Under the pieces are notes generated by a model, which was not told where the DNA came from, made no database searches, and saw only the letters and a list, made by a program, of their open reading frames with translations. Below, piece by piece: positions 1 to 64,000 of a stretch of DNA of 64,000 nt (its first letter is position 1; each line of letters opens with the position of its first letter). The DNA is taken from positions 2,144,001 through 2,208,000 of the forward strand of contig CAXXJV010000001.1 of assembly GCA_963663475.2 (NCBI GenBank), written 5' to 3'. The position numbers and the translations under genes are program-made. Origin of the DNA: Candidatus Cloacimonadales bacterium. Its GTDB lineage: Bacteria > Cloacimonadota > Cloacimonadia > Cloacimonadales > JAFGVF01.

Positions 1-1
1 G

Positions 2-3000
2 TCAGTCCAAGTAGATAATATAGCAGAAATGATTCATAATCTAAACTTATTCTCCTATAGTAATAATAGTAATCAAGGTTATTATAGAAGAGATAACTTA
101 CATTGGTATGGCCAGTTACTTAAAGAAGAAAATATTGAAACTGGAGTAGAAAAAGATAAAGAAAGCTTTATCAAACTTGATTTAGGTAATGTAATTGAAC
201 ATGATTCTAAGAAGATATATATATTAAATTTAATTGGGAAAACAGAAAATGGAGAAGACCTTAACTTAAAGAGAACAAGAAGATATTCTTGGATGAATCA
301 TAAGGTCTCCAAGCTTCTTTTAGCTACTGATTACGCTATCACTGCCAAAGCTTTTGATAATAAAGTGGCTGTAAGGGTGGTTGATGTGCTTTCAGGACAA
401 GCTATTTCTAGGGCTGATGTTGAGCTTAGGGCTTTTAATAATACTTTACTAGCTAGTGGTAAAACTGATAGAAATGGCTGGTTGATTCTTGATCAACTAA
501 ACTATCCATTAGAAAATGGTGACTTTTTTATTATTGCAGAAAAAAGAGATAATATTGGCTTTCTATCTAGTCAATCAATGTATCTAGATAATTCTAAATT
601 TAAAGTGGAAAGTAATTACTCAAATAGTGAATACAAGCTACATGCCTTCCTTGATAGAAATCTCTACAGGCCTGGTGAAGATGTAAATCTTATTGCTATG
701 GTAAGAGATAAAAATAATGAAATAGTCCAAGAAGATATACCCCTCATAGTAACAGTCTATGATGCCAATAATACAAAAGTTATTAGTGAAAAAATTAAAG
801 ATTTAGAAATAGGTCTTGCTACTTATAAGTTTTCAACTAAAGAAAGTTCTATGACAGGTCAATGGCAAATAGAGCTTAAATATGGATCTCTTAAAGAATA
901 TGTTAATTTCACCCTAGAGACTTTTGTTCCTGAGAGAATTAATACTAGTATAAAAACAGATAAAGATTTCTATAATGCTAGGGATAGTAGAGCTAATCTA
1001 GAGCTAGCAAGCAAATATCTCTTTGGTGAACCTTTAGTTGATGCCCTATGTCAGGTCAATATTTCTTATAATCATGACTATTCTTTTGCTAATGATTATT
1101 TTGCTGAATATTCTTTTTATGATGATTACAAAAATTTTGATTATTCTATGTATAGCCAACAAATTACTCTTAAAACAAATAGTAATGGTAGAATAAATAC
1201 AAGAGTTGATTTGTTAAATAATAAGGAAACTTTCAGTCCTTACTTCCTCAATATTCATGCTCAAGTAACAGAAAAGGGAGGGAGACCAATTGAAAGAAAG
1301 CTTGTTTTACCTGTATCACCTCAAGAAAAGTATATTGGACTTAGCAATAACAGGTATCTTAAGGCTAAAGCAGGTGAGTTTTCTCTACCTTTCATTATTG
1401 TTGATGGAAAAGGAAATAAACTTACTGAAGCTAGTCAGATTGAATATGTAGTATATGCTAAACGTGGTTCTTGGTGGTGGGATTATGATGATTTCTATCA
1501 GTCGTCATTTAAAAACTCTGAATCTACTACTATAGTCACTAAGGGGGTAGTTACTAGTGGGAAAGACAATATAATAAAATTCACTCCTAAGTCTTCAGAC
1601 TTCCATGTTTTTATCATTGAAGCCAAGATAACTGGACAAGAAAATTATGAAATTTCCAGAAAGTACTACAATAGCTACTGGGGAGATAGTAGCGAACTAA
1701 CCCAAGATACTTCTCTTGAACTAAAACTTGATAAAGATGAATACCAGATTGGAGACAAAGTTAAATTAAATATCCCTAGCTCAAAGAACAGTTTGCTTTA
1801 TATAACAATATCTAAGCAAGATAAAATTCTAAAACAAGATATTGTAAAATCATCAGAAAATGGAAATTATATCTATGAGTTTACTACAGATAAGGACATG
1901 GTTCCAAATATCTACGCTGATGTAAGAGTTATTCAAGGCCAGAATGAAATTGAAAATGACTTGCCATTACGACTCTATGGTATAATTCCAATAAGAGTTA
2001 TTGATAAAGCTAGTAAACTAGATATCACCTTAGATATTCCTGAAAGAATATCATCTAACTCTAGGTTAGAAGGAAGCATTGATGTAGGTGTTAGAAAGAA
2101 AACTAAGTATATTGTTTCTGTAGTTGATCAAGGGTTAATTAACAAAACAAACTACAAAATCCCTAATCCTTGGTCATTATTCTACCAATCTGAAGCTTAT
2201 TATGGCCGTGATTTTGATAATTTCTCCTACTTTATTAATGCCCAACAATTAGATATATTTAGAAGTATTCTGATTGGTGGTGGCCTTTATGAGTCAGAGG
2301 CAAGTTTTCTTGCTATGGGTAAGGATGGCCTTGCTAGCCTAAGAGAAATGAATAGACTTCAAGAAACAGGAGTACAAAGATTTAACCCAGTTACTTACTT
2401 CCTTGGAATCTTAGAAACTGATAACAATGGTAAAGGTGATTTTCATATTGATATTGAAGATTATACTGGTAGCCTCAAGGTTTGTGTCATAGCTGTAAAT
2501 GAACAAGCCTTTGGACAAGCAACTAAATATACTATTGTTAAAGATAAAATTATAACTATGCCAACCTTACCAAGAGTTTTAACTCCTCAGGATGAAATTG
2601 AAATACCAGTAAATGTTATTATTGACGATGATATAAAGAGTCCTGTAGCAATTAGCTTATCTACTAATGAACTAGTTCAAGTGAGTTCACAAACTTCTTT
2701 TACTATCCCACAAGGAGAAAAATCTGCTTTGCTTATCTTCAAGGCTAAAGTCCTTGATAATACAGGTAAAGCTACTTTTAAATTTACTTCTAATAGTAAG
2801 AAATTTAGTGGAGAAAAGAATATCGAGATAGGGGTAAGATTACCAGCTCCTTATGAAACTGATTCACAAGTTCTAGAATTTAAAGATAACTTAATTAATT
2901 TAACTATTCCTAATAAAGGATTTGCTAACAGTAATCAAGTCTATCTTACTTTTACCCAAGGCCTAGTCTTTGATGCTGATCAGCTAGTCCAACAATCTCT

Positions 3001-4366
3001 TCGTTACCCTTATGGGGGAGCTGTGATGAAAACAGCGCTAACATTTAATCAACTACTCTTAAGCAACTTTGTTAAGGATATTAATTTAAGAAATAGACTT
3101 GATCAAGGTATTAACACTTACTTCCAAAATATTGTTAAATATAATCGCCAAGGCTTATACGAATGGCAAGGATCTTGGAAAGAAAGTTCAGAACGAAAAT
3201 TACTAAATATCTATGCTCTTCATACTGCCATAATTGCTAAAGAAAAAGGCTATAATATAAACGAGTTTGTTTATTCTGAAATATTGAACTATCTGTCTCA
3301 GAGTAAAACTGATAGAAAAGAGATTGATTTCGAAGATGCTTACCAACTCTATGTATTAGCCTTAGCTGGCCAAGCTGATATTGCTAAATTAAATTACTAC
3401 ATTGAGAAAAGAGGGATAAAAGTTAATAGTAATGCTATCAATATGCTGTATATGGCCTATGGTGAATCAGGCTTTGATATCAAGACAATTGAAAAAGACT
3501 TGAAACCTGTAATTGTTATTAATGATCAAATGTCTAGCAGAATTCTTAATCCTATAGAGGAAGTTCAGTCTGCTTTAGAACTCTACCTTAATTCTATATA
3601 TAAGAATAGCAATGGAGAGGATAAAGCTAAAAACATGGCTAAAGCTAACGCTATTGCTAATAAACTATCTCAAAGCAACTACTGGAATTATTATGACATG
3701 AGCTGGAACTTATTTGGATTATCTGCATATATAAGTAACCTGCCCAAAGACTTTAATGATTATCAAACTCAGGAACTGCAAGTATCATCAGCATCTGAGA
3801 CTAATAAGATTAAAGTCAATGACTTCAGCTCATTAGATTTGACTCCTTATAAAGGACAAAAACTTGAGATTAAAGGTCTTTCAAATAAAAGTGAAAATGT
3901 TATGGTTACCCTCTACAATACTTATGTTCCTAAGATTGAAGATACCAAAACATATTCAAATGATATTGAATTATTCATTACTTATCAAGACCTTGATGGA
4001 AATAAACTAGATATATCTTCTCTTAAACAAGGACAGATCTTTATTGTTAATTTCGAAGTAATTCCCAAAGAATCAAAAAATGATTTTGCTCTTACCTATA
4101 TTTTACCTTCAGGTTGGGAATTTGCTTCTCAGGATGAATCAAAGATGGTCGTTAAGCCTAACATGGCTAAACCTGAATATGTTGACCTCCGTGATGATAG
4201 AGCTATTCTCTATGGTAAGGCAAACTATTTTTCCAGAATAGGCCACCAGCTGATTATTAATGCTGTCTCTAAAGGGAAATATATTATTCCCGCAGCGTCT
4301 GTTGAAGACCTTTACAACCCTGAGATTAGAGCAAGTATCAAGGGAAAAATCATAGAAGTAAAATAA
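2..4366 (+). CDS. Bacterial alpha-2-macroglobulin family protein (MG2/YfhM-like), 5'-truncated by the window edge
   Basis: Frame is open from position 2. Has LDRNLYRPGE (MG2 motif), FVPERI, TLPRVL, YPYG and YVDLRDDR, and lies directly upstream of pbpC. The thioester CxEQ is replaced by GAVMK. Confidence 0.92.
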   Translation, partial: SVQVDNIAEMIHNLNLFSYSNNSNQGYYRRDNLHWYGQLLKEENIETGVEKDKESFIKLDLGNVIEHDSKKIYILNLIGKTENGEDLNLKRTRRYSWMNHKVSKLLLATDYAITAKAFDNKVAVRVVDVLSGQAISRADVELRAFNNTLLASGKTDRNGWLILDQLNYPLENGDFFIIAEKRDNIGFLSSQSMYLDNSKFKVESNYSNSEYKLHAFLDRNLYRPGEDVNLIAMVRDKNNEIVQEDIPLIVTVYDANNTKVISEKIKDLEIGLATYKFSTKESSMTGQWQIELKYGSLKEYVNFTLETFVPERINTSIKTDKDFYNARDSRANLELASKYLFGEPLVDALCQVNISYNHDYSFANDYFAEYSFYDDYKNFDYSMYSQQITLKTNSNGRINTRVDLLNNKETFSPYFLNIHAQVTEKGGRPIERKLVLPVSPQEKYIGLSNNRYLKAKAGEFSLPFIIVDGKGNKLTEASQIEYVVYAKRGSWWWDYDDFYQSSFKNSESTTIVTKGVVTSGKDNIIKFTPKSSDFHVFIIEAKITGQENYEISRKYYNSYWGDSSELTQDTSLELKLDKDEYQIGDKVKLNIPSSKNSLLYITISKQDKILKQDIVKSSENGNYIYEFTTDKDMVPNIYADVRVIQGQNEIENDLPLRLYGIIPIRVIDKASKLDITLDIPERISSNSRLEGSIDVGVRKKTKYIVSVVDQGLINKTNYKIPNPWSLFYQSEAYYGRDFDNFSYFINAQQLDIFRSILIGGGLYESEASFLAMGKDGLASLREMNRLQETGVQRFNPVTYFLGILETDNNGKGDFHIDIEDYTGSLKVCVIAVNEQAFGQATKYTIVKDKIITMPTLPRVLTPQDEIEIPVNVIIDDDIKSPVAISLSTNELVQVSSQTSFTIPQGEKSALLIFKAKVLDNTGKATFKFTSNSKKFSGEKNIEIGVRLPAPYETDSQVLEFKDNLINLTIPNKGFANSNQVYLTFTQGLVFDADQLVQQSLRYPYGGAVMKTALTFNQLLLSNFVKDINLRNRLDQGINTYFQNIVKYNRQGLYEWQGSWKESSERKLLNIYALHTAIIAKEKGYNINEFVYSEILNYLSQSKTDRKEIDFEDAYQLYVLALAGQADIAKLNYYIEKRGIKVNSNAINMLYMAYGESGFDIKTIEKDLKPVIVINDQMSSRILNPIEEVQSALELYLNSIYKNSNGEDKAKNMAKANAIANKLSQSNYWNYYDMSWNLFGLSAYISNLPKDFNDYQTQELQVSSASETNKIKVNDFSSLDLTPYKGQKLEIKGLSNKSENVMVTLYNTYVPKIEDTKTYSNDIELFITYQDLDGNKLDISSLKQGQIFIVNFEVIPKESKNDFALTYILPSGWEFASQDESKMVVKPNMAKPEYVDLRDDRAILYGKANYFSRIGHQLIINAVSKGKYIIPAASVEDLYNPEIRASIKGKIIEVK

Positions 4367-4369
4367 TAC

Positions 4370-6706
4370 TTGTCTAGGTCAGAATCTTTAGTCATGATTA
4401 TGCAAAGAAAGAAAATTAAAATACTTGGTCTGCTATTAGTTATTTTTACTCTTAGTTTCTTAGGCTCAATTATTTTTATTCATGCACCTAAAGATTCTGA
4501 CTGGGACTATTCTTCTCAAATTTTAGATGAAAATGGTAAATTCTTAAGAGTTTATCTGGATGTAAATGACCAATGGCACTTAGCCTACAATGCTCCTATA
4601 CCAGAAAAATTAAAGATAGCTATTCTTCAATTTGAAGATAAACACTTCTACTCCCATCCAGGCATTAATCCCTTCTCAATACTCAGAGCTTTATATACTA
4701 ATATCTCTGCTGGGACCATAGTGAGCGGCGGTTCTACTATAACTATGCAAGTAGCTAGACTTTACTCTCAAGGAGATAGAAATCTTCTTAATAAAATAAA
4801 AGAAGCTCTTATCTCCATTAAATTAGAAGTATTGAACACTAAAGATGAAATCCTTCTCACTTACCTTAATAATGCACCTTACGGAAGCAATATTGTTGGT
4901 ATAGAGACTGCTGCTTATAAATACTATGGCAAAAAAATTCAAGAACTAACCTGGGCTGAAGCTTGCCTCTTTGCAGTCTTACCTAATAATCCTGGCTATC
5001 TATTCCCAGGTAGCAATACTAACAGACTAAAAGATAAAAGAGATAAACTTCTTAATAAACTTAAAGAACAAGGTTATCTTACTGATAATGAATACAAAAA
5101 TTCAATTAGAGAAAGGATCCCAAACAAGCATTACTCTTTCCCTCTCTTAGCCCCCCACTTAAGTGATAAACTCCACAGTCAAGGACCAGCTATCTACAAT
5201 ACCACTATTAATGGTGATTTGCAAAAGAAACTTGAAGATTTAGCTATCAGAAAAGGGTATTTATTAAATACTATGGGAATTAAGAATTTAGCAATCCTAG
5301 TTAGTGATACTAAAAATCACCAAGTAAAAGCTTATATAGGTTCTCAAAACTATTTTTCTAAATCCACTAATGGCTTTAATGATGGAGTACTTGCTTTAAG
5401 ATCCTCTGGGTCAATACTTAAACCCTTTATTTATGGATATGGACTTGAGAAAGGATTAATAACTCCTAACTCTCTCTTAGAAGATACTAAACAAAATTAT
5501 GGTATGTTACTACCCCAGAACTATGATAAGCAATATAGAGGATTAGTTACAGTTTCTCAAGCCCTACAAAAGTCACTTAATATCCCAGCTTATGAGATTA
5601 CTCAAAAAATAGGTCTCTATGATGTAACCTCAGTTCTCAAAAGTGTAGGAATGACAAGCTTGACAAGAGATCCTTCAACTTATGGTCTTTCAATCTGTGT
5701 AGGAGGAGCGGAAACTAATCTCTGGGATCTCAGTCAAATGTACCAGACTCTGGGAAATTATGGACAGTATAATAAGCTAAGTGTCCTTAAAGATAGTGAA
5801 GCTCATCAAAAGACAAGTCTGCTATCTCCTGCAAGTTCTTATCAAATTCTAGACATCTTAAGAGGTCTTAAAGTTCCTGATTCCTTTCCCGCAAATAATC
5901 TTAATATAGCTTGGAAAACGGGAACAAGTAATGGTTTTAGAGATGCTTGGGCTGTTGGACTTAATGAAGATTGGACAATTGCGGTTTGGGCAGGAAACTT
6001 CACAGGAGAAGGCAATCATAAGCTATCAGGAAGAAACATTGCAGGTGATATTCTTTTCCAAGTTGCTAGTGGTTTAATCTCTCCTCATGCTAGTTTTTTT
6101 ATAAAGCCTTGGTCTGATTTAAAACAAGTTCCAATCTGCCAAGTATCAGGGTATAGTCCAACTAAAAATTGCCAGGATACCCTTTGGATAGATGTACCCA
6201 AGAATGCTAACATATTACCTAACTGCCCTTATCATAAAAGTGTAGTTGTGGATAGTGAGGAAACAATGCAAGTATGTTCAGATTGCTGGCAAGGTATTAA
6301 ACATAAGACTATTTCTGTCTTGGACTATCCCCCTAATGTAGATTATCACCTTAAAGAAAATTCTATCACTTACCCTAAGTTACCTAAACATAATCCACAA
6401 TGCACAAGAATTCAAGAGGAAGAAAAATTAATTATTAAGTATCCAATCAACAATAGTAAAATCTATTTACCTATTGACTTGAATGGAAAAATAAACTCTT
6501 TCCAGGCTGAAGCAGTTTCTGATCATGACCAGCTATATTGGTTTCTAAATAATAAATTCTTAGGGAAAACTACTAAAGTTCATAAACTAGATATTAAAAC
6601 AAATCCTGGTAAAAAGCACTTACACCTAGTTTCTCAAGAAGGCCTTTCAACACAAATAACTTTTGAAATAATTGTTAACTCAAATAAAACCTTTAACCCA
6701 GAATAA
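4370..6706 (+). CDS. pbpC: Penicillin-binding protein 1C (transglycosylase/transpeptidase)
   Basis: Transglycosylase motifs EDKHFYSHPG and GGSTITMQVAR; transpeptidase SxxK (GSILK) and KTGT; C-terminal PBP1C domain; paired with A2M. True start may be ATG 4394 or 4400. Confidence 0.93.
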   Translation: MSRSESLVMIMQRKKIKILGLLLVIFTLSFLGSIIFIHAPKDSDWDYSSQILDENGKFLRVYLDVNDQWHLAYNAPIPEKLKIAILQFEDKHFYSHPGINPFSILRALYTNISAGTIVSGGSTITMQVARLYSQGDRNLLNKIKEALISIKLEVLNTKDEILLTYLNNAPYGSNIVGIETAAYKYYGKKIQELTWAEACLFAVLPNNPGYLFPGSNTNRLKDKRDKLLNKLKEQGYLTDNEYKNSIRERIPNKHYSFPLLAPHLSDKLHSQGPAIYNTTINGDLQKKLEDLAIRKGYLLNTMGIKNLAILVSDTKNHQVKAYIGSQNYFSKSTNGFNDGVLALRSSGSILKPFIYGYGLEKGLITPNSLLEDTKQNYGMLLPQNYDKQYRGLVTVSQALQKSLNIPAYEITQKIGLYDVTSVLKSVGMTSLTRDPSTYGLSICVGGAETNLWDLSQMYQTLGNYGQYNKLSVLKDSEAHQKTSLLSPASSYQILDILRGLKVPDSFPANNLNIAWKTGTSNGFRDAWAVGLNEDWTIAVWAGNFTGEGNHKLSGRNIAGDILFQVASGLISPHASFFIKPWSDLKQVPICQVSGYSPTKNCQDTLWIDVPKNANILPNCPYHKSVVVDSEETMQVCSDCWQGIKHKTISVLDYPPNVDYHLKENSITYPKLPKHNPQCTRIQEEEKLIIKYPINNSKIYLPIDLNGKINSFQAEAVSDHDQLYWFLNNKFLGKTTKVHKLDIKTNPGKKHLHLVSQEGLSTQITFEIIVNSNKTFNPE

Positions 6707-6729
6707 TGCAGTAGCCCCTTGCGAATAGC

Positions 6730-6777
6730 AGAATCTAGCACTCTTCACTAAAGCTCTACTACTCTATCTGTGTTTAA
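6730..6777. repeat. Degenerate intergenic repeat, family A copy 1
   Basis: AGAATCTAGCACTCTTCACTAAAGCTCTACT matches 9473-9503 at 28/31 positions and aligns with 23261-23307. Confidence 0.65.
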
Positions 6778-6950
6778 CCCTGGTAACTAACTATAATTAT
6801 CGAAAAGAACTAGTAGAAAATAAAGCTTAGTTAGCTTGCGAAAGAAAAACTTTCTCTTTCTCTTATAATTTATTCGCTATTCAAGATAAAAGAAGATTGA
6901 CATAATAAGCCTTTTGAAAAAACTTAAATAAACTAAATAAGGATTTATAT

Positions 6951-7718
6951 ATGAAATTAAGAATAATAACACTAATGATTATGCTTGTTACCTGCTCTTT
7001 ATTTGCAATCCAAGATCAGGAAAGATTAACCTTTAATATCAGGTATGGTATTGTATCTGCAGCAGAAGCAGAACTTTTTACCCGCTATATAATTCATACT
7101 GATTCGATCTATACTGAACCTATTGAAGCATTGAAGGTAACTTCTAAAGCAGAAACTTATTCCTTTTTTGATGTCTTTTTTAAAGTCAGAGATAGGATAA
7201 CATCCATTTCTGAACAAGATAGTGGCAAAGCTATCTATTATGAGAAGAACCTGAGAGAAGGTGGCTATAAACAAAGAAGACTCCATTATTATGATAGAGA
7301 AAATGAAAACTGTATCTATCAAAAATGGTCTTTTGGAAGAAAAGAATTCTCAACCAAAAATATCCCCATTACTAAAGATACTTATGACTTCTTAGGAGCA
7401 TTTTATCATATTAGACAAGAAGAATTAGCCGTTGGCGATACTATTAGGCTAACCATGTCTGGAGATGGTGTAACCTTTGATGCTAATATCGTTGTTCATG
7501 AAAGAGAAAAACTAAAAACTATTTTCGGTAAAAAGAACTGTCTGAAAATAGAACCTCAACTTACCCAAGAGACAATCTTTAAAAATTCAGGTAAGATTTA
7601 TATCTGGTTAACCGATGATGAATTTAAAATTCCTGTAAAAATGGAATCTGAAGTTAAATTCGGTTCCTTTGTAGCTGATTTGAAAGATGCCGAAAATGTA
7701 GGGTTGAAGATAAAATAA
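6951..7718 (+). CDS. DUF3108-like exported protein
   Basis: Signal peptide; ERLTFNIRYG, FFKVRD and IWLTDDEFKIPVKM..VKFGS are typical of DUF3108. Confidence 0.75.
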   Translation: MKLRIITLMIMLVTCSLFAIQDQERLTFNIRYGIVSAAEAELFTRYIIHTDSIYTEPIEALKVTSKAETYSFFDVFFKVRDRITSISEQDSGKAIYYEKNLREGGYKQRRLHYYDRENENCIYQKWSFGRKEFSTKNIPITKDTYDFLGAFYHIRQEELAVGDTIRLTMSGDGVTFDANIVVHEREKLKTIFGKKNCLKIEPQLTQETIFKNSGKIYIWLTDDEFKIPVKMESEVKFGSFVADLKDAENVGLKIK

Positions 7719-7854
7719 AAAGTATATTTTAACTTAAAAAACACTAATCTCTAGCTTTATTTCATAGCAAGCTATGGGGATTTATAGGAAAAAATACTGG
7801 ACTGTTTTTCTTTAACATTATTTATTGTTATTCAATCTATTTTTCGGAGGATGT

Positions 7855-8853
7855 ATGAATAGAAAAGTTTCTTTAACTGGTATAAAACCAACTGGTATGC
7901 CACATCTTGGCAACTTTGTTGGTTCAATCAGACCTGCTTTGGAGCTGGCAAAAGATTATGATGCTCGTTACTTTATTGCAGATTATCATGCTTTAAATCA
8001 AATAAAAGACCCAAAAAAAATAAGAGATATGACTTTTGAGGTAGCTTCAGCTTGGTTAGCTTGTGGTTTAGACCCCCAACAAGTTCTCTTTTATCGTCAA
8101 TCAGATGTTCCTGAAACCTTTGAGCTAGCTATCGCCTTAATGGCCTTCACTCCTAAAGGTTTAATGAATAGAGCCCATGCCTACAAGGCTATTGTTCAAA
8201 AAAATGAAGAAGAAGGAAACCCTCTTGATGATGGGGTAAATATTGGTCTCTTTACTTATCCTGTCTTAATGGCTGCTGATATTCTACTTTTTGACGCTGA
8301 TATAGTCCCTGTAGGTAAAGACCAACTTCAACACATTGAAATGGCAAATGATATTGCCCAATCCCTAAACTTCAACTATAAAGAAGAAATTCTTAAACTA
8401 CCAAAACCTTATACCCATGCTGATGCTGGTATTATTGTCGGACTAGATGGTAGAAAAATGAGTAAAAGTTACAACAATGAAATTTCTCTCTTCCTACCAG
8501 AAAAGAAACTTAGAAAAACTATTATGAAAATAGTTACTAATTCTCAGACTATTGAAGAAGTTAAAGATCCTGACCAGTGCAATGTCTTCTCTCTTTATAA
8601 AGTCTTTGCCACACCTGACCAACAAGCTGAACTAAGAAAAAGATATTTAGCTGGTGGAATGGGTTGGGGAGAGGCAAAACAAGCCCTCTTTGAAGCAGTA
8701 AATGACCAACTAAAAGAACCAAGAGAAAAATATTTTGACCTATTAGAGAATAGAGACTATGTTGATAAGATCTTGATTGAAGGTGCTGAAAAAGCGAGAG
8801 ATATAGCTTCAGCTACCATTAAAAGATTAAGAAAATCTATCGGTATTGATTAA
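7855..8853 (+). CDS. trpS: Tryptophan--tRNA ligase
   Basis: TGIKPTG, HLGN (HIGH motif), YPVLMAADIL, VPVGKDQ, KMSKS. Start moved to ATG 7855, which follows a GGAGG RBS. Confidence 0.97.
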   Translation: MNRKVSLTGIKPTGMPHLGNFVGSIRPALELAKDYDARYFIADYHALNQIKDPKKIRDMTFEVASAWLACGLDPQQVLFYRQSDVPETFELAIALMAFTPKGLMNRAHAYKAIVQKNEEEGNPLDDGVNIGLFTYPVLMAADILLFDADIVPVGKDQLQHIEMANDIAQSLNFNYKEEILKLPKPYTHADAGIIVGLDGRKMSKSYNNEISLFLPEKKLRKTIMKIVTNSQTIEEVKDPDQCNVFSLYKVFATPDQQAELRKRYLAGGMGWGEAKQALFEAVNDQLKEPREKYFDLLENRDYVDKILIEGAEKARDIASATIKRLRKSIGID

Positions 8854-8937
8854 AAATTATTTAAAATATTAGAAAATATTCTTGACAAAAAAACTAACTT
8901 AAATTTATATGAGTAAACTTATCGCAAGGGAGAAAAA

Positions 8938-9318
8938 ATGGAAATATTTCTTTTAGTAATACATATACTTATTAGTATTGCTTTGGTCTTATTGATCTTA
9001 GCTCAAACTTCTAAGGGTAATGGATTAGATAGTAATTTAGGCGGAGCTGCTTCTAACGTTTTTGGAAGTTCTGCTTCTGAAATGTTGAAAAAATGGACTC
9101 AGATTATCGGAGGACTTTTCTTGATCTCTTGTGTCTTCTTAGCTATTAATGTTAAGTCAGGTAAGTCAGTTGATAATGTTGCTCCAGCATCAACAGGTCA
9201 AGTCAACACTCAAGAGACTTCACCTGCACAAGAATTAGATCTCGAAGAAGGCGATATTCAGGAAATACCTGCTACTGAAGAAACTTCAGAAACAGCAAGT
9301 GAAACACCTGTAAGATAA
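8938..9318 (+). CDS. secG: Preprotein translocase subunit SecG
   Basis: Two TM helices linked by LAQTSKGNGL..LGG; acidic tail; followed by tRNA-Leu as in the common secG-leuU synteny. Confidence 0.9.
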   Translation: MEIFLLVIHILISIALVLLILAQTSKGNGLDSNLGGAASNVFGSSASEMLKKWTQIIGGLFLISCVFLAINVKSGKSVDNVAPASTGQVNTQETSPAQELDLEEGDIQEIPATEETSETASETPVR

Positions 9319-9329
9319 AACTTTTAAAA

Positions 9330-9417
9330 GCAGGAGTGGTGGAATTGGCAGACACGCAAGACTAAGGATCTTGTGCCCATTGCGGGTGTGCGGGTTCAAG
9401 TCCCGCCTTCTGCACCA
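9330..9417 (+). tRNA. tRNA-Leu, anticodon AAG
   Basis: Acceptor stem GCAGGAG/CTTCTGC, discriminator A, encoded CCA; D-loop GG; anticodon stem CAAGA/TCTTG with loop CTAAGGA (anticodon 9364-9366); long variable arm; T-arm GCGGG-TTCAAGT-CCCGC. Confidence 0.96.
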
Positions 9418-9422
9418 AACTT

Positions 9423-9449
9423 AAAAGCCCAACATTGTTGGGCTTTTTT
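9423..9449 (+). terminator. Intrinsic terminator after tRNA-Leu (possibly bidirectional)
   Basis: AAAAGCCCAACA-T-TGTTGGGCTTTTTT inverted repeat with a T tract. Confidence 0.85.
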
Positions 9450-9472
9450 GCTATTAAGAATTAAGTGCTAAA

Positions 9473-9520
9473 AGAATCTAGTGCTCTTCACTAAAGTTCT
9501 ACTGCACCATTCGGGATTAA
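9473..9520. repeat. Degenerate intergenic repeat, family A copy 2
   Basis: AGAATCTAGTGCTCTTCACTAAAGTTCTACT; see 6730-6777. Confidence 0.65.
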
Positions 9521-9579
9521 ATTAATATCGCAAGAAAGAAAATTAAAAGTTTTTAGATGTAACTTTCAAGAAATCTAAA

Positions 9580-10440
9580 CTAGCTTGTAATTCCATGGTT
9601 ATCACGTTCAGCATTTTGATTTAAAGGTTCCCATAATTCAAGCTTATTTCCTTCTATATCAAGAATATGTACAAATTTTCCATAATCGTAGGTTACTATC
9701 TTATCTAGGATTTTAACTCCATTTGCTTTCATTTCTTCAACTAAAGATTCAAGGTTTTCAACACGGTAGTTAATCATAAAATCTTTTTCAGAAGGAGTAA
9801 AATAATCAGTTTTTTCATCAAATGGAGACCATTGAGTATAGGCAATATTCTCTTTATCAGGGTATTGACACCACTTGAAGCTTGTACCATATTCATCTGT
9901 GTTAAGTCCAAGGTGTTTAGAATACCATTCTTTAACCTTATAAGGGTCTTTAGATTTGAAAAAAATACCTCCAATACCACGAACTTTTTTAGACTTGTCT
10001 GCTATTTGAGATTTTGGCTCAACAATAATCATCCAGTTTATTCCAAACTTATCGGTAAATTGACCAAAATAATCACCCCAGAAGGCATCTCTCATTGGTG
10101 ATTGAATTTTACCATCCTTAGATAAGGCTCTAAAAAGTCTATCTGCCTCATTTTTAGAATCACTTGTAATAGATATTGAGAAGTTGTTCCCATGCTGAAA
10201 AGCTCCACTATTATCTTCAATATTATCGCAACCCATTAAGCTTGTCTCTTGACTAATTGGTAAGCTAACATGCAAGATTTTATTAGCATGCTTTGAATCA
10301 ATAGCTGGAAAAGCAGCTTGAGAGGGAATATCTTTGAAACGACTAAGATAGGTGAATTCCTTGCCAAAAACAGATTTGTAAAAGGTAAAGGCTTCTTCGC
10401 AATTACCATCAAAATTAAGATATACATTAACAGTGGTCAT
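9580..10440 (-). CDS. Two-part VOC/glyoxalase protein (PhnB-like domain fused to a glyoxalase-like domain)
   Basis: N-half: YLNFDGNCEEAFTFY..FWGDYFGQFTDKFGINW. C-half: GIGGIFFK..MINYRV..YGKFVHILDIEGNKLELWEP. Confidence 0.85.
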   Translation of the reverse strand: MTTVNVYLNFDGNCEEAFTFYKSVFGKEFTYLSRFKDIPSQAAFPAIDSKHANKILHVSLPISQETSLMGCDNIEDNSGAFQHGNNFSISITSDSKNEADRLFRALSKDGKIQSPMRDAFWGDYFGQFTDKFGINWMIIVEPKSQIADKSKKVRGIGGIFFKSKDPYKVKEWYSKHLGLNTDEYGTSFKWCQYPDKENIAYTQWSPFDEKTDYFTPSEKDFMINYRVENLESLVEEMKANGVKILDKIVTYDYGKFVHILDIEGNKLELWEPLNQNAERDNHGITS

Positions 10441-10540
10441 TATTTCTCCAAAATTATTTATTTCTATTAATCAAGATAATAGAATTGAAGGAATAAGCAA
10501 AGTTTATCAACAGATAAGAAAATAAGATTATCTTTAAATA

Positions 10541-10867
10541 CTAAGAAACTATAAAATTAAAAGACAAGAAAATATACTTTCCATTGTCTCTATAAGTATA
10601 ATTATCAGATATATCAAATTTTTCATTTATAAGATTAATTAACTGCTGTTCATTGATATCTTTTACATCTTCTTTAAAAAATATCAATGAGAATGCATAG
10701 ATCCCATCCCATGACCATATTTCAAATCTTGCATCGTATTCTCTTATCTTTATAAAATCTGTCATTATTATTTTTGTCCCTTCATCAAGCTTCAAATCTT
10801 TAAATTTCGCTTTAATAGATGCTTTCTCTGAGCACATAGATTCTTCCTTATTTTCAGTTTTACTCAT
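10541..10867 (-). CDS. Hypothetical protein
   Basis: 108-aa ORF with an AAGGA RBS; no family recognised. Confidence 0.6.
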   Translation of the reverse strand: MSKTENKEESMCSEKASIKAKFKDLKLDEGTKIIMTDFIKIREYDARFEIWSWDGIYAFSLIFFKEDVKDINEQQLINLINEKFDISDNYTYRDNGKYIFLSFNFIVS

Positions 10868-11041
10868 AATAATATCCTTTAGTTATTTTTAGCACTATTA
10901 TTATAAACTGAAAATCAAAAAAGTAACAAAATAAATTATTTTTTTTATATCAGCTAGTCATAAATTATATTAAAAATAGTTTTAACTTGACAATTAAATT
11001 CTAAAACCATTTATGACGATAAATAAAATAAAGGAATAACT

Positions 11042-11650
11042 ATGAATTGTAAAAACGTATTACTTCTAGTACTTGTTACAATGATTACTAGTATTTTTGC
11101 TTTTGATGGAAAACACCAAGGATTCATAGTTGGAATTGGTGTGGGATACTCACCTGTTCTCTATAAAACTGAAATAGAAAATACACAAGGTTCTTTCGAA
11201 TCTGATGTAAAATTTGCCAATGGATTTGCAACTAATACTTTGGTTGGTTATGGATTTTCTAATCGATTAGAAGCTTTTATCACTAATAAAAATGTTTGGT
11301 ATGAACGAGATAAATTTAACCAAAGATCTTCAGATGACTTCATAATTAATTTCTTATCTGCTACTGGTATAACCTACTTTTTATCTAAAGAGCTTGATTA
11401 TCAAACATGGGCTCCATCACCTTATATATCTGCTGGAATAGGTCGTTTGGATTGGATTGATTTCTTTGGTGAAAGTCATGGTAATAAGGGTCGCTTGGGT
11501 TTCTTTGTTGGAGTGGGATATGAGTTTGTTGAGCATCTAAGACTTTCATTAGATTATTATTCAAACACTAAAGAAACTTCTTCTGATAATGGAGATAAAA
11601 CAAGATATTCTCATTCCTTTATACTTTCACTAAATGCTTTTGTATATTAA
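11042..11650 (+). CDS. Outer-membrane beta-barrel protein (small)
   Basis: Signal peptide; Gly/aromatic amphipathic strands; aromatic C-terminus; paralog of the next gene. Confidence 0.7.
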   Translation: MNCKNVLLLVLVTMITSIFAFDGKHQGFIVGIGVGYSPVLYKTEIENTQGSFESDVKFANGFATNTLVGYGFSNRLEAFITNKNVWYERDKFNQRSSDDFIINFLSATGITYFLSKELDYQTWAPSPYISAGIGRLDWIDFFGESHGNKGRLGFFVGVGYEFVEHLRLSLDYYSNTKETSSDNGDKTRYSHSFILSLNAFVY

Positions 11651-11693
11651 AATTTTAATTCTTTAAGAAAAATATTATAAAAAAGGAGTATGT

Positions 11694-12299
11694 ATGAAAA
11701 AGAAAATAGGGTTAATGGTAGCTTTTATTTGTATATTGGCTAATTTGGTGGCTTTTGATGGAAATAGAAAAGGTTTTCTATTAGGTTTTGGAGGAGGTGT
11801 TTCTAGTGTTTCCTATAAGCAAGAAGTAGAGTTTTTTGGCGAAACCATCAAAGCACCAAGTGTTAGTGAATATGGATTTGTAACAGACTTCAAAATAGGT
11901 TACGCTCCTGCTAATCATATTGAATTTTATTATACAAGTAAGACTGCTTGGATTAATTTATCAAATACTTATGGTGATGATATTGTCATTGCTGATGGAG
12001 TTGGATGTATAGGATTTTCATATTTTACTGAACCAAAATTGAAAAGTGGGGAATGGCACCCATCATTTTTCTTTAGTGGAGGTGTAGGGATTTCTTCATG
12101 GTCTGCTCCTTTTGATAGTGATATTGATGATAGATATAAGGGGGCTGGAGCTTTTTTAGGTTTTGGCTATGAACTAGCTAAGCATTACAGAATTAGTATG
12201 GAATACTTTGTAAATAATCCTTCGGATGATACAAATTATGGAACTGCTACAACTTATTCTGAAGTACTGATGATAACCTTTAGTGGACTTGCTTTTTAA
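11694..12299 (+). CDS. Outer-membrane beta-barrel protein (small), paralog of the upstream gene
   Basis: Signal peptide; AFDGNRKGFLLGFGGG; C-terminal Phe. Confidence 0.7.
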   Translation: MKKKIGLMVAFICILANLVAFDGNRKGFLLGFGGGVSSVSYKQEVEFFGETIKAPSVSEYGFVTDFKIGYAPANHIEFYYTSKTAWINLSNTYGDDIVIADGVGCIGFSYFTEPKLKSGEWHPSFFFSGGVGISSWSAPFDSDIDDRYKGAGAFLGFGYELAKHYRISMEYFVNNPSDDTNYGTATTYSEVLMITFSGLAF

Positions 12300-12437
12300 G
12301 ATAATGATAGAATGAATTTAAGTGGTATTATGTTTATGGTACCACTTTTTTCATTGATAACAAGCCTAAAATTTAAATGAATATTTAAGAATGCATCAAG
12401 TTTGAGCCCCTTGTTTTTGATAAAATTCTCTTTTTCG

Positions 12438-12466
12438 TTGACAGACTAACAAAACAAAATTATAAT
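12438..12466 (+). promoter_or_regulatory. Sigma70-type promoter for purA
   Basis: Perfect TTGACA-17 nt-TATAAT, 34 nt upstream of the ATG. Confidence 0.85.
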
Positions 12467-12482
12467 GAATTAATGTTAATAA

Positions 12483-13751
<1,269 letters not shown>

Positions 13752-13762
13752 ATGTTATTTTA

Positions 13763-13800
13763 CACTCAAGAGTTCACTAGTACTCTTGAGTGGTTATTTT
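13763..13800 (+). terminator. Putative terminator after purA
   Basis: CACTCAAGAGT / ACTCTTGAGTG 11-bp stem followed by GTTATTTT. Confidence 0.6.
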
Positions 13801-13925
13801 ATTACTTTCTTAATACTTTTTCTAGATATGAGTAGAAAAGTGATTATATATAATATAGGGTCGTTTAAATAATTATAAAATTATTAGCTATTTGCTTAAA
13901 ACAATACATTAAACTTAAGGAGTTC

Positions 13926-15116
13926 ATGATGAAAAGGTCTTTTCTTATAGTAATTACTTTACTTCTAATCCAAATCAGTATAGCAGACGCTCAAGTTAAC
14001 TATAGTGCCCCTGAATTTATGCAGGCATATTACCAAGCTTATTCTAGAAACTATATCAATACATTGGCATCAGGTAGAGGAAATACAGGAGTAGCAAAAA
14101 TAGAAAATATTGAAAATGTTCTATTAAATCCTGCTGGTTTCTCAACAGATCACTCAGAAATGTATATAGAGTTCATGGTCAAACCTGAACAAAAAGAAAT
14201 TGGACATTTATATGATCAAAACTATCATTCTAATAAACCATTCACTTTTGTTGGCTTTGGATTTAATATTATTGATAAGTTATCTACTGGACTTTACTAT
14301 TCACTACCAAATAGCATTAAATACGATAGATATACTATTGATGATTATGGTACTGCTCTGATTCAAAATTCTAAACCTGAATATAACCAATATAGTTTTG
14401 GCTTAGTTAATTCTTACAAACTTGGTAAACTAAGTCTTGGATTTAATGCAAAATATGATATCCACTCAATAAAGAGTATGTTACTAAATGGATCTTCTGC
14501 TAAATTTGATTTGGACGAAAGCCTTGTTTCCTTCTCCACAGGAGCTATTTATCAAGTTAGTGATAGATTGAATCTTGGACTTGCTTACAATCATAGTTCT
14601 GAAATAGATTTTACTACCCAGTATTATTCATGGGATGTAAGTATTCCTGTAAGTTTCTCTGCAGGTATCTCTTATTATTATCTTTATGATAGTATTGTAA
14701 ATTTAGATTATGAAAAGAGGTTTAATAGTCAAATGAGTGATTACTATGATGATTTAGATATCTTCAAACTAGGACTAGAACAACAGATAAGAAATAGTAT
14801 AGTTCGATTTGGACTTATGTATATTCCATCTACATTCTCAGGACAAGTTAATCTACCAATTGCTAATCTAGATTCTCAGATAGAACCTCATTATCCAAAT
14901 AATTTTAACAATGGAATAGAGAATATACTATCCACTGAACAAACCTTCTTAACTATTGGTTATACCTTAAATATGGAAGAGCTAACCTTTAATCTAAGTG
15001 GCATGCAGGCTGTTGGTTCAGAGATGAAAACCACTCAACTTTCAATGTCTATTGGTGTTAACTTAACTGATTTCGATATAACCAAATATACACCAAAGAG
15101 TCGTGATGAAGACTAA
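13926..15116 (+). CDS. Outer-membrane protein, FadL/OmpP1-like barrel
   Basis: Signal peptide; GRGNTGVA..LNPAG plug-like N-terminal motif; beta-strand-rich. Confidence 0.55.
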   Translation: MMKRSFLIVITLLLIQISIADAQVNYSAPEFMQAYYQAYSRNYINTLASGRGNTGVAKIENIENVLLNPAGFSTDHSEMYIEFMVKPEQKEIGHLYDQNYHSNKPFTFVGFGFNIIDKLSTGLYYSLPNSIKYDRYTIDDYGTALIQNSKPEYNQYSFGLVNSYKLGKLSLGFNAKYDIHSIKSMLLNGSSAKFDLDESLVSFSTGAIYQVSDRLNLGLAYNHSSEIDFTTQYYSWDVSIPVSFSAGISYYYLYDSIVNLDYEKRFNSQMSDYYDDLDIFKLGLEQQIRNSIVRFGLMYIPSTFSGQVNLPIANLDSQIEPHYPNNFNNGIENILSTEQTFLTIGYTLNMEELTFNLSGMQAVGSEMKTTQLSMSIGVNLTDFDITKYTPKSRDED

Positions 15117-16242
15117 GAACAAAGTTTTAATAAAAAGATTAGAAGATTATAACTTAGACAAGATTGAAGCATTCTTTAAGAGAAGCTACCTTCATAAGGA
15201 TAAAGTTCTCCCCAAATTACAAGGGAAAAAGATTTTATTGAAGCCTAATCTTTTAGGGGCTTTTACTCCAGATAAAGCTGTTACAACTCATCCTGTAATT
15301 TTAGAAGCTATTATTAGAATTCTCCAGACAATTGACTGTAAAATTCTAATAGGAGATTCTCCTGGTGGTTCTGTTAATTACCAATCAGTTATAAATAAAT
15401 GTGGTATAAAGAATCTTGCTGATAAATACAATGTTGAAATAGTTAATTTGAATCACTATAAAGTAATAAATATAATGCATGGTAATTTCTCTCTAGCTTA
15501 TAGTCAGATTTATGATCAAGTAGATTATATAATAAATCTAGCTAAGTATAAAACACATAGCTTAATGCAATTCACAGGGGCAGTTAAAAACCTCTATGGC
15601 CTAGTTCCAGGATTAAAAAAAGCAGACTATCATAGACAGTACCCTAACTCTCATAATTTTGCTCAGTTATTAGCTTCACTCTATGAAGTTTTTAAAGAGA
15701 AAATTCTTTTCTCTGTAATCGATGGAATTGTAGGTATGGAAGGTAAGGGACCAAGTGGGGGAAAAGCAAGAAATTTTGCTTACCTTTTTGCCTCGGAATG
15801 TGCTTCCTCATTAGATTACGTTGCTGCCTATATGATGGGTTTTAAGCCTTTAAGTATTGATTTAATAAATCTTACCATGCAAGCTGATGGTATTTTACCT
15901 TCTAGAATTGCTAGTAATTTTCTCTGGCAAAAAAATATTATTCCAGATGTTGATACAGGTATTGTTAAGTTAAGGAATAAACTCCTAAATACTATCCCCA
16001 ATAGTGTAAGTAAGATTTTTAAGTCCTTGTTCTGGTATAAACCTTTTATAACTGATAAATGCAAGAAGTGTAATATTTGCTTGGAAAGTTGCCCTGTTGA
16101 TGCTATAAAAGCTGATGACTCAGGTAACTTGAAGATAAATGATAGCATTTGCATTAGATGTTTATGCTGCCATGAGTTTTGTCCTCACCAAGCTATTGAA
16201 ATTCAAAAATCTTCAATTGCTAGTAAGATTATCCCTGGATAA
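15103..16242 (+). CDS. DUF362 domain protein with C-terminal 2x[4Fe-4S] ferredoxin
   Basis: LLKPNLL, TTHP, GDSPG, KTHSLMQFTGAVKNLYG, DGIVGMEGKGP; two CxxCxxCxxxCP motifs. Confidence 0.9.
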   Translation: MMKTKNKVLIKRLEDYNLDKIEAFFKRSYLHKDKVLPKLQGKKILLKPNLLGAFTPDKAVTTHPVILEAIIRILQTIDCKILIGDSPGGSVNYQSVINKCGIKNLADKYNVEIVNLNHYKVINIMHGNFSLAYSQIYDQVDYIINLAKYKTHSLMQFTGAVKNLYGLVPGLKKADYHRQYPNSHNFAQLLASLYEVFKEKILFSVIDGIVGMEGKGPSGGKARNFAYLFASECASSLDYVAAYMMGFKPLSIDLINLTMQADGILPSRIASNFLWQKNIIPDVDTGIVKLRNKLLNTIPNSVSKIFKSLFWYKPFITDKCKKCNICLESCPVDAIKADDSGNLKINDSICIRCLCCHEFCPHQAIEIQKSSIASKIIPG

Positions 16243-16387
16243 TTTTATCAATATTTAGAATGAACTTTTACTAATTTAGCTAATCAGATAGAAAGTAATT
16301 TTATAGTGAAGAATATTAAGAAAAAAAGTCTTGACTAATATAATAGAAGTCCATTAAATTGTAAATACCAAACAAAGTGAGAAGAAT

Positions 16388-16717
16388 ATGGATAGATTAA
16401 AAAGGAGAGTACCACTCTCAAAAAAAATTAAGTATATGTTCATAACTGCCGTAGCATGTCTTCTCTTTGTAGTTAGTTTTGTAGGTAGAGGAAGCTTTTT
16501 AGGAGTATATCGGAATAGTTTAAGGGCTAAACAGAAAAGACAACAGTATGAGCAAATTATGACTAAAATTGAAAAAACAGATGCAGAAATTGATCGAATT
16601 CTGAATGATGAAGAATATCTGATAAAGATAGCTCGTGAAGAATACGGAATGCAGAGAAAAGACGAACATGTTATAAAACTCATCAAAACTCAGGAAAATA
16701 ATCAAACAGGAGAATAA
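16388..16717 (+). CDS. Septum formation initiator (FtsB/DivIC family)
   Basis: TM helix plus coiled coil plus [12 protein letters not shown] motif. Confidence 0.8.
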
Positions 16718-16722
16718 TATTT

Positions 16723-17826
16723 ATGGCACAAGTAATTGTGAATAATGTCAATAAAATATATGATAACGGCTTTCATGCTGTTAAGAAAGCAGAATTTATT
16801 GCTAAAGATAAAGAATTTGTAGTCTTAGTTGGGCCTTCAGGCTGTGGTAAAACAACTACTCTAAGAATGATAGCTGGTTTAGAAGATATAACTGATGGTG
16901 AGATTAAGATTGGAGATAGAGTTGTAAATAATATAGCCCCCAAAGATAGAGATATTGCTATGGTTTTTCAAAACTATGCTCTTTATCCACATATGACTAT
17001 TTATGATAATATGGCTTTTGCTCTGAAACTACGAAAAGAATCAAAAGAAGAAATTGATAAAAAAGTCAAAGATGCTGCTAAGCTCTTAGGTATCGAAAAT
17101 CTTCTTGATAGAAAACCTAAGCAGTTATCTGGTGGTCAAAGACAACGTGTTGCTCTAGGTCGAGCTATTGTAAGAAAGCCTGCTGTATTTTTATTTGATG
17201 AACCACTTTCAAATCTTGATGCTAAGTTGAGAGTTCAGATGAGAGCTGAGATTATTAAACTTCACAAAACTCTTGAAACAACCATGATATATGTTACCCA
17301 TGACCAAGTTGAAGCTATGACTATGGCCGATAAAATTGTAGTTATGAAAGATGGAATTATTCATCAGATTGACAGTCCTCTTAACCTCTATAATAATCCA
17401 ACAAACCTATTTGTGGCTGGTTTTATTGGTTCTCCTGCGATTAATCAGCTTACAGGTAAGATAATTAAAAAAGATAATGGGTTCTACTTCACAGATAATG
17501 ATATTGTTTTAAGAATAGATGATGAGCATAAAGAAGTTTTAAAAGCTTACGAAAACAAAGAAGTTATTATAGGTATCAGACCTGAAGATATTTATGATTC
17601 AGATTATGATGATCTTGCTGAAAATCCAGAGAGAATAGAAGCTTATTGTGATATTGTGGAGCCTATGGGAAATGAATTTGTTGTCTTTTTAAAGACTAAG
17701 AATTCAAAGCTAACCGCTCGTTTTGATCCTAAAAAGATGCCAAAAATTGATGAAAATATTAAAATTACTATCGATATGAAAAAGGTGAAAATATTCGATA
17801 AGGAGAGTGAACTTTCTCTCTTCTAA
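16723..17826 (+). CDS. Sugar ABC transporter ATP-binding protein (MalK/UgpC/MsmX family)
   Basis: [46 protein letters not shown]-like C-terminus. No permease is adjacent. Confidence 0.95.
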
Positions 17827-17842
17827 GTTAAAATAATTTATC

Positions 17843-17874
17843 GAGACCCTATTCATAAGGGTCTCATTTTTTTT
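17843..17874 (+). terminator. Intrinsic terminator
   Basis: GAGACCCT / AGGGTCTC stem followed by ATTTTTTTT. Confidence 0.8.
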
Positions 17875-17882
17875 GAGGTTAT

Positions 17883-18659
17883 ATGAAAAGGTTTGGTCTT
17901 GTAATTTTACTATTTTGTTTAATAAGCTTATTAAATGGGCATATTTATTTAAACAATTGTGCTGATAGAATTGGAGTAGCTAATATTTCTTTACTTTCGC
18001 AGTCTCCGATTACTTCTTACTATAATCCTGCAATTTCTCATGAAGGAATCTCATCATCAATATCTCAGCCCTATGGTTTTAATGATGTTGATAAGGGTAA
18101 TTTATCAATTTCTAAAGACTTTCAGAAGTATAACATTACAATTACTAGCAACTATCTGATTAGTCCCCACTACACTTATTTTTCCAATAATCTTGCTATG
18201 AATTATAAGTTTGATAAGTATGCTATTCTTGGCATTGGTTATAAAATTGTTAGTATTAGAGAAGAAGAAAATTACAACTTACCTGAGACTAATATTGGTT
18301 TGCTACTTCACAAAGATAATGTAAGATTAGCAGTGAGTTATTCTAATTTATTAAATAAGAAAAGTAGCCATACTGAATTACCTAATATCTTAACTTCAGA
18401 GATTTCTTTCAAACTTAACCAGTTTATAGGTCTTGCTTTAGGACTTGAAAAAGAAAAGAACTACAAGCAAACAACAAAAATTGCTATAAGATATAAAGCT
18501 CTGAAATCACTTGAACTGCTGTCAGGATACTCACTTGATCCAAATCAACTGTTTGCAGGTATGCAAGTTGATTACAAAAAGATTAAGACTGTTTATGCTC
18601 TTGAATCTCATTTAGAATTAGGATTAACTCATACAATATCCTTAATTTATGCATTTTAG
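17883..18659 (+). CDS. Putative outer-membrane beta-barrel protein
   Basis: Signal peptide; YYNPA plug-like motif; amphipathic strands; terminal Phe. Confidence 0.5.
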   Translation: MKRFGLVILLFCLISLLNGHIYLNNCADRIGVANISLLSQSPITSYYNPAISHEGISSSISQPYGFNDVDKGNLSISKDFQKYNITITSNYLISPHYTYFSNNLAMNYKFDKYAILGIGYKIVSIREEENYNLPETNIGLLLHKDNVRLAVSYSNLLNKKSSHTELPNILTSEISFKLNQFIGLALGLEKEKNYKQTTKIAIRYKALKSLELLSGYSLDPNQLFAGMQVDYKKIKTVYALESHLELGLTHTISLIYAF

Positions 18660-20085
18660 AATAATTTTCTTTATAATAATATTTATCATTCATGTTAGTG
18701 TTTATGCTGATACGAGTATTTATGATTATGAAGAAAAAGATGAATTAATCGATAGAATTAATAATGGTATTGAACAGACTCTATATGAAGTATGGTCAAA
18801 TAAAAGACTTTTTTTAACATATAGAACAGATTTATGTGCTTCTTATGAGAATCAATATCTTGCAAGCTATCAAACAAGTAATGTTGATTTTAAGTTTCGT
18901 CAGCAAGGTAATGATCATTCGCGATTATATATGTCTCTAGCTCAAGATAATTATAATTTTGGATTTGGAAGCTATGAAACAAGCTTTGGTTTAGGTAATA
19001 TTTATCACAAGAATAGTAAAGAGCATTTTAATGATAAAGTTTTTTCATCATCTAGTCTTGATCAAAATGGCTTATTCTTAGCTTATAATACCATTAATTA
19101 TGGCCTAGATTTATTTTATTCAGTAAATAATATAAATACAATAGTGAAGGATGATTTGACCAGAAAGATTGTTTATTATGATAGCAATAAAAGTCAAATT
19201 AAACAATATGGTATCAAAACGAGTTATAGTTTTTCTTGTTTGGCTGTAGATTTATTATATACTAATTTTCGCACTGACAGCTATATAGAGGATTTTGCAA
19301 ATAAGAAATCTAGCTCCTTATTCTCATATTATTTAGATTATCACAAATCTTTTATTAAACTTGCCTATGAAGGTAATTATCAATTTGATAATTTTGCTTA
19401 CGCATTTTTGTCCAGCTTTTCCCGAGATGATTTTGAAATTACGTGGAAATATAAAAAACTTCCAGAAAAATCATTAGCATGGTATAGTTCAGGAATTAGT
19501 AATAAATACAATTCTAATACTGAGATTATTGCTGGATTCATAGAATTCCCATTATTTATGATGAAATTTAAGCTAGCCTATGAAGTAAAATCAAATAATC
19601 GTATCTCTGAATGGTCTAGTAAGGAATATCTACAAATGTCTAATTTAAATAAATTCAAATATAGGTTAACAAAGGAAGTATATAAAGATTATCAAGCTGA
19701 AAAACATGAGAAGTACAGTCATTTGATTAATGCAGAAATTATGAAATTCTCTAATTCTAATATAAGTATTAACTATCTCCTCAATACTAAAAAAGAGTCT
19801 GGTCTTGCCCATAGATATAAGCTTAACTACAATCTAAAAACTAGAATAGGCTTATTTAAATCAAGTTTAACTATTCTTGATAACTACAAAAATGAAGAAA
19901 TTGTCCAAGATTTAGATCAGAGAATTATAGCCACTTTTTACAAGTATTCAGAAGATTTGATAATTGCATTTAAGTTTAAGACAAAAGACTTTCACAATAT
20001 TTCATTGCAATGTAATCTATTGCATTCTTTATATAACAATAGACTTAATTCCTTTAGAATAGACTTAAATTTTCTTCTAAAATAA
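18649..20085 (+). CDS. Hypothetical exported, probably outer-membrane, protein
   Basis: Signal peptide; Tyr/Phe-rich strands; overlaps the upstream gene, suggesting coupling. Confidence 0.45.
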   Translation: MHFRIIFFIIIFIIHVSVYADTSIYDYEEKDELIDRINNGIEQTLYEVWSNKRLFLTYRTDLCASYENQYLASYQTSNVDFKFRQQGNDHSRLYMSLAQDNYNFGFGSYETSFGLGNIYHKNSKEHFNDKVFSSSSLDQNGLFLAYNTINYGLDLFYSVNNINTIVKDDLTRKIVYYDSNKSQIKQYGIKTSYSFSCLAVDLLYTNFRTDSYIEDFANKKSSSLFSYYLDYHKSFIKLAYEGNYQFDNFAYAFLSSFSRDDFEITWKYKKLPEKSLAWYSSGISNKYNSNTEIIAGFIEFPLFMMKFKLAYEVKSNNRISEWSSKEYLQMSNLNKFKYRLTKEVYKDYQAEKHEKYSHLINAEIMKFSNSNISINYLLNTKKESGLAHRYKLNYNLKTRIGLFKSSLTILDNYKNEEIVQDLDQRIIATFYKYSEDLIIAFKFKTKDFHNISLQCNLLHSLYNNRLNSFRIDLNFLLK

Positions 20086-20734
20086 CTTCTTCAATCAAAC
20101 TGGGATAGTTGTTAGAAGTTTTATTAACTGCTTTAGAAACAGGATACATGACCAAGTTGTCGTTAGACATATTGTCGCATTTTATCAACACTTCTTTATA
20201 ATCAGGGCTTGTAAGGTAATTTGTTAACTCATTATCTTCTAGAATAATAGGCATTCTATGATGTAATTCAGATATTTGGGAGTTAGCATCTTTTGTTAAT
20301 ATTGAGAATGTTGCCTTAAGTGAACCATTCGCATAATTAGTTATATCATATATTCCTGCTAGAAAAACTAGGTCACCTTTATTTGATTTGATAAAATAAG
20401 GTTGTTTAGTCTTTTTATGCCATTCATAGAAACCTGTTACAGGTATAAGACACCTTTTATGCTGAAACAAACCCCTCCAGTATGCTTTTTCTTTAATTGA
20501 TTCAATTCTCGTATTTATTATCTTATATTTGGAAGAATCTTTTGCCCAAGCTGCTAGCAAAGTCCATTGCATGAAATCTTGAATAATTGCACCATCATGT
20601 TTAAATACAACTCCAGCATATTGACTAGGGCTAACATTGAAGTTTATTGGAATAGTCATTTCTGGATTAGCTATTTCATCAATATACTTCTTAAGATATT
20701 TATGTTTAATAACTTGAGCAAATCTTCCACACAT
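20054..20734 (-). CDS. SOS response-associated peptidase (SRAP/YedK/HMCES family abasic-site protein)
   Basis: N-terminal MCGRF, INTRIE, RCLIPVTGFYEW, HHRMPIIL. Confidence 0.93.
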   Translation of the reverse strand: MCGRFAQVIKHKYLKKYIDEIANPEMTIPINFNVSPSQYAGVVFKHDGAIIQDFMQWTLLAAWAKDSSKYKIINTRIESIKEKAYWRGLFQHKRCLIPVTGFYEWHKKTKQPYFIKSNKGDLVFLAGIYDITNYANGSLKATFSILTKDANSQISELHHRMPIILEDNELTNYLTSPDYKEVLIKCDNMSNDNLVMYPVSKAVNKTSNNYPSLIEEVILEENLSLF

Positions 20735-20735
20735 T

Positions 20736-21986
20736 TTATTCGGCCCAACTATTGGCTAAGTTAACTATAACTTCAACAGCCTTAACCATAGAGGAAACAG
20801 GAATCCATTCTTTTAAGGAGTGATAGAGAAAACCACCAGTAAAAATATTAGGTGTAGGAATACCTAAATAACATAATTTTGCTCCATCTGTTCCACCTCT
20901 AATAGGCCTTCTTAAAGGGTTTATTCCTAAGTCTAACATTACTTTCTCTGCTTTTCCTATAACTTGTGGGTACTTATCTAGAACAGTCTTCATGTTTTGA
21001 TAAGTGTGAGAATGGTCTATTTCAATAGCAAGTCCATCATACTTAACTCTTAAAAATTCAGCGAGTGTCTCAATTAATTCAACTCTTTTCTCATTATTAC
21101 TTTCCAGAAAATCTCTTAAAAGTAGGTCAACTCTTGCTATAGTTTCATCACCTTTTATACTTCTTACATGATAAAAGCCTTCTCTATTTTCTGTATTTTC
21201 AGGACTCTCACAGCTAGGGAGGAGACTAATGAATTCAGCCGCAATTTTACAAGCATTAATCATGATATTTTTAGCCTTGCCTGGATGAACATTATGACCT
21301 TTGAATTGGATTTTAACACTATGGGCATCAAAGCATTCATCCTCTAATTCACCAATTTCTCCACCATCAATAGTATAGGCTATCCGACCTAATTTTAAAC
21401 GGTTTATATTGGCAGTGCCAGCACCAACTTCTTCATCAGGGGTAAAACAGACTCTAATTTCAGGATGCAAAATATCTGGGTTTGATTGTAAGACTCTGAG
21501 GGAAGTCATAATTTCGGCTATACCAGCTTTATCATCAGCTCCCAGTAGGGTATCTCCAGAAGAAGTAATGATATGGTCTCCTATATAATCAAGTAATTTT
21601 GGGCAGTCTGTTGGACTTAGTATAAGATCATCATTATAGGGATAAGCTAAATCTTCTCCTTGATAAGATTTTCTCATTAAGGGCTTAACATTATGTCCTG
21701 ATACAGCAGGACTGGTATCAAGATGTGATAAGAAGGTTATTGGCTCACTTTTAACTCTATCTGATGCAGGAAGAACTGCATAGACAAAGCAATTCTCATC
21801 TACATGAGCATTTAAAAGGCCTAAATCTTCTAGCTCAGTAACAAGAATATTTGCTAAATCCCACTGGCATGTGGTTGTCGGATTAGGACTCCCTTCTTCA
21901 TCTGAAGTAGTATCGATCTGAACATACTTTAAAAATCTACTGACAACATCATCCTGGATATAGTTATATTTGGATAAGTCTATCAT
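20736..21986 (-). CDS. pepT: Peptidase T (M20B tripeptidase)
   Basis: RFLKYVQIDT, HLDT, LLGADDKAG, FTPDEEVG, HPGKAK, IRGGTDGA. Confidence 0.95.
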   Translation of the reverse strand: MIDLSKYNYIQDDVVSRFLKYVQIDTTSDEEGSPNPTTTCQWDLANILVTELEDLGLLNAHVDENCFVYAVLPASDRVKSEPITFLSHLDTSPAVSGHNVKPLMRKSYQGEDLAYPYNDDLILSPTDCPKLLDYIGDHIITSSGDTLLGADDKAGIAEIMTSLRVLQSNPDILHPEIRVCFTPDEEVGAGTANINRLKLGRIAYTIDGGEIGELEDECFDAHSVKIQFKGHNVHPGKAKNIMINACKIAAEFISLLPSCESPENTENREGFYHVRSIKGDETIARVDLLLRDFLESNNEKRVELIETLAEFLRVKYDGLAIEIDHSHTYQNMKTVLDKYPQVIGKAEKVMLDLGINPLRRPIRGGTDGAKLCYLGIPTPNIFTGGFLYHSLKEWIPVSSMVKAVEVIVNLANSWAE

Positions 21987-22009
21987 TCTCTCTCCTTTAT
22001 TTAATTAAC

Positions 22010-22032
22010 AAAAAAGCGGTCCTAAGACCGCT
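22010..22032 (-). terminator. Intrinsic terminator after the lipoprotein gene
   Basis: AGCGGTC-CTAA-GACCGCT with an adjacent A tract (U tract on the minus strand). Confidence 0.75.
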
Positions 22033-22053
22033 AACATTATTTAAAGAAGTAAA

Positions 22054-22611
22054 TTAGTTACCTAATTCTTTCTCTAATTCTTCAAATCTCTGTGAAGCTT
22101 TAAATTCATTATATAAAGCTTCTTCATTTTTTATTGCTGAAAGTGTTTGCTTGTTGATTTCACTTTGAGGAATTCTAACTCTTACAAAAACTTTAATTTT
22201 GTTGTCTTTTTGCTTGATAGTTTCACTTTTATCAATGCTTGTGCCTTTAAATTTAGCATTAGAAACAACTTTAACAACTGAAGAAGTTAAGGCAAGTAAT
22301 TGAGGATCATTAACTCCTGACTCTTCTTCAAAATTCTTTATCATACCTTTAACATTAGCTTCAACATAATTAGCTGCTTGTAGCATCGCATTAGCATAGG
22401 CAGCATCTTTTGCTAGAGAACTAGTCATCTTAACGCCTTCACCATAAGTATAAACAAATTCAGGGTTATCTTGTGAATCCCACCATTCTGGATAATACAT
22501 GATTACGTGTTCAGGGTTTTCTTTCTTAGGACCCTTGTTAGATGAACATGCAACTGACAATATTGCTATTGTTATTAGCATTAATACTACAATACATTTT
22601 GTTAACTTCAT
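22054..22611 (-). CDS. LPP20-like lipoprotein
   Basis: Lipobox LSVAC; PEWW motif; start moved to ATG 22611 after GGAGG. Confidence 0.65.
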   Translation of the reverse strand: MKLTKCIVVLMLITIAILSVACSSNKGPKKENPEHVIMYYPEWWDSQDNPEFVYTYGEGVKMTSSLAKDAAYANAMLQAANYVEANVKGMIKNFEEESGVNDPQLLALTSSVVKVVSNAKFKGTSIDKSETIKQKDNKIKVFVRVRIPQSEINKQTLSAIKNEEALYNEFKASQRFEELEKELGN

Positions 22612-23068
22612 ATTTCCTCCATTCATATTTTAAATATTTACATTACTAAAATAAGTTAGCATAATCAAGGTGTCAAGATAAAAAGAAGATTAATAGAAAA
22701 AACATAGATTATTTGTCATTAAAAGTAATTCGACTTGCTTAAATGCACTTAGCTGAGTTTTGTATAAAAAATAAGTATAGAAGAATAGTATCTTGCAGAC
22801 GTTAAATAAGTTATGTCATTTGATGGACTGTAAGACGATGTATTTCTTGCTTACATAACTCAAATATTTATTTAAAAGGAAATTTTTAAGTTTATCTCTT
22901 TTCTAGATTATTCAATGCTTAAATGTAAGATTAAGTAATGTCCTAAAAGTATTCATATCTTGACTATTGGGACTTCATTAGCTCTAATAGTGATGGATAT
23001 CTAATAAAGGCCTAATAGACGCCCAATAAAGGGGGGATAGACTTTAAACCCAATAATGTAGTTGATCT

Positions 23069-23130
23069 TATGGAGTGGAAGCATCCTTGCTTCCACATTT
23101 TTCTTATGGCAAGGATGCCATAAGTCCATA
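23069..23130. repeat. REPIN-like inverted pair of REP-type hairpins
   Basis: TATGGA-[GTGGAAGCA TCCT TGCTTCCAC]-ATTTTT-[CTTATGGCA AGGA TGCCATAAG]-TCCATA. Confidence 0.7.
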
Positions 23131-23260
23131 GTTTTTATTGAACCCAAAAAAATGTAATAGATCTTTGAAAATAGTAATATCTTCTTTTGCAAAAGGAACT
23201 TACATAATTCTTCCAAATATATATATAATATACGTCAAATTCTGCAAGCTATTTTGCTAA

Positions 23261-23307
23261 AGAATTTGCAATCTTCTCTATAGCTCTACTAGACTATCTG
23301 GGTTAAA
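23261..23307. repeat. Degenerate intergenic repeat, family A copy 3
   Basis: AGAATTTGCAATCTTCTCTATAGCTCTACTAGACTATCTGGGTTAAA aligns with 6730-6777. Confidence 0.55.
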
Positions 23308-23443
23308 CATAATTCTCTTATTACCTAGGCTATGCTTGATTAGGGCAAATGATGGCAATCTAGTGTTTTTAGTATATTATTCTTGACTTAAAATAGCTGA
23401 ATCGAAATATTAGTAAATAATACAATAATAAGAAGGGAATATC

Positions 23444-23791
23444 ATGAAATTGAAAGATATCTTAGAGTTATTAGAAGGTGAATTGTTAACACCAGATGCT
23501 GATATAGAGGTTGATATACCTTGTGCTTTTGGGTCTGATTTAATTTCAGACATCTTGATGTGTACCAAAGAATCAACACTGTTATTAACAGGATTAACTA
23601 ACCCGCAAGTTATTAGATTATCCGATATGATTGATTTGTTAGGCGTCGTTTTTGTTAGAGGTAAGAGACCACCTCAAGATCTTATTGATATGGCTATCGA
23701 AAGAGAACTACCATTGATAACAACTAAAATGACCATGTACAAATCTGCTGGACTTCTCTATAATAAAGATTTAAGAAGTTGTCAGATTTAA
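23444..23791 (+). CDS. DRTGG-domain protein
   Basis: GSDLISDIL, LLLTGLTNPQVIR, VVFVRGK. Confidence 0.85.
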   Translation: MKLKDILELLEGELLTPDADIEVDIPCAFGSDLISDILMCTKESTLLLTGLTNPQVIRLSDMIDLLGVVFVRGKRPPQDLIDMAIERELPLITTKMTMYKSAGLLYNKDLRSCQI

Positions 23792-23792
23792 T

Positions 23793-24284
23793 ATGGCAGA
23801 ATATTGGAACATTAATGAAAACTTTAAAGAGAGAGCTGAAGCTTTTTTAAAAGACAAACCACAACCAGCTATCTCTTTAGAGTATAAGGTAACTAAGCAC
23901 GACTTTAATAATGCGGGGAATGGTTCGGCAGAACTGAAAAGAATGCTAAAAAAATTAGGTGTGGATCCTGTAGTTTTAAGAAAAGTTGCAGTTGCATCTT
24001 ACGAAGCAGAGATAAATTTAGCTGCTCATTCAGATGGCGGAGTAATGAAAAGTCATGTGCATGGGGATTTAGTACATATAGTATTTGAAGACGTTGGACC
24101 AGGAATTGAAGATATTAACAAAGCTCTAGAAGAAGGATTCTCTACCGCTGTTGAGTATGTAAGAGAAATGGGTTTTGGGGCAGGATTAGGCTTGCCTAAT
24201 ATAAAAAAGAATTCAGATGTAATGCATTTAGATTCAGTAAGAGGAAGAAATACTATATTAGAGATTATAACATATTTTAAATAA
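23793..24284 (+). CDS. Anti-sigma-factor-like HATPase_c (putative Ser/Thr kinase)
   Basis: DFNNAGNGS, N-box YEAEIN, G1 EDVGPGI, G2 GFGAGLGLPNIK. Confidence 0.85.
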   Translation: MAEYWNINENFKERAEAFLKDKPQPAISLEYKVTKHDFNNAGNGSAELKRMLKKLGVDPVVLRKVAVASYEAEINLAAHSDGGVMKSHVHGDLVHIVFEDVGPGIEDINKALEEGFSTAVEYVREMGFGAGLGLPNIKKNSDVMHLDSVRGRNTILEIITYFK

Positions 24285-24297
24285 ATTGCAGGAATAT

Positions 24298-25584
24298 ATG
24301 TATCAGGAAAACGAATATTTTCATGCTTTGAGAATAAATCAGGATAATTGTACGGGTTGTACAGCTTGCGTAAAAGTCTGTCCTACCGAAGCAATTAGAA
24401 TTAGGAATAAAACAGTAATTTTAGACGAAAGAAGATGTATCGACTGTGGTAATTGCATTGAAGCATGTTCATTTAAAGCTATTGTTCCTTATTCAGATGA
24501 TTTTGATATAATAGACAAATATAAATATAGAATAGCTGTATTTTCAACAGTTTATGCAGGGCAATTTACTGAAGAAAATGACTATGCAACTATCAAAAAA
24601 ACGGTTTTAAAGCTAGGTTTTGATGAAGTCGCAGAAGAATCAAGTGTTGTTGATTTTATGACTGAGATGATTCAGAAGTATATTCGTGATAATGAAGATA
24701 TCAGACCAGTTTTATCCAGTGGCTGCCCAGCAATTGTAAGATTGATTCAAGTTAGATTCCCATCCTTACTACCTAATCTTTTCCATATTGAAGCCCCTAT
24801 GAGTATTCTTTCTTATTACTTAAGAGAGCAAGCTAAAGAAAAATTTCAGTATACAGATGATGAAATTGGCGTATTTTTGATAGTTCCCTGTGTTTCGCAA
24901 GTAACTGCTGTTCACCAGCCTGAGGGAACTTACAAATCTTATCAAGATGGAGCTTTTTCGATTAGACAGATTTATAGTAAAGCTCAAGAGGTAGTTAAAG
25001 AAGCTTGGTATGATGAAGAGCCAATCGATACTTATGAAAGTGGATTAACATATGGAATTGCTGCTAAAGAAGCTGATAAAATAGATTCTGATGATATCAG
25101 AGTTTTATCCGTTACTGGAATTGATAACTGTATTGAAATTCTCTCCCGTATAGAAGACCATCATTTTGACCAGTATCAATACGTCGTCCTACGTTCTTGT
25201 GATGTAGGTTGTGTCGGTGGGGGATTGAATGTTGAAAATAAATTCATTGCTATGAGTAGGTTGAAGAAACTTGCTCAAAAAGAAAATGATGATAAGCTTG
25301 ATTATAAAGAATTTTGGACCTTGAATAAAAAAGGTAAATTTGCTGTGCCAAAGCTTAAACCTCGTTCTATTATGGAGCTAGATGATAACTTATTTGCAGC
25401 ATTAGAAAAGATTCAAAAAATCCAAGAGATAACAAAGCAACTTCCTGGCATAAATTGTAGTGCCTGTGGTTGTCCTACTTGTTATGCACTTGCAGAAGAT
25501 ATTGTTCAAGGTAAAGCAACAATTAAAGATTGTGTAATACTCTATAAGAGAAATCTCGATAAAACAGAAAAGAAAGGAAAATAA
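24298..25584 (+). CDS. [FeFe]-hydrogenase large-subunit-like Fe-S protein (group D-like, probably non-catalytic)
   Basis: N-terminal 2x[4Fe-4S]; degenerate H-cluster motifs SSGCP, VPCVSQ, RSCDVGCVGG; C-terminal FeS domain PGINCSACGCPTC..C. ATG 24298 follows AGGA; the ORF track uses TTG 24286. Confidence 0.85.
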   Translation: MYQENEYFHALRINQDNCTGCTACVKVCPTEAIRIRNKTVILDERRCIDCGNCIEACSFKAIVPYSDDFDIIDKYKYRIAVFSTVYAGQFTEENDYATIKKTVLKLGFDEVAEESSVVDFMTEMIQKYIRDNEDIRPVLSSGCPAIVRLIQVRFPSLLPNLFHIEAPMSILSYYLREQAKEKFQYTDDEIGVFLIVPCVSQVTAVHQPEGTYKSYQDGAFSIRQIYSKAQEVVKEAWYDEEPIDTYESGLTYGIAAKEADKIDSDDIRVLSVTGIDNCIEILSRIEDHHFDQYQYVVLRSCDVGCVGGGLNVENKFIAMSRLKKLAQKENDDKLDYKEFWTLNKKGKFAVPKLKPRSIMELDDNLFAALEKIQKIQEITKQLPGINCSACGCPTCYALAEDIVQGKATIKDCVILYKRNLDKTEKKGK

Positions 25585-25585
25585 A

Positions 25586-25930
25586 ATGATAAAATTACAA
25601 GAATATCTAGAGAAAATTGACCATCAAGTATTAAACCCAGAATTACCATTAGATAAAGTTGAACTATCTACTGGTTATGTTTCAGATTTGTTATCAGATG
25701 TTATGGGATCAGCAAAAGATAATATGGCTTGGTTCACGATAATGCGTCATATGAACGTAATTGCTGTAGCTTCCATGGCCGATATACCATGTATTATCTT
25801 TGGAAAGAATACGCCACCCGAACAAGCTGTTATTGATAAAGCAACAGAAGAAGGCATAGTACTGATTAAAACATCTTTACCTGTTTTTGATGCTGCTGGA
25901 GTACTTTATAAGCTTTTACACCAGGATTAA
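25586..25930 (+). CDS. DRTGG-domain protein
   Basis: GYVSDLLSDVM, WFTIMRHMNVIAVAS. Confidence 0.85.
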   Translation: MIKLQEYLEKIDHQVLNPELPLDKVELSTGYVSDLLSDVMGSAKDNMAWFTIMRHMNVIAVASMADIPCIIFGKNTPPEQAVIDKATEEGIVLIKTSLPVFDAAGVLYKLLHQD

Positions 25931-26673
25931 TGCTAAAAAAGTATAAAATTGATCTTCATAACCATACAGTTTTATCTCCGTGTGGGGGCTTAGAAATGTC
26001 CCCTACAGCTCTTTTAGAAAGAGCTAAGGAGTTGGGACTTGATATGATAGCCATAACAGATCATAATAGCTGTAAGAATTGCAAAGCTTATTATGAGTTA
26101 GGCAAGGATTATCAAATAAGTGTAATTCCAGGAGTCGAAATCCAGACTATGGAAGAGATTCATGTTATTGCTTTGTTTCCTGATATTGAAACAGCTGAAA
26201 CTTTCGATAAAATATTATACCAAGCTCTACTTCCTATTGAAAATAATCCAGATTATTTTGGAGATCAAGTCATAGTCGATAAAGATGAAAACATTATTGG
26301 TTTGGAAGAAAGAGCCTTGATAAACTCAGTGATTTGGGATTTTGAAACTACTGTGAATAAGGTTAAAGAGTTTGATTCCATTTGCTTTCCTGCTCATATC
26401 GATGCCCAGGCCAACTCAGTTATCTCTCAGCTAGGTTTCTTGCCTGCAGGTTTGCCTATTGATGGTGTTGGAATCACTGCTAGGTGCGATATAAAGAACT
26501 TTCTAGCCAACAATTCTTACTTAGATGGGATTACTCTTATTAGAAATTCAGATGCCCATTACCTTAATGATATGGGTTCTGGGTCGTGTTTCGCAAGACT
26601 TGAGGATGTTACCTACGCAGAACTAAAACTTGCCTTTGCTAAGCAAGCTAATAGAGAGATTATTCCTGCCTAA
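25930..26673 (+). CDS. PHP-domain phosphoesterase
   Basis: DLHNHTVLSPC, AITDHN, PGVEI..EEIH, PAHID, NSDAH. Confidence 0.9.
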   Translation: MLKKYKIDLHNHTVLSPCGGLEMSPTALLERAKELGLDMIAITDHNSCKNCKAYYELGKDYQISVIPGVEIQTMEEIHVIALFPDIETAETFDKILYQALLPIENNPDYFGDQVIVDKDENIIGLEERALINSVIWDFETTVNKVKEFDSICFPAHIDAQANSVISQLGFLPAGLPIDGVGITARCDIKNFLANNSYLDGITLIRNSDAHYLNDMGSGSCFARLEDVTYAELKLAFAKQANREIIPA

Positions 26674-26675
26674 AA

Positions 26676-27569
26676 TTACTGATATTTTTTAAATCTTCTT
26701 GATTCTCTTTCTAAGTGAGATTTAAACTTATAGGGAAGACTTAAATTAAATTCTAAGATATTATCTCTAAATGGATGTCTAAAAGATAGATAAGAAGCTG
26801 TTAGAAAAAGACCTTTACCTCTTAATACTAAGTCTGGATTACCATACAATTTATCTCCCAGAATTTGATGGCCAATTGACGCAAAATGCTTCCTAATTTG
26901 ATGAGTTCTTCCTGTATGTAAGCTAATTTCCACAAGACTAAGCTGGCCTGCTTTGAGAGAATTATAATAATTCAAGACTCTATACTCTGTCAGAGCATGT
27001 GTTTTACCGATTGGACTATTAATAACACCTCTTTCAGGTAAATGTCCGATGGCTATAGCAGTATATTTTTTTACCACTTTCCTATCTTGAAATAGTTTAG
27101 AAAGCTCAATTAAAGAATGAGAAGTCTTAGCAATAAGAAGAAGACCTGAAGTTTGATTATCTAATCTATGAACTGGTCTCAACTTCTTCAAACCATCACT
27201 TGTAAGATTTGGCTTAATATTGCTTAATAGCATGTTTTCAATTGTTTTGAATTTATTTCCACTTACATCAACTCCAGCTGGCTTATTTATAACAGCAAGT
27301 GAATCATCTTCATAAATTATCTCTAAATTCCTTTTGTAAGACTTATAAGTAATATTTTCATCTTCAATAAGACTGATTACATCTCCATTACTTACATAGT
27401 CTGCAGTATATGCTCTTGCCTGGTTAAGTAATACATTACCTCGCTTGATAGCTTTAACTAAGGCTTTTCTACTATGAATAAAATCAAACTTACTAAAGTG
27501 GATATCACTCAATCTTTGAGACCCATCTAAATCATTTATTATTATCTCTTCTATTATCTTCATAAACAT
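26676..27569 (-). CDS. RluA/RluD-family pseudouridine synthase
   Basis: S4-like N-terminus, INKPAG, VHRLDNQTSG, TGRTHQIR, GDKLYG. Confidence 0.92.
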   Translation of the reverse strand: MFMKIIEEIIINDLDGSQRLSDIHFSKFDFIHSRKALVKAIKRGNVLLNQARAYTADYVSNGDVISLIEDENITYKSYKRNLEIIYEDDSLAVINKPAGVDVSGNKFKTIENMLLSNIKPNLTSDGLKKLRPVHRLDNQTSGLLLIAKTSHSLIELSKLFQDRKVVKKYTAIAIGHLPERGVINSPIGKTHALTEYRVLNYYNSLKAGQLSLVEISLHTGRTHQIRKHFASIGHQILGDKLYGNPDLVLRGKGLFLTASYLSFRHPFRDNILEFNLSLPYKFKSHLERESRRFKKYQ

Positions 27570-27690
27570 ACCTATAAAATATTTTTATGTCTGACAGAAT
27601 TAGCAGACATTATTTCTTTATTGACTTATTTTAAGTATTCCTAAATTATGGCAAGATAAATAATAATAAAAAAAAAGTAGGTAAAAAATT

Positions 27691-28890
27691 ATGGATTATA
27701 GCCAAATCTTTTCTCAAAGCACGAGAAATCAAGGTTCGTCAATGATCAGAGAGTTAGTTGCTTCAACAAGAGGAATTGAAGGTTTAATTTCCTTTGCTGG
27801 TGGTTTCCCTTCTCCTAAAACTTTCCCTTGCCAAGAATTAAGTGATTTATATGCTCAAGTTGTTAAAAATGAAGGTTGTGAAGTTCTTCAATATGGGGCT
27901 TCAGAAGGTGACCCTATCTTTAAACAAGCTTTAATAAACTATGAAGCAAAAGCTAATTTAAAACAATCAGAGATTATTACAAGTGTTGGATCAACAAATG
28001 CAATTTATGCTTATGCAAAATGTTTTATTGACCAAGGTGATTATGTTATCTGTGAAGCTCCTAGTTTTCTGGGAACTGTTGTTGCTTTTGAAGCTTTAGG
28101 AGCTAATTTACATGGTGTTGAAGTTGAAGATGATGGAATGAATATGGAACAATTAGAGTTGGATATTCAGAAACTTATAGCAGAAAATAAAAAGATAAAA
28201 TTTATTTATACAATCCCTGAATTTCAAAACCCAACTGGTGTAACTATGTCTAGGGAAAAAAGAGATAAACTAATTGAACTTGCTCTTTTATATGATATCC
28301 CAATCTTAGAAGATAATCCTTATGGTGAACTTCGCTATACTGGTAACAAGATTGATTCAATCTTTGAAATTGCCAGAATGCAAGGAAAGAATATAGTTAC
28401 TTCAGTTAAATCATTCTCCAAAGTTTTAGGACCAGGAATGCGTTCAGCATATATGATGGGAGATGAAATTATTATTGCTAAAGTTGCCCTTTGGCTACAA
28501 AAAATCATAGTTAGTAGTGATTGTGTTACTCAAAGAGTAGTTGCTAGATTACTTGAAAAAGGTATGTTAGCAAAGCAAATTCAAAAGATTTCTGATATTT
28601 ACCAACCTAGTCTTGAGGCAATGTTGAATGCACTTGAAAAGCATATGCCAAAAAGCCTAAAATGGACAAAACCTGAAGGTGGTATGTTTATTTGGATTAC
28701 TCTCCCAGAAGGAATGAGTGGTGATCAATTATTTGAAGATGCGAAAGCTGAAAAAGTATGCTTCATTCCTGGATCTAAATTCTATCCTAAAGGACAAGAG
28801 AAGTATAACGCAATAAGATTAAACTTCACCTTTGCTGACCCTGATACTATCGAAGAAGGTGTCAAAAGATTAGCTAAACTCTTTAAGTAA
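27691..28890 (+). CDS. PLP-dependent class I aminotransferase (LysN/2-aminoadipate transaminase-like)
   Basis: ISFAGGFP, LQYG, IPEFQNPTG, EDNPY, SFSKVLGPGMR, PEGGMFIW, RLNF. Confidence 0.9.
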   Translation: MDYSQIFSQSTRNQGSSMIRELVASTRGIEGLISFAGGFPSPKTFPCQELSDLYAQVVKNEGCEVLQYGASEGDPIFKQALINYEAKANLKQSEIITSVGSTNAIYAYAKCFIDQGDYVICEAPSFLGTVVAFEALGANLHGVEVEDDGMNMEQLELDIQKLIAENKKIKFIYTIPEFQNPTGVTMSREKRDKLIELALLYDIPILEDNPYGELRYTGNKIDSIFEIARMQGKNIVTSVKSFSKVLGPGMRSAYMMGDEIIIAKVALWLQKIIVSSDCVTQRVVARLLEKGMLAKQIQKISDIYQPSLEAMLNALEKHMPKSLKWTKPEGGMFIWITLPEGMSGDQLFEDAKAEKVCFIPGSKFYPKGQEKYNAIRLNFTFADPDTIEEGVKRLAKLFK

Positions 28891-28972
28891 GTATAAACTT
28901 ACTAGTTAATATTTAAATTATATAATAAAGCCCCGTCAAGGGGCTATCTTTATGGAAGGAAATGAGGTGCTT

Positions 28973-29494
28973 ATGAAGATTTCTATTAGAGGGGTGTCAT
29001 GTTCAGGTAAAACAACTTTAGCCAAAAGGTTATCTAAAGAACTAAATATTAAACATATAGAATTAGATGAATGCTACTGGCTACCTAACTGGCAAAATAG
29101 AGAACTTAATGAATTTCTGCAAGTTGTAGAGAAAAAACTAAAAGCTGAATCTTGGGTAATGGATGGTAACTATAGCAAAGTATATAAAGGTTTAAAAGTA
29201 GATTATGATTATCAAGTGTGGTTAGATTATTCTTTTACTAAGATTTTTTATAGATATTGCAAAAGAACTTTTGATAGGGTAGTTTTTAAAAGAAGAGTAT
29301 GCAATGGTAACATAGAAAATTATAAGTCATTGTTTTCTGCTGATAGTTTATTACTTTGGATATTAAAAACTTACTGGAAAAGAAAGTCAGAACTAAAAAT
29401 TTTACAAGCGAATGGTGATAAAAAGTTAATCGTAATAAAAAAAGAAGATGATATTGTCAGAATGATAGAAAATTTAAAAAAGCGAATGAGGTAA
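28973..29494 (+). CDS. P-loop kinase (adenylate kinase-like / topology modulation protein family)
   Basis: GVSCSGKTTLA, LDECYWLPNW, WVMDGNY. Start taken at ATG 28973 after GAGG. Confidence 0.8.
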   Translation: MKISIRGVSCSGKTTLAKRLSKELNIKHIELDECYWLPNWQNRELNEFLQVVEKKLKAESWVMDGNYSKVYKGLKVDYDYQVWLDYSFTKIFYRYCKRTFDRVVFKRRVCNGNIENYKSLFSADSLLLWILKTYWKRKSELKILQANGDKKLIVIKKEDDIVRMIENLKKRMR

Positions 29495-29500
29495 GCTATC

Positions 29501-30268
29501 TTATCTCATTCTTTTAATTATTTCAAAATTAGTTGTATATCGTAAATATTGATTAGGATTAGGTGAGGATGTAAAAGGCATGTGACAAGGTCTATAAACC
29601 ATCTTACTTTCCTCGAGGGACTTAGCTGTTAAGTGTAACTCCTTAACTCGGCAATGATTGAGTAATTCATCTTTATTATCAGGATTCACTCCCGACCCAG
29701 CCATGATTGATATCCTACCCTTTGATAAGTTTACTAAGTCTCTTATGAGATTCTTTCCCTTAATTGCTGTAGGCTCATGTCCTGAAGTAAGAATCCTATC
29801 AGCACCACTAAATATTATATCTTCAAGTGCCTGAATGGGGTCTTTGGTAAAATCAAAAGCCCGATGAAAAGTTACTTGCATAGGTCTAGCTAATTGCACA
29901 AGTTGAGAAGTTCTGTCTATATCAATATAACCATTTCTTGTAAGAATACCAAATACTACACAATTAGCAGCTAATTCTTTAGCCATGATTATATCTTCTT
30001 TCATAACCAAGAAATCTTCATCAGAATAGCAAAAATCTCCACCTCTTGGTCTAATCATGATGGATAAATCTAGTGAAATATTAGATCTTACAGATTTGAT
30101 AAGTCCATATGAAGGTGTAATCCCTCCTTCTAGTAGATCTGAACATAACTCAAGCCTATCCGCTCCAGCACTTTGAGCAATAATAGCTGATTTTAGAGAA
30201 TCAACACATATTTCTAAAGTAAAGCTTTTCTCAGAGCTTGGACTAGGATTTGAAATCTCATCCTTCAT
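29501..30268 (-). CDS. cutC: Copper homeostasis protein CutC family
   Basis: LEICVDS, RLELC..EGGITPS, MIRPRGGDF, TFHRAFD, RILTSG. Confidence 0.92.
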   Translation of the reverse strand: MKDEISNPSPSSEKSFTLEICVDSLKSAIIAQSAGADRLELCSDLLEGGITPSYGLIKSVRSNISLDLSIMIRPRGGDFCYSDEDFLVMKEDIIMAKELAANCVVFGILTRNGYIDIDRTSQLVQLARPMQVTFHRAFDFTKDPIQALEDIIFSGADRILTSGHEPTAIKGKNLIRDLVNLSKGRISIMAGSGVNPDNKDELLNHCRVKELHLTAKSLEESKMVYRPCHMPFTSSPNPNQYLRYTTNFEIIKRMR

Positions 30269-30914
30269 TAGGCCACCTTTTTAGATAATAAGCATGATCC
30301 ATAAATTGATAATCTAAGCTACAAGAGTAGTTGAATATTTGGGAAATTTTGGAGAACTCAGTTTGAGAAAGATCTATACTAAAGTCATTCACATATCTTT
30401 TAACCAGGTTAGTTTGTGCTATGAAATCCTCGGAAACATAAGTATCAATCCAAGACTGGTAGGGGTTTCCTGAGACACTATGTTTAGCTATATTTTTACC
30501 ATTCTCCAGATAAAGCCAAAAACAGGGGAGAAGAGAAGTTAGGCCATGTAAGAATTTCTCAGTAGAGATTGTAGAAATTAAAAAAGAGCTATAAGCTAGG
30601 CAGGCAGGTTGCATAAATTCTGTAGCTTCAATATTATACTTTAAAAAGAGGTCTTTTTGAAAGATGTGTTCAAGTTCATAAGACTCAAGAGCAAGTTTAG
30701 CGAATACATCTGATATCTCAGCATTCGGGGCTTTTTGAGAAAGCAGTGTCATTGCTTTAGCATATTGCTTGATATAGATTGCATCTTGTTGTAAGTAGAA
30801 TTTAAAAGCTTCTAATGGTAGATTTCCTGCAGCAAGAGATTTTGAAAATGGATGATTGAAATGTTTTGCAATAATATGACTAGCATTCTGCCATAGAATG
30901 TCTGTAGTTAACAT
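30258..30914 (-). CDS. tenA: Thiaminase II / aminopyrimidine aminohydrolase
   Basis: HPF, FYLQQD, LLPCFWLY (catalytic Cys), NPYQSWIDTY; lies in the thi operon. Confidence 0.88.
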   Translation of the reverse strand: MLTTDILWQNASHIIAKHFNHPFSKSLAAGNLPLEAFKFYLQQDAIYIKQYAKAMTLLSQKAPNAEISDVFAKLALESYELEHIFQKDLFLKYNIEATEFMQPACLAYSSFLISTISTEKFLHGLTSLLPCFWLYLENGKNIAKHSVSGNPYQSWIDTYVSEDFIAQTNLVKRYVNDFSIDLSQTEFSKISQIFNYSCSLDYQFMDHAYYLKRWPNEG

Positions 30915-30926
30915 TATACTTTCCTT

Positions 30927-31730
30927 TTACCAAAGATTATAGAAGTGATTAACAGGACTTTTACCCTTACCAAGTTTATAAAAAGCTCCATCAGAAATAG
31001 CTTTAGTAATATAATCTTTTGCTTTTTCTACAGCAGAAATAACATCATAATTCTGACCAAGATAAGCAGCAATTGCAGAGGAAAGAGTACAACCAGTTCC
31101 GTGATTATTAATAGTATCAATTCTTTCGGATTCTAGCCAAATAGCTTGCTGATTTTGGGATAAAAATAGGTCTGGAAGCAAGTCATTTTTATAGAAACTT
31201 CCTTTAAGAATAATGTTTTTACAACCAAATGAAAGTAACTTATTACCAGCAGTTAGCATATCTTCCTTGTTAGAAATATTCATATTAGTAAGCACTTGGG
31301 CTTCACTTAAGTTAGGGGTTATGACTTGGGCAATAGGCAAGAGTTTTGCTATGAGTGATTCAATAGCATTATCATGCAAGAGTTTATCTCCTGATTTAGC
31401 CACCATTACCGGATCAAGAACAATTTTCTCAATACCATATTCTTGAATGCAAGTTGCAACTATTTCGATAACTTGCGGACTGCTTAACATCCCAATTTTA
31501 ATGGCATCAGCACCAATATCAGATAAAACAGCATCAATTTGTTCTTTCACAAAGTCAGGGCTAACAGGATAAATACCAGTTACTCCTAAAGTGTTTTGAG
31601 CTGTCAAAGCTGTAATAACAGACATTCCATAACAGCCTAAAGCTGAAAATGTTTTTAAATCAGCTTGAATACCAGCTCCTCCACCGCTATCAGAGCCGGC
31701 AATAGTCAAAAGTCTAGTATATTTTTTCAA
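30927..31730 (-). CDS. thiD: Hydroxymethylpyrimidine/phosphomethylpyrimidine kinase
   Basis: LTIAGSDSGGGAGIQADLK, TAQNT, DPVMV, TPNL, HGTGCTLS. Confidence 0.96.
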   Translation of the reverse strand: MKKYTRLLTIAGSDSGGGAGIQADLKTFSALGCYGMSVITALTAQNTLGVTGIYPVSPDFVKEQIDAVLSDIGADAIKIGMLSSPQVIEIVATCIQEYGIEKIVLDPVMVAKSGDKLLHDNAIESLIAKLLPIAQVITPNLSEAQVLTNMNISNKEDMLTAGNKLLSFGCKNIILKGSFYKNDLLPDLFLSQNQQAIWLESERIDTINNHGTGCTLSSAIAAYLGQNYDVISAVEKAKDYITKAISDGAFYKLGKGKSPVNHFYNLW

Positions 31731-31820
31731 TCATTTCTCCTTGGAAGTAATTTAATCATAAGAATAACAGTAGAATAAGTCTTAAATGTTAATAAGAATA
31801 TTCTACTGTTAATGTAAGTT

Positions 31821-32462
31821 TCAAAGTTTTCCTTTTTGTATTTGGTCGCGAAGATTTATACTTGCCTGACGTGGGGAATCTGCAGAACATATTGCAGAGA
31901 CTACAGCAATTCCGTCAGCACCAGCTTTAATAATATCACTTGTATTATGGATATTAACTCCTCCAATTGCTACAAGTTTATGTTTAGAAAAGCTTTTAAT
32001 ATCTCTAATACCTTCTAAACCTAGGGGTTTAGCTATATCAATTTTAGTATTAGTTGAGAAAACTGGGCTAATCCCAAGATAATCAACATCTAAGCATAGT
32101 GCATCTCTAGCATCTTCTAGTGATTCTACTGACAATCCTATGATAGCATTCTTACCTAAAATCTTCCTAGCAACTTCATAAGGTAAGTCAGATTGCCCAA
32201 TATGCAGTCCTTGGGCATTGACTGCTAAAGCAATATCAAGTCTGTCATTAATAATTAAAGGAACTTTATATTTCTTAGTTACAAGAGAAACAGCTTTTGC
32301 TACTTCATAAAATTCTCTACTTGAACAATCTTTTTCTCTTAATTGAACAACGCTAGTGCCACCTAAAATAGCTTCCTCAATGACATAAATAAGGTCTCTT
32401 CCTAAAGTCAAAGCCCTATCAGTAACTAAGTATAAAGAATAATCGATATTATCTTTAGACAT
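31821..32462 (-). CDS. thiE: Thiamine-phosphate synthase
   Basis: LYLVTD, VQLREK, LIINDR, HIGQSD, VAIGG, AVVSAI. Confidence 0.96.
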   Translation of the reverse strand: MSKDNIDYSLYLVTDRALTLGRDLIYVIEEAILGGTSVVQLREKDCSSREFYEVAKAVSLVTKKYKVPLIINDRLDIALAVNAQGLHIGQSDLPYEVARKILGKNAIIGLSVESLEDARDALCLDVDYLGISPVFSTNTKIDIAKPLGLEGIRDIKSFSKHKLVAIGGVNIHNTSDIIKAGADGIAVVSAICSADSPRQASINLRDQIQKGKL

Positions 32463-33249
32463 GATATTTCAGTGTTTTGGCAACTTCTTCTTGAGTGATA
32501 TTATATAATTTATCAATAAAGTTAAGCTGTAAGGAAGCAGGGCCATTAGAATCTTGAACCGCTAACTGGCCACATATACCCATAAGGGCCATAGCATTAG
32601 CACAAGCTTGCAGATAGTTATCATTAACAGCACAGAAAGCACCAGTTAAGGCAGTAGCAGTACATCCTAAGCCAGTTACTTTAGGCATCATACTATGTCC
32701 ATTATCGATAAAAATAGTCTCATTTCCATTAGTAATTATATCTATTTCTCCAGATACAACAACAAGGCATTTATAGTGTTCAGCTAAGTTTTTAGCAGCC
32801 AATTCAGCCTTGTCAGATGAATGTGAACTATCAACCCCTTTAGTTTGAATACTTGTATCAAGTAGGGCCATTATTTCAGATGCATTCCCTCTAATTACGC
32901 TAGGTTTAGCAATTTTGAAGAGTTCTTTTACAGTAGCTGTTCTGAATTTCGTCGCACCAGCACCAACAGGATCAACAATGATTGGGATATTTCTAAGTCT
33001 AGCTGTTTGCATAGCAACTTTCATAGCTTCAATCCAGTGTTCACTAAGGGTACCAATGTTTATTACTAAGGCTGAAGCTATTTGAGCCATATCTGCAACT
33101 TCCTCAATAGCATGAGCCATAACTGGTGAAGCACCTAATGAAAGTAGAGCATTAGCAGTATTATTCATTACTACATAATTAGTAATATTATGGATAAGAG
33201 GAGAACTTTCTCTTATTTTTTCAATATCATTCCATACATTAAGGTTCAT
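32455..33249 (-). CDS. thiM: Hydroxyethylthiazole kinase
   Basis: PLIHNITNYV, GASPVMA, DPVGAG, RGNASEI, TGLGC. Confidence 0.96.
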   Translation of the reverse strand: MNLNVWNDIEKIRESSPLIHNITNYVVMNNTANALLSLGASPVMAHAIEEVADMAQIASALVINIGTLSEHWIEAMKVAMQTARLRNIPIIVDPVGAGATKFRTATVKELFKIAKPSVIRGNASEIMALLDTSIQTKGVDSSHSSDKAELAAKNLAEHYKCLVVVSGEIDIITNGNETIFIDNGHSMMPKVTGLGCTATALTGAFCAVNDNYLQACANAMALMGICGQLAVQDSNGPASLQLNFIDKLYNITQEEVAKTLKYHV

Positions 33250-33341
33250 TATTACTCCTTTAATAATCTGTTAAGATATGAATTTTTTGTTAGTTAGATG
33301 TATTTTTTAGTTTATTAGGACTAAAAATTTGATATAAGAAA

Positions 33342-34043
33342 TTATTTATATGCCCTAATAGCAACATAATCTCCACAATCATAACCAGGGATAGGTTTTT
33401 CCATTTCATTATCTGAGTAAGCAGGATGTTTGGTAAGAGTCTGAGCGAAATCAAGATTTTTAAAGCCTGCTTTTTCTAACATTCTAATTTTTTCTGGAGT
33501 AGAGCGCCAATTTGATTCATTAATAAATGATATTGGGTAGGCATTTGGAGCTTTAGCTTCATTGAAATAATTATGTTCCCATGTTCCAATTTCTTTAGCT
33601 AAATTATAAAGAATTCCATAAGAACTTTCTTTAGGAACATCTATTACAAGAATCATGCCTCCTGGTTTTAAGGCTTTATAGGCTTTATCAAGTGCTTTTT
33701 GTAAGTCAGTAATATAACTAGGAGTACCATTAAACATAACAGTATCATAGATCTCATTTCCAAAGTCAGTATCTTCAGCAGTGCCAACAGTTACTTTTAA
33801 GCCACGTTTAGAAGCTATTTCTGCCATACCTTCAGCAGGTTCAATACCTTCTGTAAGGCTTATATTATATTCTTTTTTTAAAATCGCTTCAAATAATCCT
33901 GATCCACAACCTACTGAAAGTGATCTTCCTGGATTATTTAAGAAGTGAGCAACTAAGGCTACTTCAGAAGCTAAGACATTTACATTTTTTAAAAACCATT
34001 CATCGTATTTTGATGCATATTGATCAAATGCTCTTTCTATCAT
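33342..34043 (-). CDS. Class I SAM-dependent methyltransferase
   Basis: FDQYASKYDEWF; SVGCGSG (motif I); LKPGG. Start taken at ATG 34043 after AGGTGG; the ORF track uses 34064. Confidence 0.85.
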   Translation of the reverse strand: MIERAFDQYASKYDEWFLKNVNVLASEVALVAHFLNNPGRSLSVGCGSGLFEAILKKEYNISLTEGIEPAEGMAEIASKRGLKVTVGTAEDTDFGNEIYDTVMFNGTPSYITDLQKALDKAYKALKPGGMILVIDVPKESSYGILYNLAKEIGTWEHNYFNEAKAPNAYPISFINESNWRSTPEKIRMLEKAGFKNLDFAQTLTKHPAYSDNEMEKPIPGYDCGDYVAIRAYK

Positions 34044-34182
34044 TTTTATATTTCCACCTATCATATTATTTGAAAATTAGGAAAAATCGTTTGCGTATTT
34101 TGTCAAGCAGTGAATGAATTTTATTGGATATTTTCCAGAAATCAGATAATCTATGGCTAGATTTCTCTTATCATCATTAATT

Positions 34183-34239
34183 CTTCCTTTACAGTCTTTC
34201 GATGAAAGTCCGCCTTTCATCGAAAGACTGTAAAGGAAG
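34183..34239. repeat. Long perfect palindrome, family B copy 1
   Basis: 26-bp arms CTTCCTTTACAGTCTTTCGATGAAAG with a 5-nt loop; same core as 55465-55543. Confidence 0.9.
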
Positions 34240-34456
34240 GTTTAGGAATGAAGATAGACAGGATTACTTTATTAGAATGAAAGTTCTAAATGATTTTTCT
34301 AAGAAAATTCTCTAGCTAAGCCTTTGGACAAAGAAAATATTGCTCCTCAAAAAAACATATTCCTAAGAATATGCTAGTCCTTCTGAAGATATTTAATTTG
34401 ACAAATTGCCATTATCCTTTAATTTGGTTAGATAATAAAAAAAAGTGGTGTAAAAT

Positions 34457-37400
34457 ATGTTTGAAAAATTATTAAAAAAGATTTTTGGTGATAAGCACGA
34501 AAAATTCTTAAAGACTATATACCCGATTATCAATGATATAAATGATAGATATGCAGAGCTCGAAACACTGTCAGATGATGAATTACGTTCAAAAATTGCT
34601 GAAATAAAAAGCAAGTTGAAAGGTGAATTAGATCCAGAATTTGAGAATTTAGATAAGCTTAAGAAAGAATATATTACAGAGATAAATGAAAGTAAAAAAG
34701 ATAGATTAAGCAATGAACTCGATAAAATAAAAGAAGATTTAAAGAAAAAGGTTCAAGATTTATTAGATGATAATTTAGTGGAAGTTTTTGCCATTATTAA
34801 AGATACCTGTAGAAGATTAATAGGCCATGAATATATTGTTAGGGGTAATCCTGCTAAATGGGATATGATACCTTACGATGTTCAGATGATTGGTGGTATT
34901 GTCTTGCACCGAGGTAATATTGCAGAGATGGCTACTGGTGAAGGTAAGACTTTAGTTGCGACTCTTCCTCTCTTTTTAAATGCCTTAATAGGTAAGGGTG
35001 CTCATCTTGTTACTGTAAATGAATACCTAGCTCAACGTGATGCTGAATGGATGAGTCCTATCTTTGAGTTTCACAACATGAAAGTTGGCTGTATAGTTAA
35101 TGGAATGTCCTTTGAAGATAAGAAAGCTGTCTATAGATACGATGTTACTTATGGTATGAATAGTGAATTTGGTTTTGATTATCTTAGAGATAATATGGCT
35201 GTTAACTCTGAGCAATTAGTGCAAAGAGACTTTTATTATGCTATAGTGGATGAAGTTGATAGTATTCTTATTGATGAAGCCAGAACTCCTCTAATTATAT
35301 CTGGATCTGTTGATGATGATAAGAATTTTTATCAAGAATTAAGACCTTACATAGAGAGGTTAACTAAGCTACAAAATAATCTACTTAGGGATCTTAATTC
35401 CAAGGTGAAAGCCTTACTTGATGATCCTAATTCAGATTCAAACGAGATTGGGAAATTGCTGCTTTTAATGAAATTAGGATCACCTAAAAATAAAGCTTTT
35501 AATAAGTATATGAAAGAAGGAGATCTTAAAAAACTTTGTAACGATATTGAAGGCCTATATATTCGCGATAAAAAAATGCATGAACTAAATGCAGAACTTT
35601 ATTACAGTATTGATGAAAAGGCTAATACTGTTGAACTTAGTGAACTTGGGCAGGATGTTATTAATGATTATGAAAGAGATCTCTTCATAACATCTACCTT
35701 GGACGAACTTCTTGATGCCGTAGATAAGGACGATACTTTATCGATTGAAGAAAGATTGAAAAAGAAAGATAGAGTAACTCGTGAATTTATGGACAAGAGT
35801 GAAAAACAACATGATATCAAGCAGCTTCTCAAAGCCTACTCGCTTTTTGAAAAAGAAAAAGAATATGTTGTGATGGATAATCAGGTTCAAATTGTTGATG
35901 AATTTACAGGTCGTTTGATGCCTGGTAGAAGATTCAGTGATGGTCTTCATCAAGCCTTAGAAGCTAAAGAACGAGTAAAAATTCAAAAAGCTTCTCAAAC
36001 CTTAGCAACTATAACTTTGCAGAATTACTTCAGAATGTTTGATAAACTTGCTGGTATGACTGGTACTGCTGTTACAGAAGAAAATGAATTCATGGAAATT
36101 TATAAATTACCAGTAGTTGAAATTCCTACAAATGTTCCAATCACTAGGCTGGATCATGATGATTTCATCTATTTAACTAAGAATGAAAAATATAAAGCTA
36201 TTATAAGAGAAATTGAATACTGGCATAGTCAGGATAAACCTGTTTTGGTTGGTACTACAAGTGTAGAAGTTTCTGAAACTCTTAGTAGAATGCTGAGATT
36301 GAATAAGATTCCTCATAATATTCTAAATGCTAAAAACCATGAGAAAGAAGCTGAAATAATTGCTGGTGCTGGTAGGGCTGGTGCTGTAACTATAGCTACA
36401 AATATGGCTGGTAGAGGAACAGATATTAAAATTGCTGATTCTGTAATTACCCAAAGCCATGAAGACTACTTAAATGCTAATAATCAAGTTAGCAAAGATT
36501 TACCCTACGGTGGTCCACTAGACGGATTGCATGTTATTGGTTCTGAACGTCATGAATCTAGAAGAATTGATAGACAGTTAAGAGGTAGAGCTGGTCGTCA
36601 AGGGGATCCAGGTACCTCAAGATTTTATTTGTCTCTAGAAGATGATTTAATGCGTTTATTTGGATCTGATAGAATAGCACCTATGATGATGAAACTAGGA
36701 GCTAAAAGTGATGAACCAATAGTTCATCCATGGATGACCAATGCTGTCTCTAAGGCCCAAAAAAGAGTTGAAGAACATAACTTTGAAATTAGAAAGAGAT
36801 TAATTAAATACGATGAAGTGATGACTGCTCAAAGAGAAATTATCTATCAGTATCGCAATAATGTGCTTAAGGGATATGATCTAAAAAATGAAATAATTAA
36901 TATGATTAGCGATACTGTGAATAATGTAATTGACAGAATTGTTGAAAGTAAGACTTTTGTAGAAGATCATGAGGTTGAAGAAGTCTGTAAATGGGTTAAA
37001 CTAAATTTGGGTGTACCAACTGATTATGAAAAAATCATGAATCCTGATTTAGATGTTAACCAACTTAGGAATGTTATGGAAGAAAGACTTCTTAGAGCTT
37101 ATGAGCAAAAAGAAGAAATTGTAGGTGTTGAAAATCAAAGAGAATTAGAAAGAAGATCTCTTTTAGAAGTAGTTGATACAAACTGGAGAGAGCACTTAAG
37201 AGAAATGGATCTTCTCCAGGAAGGTATCAGTTTAAGGGCTTATGGTAACAAAGATCCTCTTATAGAATATAAAAAAGAATCTTTCTATGTTTTTGAAGAT
37301 ATGATATATAGAATTCAAGAACAAGTTACTCAGAAGGTCTTTACTAGGGTACTGGTAAATCAAGCAAATATCGAAGATGTATTAGACCGGATAAAAACTA

Positions 37401-37612
37401 TGCATAATGAAGTAAATGTTTTCAATAATCCTAGTCCGGCCATTGAAGAACAAGCTAAGCCACAAATGCCAAATATGAATAGACCTCAAGTTCAAACTAA
37501 GGTGAAACCAATTGTGAATGCTGATAAGATAGGCAGGAATGATCCTTGTCCTTGTGGATCAGGAAAGAAATACAAAAAGTGCTGTGGTAAAAACATAATG
37601 GATGATGAATAA
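34457..37612 (+). CDS. secA: Preprotein translocase ATPase SecA
   Basis: [59 protein letters not shown]-terminal [19 protein letters not shown]. Confidence 0.98.
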
Positions 37613-38041
37613 ATGAAGAAAGATATAGATTATATAAAGAAACAGCTTTCAGGAAAACATTCAAAAGAGTTTCTGCAAGACTTAAATGAAGAAGAATTGC
37701 AGACTTTGATTGAACTCTTGGAAAAACAAGATGATAAAAAAAGACCTTATTACAGGAATTTAGATATTATTGAGTCCCAAGCCATCTCAGTAGATGCTTA
37801 TGGATATATGATGAGTATGTATAATATAGGTTCCCTAACTGAAGTAACTTTTGAAAAAGTAATTCAGATATGTATGCACCTTTATTATATTACTCAAGAG
37901 CAAGTTTCAAAGAAAAAACTAGATAAAATTATAACCATGATTAATTTCTCAGATTTTAATCAGACCAATATCAAAGAGTTCATAGATACCCTTATTAACG
38001 AAAATAAATATCAGATGAATACTCAGAAAATAAAACACTAG
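37613..38041 (+). CDS. Putative DUF494/Smg-like protein
   Basis: R-NLDIIESQAISVDAYGYM..GSL..FEKVI resembles the Smg C-terminal pattern; its position just upstream of topA is typical for DUF494. Confidence 0.55.
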   Translation: MKKDIDYIKKQLSGKHSKEFLQDLNEEELQTLIELLEKQDDKKRPYYRNLDIIESQAISVDAYGYMMSMYNIGSLTEVTFEKVIQICMHLYYITQEQVSKKKLDKIITMINFSDFNQTNIKEFIDTLINENKYQMNTQKIKH

Positions 38042-38048
38042 AGGGAAT

Positions 38049-40268
38049 ATGTCTAAAAGTTTGATAATCGTAGAGTCTCCAGCAAAAGCAAAAACAATAA
38101 GTAAGTTCTTAGATAATAAATTTAATATAGTAGCTTCAATGGGTCATATTAGAGATTTACCTAAAAAATCATTAGGAATAGATCTTGATAATAACTATGC
38201 AGCTAAATATGTGAGTGATAGAACCAAAACTAAGATTATAAAAGAGTTGAGAGAGAAAGCAAAAAGTGCTCCTGAAATTTACCTGGCTAGTGACCATGAC
38301 CGCGAAGGAGAGGCTATTGCCTGGCATTTAACAGAACTCTTAAAAAAAGAAATTAAAGGCAAACCAGTTCATAGGATTACTTTTAATGAAATAACTAAGA
38401 AAGCAATAGTTGAATCGATAAAACATCCTGGAGATATTGATATCAATAAGGTCAATGCCCAGCAAGCAAGACGAATCTTAGACAGAATAGTTGGTTACAA
38501 GGTAAGTCCAATATTATGGAAGGTAATTGCTAAAGATTTAAGTGCTGGAAGGGTTCAATCAGTTGCCTTAAGATTAGTCTGTGAAAAAGAAGAAGAAATA
38601 AATGCTTTTGTTCCTGAAGAATATTGGAAGATTTATGCTAATTTCTGGAAAGATAATTACCAACCTTTCAAAGGGGAACTAAATAAAATTGATGGTAAAA
38701 AAGCTAAGATAGCCAACAAAGAAGAAGCAGATAAGATTCTGGAAGAGATTAAAAATTCTCAAGCTGTCTTACAAGATATCAAAAAAAGTAAGAAAAAAGT
38801 TCAACCTCCTACACCTTATATAACTTCTACTCTACAACAAGATGCTTCAAGAATATCAGGTTTTAGTCCTAAAAGAACAATGAAAATAGCCCAAGAACTC
38901 TATGAAGGAATAGCTATTGGAGGGGAACAATCAGGTCTTATAACCTACATGAGAACAGACTCATTAAGAATTTCAACAGAGGCACAAGATGCATGTAGAG
39001 CTCTTATAAGTGAAAGATTTGGTAAGGAAAAATTAAATCCAAGTGTAAGGAATTTTGCCAATAAGAATAAAGCTCAAGATGCTCATGAAGCCATAAGACC
39101 TACTGATGTTAATAAAACACCTGAAAGCATAAAAGGCTATCTTTCACCAGAGCAATTTAGGGTATATAGTTTAATATGGGGTAGGTTTGTTGCTACACAG
39201 ATGATCCCTATGTTGGTTGAAAATGTACAAGTCTTCGTGGAAGTAGGTAAAACTGAATTTTTAACCAAGGGTGCTATTATTCTTGATAAAGGTTTTTCTC
39301 TAGCATATGCTTATGTATCTACTGCAATGGGAGAATTGATAGATAAAGCATATCAAATAGGTGATGACTTAGAAAAAAGTGATGTAAGTTCAGAACAAAA
39401 ATTTACTCAACCACCTGCTCGTTATTCAGAAGCTTCTCTCATTAAAGAATTAGAGGCTAAAGAAATTGGAAGACCTTCAACTTACTCTTCTATTATTTCT
39501 ACTATTACAGATAGAAAATATGTTGAATTGATAAAGAAATATCTTCATCCAACAGAGCTTGGAGTAAAAGTAAATAGTTTCCTTACTAAGAAGTTTGATT
39601 CAACTTTCAATGTACTCTTTACCGCAGATATGGAGAAGAAACTAGATAAAGTTGAAGAGGGTAATGAACTATTTGAAAAGGTTCTGGATGAATACTATCA
39701 AGAACTCAAGAAAATGATTGAGCAAGTAGATCTTTCTAAAGAGAAGGAGATGTATTTAGAACATACAGATATTCCTTGTGAAAAGTGTAAAGAAGGTCAT
39801 TATATAGTTAGGACAGGTCGTCAGGGAGAGTTTTTAGGTTGCTCAGAGTATCCTAAATGTAAAGATATCAAGAATTTTAAAAGAGATAAAGATGGTAAAA
39901 TACATATAGTCAAAGAAGAAACTCTTGATGAAAAATGCCCTGAATGTGATAGTCCTTTAGTTGTTAAAAATGGAAGATTTGGTAAGTTTATTGCTTGCTC
40001 AAATTATCCTAAATGCAAGTTTACTAAACCAATTGATCTTGGGATAAAATGTCCTGATTGTGAGACAGGAATGATTACAGAGAAGAAATCTAAGAAGGGT
40101 AGAACATTTTATAGTTGTACTAATTATCCAAATTGTAAGTTTTCTACTTGGAATAAACCAGTTAAGATTACTTGTCCTAATTGTAATAATTACTACATGG
40201 AAGAAAAGTACTCAAAAGAGAAAGGAAATTATAAAGTTTGCCCTAAGTGTGGTCAGGAAGTCTTCTAA
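38049..40268 (+). CDS. topA: DNA topoisomerase I (type IA)
   Basis: LIIVESPAKAKTI, DHDREGE, SAGRVQS, ITYMRTDS, AHEAIRPT; several C-terminal C4 zinc ribbons. Confidence 0.98.
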   Translation: MSKSLIIVESPAKAKTISKFLDNKFNIVASMGHIRDLPKKSLGIDLDNNYAAKYVSDRTKTKIIKELREKAKSAPEIYLASDHDREGEAIAWHLTELLKKEIKGKPVHRITFNEITKKAIVESIKHPGDIDINKVNAQQARRILDRIVGYKVSPILWKVIAKDLSAGRVQSVALRLVCEKEEEINAFVPEEYWKIYANFWKDNYQPFKGELNKIDGKKAKIANKEEADKILEEIKNSQAVLQDIKKSKKKVQPPTPYITSTLQQDASRISGFSPKRTMKIAQELYEGIAIGGEQSGLITYMRTDSLRISTEAQDACRALISERFGKEKLNPSVRNFANKNKAQDAHEAIRPTDVNKTPESIKGYLSPEQFRVYSLIWGRFVATQMIPMLVENVQVFVEVGKTEFLTKGAIILDKGFSLAYAYVSTAMGELIDKAYQIGDDLEKSDVSSEQKFTQPPARYSEASLIKELEAKEIGRPSTYSSIISTITDRKYVELIKKYLHPTELGVKVNSFLTKKFDSTFNVLFTADMEKKLDKVEEGNELFEKVLDEYYQELKKMIEQVDLSKEKEMYLEHTDIPCEKCKEGHYIVRTGRQGEFLGCSEYPKCKDIKNFKRDKDGKIHIVKEETLDEKCPECDSPLVVKNGRFGKFIACSNYPKCKFTKPIDLGIKCPDCETGMITEKKSKKGRTFYSCTNYPNCKFSTWNKPVKITCPNCNNYYMEEKYSKEKGNYKVCPKCGQEVF

Positions 40269-41542
40269 TGTTGTTAGGAAACAATATCAGATCTAGCTTA
40301 ACTATAATTCTTTCTCATAAGATAAGAACTTTGCTTACCTTATTAGGTCTAATTATTGGTGTGTTAGCAGTTGTTTCCATATTTTCTGCAGTAGATGGTG
40401 TAAAAGTAGCTATCAATACTAGTGTAGGGAATATGGGATGGGATAACTCTTTTACTATTACCACTAAGAGTGATCAAGATGAAACACAGAGGTCAAGTAG
40501 GCGCTGGTGGAGAAGAAGTAGGGATAAAAGAGAAGCTAAACCGATAAATATAAATGATTTTTATACTTTACAGGACCAGCTTGATTCTAAATATATTTAC
40601 GCTATGGTATCAACTACTTCCCATGACCGAAATAGTAAGTATTCCCGATGGACTCAGATAAAGGCTACTAATGTTGATTATTTTAACTTTAAAAAGTATT
40701 ATCTTTTAAAAGGAAGAAATTTCAATAATCTTGATATCAAGAACGAAGCTAATGTTTGTCTTGTCGGAAGCAATTTCTGGCAAGGAAACATGAATTCAGA
40801 TCCTAATATTATAGGGAAAAAATTAACCTTAGGTAATCACAGATTCACAATTATTGGTATTATCGGAGAAGAAGCTGGAAAGAAGAGTGAATTTGATTTT
40901 AATCAGTGGGAGAGACGTTGGGACTTACGTTCTATTTTCATTCCCTTGGAAACAGGAGTAAAATATTACTCTGTAAATCGGGAAATTGAGCAGATATATG
41001 TTCAATCAGATAATGCTAATCTCTTCCTCTATAACAAGAATAAAGCAAGGCAACTACTACTTGCAAATCACAATATGACAGAGTCTTTTACTTTTGTTTC
41101 AGAACCAGAGGACATCTTAAAATTTACTCAGCAACTTAATGATATGTTATCCAAATGGAATACTATCCTAATGGCTATTGCCTCAGTATCACTCTTTGTG
41201 GGTGGTATAGGTTTGTTTTCTACCTTACTAATTTCAATTAGTGAAAGAATGAACGAAATTGGTATAAGAAAGAGTATTGGTGCTTCTGAATTTGATATTT
41301 TTACACTTCTTCTTTCTGAAGCAATAATCTTAACACTTATTGGTGCTACTATAGGAATTTCTATTGCTAAAATTGCAGTTGTACTTCTGGCAAGTGCATT
41401 AAAAGTTCCATTAACATTACCATATACTGGTATATTTGTAGGTTTAGGTTTTGCCTTACTCATTGGCATTATCTCAGGATTATACCCAGCTTATAAGGCT
41501 GCAAAAGTTAATCCTATTGAAGCTGTTTATTACTTTGATTAA
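40268..41542 (+). CDS. ABC transporter permease, MacB/FtsX family
   Basis: HKIRTLLTLLGLIIGV, large periplasmic domain, VGGIG..SERMNEIGIRKSIGA, GLYPA. ATG overlaps the topA stop (TAATG). Confidence 0.9.
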   Translation: MLLGNNIRSSLTIILSHKIRTLLTLLGLIIGVLAVVSIFSAVDGVKVAINTSVGNMGWDNSFTITTKSDQDETQRSSRRWWRRSRDKREAKPININDFYTLQDQLDSKYIYAMVSTTSHDRNSKYSRWTQIKATNVDYFNFKKYYLLKGRNFNNLDIKNEANVCLVGSNFWQGNMNSDPNIIGKKLTLGNHRFTIIGIIGEEAGKKSEFDFNQWERRWDLRSIFIPLETGVKYYSVNREIEQIYVQSDNANLFLYNKNKARQLLLANHNMTESFTFVSEPEDILKFTQQLNDMLSKWNTILMAIASVSLFVGGIGLFSTLLISISERMNEIGIRKSIGASEFDIFTLLLSEAIILTLIGATIGISIAKIAVVLLASALKVPLTLPYTGIFVGLGFALLIGIISGLYPAYKAAKVNPIEAVYYFD

Positions 41543-41553
41543 TAGGAATTATT

Positions 41554-42492
41554 ATGGCAACAAGCAAGAAAAATACTAAAAAAAAACCTCCTCAAAAGAA
41601 AAGTCCAGCAAAAAAAAGCAAGAAAACTAAAAAGACTGAGAAAAAAGTAAAGAAAAGACTTAATTATTCTACTATTGTAATTATACTTATCACATTGGCT
41701 ATCTTCATTTTTCTTAAGACCAGAGATGACAATAAAAGTATGGGTAGTATCGATAGTCTGAACACTCAAGTTCAAACAGAGACTACTACTGGCTTAGATG
41801 CTTATGAATTAGCCTATTATTATCCGACAGCAAATCTGAATAATGGTGGTATTGTTGAACATCTTGCTTATAGCTTAGACTATAATGAAGATCATGAACA
41901 GGCTGATTGGGTTTTATATGAGTTAACAAAAGAAGAAGTACTTAATAAGGCGGTTCCTCGTAAAGATAAGTTTATTAGTGATCCATCTCAATCAATAACT
42001 TCTGCCTCTCCTAAGGACTATTATAAAAGTGGTTACGATAGGGGACATCTATGCCCAGCTGCTGATAATCGTTGGTCTCAACAAGCAATGGAAGAGAGCT
42101 TTTATATGAGTAATATGACGCCCCAACATCCTGATTTAAACAGAAAGATATGGGCTGAATTAGAAAAGCAAGTAAGAGATTGGGCTATTGAGAATGGCAA
42201 AGTTTATGTGGCTACTGGTCCTATTCTAAATGATGGTATCAAAGTTAAAATAGGATCAAATCAGGTATCTGTACCTAATTATTACTACAAAGTCGTTGCT
42301 GATTTATCAGGTGATGAAATAAAAGGTGTTGGTTTTATTTTTTCAAATGGAGAGAATAATGGTCAACTGAAGAACTATGCCTTTCCAATAGATATGATAG
42401 AAGAAAGAACTAACATAGATTTCTTTTATAAATTAGATGATACGATTGAAAAAAAGATTGAAACTGAGTTTAAGATGGAGGATTGGTTCTAA
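41554..42492 (+). CDS. Membrane-anchored DNA/RNA non-specific endonuclease (NucA/EndoG-like)
   Basis: SGYDRGHLCPAAD, FYMSNMTPQ, NRKIWAELE, VPNYYYKV; Lys-rich N-terminus plus a TM helix. Confidence 0.92.
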   Translation: MATSKKNTKKKPPQKKSPAKKSKKTKKTEKKVKKRLNYSTIVIILITLAIFIFLKTRDDNKSMGSIDSLNTQVQTETTTGLDAYELAYYYPTANLNNGGIVEHLAYSLDYNEDHEQADWVLYELTKEEVLNKAVPRKDKFISDPSQSITSASPKDYYKSGYDRGHLCPAADNRWSQQAMEESFYMSNMTPQHPDLNRKIWAELEKQVRDWAIENGKVYVATGPILNDGIKVKIGSNQVSVPNYYYKVVADLSGDEIKGVGFIFSNGENNGQLKNYAFPIDMIEERTNIDFFYKLDDTIEKKIETEFKMEDWF

Positions 42493-43176
42493 ATGAAAAG
42501 GAAAGCTGTTATTTTATTAAGTGGAGGAATGGATAGCTTAGTTACTACTGCTATTGCGAATCAAGAAAATGATGAGTTATATTTTCTGCATGCTAATTAT
42601 GGACAGAAAACTCAGACTAAAGAGCAAGAATGTTTTGATAATTTAGTGCAATACTATTCTCCTAAAGATATTCTGACAGTTGATTTGGAATATCTAGAAA
42701 AAATCGGGGGTACAAGTTTAATAGGTAATAATATGATTGAAGATCATGATCCAGAAAAAGCAAATGAAGTGCCTGCAACTTATGTACCTTTCCGTAATGG
42801 TAACTTGATTGTAATTGCAACTTCTTGGGCTGAAGTTATTGGGGCTCAATCAATATATATTGGCGCTGTAGAAGAAGATAGCTCTGGTTATCCTGACTGT
42901 AGAGAATCTTTCTATCTTGCCCTGAATAAAGCTATCAATCTGGGTACTAAAGATGAAACTGATATTACTATTAAAACCCCTATAATCCATAAAACAAAGG
43001 CAGAAATAGTTAAACTTGGTGAAGAGCTTAAGGCTCCTTTTCAATATTCTTGGTCCTGTTATAGAAATAATGATCTAGCCTGTGGTAAATGTGATTCTTG
43101 TTTTCTCAGATTAAAAGCATTTAAAGAAGCTGGACTTGAAGATCCAATTCCTTATATAAATGATAATAACAAGTAG
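42493..43176 (+). CDS. queC: 7-cyano-7-deazaguanine synthase
   Basis: LSGGMDS, NYGQK, TYVPFRN, SGYPDCR, SCY..CGKCDSCFLR. Confidence 0.95.
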   Translation: MKRKAVILLSGGMDSLVTTAIANQENDELYFLHANYGQKTQTKEQECFDNLVQYYSPKDILTVDLEYLEKIGGTSLIGNNMIEDHDPEKANEVPATYVPFRNGNLIVIATSWAEVIGAQSIYIGAVEEDSSGYPDCRESFYLALNKAINLGTKDETDITIKTPIIHKTKAEIVKLGEELKAPFQYSWSCYRNNDLACGKCDSCFLRLKAFKEAGLEDPIPYINDNNK

Positions 43177-43720
43177 CAAATTTAAGCAAAGTTCATGGTC
43201 TGGTGGAAAAACAAGAGAGCTTTTCATTTACCCACCAGAAAGTAGTTACCCAGCAAGAAATTTTGCTATTAGAATAAGTTCAGCAAGTGTTGATATAGAA
43301 GAATCAAACTTTACTTCACTTCCTAACTACAAACGTGCTTTAATGCTATTGCAAGGGCAATTAGAAATTAAGCATCAAGGTCATTATTCTAAAATTCTTA
43401 ATCCCTTTGAATGCGACTATTTCGATGGTGCTTGGAATACGTCTGCTAGAGGTAAAGTAATTGATTTCAATCTAATGACTTCTAAAACTCTTAAAGGTGA
43501 ATTAAACTACCAAGTAATTAATAAAGAAAGCAAACTGAAATTAGAGAAGAAGGGCAATCAACAGCTGGTAGGAATCTATTTAATACAAGGGAAATTTCAT
43601 TGTTTGGATGAAAAAGAAAGGATGTCTAGTGGAGATCTACTTGTTTTGATTGATAAAGAAGATTCTTTAGAATTGCAAGCATTAGAAGATTCAAAGATAA
43701 TTTATATATTAGTTACTTAG
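43160..43720 (+). CDS. HutD/Ves-family cupin protein
   Basis: WSGGKTREL, RISSASV, FTSLPNYKR, DFNLM. Confidence 0.85.
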   Translation: MIITSSKFKQSSWSGGKTRELFIYPPESSYPARNFAIRISSASVDIEESNFTSLPNYKRALMLLQGQLEIKHQGHYSKILNPFECDYFDGAWNTSARGKVIDFNLMTSKTLKGELNYQVINKESKLKLEKKGNQQLVGIYLIQGKFHCLDEKERMSSGDLLVLIDKEDSLELQALEDSKIIYILVT

Positions 43721-43755
43721 ATTATAAAAAGAATAACATCATAAATACCATAGAC

Positions 43756-43830
43756 TGGGAGCGCTGGCATTCCTGCCTGCACCAAGCTTTTCAAGCTTGG
43801 TTTTTTGGAAGCGAGACGCCCCCCTCCATA
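43756..43830. repeat. Degenerate REP-like inverted pair enclosing a terminator-like hairpin
   Basis: TGGGAGCGCTGGCATTCCTGCCTGC ... ACCAAGCTT-TTC-AAGCTTGGT-TTTTT ... GGAAGCGAGACGCCCCCCTCCATA; a GC-rich island in AT-rich DNA. Confidence 0.6.
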
Positions 43831-44080
43831 AAGACATTATGTTACATCATTTATCATTTTATTAAACCCTTACAGAGTAATATCTTTGGGCTAGCCATCA
43901 TTACCCAGGCTTGCGATACTTTCAGCATCTTACCCTGGGCTAAATTATTTTATCCCTTTCAGTATTTTTTGATGAATCAATTTAGTAATGAAATATTCTC
44001 ATTTTCCTATATTATTCCCACCGACTTGAACTTGAACCATACTTTATTACAGCCAGAATTCTACCATATTAGAAGGAATA

Positions 44081-44111
44081 AAAAAAGAGAAGTTATAAAA
44101 AACTTCTCTTT
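44081..44111 (-). terminator. Intrinsic terminator after the M16 operon
   Basis: AAAGAGAAGTT / AACTTCTCTTT stem with an adjacent A tract. Confidence 0.65.
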
Positions 44112-44131
44112 CTTTATAGTATAACTTTTAT

Positions 44132-46222
44132 TTAAAAGTTGAATGTAGTATCATCAAAATCAACATTAAATTTAATTGATTTATATGAAGTTGTATTAAT
44201 TGGTGTACCATCAATAAGCTTAGTATCAATATCCATTGGACAAAGCACAGAGTCATTCAACTGGTAGTTAGAGAAAGTACTCTTTACTTTCATAACACCG
44301 TTTTGTGTTTCCATAGCTTCAACAGTGAAAGCAGGAAGTCCATTTGCTTTGTTAATCCAAACTTTCATACTAGAGTCTTTGTATTCTAGTTTTAAAATTT
44401 GATATTCTACTTCTTCAACAATCTCATCTTGCAAGTAACCTATAGATAGTTTAGAAGGATCATTTAACCAGCCAAAATAGGAGAAATGTATTTGGTCTAG
44501 GATTGCAGTAAGATTTTCTTGAGGAAGAGGCATATTTCTTCCTGGCATAGATTGGATACCTTTATCAATATTGATAGTAGTAGAAATCTCACCCATAGGT
44601 GATGCTATTTTATCTAAAACCTTATTTGGGAAAAGGATATGAGTTGTTTTATCTAAATTCATATCTCCCATAGGAGTAGATTGAGTAATAGTAGATTTGC
44701 TTGATAATGATTTGATTTCTTTTTTACTCTTAACCTGATTTAGGAATTTTGAAAAGATCTCTTTTCCTTTGGCATAATCAAGAATTTCACCATCCTTGCT
44801 TTCTTTTATGGAGATATCAATAACTTCTACTTTACCAAGTGTCGAAACATCTTCTACGAAATCATCCTTGTTACCTACAAAAAGATATATCAACTCATCA
44901 GGTTTTAGATATTTCTGGGCAACCCTATAGATATCATCTATTGTAACATCTTCAATTTTTTCTTTAAGTATGTTAGCAAAATCTCTATCATAGCCATAAT
45001 AATCATAGTTTTTTATAGCATTTAAGGTGTATTCAGGTTTTTCATATTTGAATACATAAGAATTAAAATAAGAATCTTTAGCAAATTGAAGTTCTTCTTT
45101 AGTTACTTTTTCTTGAGTAATTATTCTAACTTCTTCTACTAGAGTTTGAGCTGCTTCTAAGGTATTCTCAGTTGCTGTTGGTGCTAAAAGGTATAAGGCA
45201 CCTGGAGCATTGAAAGTAGCAGATAAGAAGGCTGCAGGAGAATAGGATAAGCCTTTTTTTACTCTAACAGATTTATAAACTCTACTAGTAAAGCCACCAC
45301 CAAGAATTTCATTTAATAGTTGCATAGCTGGGTAATCATCATCAGAGAAAAGTAAATTTGAACGATGACCTATTAATACCCAAGTTTGACTTGCATCTTT
45401 TTTATCTACAATATAAACATTAGTATCAGAATCTGTTTTTGGCTCTGGTAAAGTAATATTCTTGTATTCTTGTGGAGAATACCAAGTACTAAAATAAAGT
45501 TCTAATTCAGCTTTCATTGCTTCAATATCGAAATCACCATGAACAGTTAAAGTAATGTTTTTTGGATAAAAATATTCTTGATAAAATCTTTGAACATCAT
45601 CACGAGAAATATTATTTACTGTATAAATTTCTTGCTGATAGTTTCTAGGATAGTCTTGTCCAAAGATAATTTTTTGAAATTCTCTAAAAGCAATTGCAGA
45701 AGCTTCATCATTTCTTCTGTATATGTTAGAAATAGTCCTAGTTTTTTCTGTTTCAAATTCTTCTTCATCAAATGTTGGGTTTCTTAAAACATCTGAGAAA
45801 ATAGATAGAGCAAGATCTTTATCTTCAACAAGAGCACTCATATATACAATAGAATGACGTGATGATGCATAACTTCCAAGACTTATAGCATTATCGTTTA
45901 AAATTTCTTTTAAGTCGTCTGCTTGGTATTCTTTAGAGCTTGTTGAAATAGAAGATGAAGCTAATTCTGCTAAACCAATTTTATCCTTAGGGTCTGTTAT
46001 GGTTCCGCTATGAGCTTCAGCTTCAACTCTGATAATTGGTAATCTATTATCAACTAAGAAGTAGACTTTCATACCATTGCTTAATGTGTGAGTAACTACT
46101 TCAGGAACTTTAATCTCATTAAGAGGAGGAAACTTCAATTTATCAACAGGTCTTGCATTATTGGAAGAACAACCAGCTAGTAAGATTACTGCCAATACAA
46201 ATAATAATATTATCTTTTTCAT
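44132..46222 (-). CDS. M16 family peptidase, non-catalytic lipoprotein subunit with C-terminal extension
   Basis: Lipobox LLAGC; no HxxEH; LNEILGGGFTSR..VRVKKGLSY (R/Y motif); about 220-aa extra C-terminal domain. Confidence 0.85.
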   Translation of the reverse strand: MKKIILLFVLAVILLAGCSSNNARPVDKLKFPPLNEIKVPEVVTHTLSNGMKVYFLVDNRLPIIRVEAEAHSGTITDPKDKIGLAELASSSISTSSKEYQADDLKEILNDNAISLGSYASSRHSIVYMSALVEDKDLALSIFSDVLRNPTFDEEEFETEKTRTISNIYRRNDEASAIAFREFQKIIFGQDYPRNYQQEIYTVNNISRDDVQRFYQEYFYPKNITLTVHGDFDIEAMKAELELYFSTWYSPQEYKNITLPEPKTDSDTNVYIVDKKDASQTWVLIGHRSNLLFSDDDYPAMQLLNEILGGGFTSRVYKSVRVKKGLSYSPAAFLSATFNAPGALYLLAPTATENTLEAAQTLVEEVRIITQEKVTKEELQFAKDSYFNSYVFKYEKPEYTLNAIKNYDYYGYDRDFANILKEKIEDVTIDDIYRVAQKYLKPDELIYLFVGNKDDFVEDVSTLGKVEVIDISIKESKDGEILDYAKGKEIFSKFLNQVKSKKEIKSLSSKSTITQSTPMGDMNLDKTTHILFPNKVLDKIASPMGEISTTINIDKGIQSMPGRNMPLPQENLTAILDQIHFSYFGWLNDPSKLSIGYLQDEIVEEVEYQILKLEYKDSSMKVWINKANGLPAFTVEAMETQNGVMKVKSTFSNYQLNDSVLCPMDIDTKLIDGTPINTTSYKSIKFNVDFDDTTFNF

Positions 46223-46224
46223 AA

Positions 46225-47703
46225 CTATTCACCTGCCTTTTCTAAAATACCAACACTTCTATTAGTAGGGATTAAATACTTTTGAGCTACTTTCACGATC
46301 TCATCTTTTCTAAGATTATCAATTTTATCTAGTGAGGAAAAGAAGTCATTATAATCACCAGTAACAACTTCCATCATTCCTATTTGAATAGGTAAATAGA
46401 TACCTGTATCTAATCTTGTTAAATAGCTTTTTTTAGAATTCTTTCTATAAGATGTAAGCTCTTCATCACTAACACCTTTTTCTAAGAAATTAGCTAAAAT
46501 ATTATCAATTTCAGTGATACATTCTTCAACTTCTACACCATTATTAGGGGCAAACATGATACTAAATAAGTTGTCATATTTTGAACCTGGAAGACCTGCA
46601 AATGAATAAGCATAAAGAGCAAGTTTCTTATCATATACCATTGTTTTCATTAAAGGAGATGTTTCTGTCTGACCGAAAATAGCTGCTAAAGCTTCGACAG
46701 CAGTATTGTCTGGATGACTTGCTGCAGGTACATGATAACTAATCATAACCATAGGAGAAGCATCATAATCGATAGTAAAAGTTCTTTCTTCTGTTTGTTC
46801 AGGTTCAAGATCAGTGATAGGGTGAGACTTCTCTCTAGCAGGAATTGTTGATAAGTATTTTTGGGAAAGAGCTATAGCATTTTCTTCCGAAAAATCTCCG
46901 TAGATAATAAAAGTTAAATTATTAGCACCGTAATACTTATTAAAGAAATCTTTAACATCTTGTCGAGTGATTTGTTCAATATCTTCTTTAGCACCGATTG
47001 TAGTGAATCTATATGGATGTACTTTAAAAGCAGTACTCATCATTTCTTTCATTAATTGGCCTTGTGGACTATTAACTTCACGCATAAGTCTTTCATCTAA
47101 GATAACTTGACGTTCTTTATAGAATTCTCTAAACACAGGATTAGTGAATCTATCTGCTTCAAGAGTGTACCATAATTCTAGTTTATTGGAAGGAAGACTA
47201 ATCTGATACATAGTAAAATCTTTAGAAGTACCAGCATTGAAGTTTCTGCCACCATTTTGAGTATAAATTTGACTAAATTCATTGTTAATAACATATTTAG
47301 ATGCTTCTACATCAAGTTCTTCTAATTGAGTTTGGTATTTAGCAACAAGTTCTTCATTTCCGTTTTCTTTGGCTTCTAAAAGAAGTTCAAAAATAGCATC
47401 TTGTTGATCTAAAATTTCTTTTTCTGCTTCATAATCGCTAGTACCAATTGTTTGTGTGCCTTTAAAAGCTAAGTGTTCCAAGAAGTGAGCAATACCTGTT
47501 ATGCCAGGAGTTTCATCAACTCCACCTACATTAGCCATAGTTACACAGTGAACTATTGGAGCAGAGTCGTCCTGTAATAGAAGGACTTTAGCACCGTTTT
47601 TAAGATTGATTTCTTTAACTTGATTGCCTAGATTTTCAAATTCAATAGCTGAGAGTGAAACAAGACAAATTGTTAAGAGAAATAGAATAAATCTCTTCAT
47701 CAT
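46225..47703 (-). CDS. M16 family zinc peptidase (pitrilysin-like), catalytic subunit
   Basis: Signal peptide; TGIAHFLEHLAFKGT (HxxEH); NAGTS; ERQVILDER. Confidence 0.92.
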   Translation of the reverse strand: MMKRFILFLLTICLVSLSAIEFENLGNQVKEINLKNGAKVLLLQDDSAPIVHCVTMANVGGVDETPGITGIAHFLEHLAFKGTQTIGTSDYEAEKEILDQQDAIFELLLEAKENGNEELVAKYQTQLEELDVEASKYVINNEFSQIYTQNGGRNFNAGTSKDFTMYQISLPSNKLELWYTLEADRFTNPVFREFYKERQVILDERLMREVNSPQGQLMKEMMSTAFKVHPYRFTTIGAKEDIEQITRQDVKDFFNKYYGANNLTFIIYGDFSEENAIALSQKYLSTIPAREKSHPITDLEPEQTEERTFTIDYDASPMVMISYHVPAASHPDNTAVEALAAIFGQTETSPLMKTMVYDKKLALYAYSFAGLPGSKYDNLFSIMFAPNNGVEVEECITEIDNILANFLEKGVSDEELTSYRKNSKKSYLTRLDTGIYLPIQIGMMEVVTGDYNDFFSSLDKIDNLRKDEIVKVAQKYLIPTNRSVGILEKAGE

Positions 47704-47713
47704 TAAATCTCCT

Positions 47714-48286
47714 TTATTTTTTTAATTTATCGATAATTTTAGTAGCTTGCCATAAGTCGTTTACAACGAAATGGGGTTTAACATCATATAGATCTCTGTT
47801 TATAAAAGTCTTTTTACCTTCTCCAGATAGGACTAAAATTGTCTTCAAATTGAACTTATGACCAAGTTCAATATCAGAAATTTTATCACCAATCATGAAG
47901 GAATGAGAACTTTTAAAGTTATATTTTGCATAATACTTTTTTAATAAACCAATACCAGGTTTTCTATCCTCATGTGCGATATTATAAGGTTCAACTACAC
48001 CTTTAGGATGGTAAGGTGAGATTAGAATATCATCTAAGTAAGCATGATCTTTCTCAAGTAAGTTCTTTAATCTTTCATGAACTTTACTAAGATCTTCATA
48101 AGTGAAAAAACCTCTAGCGATACCAGATTGATTGGTTACTAAGACAACCTTAAAGCCATTTTTGTTGAAGTAGGAAATAGCTTTTCCTGCCTTGGGGTAA
48201 AGTTGCAAATCATCAGGATTACTTATGTAGCCATCTTCGTCTATATTAATTGTACCATCTCTATCTAAGAAAATTACTTTATTCAT
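47714..48286 (-). CDS. gmhB: D,D-heptose 1,7-bisphosphate phosphatase-like HAD phosphatase
   Basis: FLDRDGTIN, VTNQSGIARG, RKP, MIGDKISD. Confidence 0.8.
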   Translation of the reverse strand: MNKVIFLDRDGTINIDEDGYISNPDDLQLYPKAGKAISYFNKNGFKVVLVTNQSGIARGFFTYEDLSKVHERLKNLLEKDHAYLDDILISPYHPKGVVEPYNIAHEDRKPGIGLLKKYYAKYNFKSSHSFMIGDKISDIELGHKFNLKTILVLSGEGKKTFINRDLYDVKPHFVVNDLWQATKIIDKLKK

Positions 48287-50754
48287 TATCTTCTCGCTTC
48301 AAATGGGAACTTAAGTATATCACTAAGTTTGTTGTTTGTTAGGATGATTTTATATTCCCAAAATTCATTTGATCTACTATAATCAAAGGTTAGATTCCAG
48401 CAGTGCAAATCTCTTCTTAATGAAAGATTATGAGATAAAATTTCATCAGTTATAATATTAACTCTATTGGAATAACCAAGATGCCAATTTGAGGTTAAAT
48501 GCATATCTAATGCTATATTAAGATTGTTAGAATTTGGGTCTAGAAAGTCTTTGTCAAAAGATAAAGCATGGGTAAAGTTAAGAGTCCAATTCTTTCTTTC
48601 AGAAGATGATTGATAGTAATCCCAATCTAACTCAGCATATTTAATTGTATCCTGTACAACTCTCTGACCTGTTTTTAAAGGATTTTGAGTCTTAGGGAAG
48701 TAATGAAAATATCTGAAAGAACCTGAAAATCCTAAAGTCTGATTAAATCTCCAATTTTCCAGGTTAAGATTTCCCCAAGTTTTCTGGTAGAAATCATGAG
48801 AGAAGCTAACAGAATTATTATAAGAAACTTGAATATTTCTTAATGCAAAAGAGTTGGGGTTAAATTTTAAGCTATGATTGATTCTAGACATCTTGTTAGT
48901 CTCTTTTTCTAAATCATAACTAAATGAAGAATTCATAGAAAAGAGATTGTTATTTTTCTTCTCAGATTCGGTAATTTCATCAAAGTATTTAACTTGCCAT
49001 ATCTGATTAAGACTAAAATTAAGACTTCTTCTTCTTTTTCCACTAGCTAAACTGATACCTGAAAAGGAATAGAATTCATCATTTTCAGAAAAATCAGGAG
49101 TATAAGAAAAACTAACTCTTGGTGTTACAACATGACGAATAGCTCTTAGTGAAGCAATGTTTACCCTTCTCAGTCCATATAACTTAGTAGATGCTGAGCT
49201 AGAAAGAGAGAATGAATTGCCTCTGGCGAAGCCCTTTTCTTCTTTAGTTCTATCATACCAAGCTTCTCTGAAGTTTATTGATTGTGATATATTGAAGTAG
49301 TTAGAAATATCAGGACTAAAACTAAAAGATAAATTATGTAGAGCTCCTAAGTTATGCTGGTTAACAATTACTTCATTGCCAAGACTATCAGTATAAGATT
49401 CATTACTCCAGATGATATCTTCAAAGGAAGCATCTTGGTCTTTGATTGTTCCAGCATGACTAGCATTAAAACTGTAGTTATAAGAAAGAGATTTCCACCA
49501 AGCATCTTTAACTTGATTACTTTTCATACCAATAAGTTCATAGATAGGAGTAGTTGATTCTGAATATCTGATACTGGGTAAGGTAATTGATTTAGTATTT
49601 GTAATAAAATTTTCTGAATAGTAACTTGAGATATTCAAGGTTGAATTATCAAAGCCTTTGGAATAAGTGGCTGAAGAGCTAATTGATTCAGTAAGTCTAT
49701 CATCTATATTAGTTGAATTATCCCAAATAACTTCGCTAGTTGCGTAGTTTATATTAGCAATGAAGGAAGAGTTATTTTTTAAAGTATGTCTATGGTTAGC
49801 TTGGAGAGACCAGTCTGTTGAAGTATTATTATTATAGTCTCTTTTTCTATAGTTAAAATTCATGCCACCATTGAAGAGATATCTTACTATATATTTATTA
49901 GTTATGTTAAAATTCCACCCCTTCTTTTCATAAAAATCAAAGGCAATTTTATTTTCAAAGTAGTCTTTGTAAGCATAATAATAGGCAATATTTTTAAGAT
50001 ATTTACCATCACTATTATTCCAGCCTGGTTGGGGGATTAAAAAGCCGTTATTTCTTCCTCTTTCAATACTAAAGGCTGCAAAGGGAAGAGCCATTACAGG
50101 GAAATGATTAACATAATAGACAACAGGTTTAGCTGCAATTGATTCATTTTGGAATATTCTTAAGCGTTTGGATTTGATGTAGAAGTGGGGGTTAATATCA
50201 TCGCAAGTAGTGAAGATACCATTATCAATATCGAATACTTTATCATCAATTTTCCTAATTTGCGAGCCATATATAAAGCCTTGTTCAAGAGACCCTGAAC
50301 CATTTTTAAGAATTCCTCTTTTAGATTCAATATCCATCTTAATATCTTTACTTAAGAAGATTTGACCTTCTTGTTTTATCATGGCATCTCCATAGGAAAA
50401 GGCATTCTTGTTCTCAAGATTGAGGTAAAGAGAGTCTGCTTCAATGAAGATATTCTGGTAAGTAATTTTAGCATTTCCTGATAGGGATATCGAATCTTCT
50501 GTTAGGTTTAGAGAAGAGCTTTTACCTGAATATTGAAGAGAATCAGACTGATTATAATCTTGGTATTTTACTTGATTGTAAAGGGTATCAGGAAGTGTAC
50601 TTAGGGAATCATCTATAGCTAGAGTATCAACTTCATTATAGTTAGAATTAGTCTCTGTAAGGCTATAGTCTTGACATAAAATTAGCAAGCTTATAGACAT
50701 AAAGAGAGCAATTAAGATATATTTTTTATTTACTGATATTTTATTATTTTTCAT
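48286..50754 (-). CDS. lptD: LPS assembly protein LptD
   Basis: N-terminal beta-jellyroll (LSGNAKITY..ADS), FTTCD..PHFYI, GFLIP, large barrel, RDLHCW near the C-terminus. Confidence 0.85.
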   Translation of the reverse strand: MKNNKISVNKKYILIALFMSISLLILCQDYSLTETNSNYNEVDTLAIDDSLSTLPDTLYNQVKYQDYNQSDSLQYSGKSSSLNLTEDSISLSGNAKITYQNIFIEADSLYLNLENKNAFSYGDAMIKQEGQIFLSKDIKMDIESKRGILKNGSGSLEQGFIYGSQIRKIDDKVFDIDNGIFTTCDDINPHFYIKSKRLRIFQNESIAAKPVVYYVNHFPVMALPFAAFSIERGRNNGFLIPQPGWNNSDGKYLKNIAYYYAYKDYFENKIAFDFYEKKGWNFNITNKYIVRYLFNGGMNFNYRKRDYNNNTSTDWSLQANHRHTLKNNSSFIANINYATSEVIWDNSTNIDDRLTESISSSATYSKGFDNSTLNISSYYSENFITNTKSITLPSIRYSESTTPIYELIGMKSNQVKDAWWKSLSYNYSFNASHAGTIKDQDASFEDIIWSNESYTDSLGNEVIVNQHNLGALHNLSFSFSPDISNYFNISQSINFREAWYDRTKEEKGFARGNSFSLSSSASTKLYGLRRVNIASLRAIRHVVTPRVSFSYTPDFSENDEFYSFSGISLASGKRRRSLNFSLNQIWQVKYFDEITESEKKNNNLFSMNSSFSYDLEKETNKMSRINHSLKFNPNSFALRNIQVSYNNSVSFSHDFYQKTWGNLNLENWRFNQTLGFSGSFRYFHYFPKTQNPLKTGQRVVQDTIKYAELDWDYYQSSSERKNWTLNFTHALSFDKDFLDPNSNNLNIALDMHLTSNWHLGYSNRVNIITDEILSHNLSLRRDLHCWNLTFDYSRSNEFWEYKIILTNNKLSDILKFPFEARR

Positions 50755-50845
50755 CGAATGTAAAATTATTCAGCATTAAAAAAATGTCAAGTATGTTAAA
50801 TCTCTAAAGATTAGGCATGGAGAAAATTGCTAAAATAATTTAAAA

Positions 50846-52087
50846 TTATTCCTTTATTAAGTCTATTGGATTTAATTTTTTTATTCTGTAAATTGGAAAT
50901 AAAGAGCTGATAATTGAAAAAATAAAGGAGAAAAAAGTTACTAAGATAAAGTCACTTAGTTCAATGGAAATTGGGAGGGTAGGGAAGATATGAGCTATAT
51001 TAACAGGCATAGAAATGATGTTAAAATTCTCTTGGATAGTAAGTAGAGAGTAGGCAAGCAAGTTTCCTATTAAAACACCTGATATACTTAAGATAAGACC
51101 TTGATAGAGGAAAATTTTCATAATATCTTTTTGTGAATAGCCAATAGTAGAGAGAACACCTAGTTCTTTCTTTTTATTTGAGACTTTTTTCAGGAAGGAA
51201 CCAGAAAGATTAAATGATGATAAAATGATAATTAAACTTAAGACAAATGACATGACATTTTTTTCTAGTTTTTGAGCATCATAGAGGTTAGAATTTTTAT
51301 CACTCCACGTTGTAATAGTCTTATCAGGAAGAAGCTCTTGAATAGCTTGCTTGTAAGTATTAGCTTGTGAGAAGTCATTACTATAGACTTCAATCTTATT
51401 ATATGCTTGTTTACTTTTGGTTAGTTTTTGTAGATTACTAGCAGACACATATACCATACTTGATTCTAGCTCAGGTATCATGTTAGAATAAATAGCTTGG
51501 ACAGTAAAGTTTTGGGTAAGAGGTATTCTACCTATAGAAGAATAATTTGATTTACTTAGCGATATGACAGTAATTTTATCACCAATATTGAGAGAGTATT
51601 TTCTGCTTAGTTCATAACCTATGAAAGCACCATTCTTTTCAAATAAATTAAGATTATTATCACCGTATATTATTCCAGTGCGGGAAGATATATTACTTGA
51701 ATAAGTTAGTTTATTGAAAAGAGGATTATTTTGCTTACTTTCTGCTAAATTAATACCTATAAACTTTGCGAGAATAGTCTGATTATCAGATAGGATTACT
51801 AAGTCTTCTTCATAGACAGGATTAAGATACTTGATAAAATCGAATGTTGTTAATGTATTAATGATATCTTCTACATCATCATGAGCTTTTACTTGGATTT
51901 CTATTTCTGGTGAGCTAGCTAAAATCCTTTCAATGACAACTTCTTTCATCCCATTCATGACAGATAGAATTACCAGAAGAGCTGAGACTCCTATTATAAT
52001 ACCAAGAAGGCTTAGCCAGTGAGAACCGGCTAAGCGAGATTTTTTCCCTTTTAAATAGCGTTTACTTATAAAGGTACATTTATTCAT
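50846..52087 (-). CDS. Lipoprotein-releasing ABC permease LolC/LolE family
   Basis: RYLKGKK..SLLGIIIGVSALLVILSVMNG; TWSDKNSNL; KKKELGVL; four TM helices. Confidence 0.8.
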   Translation of the reverse strand: MNKCTFISKRYLKGKKSRLAGSHWLSLLGIIIGVSALLVILSVMNGMKEVVIERILASSPEIEIQVKAHDDVEDIINTLTTFDFIKYLNPVYEEDLVILSDNQTILAKFIGINLAESKQNNPLFNKLTYSSNISSRTGIIYGDNNLNLFEKNGAFIGYELSRKYSLNIGDKITVISLSKSNYSSIGRIPLTQNFTVQAIYSNMIPELESSMVYVSASNLQKLTKSKQAYNKIEVYSNDFSQANTYKQAIQELLPDKTITTWSDKNSNLYDAQKLEKNVMSFVLSLIIILSSFNLSGSFLKKVSNKKKELGVLSTIGYSQKDIMKIFLYQGLILSISGVLIGNLLAYSLLTIQENFNIISMPVNIAHIFPTLPISIELSDFILVTFFSFIFSIISSLFPIYRIKKLNPIDLIKE

Positions 52088-52093
52088 TTTTTA

Positions 52094-53587
52094 TTATTCA
52101 GGTTTCATGGTTGGGAATAGGATAACTTCCTTAATTGAAGTATTATTTGTTAAGAGCATGATAAGTCTATCAATACCTATACCAAGTCCACCCATTGGTG
52201 GCATTCCGTATTCCAGAGCTTCTAAGAAGTCTTCATCAACTACATTAGCTTCATCATCACCCATTTCTCTAAGTTTAGCTTGTTCTTCTAATCTATTTCT
52301 TTGGTCGATAGGATCATTAAGTTCTGAGAAGGCATTACCATATTCATTACCACAGATAAACAACTCGAATCTTTCGACAAATTTTGGATTATCAGCTCTC
52401 ATTTTAGCTAAAGGAGAAACTTCTGTTGGGAAGTCAGTTACGAAAGTAGGTTGAATAAGCTTAGGTTCAACAAAGTGCTCAAAAAGTTCTTCAAGCAGTT
52501 TACCAGGACCTACATTCTCAGGAAGATCAAGTTTATTCTCTTTCATGAAGTTAGCCATTTTATCATAATCTAAGTCATGTGCTGAGAATCCAGAATACTC
52601 TTGAACAAGATCAGCCATAGAGGCTCTTCTGAAAGCTTGGCCAACATTAATCTCTTTACCGTTGAAAGTAAAAACAGATTTATTGAAGACATTTTTAGCT
52701 ATAGATTGAATAATACCTTCAGTTATATCCATCATTCCTTCAAGATCAGAGTAGGCTTGATAGAGTTCAATAGCGGTAAATTCAGGATTATGAGTACGGT
52801 CCATTCCTTCATTACGGAAGTTTTTACCAATTTCATATACTCTTTCAAAGCCACCGATAATTAATCTTTTTAAGTAAAGTTCAGTAGCAATTCTTAAATA
52901 GAGATCCATATCTAGGCTATTATGGTGAGTAACAAATGGGCGAGCATTAGCGCCACCATAGAGAGGTTGGAGAATAGGAGTTTCAACTTCAATAAAGTCA
53001 AGAGAATTAAGGTAGTTTCTAATTTCTTGAATGATTTTAGAACGTTGGATAAAAGTCTCTTTACGATCAGGATTTAGAAGTAGGTCTAGATATCTTTTTC
53101 TATAACGAAGTTCAATATCTGAGAACTCATCATATCTTACAATCTCTCCATCAACTTCTTTTTCTTTTACTGCAGGAGTTGGGCGGAGGTTCTTTGTTAG
53201 AAGTTTGATATTTGTAGCTTTAACAGAGAATTCACCAGTCTTAGTTGTAAAACAAGATCCTGTTACTTGAACAAAATCACCCATATCACATAATTTGAAG
53301 AGTTCGTAATTATCTTCACCTAATTCATCTTTTTTAACGAAGATTTGAATTTTCCCAGATATATCAGCTAAGTTTCCAAAGCCAATTTTTCCTTGGCGTC
53401 TCATAGCGATAAGACGGCCAGAAATTATTACTTGAGTATTATTCTCTTGAAAAGTATCTTTATTTTCCCAGAGTTCATTTATTTTATGACTTCTTTCGGA
53501 CTTTACAGGATAAGGATTTATCCCTTTATCAATAATCTTCTGTAATTTTTCTCTTCTTAGTTTTAGGATTTGTGTTGTATTATCCAC
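52094..53587 (-). CDS. lysS: Lysine--tRNA ligase (class II)
   Basis: RYRKRYLDL, EVETPIL, YGGANARPF, FRNEG..HNPEF, YGMPPMGGLGIGIDRL. Start taken at GTG 53587 after GGAGG. Confidence 0.97.
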   Translation of the reverse strand: MDNTTQILKLRREKLQKIIDKGINPYPVKSERSHKINELWENKDTFQENNTQVIISGRLIAMRRQGKIGFGNLADISGKIQIFVKKDELGEDNYELFKLCDMGDFVQVTGSCFTTKTGEFSVKATNIKLLTKNLRPTPAVKEKEVDGEIVRYDEFSDIELRYRKRYLDLLLNPDRKETFIQRSKIIQEIRNYLNSLDFIEVETPILQPLYGGANARPFVTHHNSLDMDLYLRIATELYLKRLIIGGFERVYEIGKNFRNEGMDRTHNPEFTAIELYQAYSDLEGMMDITEGIIQSIAKNVFNKSVFTFNGKEINVGQAFRRASMADLVQEYSGFSAHDLDYDKMANFMKENKLDLPENVGPGKLLEELFEHFVEPKLIQPTFVTDFPTEVSPLAKMRADNPKFVERFELFICGNEYGNAFSELNDPIDQRNRLEEQAKLREMGDDEANVVDEDFLEALEYGMPPMGGLGIGIDRLIMLLTNNTSIKEVILFPTMKPE

Positions 53588-53621
53588 AAGGCCTCCGAAA
53601 ATTTTATTTTTTATATTAAGA

Positions 53622-53643
53622 AAGCGGGTTATTAAACCCGCTT
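53622..53643 (-). terminator. Hairpin, possible terminator, between rpsA and lysS
   Basis: AAGCGGGTT-ATTA-AACCCGCTT; the U tract is weak. Confidence 0.55.
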
Positions 53644-53673
53644 CCACATTTATATAATTTGATTATTTGTCAA

Positions 53674-55110
53674 TTATAATTGATTGAATGGGTTATCTTC
53701 AGGAACTTCAGGTTTATCTTCAGCCCATTTTTTCCATTCTGCTGGTCTTCCACCACGTTTTTTACCCTTGAAGCTAGGTCTTCTATCTTCTTGTTGAGGT
53801 AAAGTTTCAGGAGCAGGTTGATCTTTAAGTTCTAAAGAGATTCTTTTTGAATCTTTATCGATGTTAGTAACTCTAAGTTCAATTTCATCACCTGAGTTTA
53901 GATTCATAGTCATAGGCATTCTAGAACGAGGTAATAAACCAGTAATTCCATCAGTAATAGTTACAAAAGCACCAAAGTTGGTATTATTTTCAACAGTACC
54001 TGTGATCAACTCACCAATTTGAACTTTGTCATCTATTGTATCCCATGGATTTTCAATTAAAGCTTTTAGAGAAAGGTTGATTTTCTTTTCATTTTCATCT
54101 AGTTTGAAAATTTGAGCAGAAACGATATCACCTTCTTTTAAAACTTCTTTTGGATGGCGAATATTCTTACCCCATGACATTTCTGAAATAGGAATAAGTC
54201 CTTCAACACCAGGAATAATCTCTACAAAAGCACCAAAGTTATGAAGTCTGAGAACTTTACATTCAACTATTGTTCCAGTCTCTAACTCTTTAATAGCTAT
54301 ATCTAAAGGATTTTCTTGAAGTGCTTTCATTGAAAGAGATATTTTTTCACCATTAATGGCAAGGATTTTAACCTCAACTTCAGTATCAACAGTTAGTACA
54401 TCAGATGGCTTATTAATATGAGCCCAAGCAATTTCAGATACATGTAAGAGACCTTCGATACCACCAAGGTCAACGAATGCACCGAAATCAGTTAGTCTTC
54501 TAATAACACCAGTAACAACTTTTCCAGCTTCTAGAGTGGCAAGAGCCTCTTCTTTCATGATTTTAGCTTCGTCTTGTAGGAGTTTTTTTCTGGAAACGAT
54601 AATGTTACGACCGTTATCTTCATATTCAGTTACTAAGAAGGTGAAATTGCTATTAAGATAGTGAGAGTCTTCATGTAACATAATATCCATTTGTGATTTA
54701 GGACAGAATGCTCTTACACCAAGTACATCAACGCTATATCCACCATTAACAACTTTGAATACTTTACCTTCAACAGGTATTTTTTCTTCAAAAGCATTTC
54801 TAATTTGTGTTTTATCAGCAAATTGTTTTCTTAATGATTTTGATACTTTAATACCATCATCGTTAAATTCAACAATAAAGCCTCTTAATAAATCGCCAAC
54901 TTGAAGTTTTAATTTGCCATTTTTATCTTTATAATCAGCAATATCAGCATAAGCATCGTATTTGCCATTCATATTAATAAAGATAGATGTTTCTGTGATA
55001 TTAATAATTTCGCCTTCAACCACATCACCCATTTTAGGGTCAGAGGTATTATTGAAGGATTCCTCTAATAATTTTGCATAATTTTCGTTTTCTTGTGAAA
55101 CCATAGACAA
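53674..55110 (-). CDS. rpsA: 30S ribosomal protein S1 (multiple S1 domains)
   Basis: Repeated S1 motifs (FGAFVDLGGIEGLLHVSEI, FGAFVEI..EGLIPISE); TTG start after GGAG. Confidence 0.85.
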   Translation of the reverse strand: MSMVSQENENYAKLLEESFNNTSDPKMGDVVEGEIINITETSIFINMNGKYDAYADIADYKDKNGKLKLQVGDLLRGFIVEFNDDGIKVSKSLRKQFADKTQIRNAFEEKIPVEGKVFKVVNGGYSVDVLGVRAFCPKSQMDIMLHEDSHYLNSNFTFLVTEYEDNGRNIIVSRKKLLQDEAKIMKEEALATLEAGKVVTGVIRRLTDFGAFVDLGGIEGLLHVSEIAWAHINKPSDVLTVDTEVEVKILAINGEKISLSMKALQENPLDIAIKELETGTIVECKVLRLHNFGAFVEIIPGVEGLIPISEMSWGKNIRHPKEVLKEGDIVSAQIFKLDENEKKINLSLKALIENPWDTIDDKVQIGELITGTVENNTNFGAFVTITDGITGLLPRSRMPMTMNLNSGDEIELRVTNIDKDSKRISLELKDQPAPETLPQQEDRRPSFKGKKRGGRPAEWKKWAEDKPEVPEDNPFNQL

Positions 55111-55464
55111 AGCTCCTATATTTGATATATATTTTAGTAATTAACTAACACTCTAATAATATTTAGAACCATTTCTTTACTTACTGTTAGATTGTCCAGT
55201 AATTTATTAAATTATTTTAAAAGTTATTTTTTATGATGGAGATAAAGTATCTCAAAGCCTTGTTATTAGTACAAAAGAGTATCTTAACATATTATAAAAA
55301 AAGTAGTTAAGAATGAGAATAAAATTGCTTTAGAAATAGATTAGAAGATTTTTTTTCTAAGAAAAAACTGATTTTTGATTTCAATACGAATCATAGATTT
55401 TTAGTAGAATATTCAACAAGAGCTATTTTTTTTAAGATTAAAAATTTTAGTAAGCTTCCTTAGG

Positions 55465-55543
55465 CATCCCTAATCCTTCCTTTACAGTCTTTCGATGAAA
55501 GTCCGTGTTTCATCGAAAGACTGTAAAGGAAGGATTAGGGATG
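55465..55543. repeat. Long perfect palindrome, family B copy 2
   Basis: 36-bp arms CATCCCTAATCCTTCCTTTACAGTCTTTCGATGAAA with a 7-nt loop GTCCGTG. Confidence 0.9.
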
Positions 55544-55559
55544 AAGCAAGAATCTTTTA

Positions 55560-58094
55560 CTAGAAATCAGTGCCAAAACTTAGCATAGGAATAATTTTCT
55601 CATCATTAAAATAGAAGCCAGTCTCGATATTAAACTGTAAGACTGATGCAGCGTAAAAAATAGACTGAGATGAGATTTTGTAATAAGTAACATCTTCACG
55701 TGATTTATAATTATTTCTGAAAATACCGAGATTTACATCAATATCCTTCATGGCAACATTAGGTGTCCAAAAGCCATCTCTGACTTTATATAGGTTAAAG
55801 CTGGCTTGTAGACCATAATCATGATAAGAAGATATGGTATCTTCAATTTTAAATTCAGAGAAATTAGGTGATTCATCGAATTTTTCTACTTTTTCATAAA
55901 ATCCAGTAATTTGTACTTTCTTTAAATTATGACTAATTATAGTTTTGTTAGTATAGCCTGAATTATCTAAATTCCTCATATATTTATTGATGAGTGAAGT
56001 GTTAAATTTTCTCATATAAATATGATTACCTAGATAATAGTCATCATCAAAATCAGTTTGTCCTATAAGACTTATATTTTGCAACCAACTAATAGAAGAT
56101 CTATAGATATCAACCTGGCTAGAAAAATAATTGTCCAACTCACTATCTAAATATAAATTAATTCGGAAAGGAGAGAGGATTGAAGTAGAGAGGTTTAAGC
56201 CTAGGATACCCTTGCCATTACTATCCAGATACCAATTAGCGTTAGCATCAAAGTAACCTATACCATCACTAGTAAAAAATCCAAAAGGGTATCTTACATA
56301 AGGGAAAAGCAAATTTTTCATAGATTGACCAAGTGCTTTATTTTCTTCATACTCATCGTCTAAAATAGTAAGTAATCTGGAATCTTCAACTATTGCTAAA
56401 TCAGAAGCTAGTCGTACTAAATCTTGTGAAGATATTCTTTCTCCACTTCCTGATATTGACTTGTAAAAAAGTTTGTTTCCAATAATCTGAGGAATGTCAG
56501 TATAGTGGTCTTGACTTATTTTATTGATTGTTTTTGTTTCTAAATTATATTGATAGGCTTGAGCAAGATTAGCCTGATTAGAGGTGAAAACTAGCAGATT
56601 ATCATGAATACTGATATTCTTCTCTTGAGAATAACTAGTAATTAAGGGGGAGAAAGACTTATCTATAACTGATATCTCTCCAATATCCCAAGAGGAATTA
56701 GGATACTTATAGGTACAGTATATCTTATTATTACTATTATCATAGATTAGTTCCCCTAGCAAGAAAGGATAATTCTCTATCAGGGAGTGATGATTTTTGG
56801 CATATCTATACAGACTTGATGTTCCTGTGTTATTGTCTTCTAGTGTATAATAAATGTAGGAGTTAGGCCCGACAGTAAAGTCTTTAAAAGCTTTCTTAAA
56901 GAGGATTGAAGTTTTTTTGTTTTCTAAATCCATCTTTTTGAGCACTGAAAGGCCAGAATATCCCATATTAACAACATTATCTCCTGTAAAATGTAGGTCT
57001 TCTTCAGCAAAATATAAATTTTGCTTGGCAAGCTCCATGTTTGAGGAGAGTGAAGAGTTACTTTCATATAATTTTTCATAAGTTTCAGTTTCTACATTAT
57101 AAGAGATGATATTGTTTCTATAATGATTAAAGTAATTCTTTGTTTCAAAAAAGTAGAGATTATCATTATCGCTAGTAAAATTACCTACTAAAAGTGAATT
57201 ATCCCAATCATAATTAAGATAATTGCTATGGTATTCTTTATCAAAGTTAGCACTCATTTCAAGGTAGTTTTTCCATTGAGTAAAAAGCTCAGGGAAAGAC
57301 TTATTAAAGATTTTCTTAGCAGATCTATCTAAGGTGTATTTGGGAAACAATGAACTCCATATTACATTTCTTAAGTTTGAACCATAATTATTATAGAATC
57401 TAGTTAATTGGTCTTCTCCATAAATATCAGATAGCCATTTAACAAAAGCTCCTCCATATACATAATAATTACCTAAAGGGAAATCATCTAGATAATAGTT
57501 AGCCTTTATATGATTTTGAAATTTATTTTCTCTCAGTTGAGCTTTGATAATTTCAGTATAATAACTGTTGTTTAATCTACCCATATAAGGAGAGAAATAG
57601 GATTCGTTTCTTACAGTAATACCTTCAACCATCCACATAGGGGAGTAGAGGTTGGGAGAAAATATATTACCAAATACTTTAGAAAAAGCTAGGGGAGTCT
57701 TATTAGCACTTGTAAGATGAGAATGATGGGTGTATTCATGAATTACTAGAGTATTTAACCACTCTTGGGCGGTAAAAGTGCTATGGGTACTAGGACTATT
57801 TAGAAATAGTTTTAGCTTATTCTCAACAGGATTTGCTAATCCATTATGGTATTCACCAGTATCTTCTAAAATAATATTAAGCTTTTGCTCGCGCTTATTA
57901 CTTGTGATGGTATCTATTTGGTCTGCATATTCTCTTAAGGTGTTTAAGGTATATTTAGCGTATAAATATTGTCCTTGTGGGTAGTAGATGGTATATCTAC
58001 CATGTCTGATATATCTCCAGTCCGAGATTGAATTATAAGATAATAGATTTATGCAGAATAGAGTTAGTATTATAAGAAAGATATGTTTTTTCAT
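55560..58094 (-). CDS. Exported zincin-motif protein with probable beta-propeller and C-terminal barrel-like region
   Basis: Signal peptide; LVIHEYTH followed by WMVEG (gluzincin-like); TolB-like LVFTSN repeat; ends in Phe. Confidence 0.6.
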   Translation of the reverse strand: MKKHIFLIILTLFCINLLSYNSISDWRYIRHGRYTIYYPQGQYLYAKYTLNTLREYADQIDTITSNKREQKLNIILEDTGEYHNGLANPVENKLKLFLNSPSTHSTFTAQEWLNTLVIHEYTHHSHLTSANKTPLAFSKVFGNIFSPNLYSPMWMVEGITVRNESYFSPYMGRLNNSYYTEIIKAQLRENKFQNHIKANYYLDDFPLGNYYVYGGAFVKWLSDIYGEDQLTRFYNNYGSNLRNVIWSSLFPKYTLDRSAKKIFNKSFPELFTQWKNYLEMSANFDKEYHSNYLNYDWDNSLLVGNFTSDNDNLYFFETKNYFNHYRNNIISYNVETETYEKLYESNSSLSSNMELAKQNLYFAEEDLHFTGDNVVNMGYSGLSVLKKMDLENKKTSILFKKAFKDFTVGPNSYIYYTLEDNNTGTSSLYRYAKNHHSLIENYPFLLGELIYDNSNNKIYCTYKYPNSSWDIGEISVIDKSFSPLITSYSQEKNISIHDNLLVFTSNQANLAQAYQYNLETKTINKISQDHYTDIPQIIGNKLFYKSISGSGERISSQDLVRLASDLAIVEDSRLLTILDDEYEENKALGQSMKNLLFPYVRYPFGFFTSDGIGYFDANANWYLDSNGKGILGLNLSTSILSPFRINLYLDSELDNYFSSQVDIYRSSISWLQNISLIGQTDFDDDYYLGNHIYMRKFNTSLINKYMRNLDNSGYTNKTIISHNLKKVQITGFYEKVEKFDESPNFSEFKIEDTISSYHDYGLQASFNLYKVRDGFWTPNVAMKDIDVNLGIFRNNYKSREDVTYYKISSQSIFYAASVLQFNIETGFYFNDEKIIPMLSFGTDF

Positions 58095-58504
58095 TTTTTA
58101 TACCCATTTATTTTTTGTTACATTTTTATTAGATTATTTGAATCAAAGAATCAGTCAAGGAATTTTTTGTTTTAGTGAACTATTTTGATTAGGCTATATC
58201 GCCCTCTAGGCCTCTCTCTTCTGCTCGTATTATATGGAGTGTCTTACGACCAGTCCTATTATATATCATCCCTTGAGGCTATAAGAAGATTTCTTAAGAA
58301 AACCTAAAGAAGGTCAATATTATTTACTTCTTTCAAGATAAACTATTGGGAAGAATAGCTTGTGGTTGAACAGTCTCAGAATTTCAATAAGCTTATAGAT
58401 TAAGAAAATTATTGACAGGAGAATAAGCTTAAAATAATGTAAAAGAAATTAGATAAATTGTTATTTTGCAACAAAAAAAAAGATAAATAACAGGGAGTTA
58501 GCTT

Positions 58505-60643
58505 ATGGATAAGGCTCAAGCTAAGCCAAAAGAAAAGTTATTAACTGAATTTATTCCACCAACTTATGAAGAGTGGAAGCAAGCAGTCGAAGCTATGTTA
58601 AAAGGTAAGCCTTTTGAGAAAGCGATGTTTACCAAGACATACGAAGATATAGTATTAAAACCAATCTATCGCCAAGAAGATGTTCAAAACTTACCTCATA
58701 TAGGTGATTTACCTGGTCAGAGTGGTTCAGTTAGATCTGCAAAAGTTGCGGGTTATTTAAAAGATGCATGGTCTGTTGCTCAAGAGCAAACAGATTATTT
58801 ACCAGAAGAAGTAAATGCTACATTAATGCAGGAATTAAACAGGGGATTAACTAAAGTTAATTTAAGAGTTGATTACCCATCTGCTCATGGTAAGAATCCT
58901 CAGAAGTTAAGTGGTTGTCATAGGTATCAAGGTACTTCAATAAGCAGACTAGAAGATTTAAGAGTGATTCTTAAAGATGTATCAATTGAACATATTGAAA
59001 TTGATATTAATGCAGGGATTATGGCCCCAGCTTATCTTTCAATGTTGAAAGCTATTGCTGAAGAAAGAGAACTTGCTACTAATTTACTTTCTGGTTGCAT
59101 AGGGTTAGACCCAATTTCAGTATTAGTAACTGATGGACAGTTAGATACTGATTTAGAGCAAACTTTTAACTATATGGCCTGTATGACAGACTGGGCAGTG
59201 AAACATGCTCCTAAGATGAAGACTATTCTTATTAATACTAGTCCTTATGCAGACAATGGTGCAACAATTACTCAAGAGTTAGCTATTGCTTTTAATACAG
59301 CTACTTATTATGTTAATGAGATGCAGGAAAGAGGATTATCTCTTGAAGATATCTTTAGTCATATGCAATTCAATTTAACTATAGGTTCAAATTTCTTTAT
59401 GGAAATAGCTAAACTTAGAGCTTTCCGAATTATGTGGCATAATTTTATTACATCATATGATAAAAACTGTCAAGTTCAGGCCTATGTACATGCTAAAACA
59501 TCTGCTTGGAATAAAACAAAATACGATGCTTTTGTTAATATACTTAGAACTGCAACAGAAACATTCTCGGCAGTCTTAGGAGGTATAGATTCACTCCAAG
59601 TTAGTCACCTTGATGAATTAATGGCAAGACCTTCTCAGTTTACTCGTAGAGTAGCTAGGAATCAACAGATTATTATAAATGAAGAAACTAATATGTATCG
59701 TCTAATTGATCCTGCTGGTGGTTCTTGGTATGTTGAGAGTATGACTGGTGAAATTGCTGAGAAGGCTTGGGAACAATTCCAGACCTATGAAGCTGAAGGC
59801 GGAATTTTATTAGCATTGCAAAATGACCTTATTCAAGATGATGTTACTGATATTGCTGAATTAAAGATGAAGAATGTTGGTTCTAGAAAGGATGTTTTTG
59901 TTGGAACAAATATGTTTGCTAACTTAGAAGAAAAGCCAATAGTCTTTGATGAAGCTGAACTTGATAAGAAGATTGAAGCAAGAATTCAAGAAATCTATCA
60001 GTTCGTTAATAAAGAAGATGTAGAAGTAGGTCATGACTGTAAATGCAATTGTAGTAATAAATGTGACTGTTCAACAGGACATGACAAACATATTTTAGAT
60101 GAAATTAGCGACTTCTTTGTTAAGAATGGCACAATTGCGGAAATTTATGCTAATATGTGGACTAAGAGCCAACCACTTAAGGTTACTCCACTTGTCCAAC
60201 AAAGAGCTACTTCCAAGATTGAAGATTTAAGATCAAAGATTGAAAGTGCTGAAGTTAGACCTACAGTATTTTTAGCTAACTATGGCCCTATTGCTCAATT
60301 TAAAGCAAGAGCTGACTTTGCAAAAGGTTTCTTTGAAGTAGGAGCTTATAATGTACTTAATAATCTTGGTTTCACTGATATTGACCAAATGCTAAAGGCT
60401 AGTCTTGATTCACAAGCAAAAATAGTATGCATTTGTTCTACTGATGATGCTTATCAAGAATTTGTAACAGAATTTGTTTCAAAACTAAAAGCTCAGAGCA
60501 AGGATATAACTGTAATCTTAGCAGGTTATCCTAAAGATCAAATTGCAAGTTATCAAGAAGCAGGTGTGGATGAGTTTATTCATGTCAAAGCTAATTGCTA
60601 CGCTATATTGAATAGTCTCTGGACTAAAGTGGGGGTAGAATAA
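58505..60643 (+). CDS. mutA: Methylmalonyl-CoA mutase small (beta) subunit
   Basis: [41 protein letters not shown]; lacks the DxHxxG B12 motif; directly precedes the large subunit. Confidence 0.9.
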
Positions 60644-62823
60644 TGACTATTAAACCAGATTTCAAAAATATAAAATTACAAGCTGATAAGAAAGAAAATG
60701 ATCTTTCTAAATGGCAAAAGAAAGTAGAAGAAGAAACAGGTAAATCCTTTGCTAAACTTTACTGGGATACAAATGAAAAAATTCCTGTAAAACCTCTCTA
60801 TACTCAAGATGATTTATTAGATATGGAACATCTTGGCTATATGGCTGGTATTGCACCTAACCTAAGAGGTCCTTATGCATCTATGTATGTAAGCAGACCT
60901 TGGACAATTAGACAATACGCTGGTTTCTCTACTGCTGAAGAATCAAATGCCTTTTACCGTAGAAACTTAGCGATGGGTCAGAAAGGCTTATCTATTGCCT
61001 TCGATTTAGCAACTCATAGAGGTTATGATTCTGACCATGAAAGAGTTGTTGGTGATGTAGGTAAAGCTGGAGTTGCTGTTGATTCAATTCTAGATATGAA
61101 GATTCTTTTTGATGAGATTCCTCTTGATAAAATGTCTGTTTCCATGACAATGAATGGAGCTGTATTGCCAATTATGGCCTTCTATATTGTTGCTGCTGAA
61201 GAACAAGGTGTAAAATGGGAACAGCTAACAGGAACTATTCAGAATGATATCTTAAAAGAATATATGGTAAGAAATACCTATATATATAAACCAGAAGGCT
61301 CAATGAGAATTATAGCTGATATATTTGAATTTACTTCAAAATACATGCCAAAATTTAATAGTATCTCAATTTCTGGTTATCATATGCAGGAAGCTGGTGC
61401 AACTGCTGACCTGGAAATGGCTTATACGATAGCTGATGGACTTCAATATATCAGAACTGGTATTGATGCTGGTATTGATATTGATAAATTTGCTCCTCGT
61501 TTATCTTTCTTCTGGGCTGAAGGTATGAACTATTTTATGGAAGTTGCTAAACTAAGAGCTGCTCGTCTATTATGGGCTAAAATAGTTAAACAATTTAATC
61601 CTAAGAATCCTAAATCTCTAGCTTTGAGAACTCATTCACAGACCTCTGGCTGGTCTTTAACTGAGCAAGATCCTTATAATAATGTAACAAGAACTTGTAT
61701 TGAAGCCTTGGCTGCAACAATGGGTCATACTCAATCACTTCATACTAACGCTCTTGACGAAGCTATTGCCCTACCAACAGATTTCTCTGCTAGAATCGCT
61801 CGTAACACTCAGTTATTCTTACAAAATGAAGCTGGTATTTGTAATGTTATTGACCCATGGGGTGGTTCTTACTATGTTGAATCCCTTACTCATGCCCTTC
61901 TTCATTTAGGATGGAATCATATCCAAGAAGTTGAAGAACTTGGTGGAATGGCTAAAGCTATCGAAACTGGTTTACCTAAATTAAGAATTGAAGAAGCTGC
62001 TGCTAGAAGACAAGCTAAGATTGACTCTGGTATAGAAACTATTGTTGGAACTAATAAATATCGTTTAGATAAGGAAGAAGCTATTGAAATTCTTGAAGTT
62101 GATAACACTTCTGTTAGAGCTTCTCAGCTAAAAAGACTAGCAAAACTAAAAGCTGAACGTGATAATGATAAAGTTAAACAAACTCTCGCTGCTATCACTA
62201 AATCAGCTGAAACAGGTGAGGGTAACTTGCTTGAGTTAGCTATTGAAGCTGCTAGAGCAAGAGCTACTCTAGGAGAAATATCAGACGCTATGGAAAAAGT
62301 ATTTGAAAGACATCAAGCAAATAATAAACTTATTTCAAATGTTTATAGTTCAGAATATGCTAAGACAGATGATGTGGATGAAGTAAGAAAAATGACTGAT
62401 GAATTCGAAGAAAATGAAGGACGTCGTCCACGTATCATGATAGCTAAGATGGGACAAGATGGTCACGATAGAGGAGCAAAAGTTGTTGCTACTGCTTATG
62501 CCGATATGGGATTTGATGTAGATGTTGGACCTCTTTTCCAAACACCTGCTGAAACTGCTAAGCAAGCTGTTGAAAATGATGTTCATGTTATTGGTATGAG
62601 TTCATTAGCAGCTGGTCATAAAGTCTTACTACCAACTCTTTTCGAAGAGCTAAAGAAACTTGGCAGAGAAGATATTATGGTCATTGTTGGTGGTGTTATT
62701 CCATCTCAAGATTATGATTACTTATATGAACAAGGTGCTGCTGCAATATTTGGTCCTGGAACTGTCCTACCATACGCAGCAAAAACAATTATGACAAAAT
62801 TAAATGAAAGATTAGGCTACTAA
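60643..62823 (+). CDS. mutB: Methylmalonyl-CoA mutase large (alpha) subunit
   Basis: [32 protein letters not shown]12-binding [15 protein letters not shown]. Confidence 0.97.
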
Positions 62824-62832
62824 TCATAATAT

Positions 62833-62872
62833 AATAAGAGAGAGTTAGCCTAGGCTAGCTCTCTTATTTTTT
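62833..62872 (+). terminator. Intrinsic terminator-like hairpin between mutB and meaB
   Basis: AATAAGAGAG..TAGCC-TA-GGCTA..CTCTCTTATT followed by TTTT. Confidence 0.7.
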
Positions 62873-62887
62873 AGTGAGGTAAATATT

Positions 62888-64000
62888 ATTAAAAAGAATA
62901 GACCTGAATGGGTTCCTGAAAATGCTGGGGAAGAGTATTCAACATCTGTAATGCCTGGGAAGTCTAGTAATCATGATGGTTTCCCCAATAGTCATTCTAG
63001 TGTTAGAAAAACCAGTCCGTTAGTTCAAAGAAAGCAATTATCTGTTGATGATTATGTTGAAGGGATTCTTAACCATGACAAAACAAGGCTTGCTAGGGCT
63101 ATCACTTTAATAGAAAGTAATTCAAAAAAACATCTTGCTCTGGCTCAGGAAGTTATCAAAGAAATATTACCCCATACTGGTAAGAGTATAAGAATTGGTA
63201 TTTCTGGTGTACCTGGAGCAGGTAAGTCTACTTTTATAGAAAAATTTGGATTATACTTACTTTCTCTAGACTATAAAGTTGCAGTATTAGCAATTGATCC
63301 ATCTTCTAGTGTAACTAAAGGAAGTATTTTAGGAGATAAAACCAGAATGGAATTGCTCTCAAGGGAGCAGAATTGTTTTATCAGACCTTCTCCTTCTGGT
63401 GGGTCACTAGGGGGCGTTACGAGGAAAACAAGAGAGAGTATCCTTCTTTGTGAGGCTTTTGGTTATGATGTTATTCTAGTAGAAACAGTTGGGGTTGGAC
63501 AAAATGAAGTAACAGTAAGAGATATGGTTGATTTCTTTTTACTTTTACAGATAGCTGGAGCAGGGGATGAATTGCAAGGTATCAAAAAAGGTGTTATCGA
63601 AATATCAGATGCTATTGTGGTGAATAAAGCTGATGGAGATAATATTTCCAAGGCTAAACTAGCTCAAGGTGAGTATCTTACTGCACTTCATTATATAGCA
63701 CCATCTACTCCTGGCTGGAAATCTCAAGCCTTTACTTGTTCAGCACTTACAGGACAAGGCTTGCCTGAAATCTGGAAGATTATAAGAAAGTTTAAGGAAG
63801 TTACAAGTAAAAATGGTTTCTTCGATAAACGCAGGAATAAGCAAATATTAAGCTGGGTTGATTCCATGATAAAAGAATATTTAATAAGTAACTTCTATCA
63901 TAATGGGGAAATAAAGTCTGCTATGCCTCAAGTAGAGTCAAACTTACTTTCAGGTGACATTACTCCAACAAACGCTGTTGAATATCTTCTAAATATATAT
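62888..64000 (+). CDS. meaB: Methylmalonyl-CoA mutase-associated GTPase MeaB (ArgK family), 3'-truncated; absent from the ORF track
   Basis: Translated by hand: ARAITLIES, RIGISGVPGAGKSTFIE, AIDPSS..GSILGDKTRM, ETVGVGQNE, GAGDELQGIKKG, VNKADG. Start is uncertain: ATT 62888 after GAGGT, or ATG 62951. Confidence 0.93.
   Translation, partial: MKKNRPEWVPENAGEEYSTSVMPGKSSNHDGFPNSHSSVRKTSPLVQRKQLSVDDYVEGILNHDKTRLARAITLIESNSKKHLALAQEVIKEILPHTGKSIRIGISGVPGAGKSTFIEKFGLYLLSLDYKVAVLAIDPSSSVTKGSILGDKTRMELLSREQNCFIRPSPSGGSLGGVTRKTRESILLCEAFGYDVILVETVGVGQNEVTVRDMVDFFLLLQIAGAGDELQGIKKGVIEISDAIVVNKADGDNISKAKLAQGEYLTALHYIAPSTPGWKSQAFTCSALTGQGLPEIWKIIRKFKEVTSKNGFFDKRRNKQILSWVDSMIKEYLISNFYHNGEIKSAMPQVESNLLSGDITPTNAVEYLLNIY

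Follow-up and report, generated by a model that had tools for sequence, protein, structure and literature searches.

The secG gene of the DNA studied here is followed by a leucine tRNA gene whose anticodon is encoded as AAG. The question is whether its first anticodon base, A34, is genuine, how it arose and how such a tRNA would read the CUN leucine codons. The window, meaning the whole stretch of 64,000 nucleotides that was analysed, has a GC content of about 32%. We found 34 homologues of its SecG protein, and the named sources among them were Candidatus Cloacimonetes and Cloacimonas. The genes in the window are those of an anaerobic, Gram-negative-type bacterium and include LolCE, LptD, GmhB, [FeFe]-hydrogenase-like proteins and methylmalonyl-CoA mutase with MeaB. 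Its sequence assigns the window to a low-GC member of the Cloacimonadota.

The tRNA gene is positioned at 9330-9417 on the forward strand. ARAGORN found it as the sole tRNA gene of the 64 kb window, a class II tRNA-Leu with the anticodon aag. Rfam also gave a single tRNA match in the window (RF00005, 9330-9414 on the forward strand, 53.3 bits against a gathering score of 29, E = 1.2e-08), and the match spans model positions 1-71 of 71. Direct reading of the sequence gave an acceptor stem GCAGGAG/CTTCTGC, a D stem of three pairs, an anticodon stem CAAGA/TCTTG, a long variable arm with a CCC/GGG stem and a loop, and a T stem GCGGG/CCCGC. The anticodon loop is CTAAGGA (9362-9368; C-U-A-A-G-G-A in the tRNA), the anticodon occupies 9364-9366 and A34 is base 9364. 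The discriminator is an A and is followed by an encoded CCA. A73 and a long variable arm are identity features for LeuRS. The minimum free energy fold of the single sequence gave no cloverleaf and was not better than shuffled sequences (z = -1.12), and missing the cloverleaf is usual for such folds of tRNAs. This uninformative fold is outweighed by the covariance-model match and the comparative data described below. The first-pass annotation had described an intact tRNA-Leu with AAG, and ARAGORN, Rfam and direct reading agree with it: the gene is a real, intact tRNA-Leu with the anticodon AAG.

Directly upstream of the tRNA we found secG (8938-9318, forward strand), encoding a protein of 126 aa that matches TIGR00810 (E = 7.5e-17, 61.1 bits against a cutoff of 30.85). 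The distance from the secG stop codon to the tRNA start is 11 nt. Downstream, the terminator scan gave an intrinsic-terminator-like hairpin with a T-run at 9423-9452 on the forward strand, which closes the secG-tRNA unit. The stem-loop itself (9423-9447) has 11 pairs, five of them G-C, with a loop of 3, and is followed by the T-run TTGCTATT. Between 8700 and 9700 there were two terminator-like sites, against a mean of 0.6 after shuffling. The encoded CCA and the gene's own terminator, both claimed beforehand, were thereby recovered, the first by reading and the second as the hairpin and T-run 3' of the tRNA. Since the tRNA starts 11 nt after secG and has its own terminator, it is probably co-transcribed with secG. 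Our scan gave no sigma-70-like promoter directly upstream of secG; the sigma-70 consensus may not be the one of this phylum. By eye, TTGACA is seen at 8882-8887 with TATATG 18 nt later, a pair that falls below the criteria of the promoter scan.

Next, we surveyed the same locus in relatives. An alignment of 24 of the 34 SecG homologues (A1) was used to scan species-representative genomes. The scan matched 128 stretches, 92 of which passed tblastn, and the best 80 of these 92 were taken as loci L001-L080, with around 20 kb surrounding secG per genome and about 1.2 Mb altogether. All 80 are Cloacimonadota-type secG loci, and most are titled Cloacimonadota, Cloacimonadales or Cloacimonas; a few bear just the title 'uncultured bacterium' and one that of 'uncultured proteobacterium'. 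ARAGORN placed a tRNA-Leu(AAG) just downstream of secG and on its strand in 77 of these best 80 loci. The other three (L031, L051 and L072) are uninformative because their contigs end about 50-200 nt past the secG match. The first-pass annotation had pointed to the secG-linked tRNAs of relatives as the place where GAG might turn up, and we observed AAG in 77/77 informative loci and GAG in none. Over the whole of the best 80 of 92 loci ARAGORN gave 80 tRNA genes, namely 77 Leu(aag), two Pro(ggg) and one Arg(ccg), so that no Leu(GAG) was among the tRNA genes found within the roughly 20 kb around each secG. In each of two GC-rich relatives (L012, 21-98; L015, 3196-3273) a tRNA-Pro(GGG) gene precedes secG by 7-10 kb, and the tRNA-Arg(CCG) lies in one other locus; these three are the only non-leucine tRNAs in the set.

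The tRNA genes of the 77 relatives reduce to 29 distinct sequences that are 91-99% identical to the window gene, one of them cut by a contig end. The 88-nt sequence of the window recurs identically in the assemblies of two other species (L001 and L002). All 77 have the loop CTAAGGA without variation. Their anticodon stem comes in two forms, CAAGA/TCTTG (74 loci) and TAAGA/TCTTA (three loci), which differ by a compensated change. We aligned 28 distinct Cloacimonadota sequences with E. coli leuU (alignment A2) and wrote out the cloverleaf by hand. All 667 of 667 pair cells (100%) over its 23 pairs held standard pairs. Changes on both sides were seen in nine of the 23 pairs. None of 500 shuffles came as high, and slid controls were 38-65% paired. 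In the column of position 34, all 28 distinct Cloacimonadota rows have A and leuU has G. The GC content of the best 80 of 92 loci spans 31-59%, and A34 is fixed in every sampled Cloacimonadota species across this range.

These data bear on an objection to the AAG anticodon, namely that the A at 9364 stems from faulty assembly or sequencing, from a private mutation or from a decaying copy, and that the relatives carry GAG. Nothing was found in favour of this explanation, and the probability left to it is negligible. The identical 88-nt sequence stands in two other species-level assemblies, and the structure is fully maintained in the relatives. Assembly error and private mutation are ruled out by A34 in all 77 informative relatives, which come from independent assemblies and show 29 distinct sequences.

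The arrangement around the tRNA is kept as well. The gap between the secG stop and the tRNA was 4-47 nt in 76 of the 77 relatives from the best 80 of 92 loci, and in the remaining one it was computed as -36, which is probably an artefact of frame extension. A hairpin with a T-run within 80 nt downstream of the tRNA was present in 65 of the 74 relatives of this set that were long enough to test, while the same search in random 80-nt windows of the same loci gave 7/74. With the gap, the tRNA and the terminator all retained in the relatives, the unit of secG, tRNA-Leu(AAG) and terminator is conserved across the sampled phylum.

Where did A34 come from? In E. coli K-12, secG is immediately followed by leuU, which is annotated as tRNA-Leu(GAG). 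The earlier claim that the tRNA after secG is normally Leu(GAG) is true of E. coli K-12, the one genome in which it was checked. The window gene and leuU both follow secG directly and share its strand, their architecture is the same, and they agree in 64 of 87 aligned columns. They differ at position 34, where leuU has G and the Cloacimonadota gene has A, and in the anticodon stem, which is CUACC/GGUAG in leuU and CAAGA/UCUUG in the window tRNA. The tRNA-Leu(AAG) gene is the counterpart of the secG-linked tRNA-Leu(GAG). Because the two genes occupy the same slot after secG and share these columns, it is a reasonable reading of the sequences that the syntenic gene switched from G34 to A34. The first-pass annotation had proposed such a switch in this very genome. 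The switch itself holds up as a reasonable reading, but its placement does not, since A34 is common to every sampled member of the Cloacimonadota. This means that the G-to-A change goes back to the ancestors of the phylum, or further still, and is not specific to this genome.

Another route to the same gene would be horizontal gain from Lactobacillales or another A34-bearing lineage instead of a G-to-A change in the resident gene. The distribution of tRNA-Leu(AAG), which the excerpted text of one study describes as otherwise concentrated in Bacilli (PMC13249217), would fit such a transfer. However, the gene has the same position relative to secG as leuU, at 4-47 nt from the stop in nearly all informative loci, it has the 64 columns in common with leuU, and a single transition is enough to make an A34 gene. 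We regard horizontal gain as very improbable and keep to the change in the resident gene.

We then considered how the codons are read. G34 reads both CUC and CUU without deamination, while A34 reads C poorly when it is unmodified. The leucine codons of 50 window ORFs (19650 codons) were TTA 703, CTT 497, CTA 281, TTG 157, CTC 118 and CTG 72, and the counts of CTT and CTA bear out the earlier impression that these two codons are common. For the relatives, codons were counted over roughly 20 kb of each genome, in crude ORFs that run from ATG to stop and encode 150 aa or more. In these crude ORFs of the best 80 of 92 loci, CTC/(CTT+CTC) rose from about 0.10-0.27 at 31-36% GC to 0.56-0.71 above 53% GC, and CTC reached up to 31% of all leucine codons. 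Pooled over five GC bins, again from crude ORFs, the C share of CTY was 0.20, 0.29, 0.44, 0.58 and 0.65. This share moves in step with the C share in the Val, Ala, Gly and Arg boxes, close to Val and slightly lower than the other three, so CUC is not avoided. With A34 poor at reading C and CUC in ordinary use, either A34 is converted to inosine or there is another tRNA that reads CUC. A separate tRNA-Leu(GAG) elsewhere in the genome, reading CUC, would remove this codon-usage argument for inosine.

Conversion to inosine at position 34 (I34) has precedents. The first-pass annotation had put forward a candidate for I34 decoding beyond tRNA-Arg, and such decoding is not new for bacteria: the literature excerpts at hand describe I34 in the tRNA-Leu(AAG) of Oenococcus oeni, Streptococcus pyogenes and S. 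mutans. According to the excerpted text of one report, tRNA-Leu(AAG) is completely I34-edited in S. pyogenes, the S. pyogenes TadA edits it in vitro while the E. coli TadA does not, the editing consensus is YUAMGRA, and the mRNA editing sites of this species include UAAG as well as UACG (PMC11472039). A second study, likewise excerpted, describes editing of tRNA-Leu(AAG) in S. mutans and, in vitro, by the S. pneumoniae TadA (PMC13249217). The loop CUAAGGA fits YUAMGRA exactly in 77/77 loci from the best 80 of 92. As the E. coli TadA rejects tRNA-Leu(AAG) in vitro, a broadened TadA is required.

From this analysis we consider it likely that the gene encodes a functional CUY-reading leucine tRNA, a counterpart of leuU with A34 that TadA deaminates to I34 and that replaces tRNA-Leu(GAG). 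After transcription, A34 would be deaminated by the genome's own TadA, which would have to accept not only the C35 of tRNA-Arg(ACG) but also A35, as the Streptococcus TadA does. The resulting tRNA-Leu(IAG) would read CUU and CUC, and possibly CUA. The AAG gene would thus take the place of tRNA-Leu(GAG) and not be an addition to it, and its presence in the slot of the GAG gene suggests replacement. We hold I34 to be the best reading because of the precedents, the loop that matches YUAMGRA and the codon usage. In the GC-rich genomes CUC overtakes CUU, yet A34 has never gone back to G, which argues for I34 formed by a TadA of relaxed specificity. Cloacimonadota are likely to be a new case of inosine-based reading of leucine codons.

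The enzyme itself was searched for around secG. A regular-expression search for the deaminase zinc motif, in six frames of the window and of the best 80 of 92 loci, gave no TadA-like ORF; it returned only three cytidine-deaminase (Cdd)-like ORFs with CAE...PCGAC, in L018, L058 and L059. Pfam and NCBIfam scans gave no deaminase among the window ORFs.

That TadA was seen neither in the window nor in these loci would also suit a tRNA whose A34 stays unmodified. Such a tRNA would read mainly CUU, and CUC would be left to a Leu(GAG) or a broad U34 tRNA elsewhere, or to weak A:C mispairing. Unmodified A34 is documented in bacteria in the literature excerpts: the Thr and Ser tRNAs of O. oeni carry it, and the Mycoplasma tRNA-Thr(AGU) with unmodified A34 reads ACU, ACC and ACG in vitro. 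Moreover, CUU is the main CUN codon in the low-GC genome of the window (497 against 118 CUC), so a CUU reader would match the demand there. Several observations speak against this explanation. A34 is kept in 77 informative species, including GC-rich ones in which CUC stands to CUU as up to 0.71 to 0.29, and under such a model G34 would be of advantage to these GC-rich genomes. The gene's position is that of the GAG gene, its loop fits the Streptococcus TadA consensus, and every bacterial tRNA-Leu(AAG) tested so far, as far as the excerpted reports go, is I34-modified. Taken together, we find an unmodified A34 rather unlikely. The stricter form, in which an unmodified tRNA-Leu(AAG) is the sole reader of CUU and CUC across a free-living phylum with non-reduced genomes, GC-rich ones included, is improbable. 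If true, it would mean efficient A:C wobble reading outside Mycoplasma and organelles, a departure from the accepted wobble rules.

The preferred reading, with I34 made by TadA, can be compared with two known systems. The tRNA-Leu(AAG)/(IAG) of Lactobacillales is also a class II tRNA-Leu with a genomically encoded A34 and a loop that fits YUAMGRA. There, AAG replaces the GAG gene, and no Lactobacillales family has AAG and GAG genes together in the excerpted part of the study (PMC13249217); in Cloacimonadota, AAG likewise stands in the slot of the GAG gene. The two groups differ in that Cloacimonadota are an unrelated phylum of the Gram-negative type, as LolCE, LptD and GmhB in the window indicate, and in that the trait is found in all sampled species of this phylum, compared with some families of one order for Lactobacillales. 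The A34 gene occurs at up to 59% GC in Cloacimonadota, while the Lactobacillales studied are, by the excerpted account, all AT-rich (PMC13249217). The modification and the TadA specificity are shown in Lactobacillales, whereas in Cloacimonadota we infer them. The second system is tRNA-Arg(ACG) with TadA, where A34 also lies in a seven-base loop with U33 and G36 and for which the same enzyme is proposed; tRNA-Arg(ACG) has C35, in contrast to A35 in the Cloacimonadota tRNA-Leu(AAG).

In the excerpts available, bacterial I34 outside tRNA-Arg is demonstrated only in a few Lactobacillales. The 2026 study asks whether inosine-driven leucine recoding reaches beyond this order, and the only further carriers of tRNA-Leu(AAG) that its excerpted text names are Mycoplasma and Prochlorococcus (PMC13249217). 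A full-text literature search returned nothing that links Cloacimonadota to tRNA-Leu(AAG), with co-mentions of TadA judged by title and the start of the abstract, and Fig. S1C-D of PMC13249217 may already list a Cloacimonas genome. The string 'Cloacimon' is absent from two supplementary files of PMC4041420. The AAG gene is surely present in public annotations, because any standard tRNA finder detects it. The kind is known, namely tRNA-Leu(AAG) genes of bacteria that stand in place of Leu(GAG) and whose product is read as IAG; the lineage appears to be new. The unreported point seems to be the fixation of the AAG gene across a whole phylum and a wide GC range. As a separate matter, a 2026 survey of 42,109 bacterial genomes, in its excerpted text, gives Cloacimonadota among other phyla in which a tRNA-Trp(CCA) with a 4-bp anticodon stem is prominent (PMC13092985). 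Cloacimonadota may therefore have more than one unusual tRNA feature; there is no tRNA-Trp in the window.

If A34 is deaminated as proposed, Cloacimonadota would be an independent, whole-phylum case of bacterial I34 outside tRNA-Arg. The series from 31 to 59% GC with a fixed A34 would offer a natural test of the effect of I34 on the choice between CUU, CUC and CUA under a shifting mutational bias. The same series could serve to test how TadA specificity broadens for a second time, which is also the step that came before eukaryotic ADAT. With a broadened TadA, the range of possible mRNA editing sites would be wider too, taking in UAAG as well as UACG, as in S. pyogenes. For annotators there is a small practical point, which is that the AAG anticodon of the secG-linked tRNA-Leu should not be taken as an error.

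Arginine codons shift as well. In the window AGA makes up 485 of 679 arginine codons and CGG four, and arginine in low-GC Cloacimonadota is almost all AGA, while the GC-rich members make heavy use of CGC. With secG neighbourhoods from 31 to 59% GC, Cloacimonadota offer a broad natural series in which codon usage shifts.

The rest of the window holds several further gene groups. At 29-6706 (forward strand) a bacterial alpha-2-macroglobulin of 1445 aa, with MG2, bMG3, bMG5, bait region and bMG10 domains and no NCBIfam match, is encoded immediately before penicillin-binding protein 1C (TIGR02073, 674 bits). Genes for alpha-2-macroglobulin and PBP1C are known to be associated in Gram-negative bacteria. 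Four long ORFs, at 13926-15116, 17883-18659 and 18649-20085 on the forward strand and 55560-58094 on the reverse strand (396, 258, 478 and 844 aa, respectively), matched nothing at E up to 1e-3 or 1e-10 in NCBIfam and at E up to 1e-5 in Pfam. Five closely packed ORFs are found at 23444-26673 (forward strand). Three of them are small (115, 163 and 114 aa) and have no Pfam or NCBIfam family. Of the other two, one encodes 432 aa and has ferredoxin domains together with the C-terminal domain of the [FeFe]-hydrogenase large subunit, and one encodes a 247-aa PHP-domain protein. The reverse strand carries a cluster for thiamine salvage and synthesis (tenA, thiD, thiE and thiM) at 30258-33249, and no TPP riboswitch was found at the Rfam gathering threshold anywhere in the window. 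Finally, the small and large subunits of methylmalonyl-CoA mutase and then the MeaB GTPase are encoded at 58505-64000 (forward strand). Propionate-related metabolism has been reported for Cloacimonadota, and the mutase and MeaB genes fit with it.
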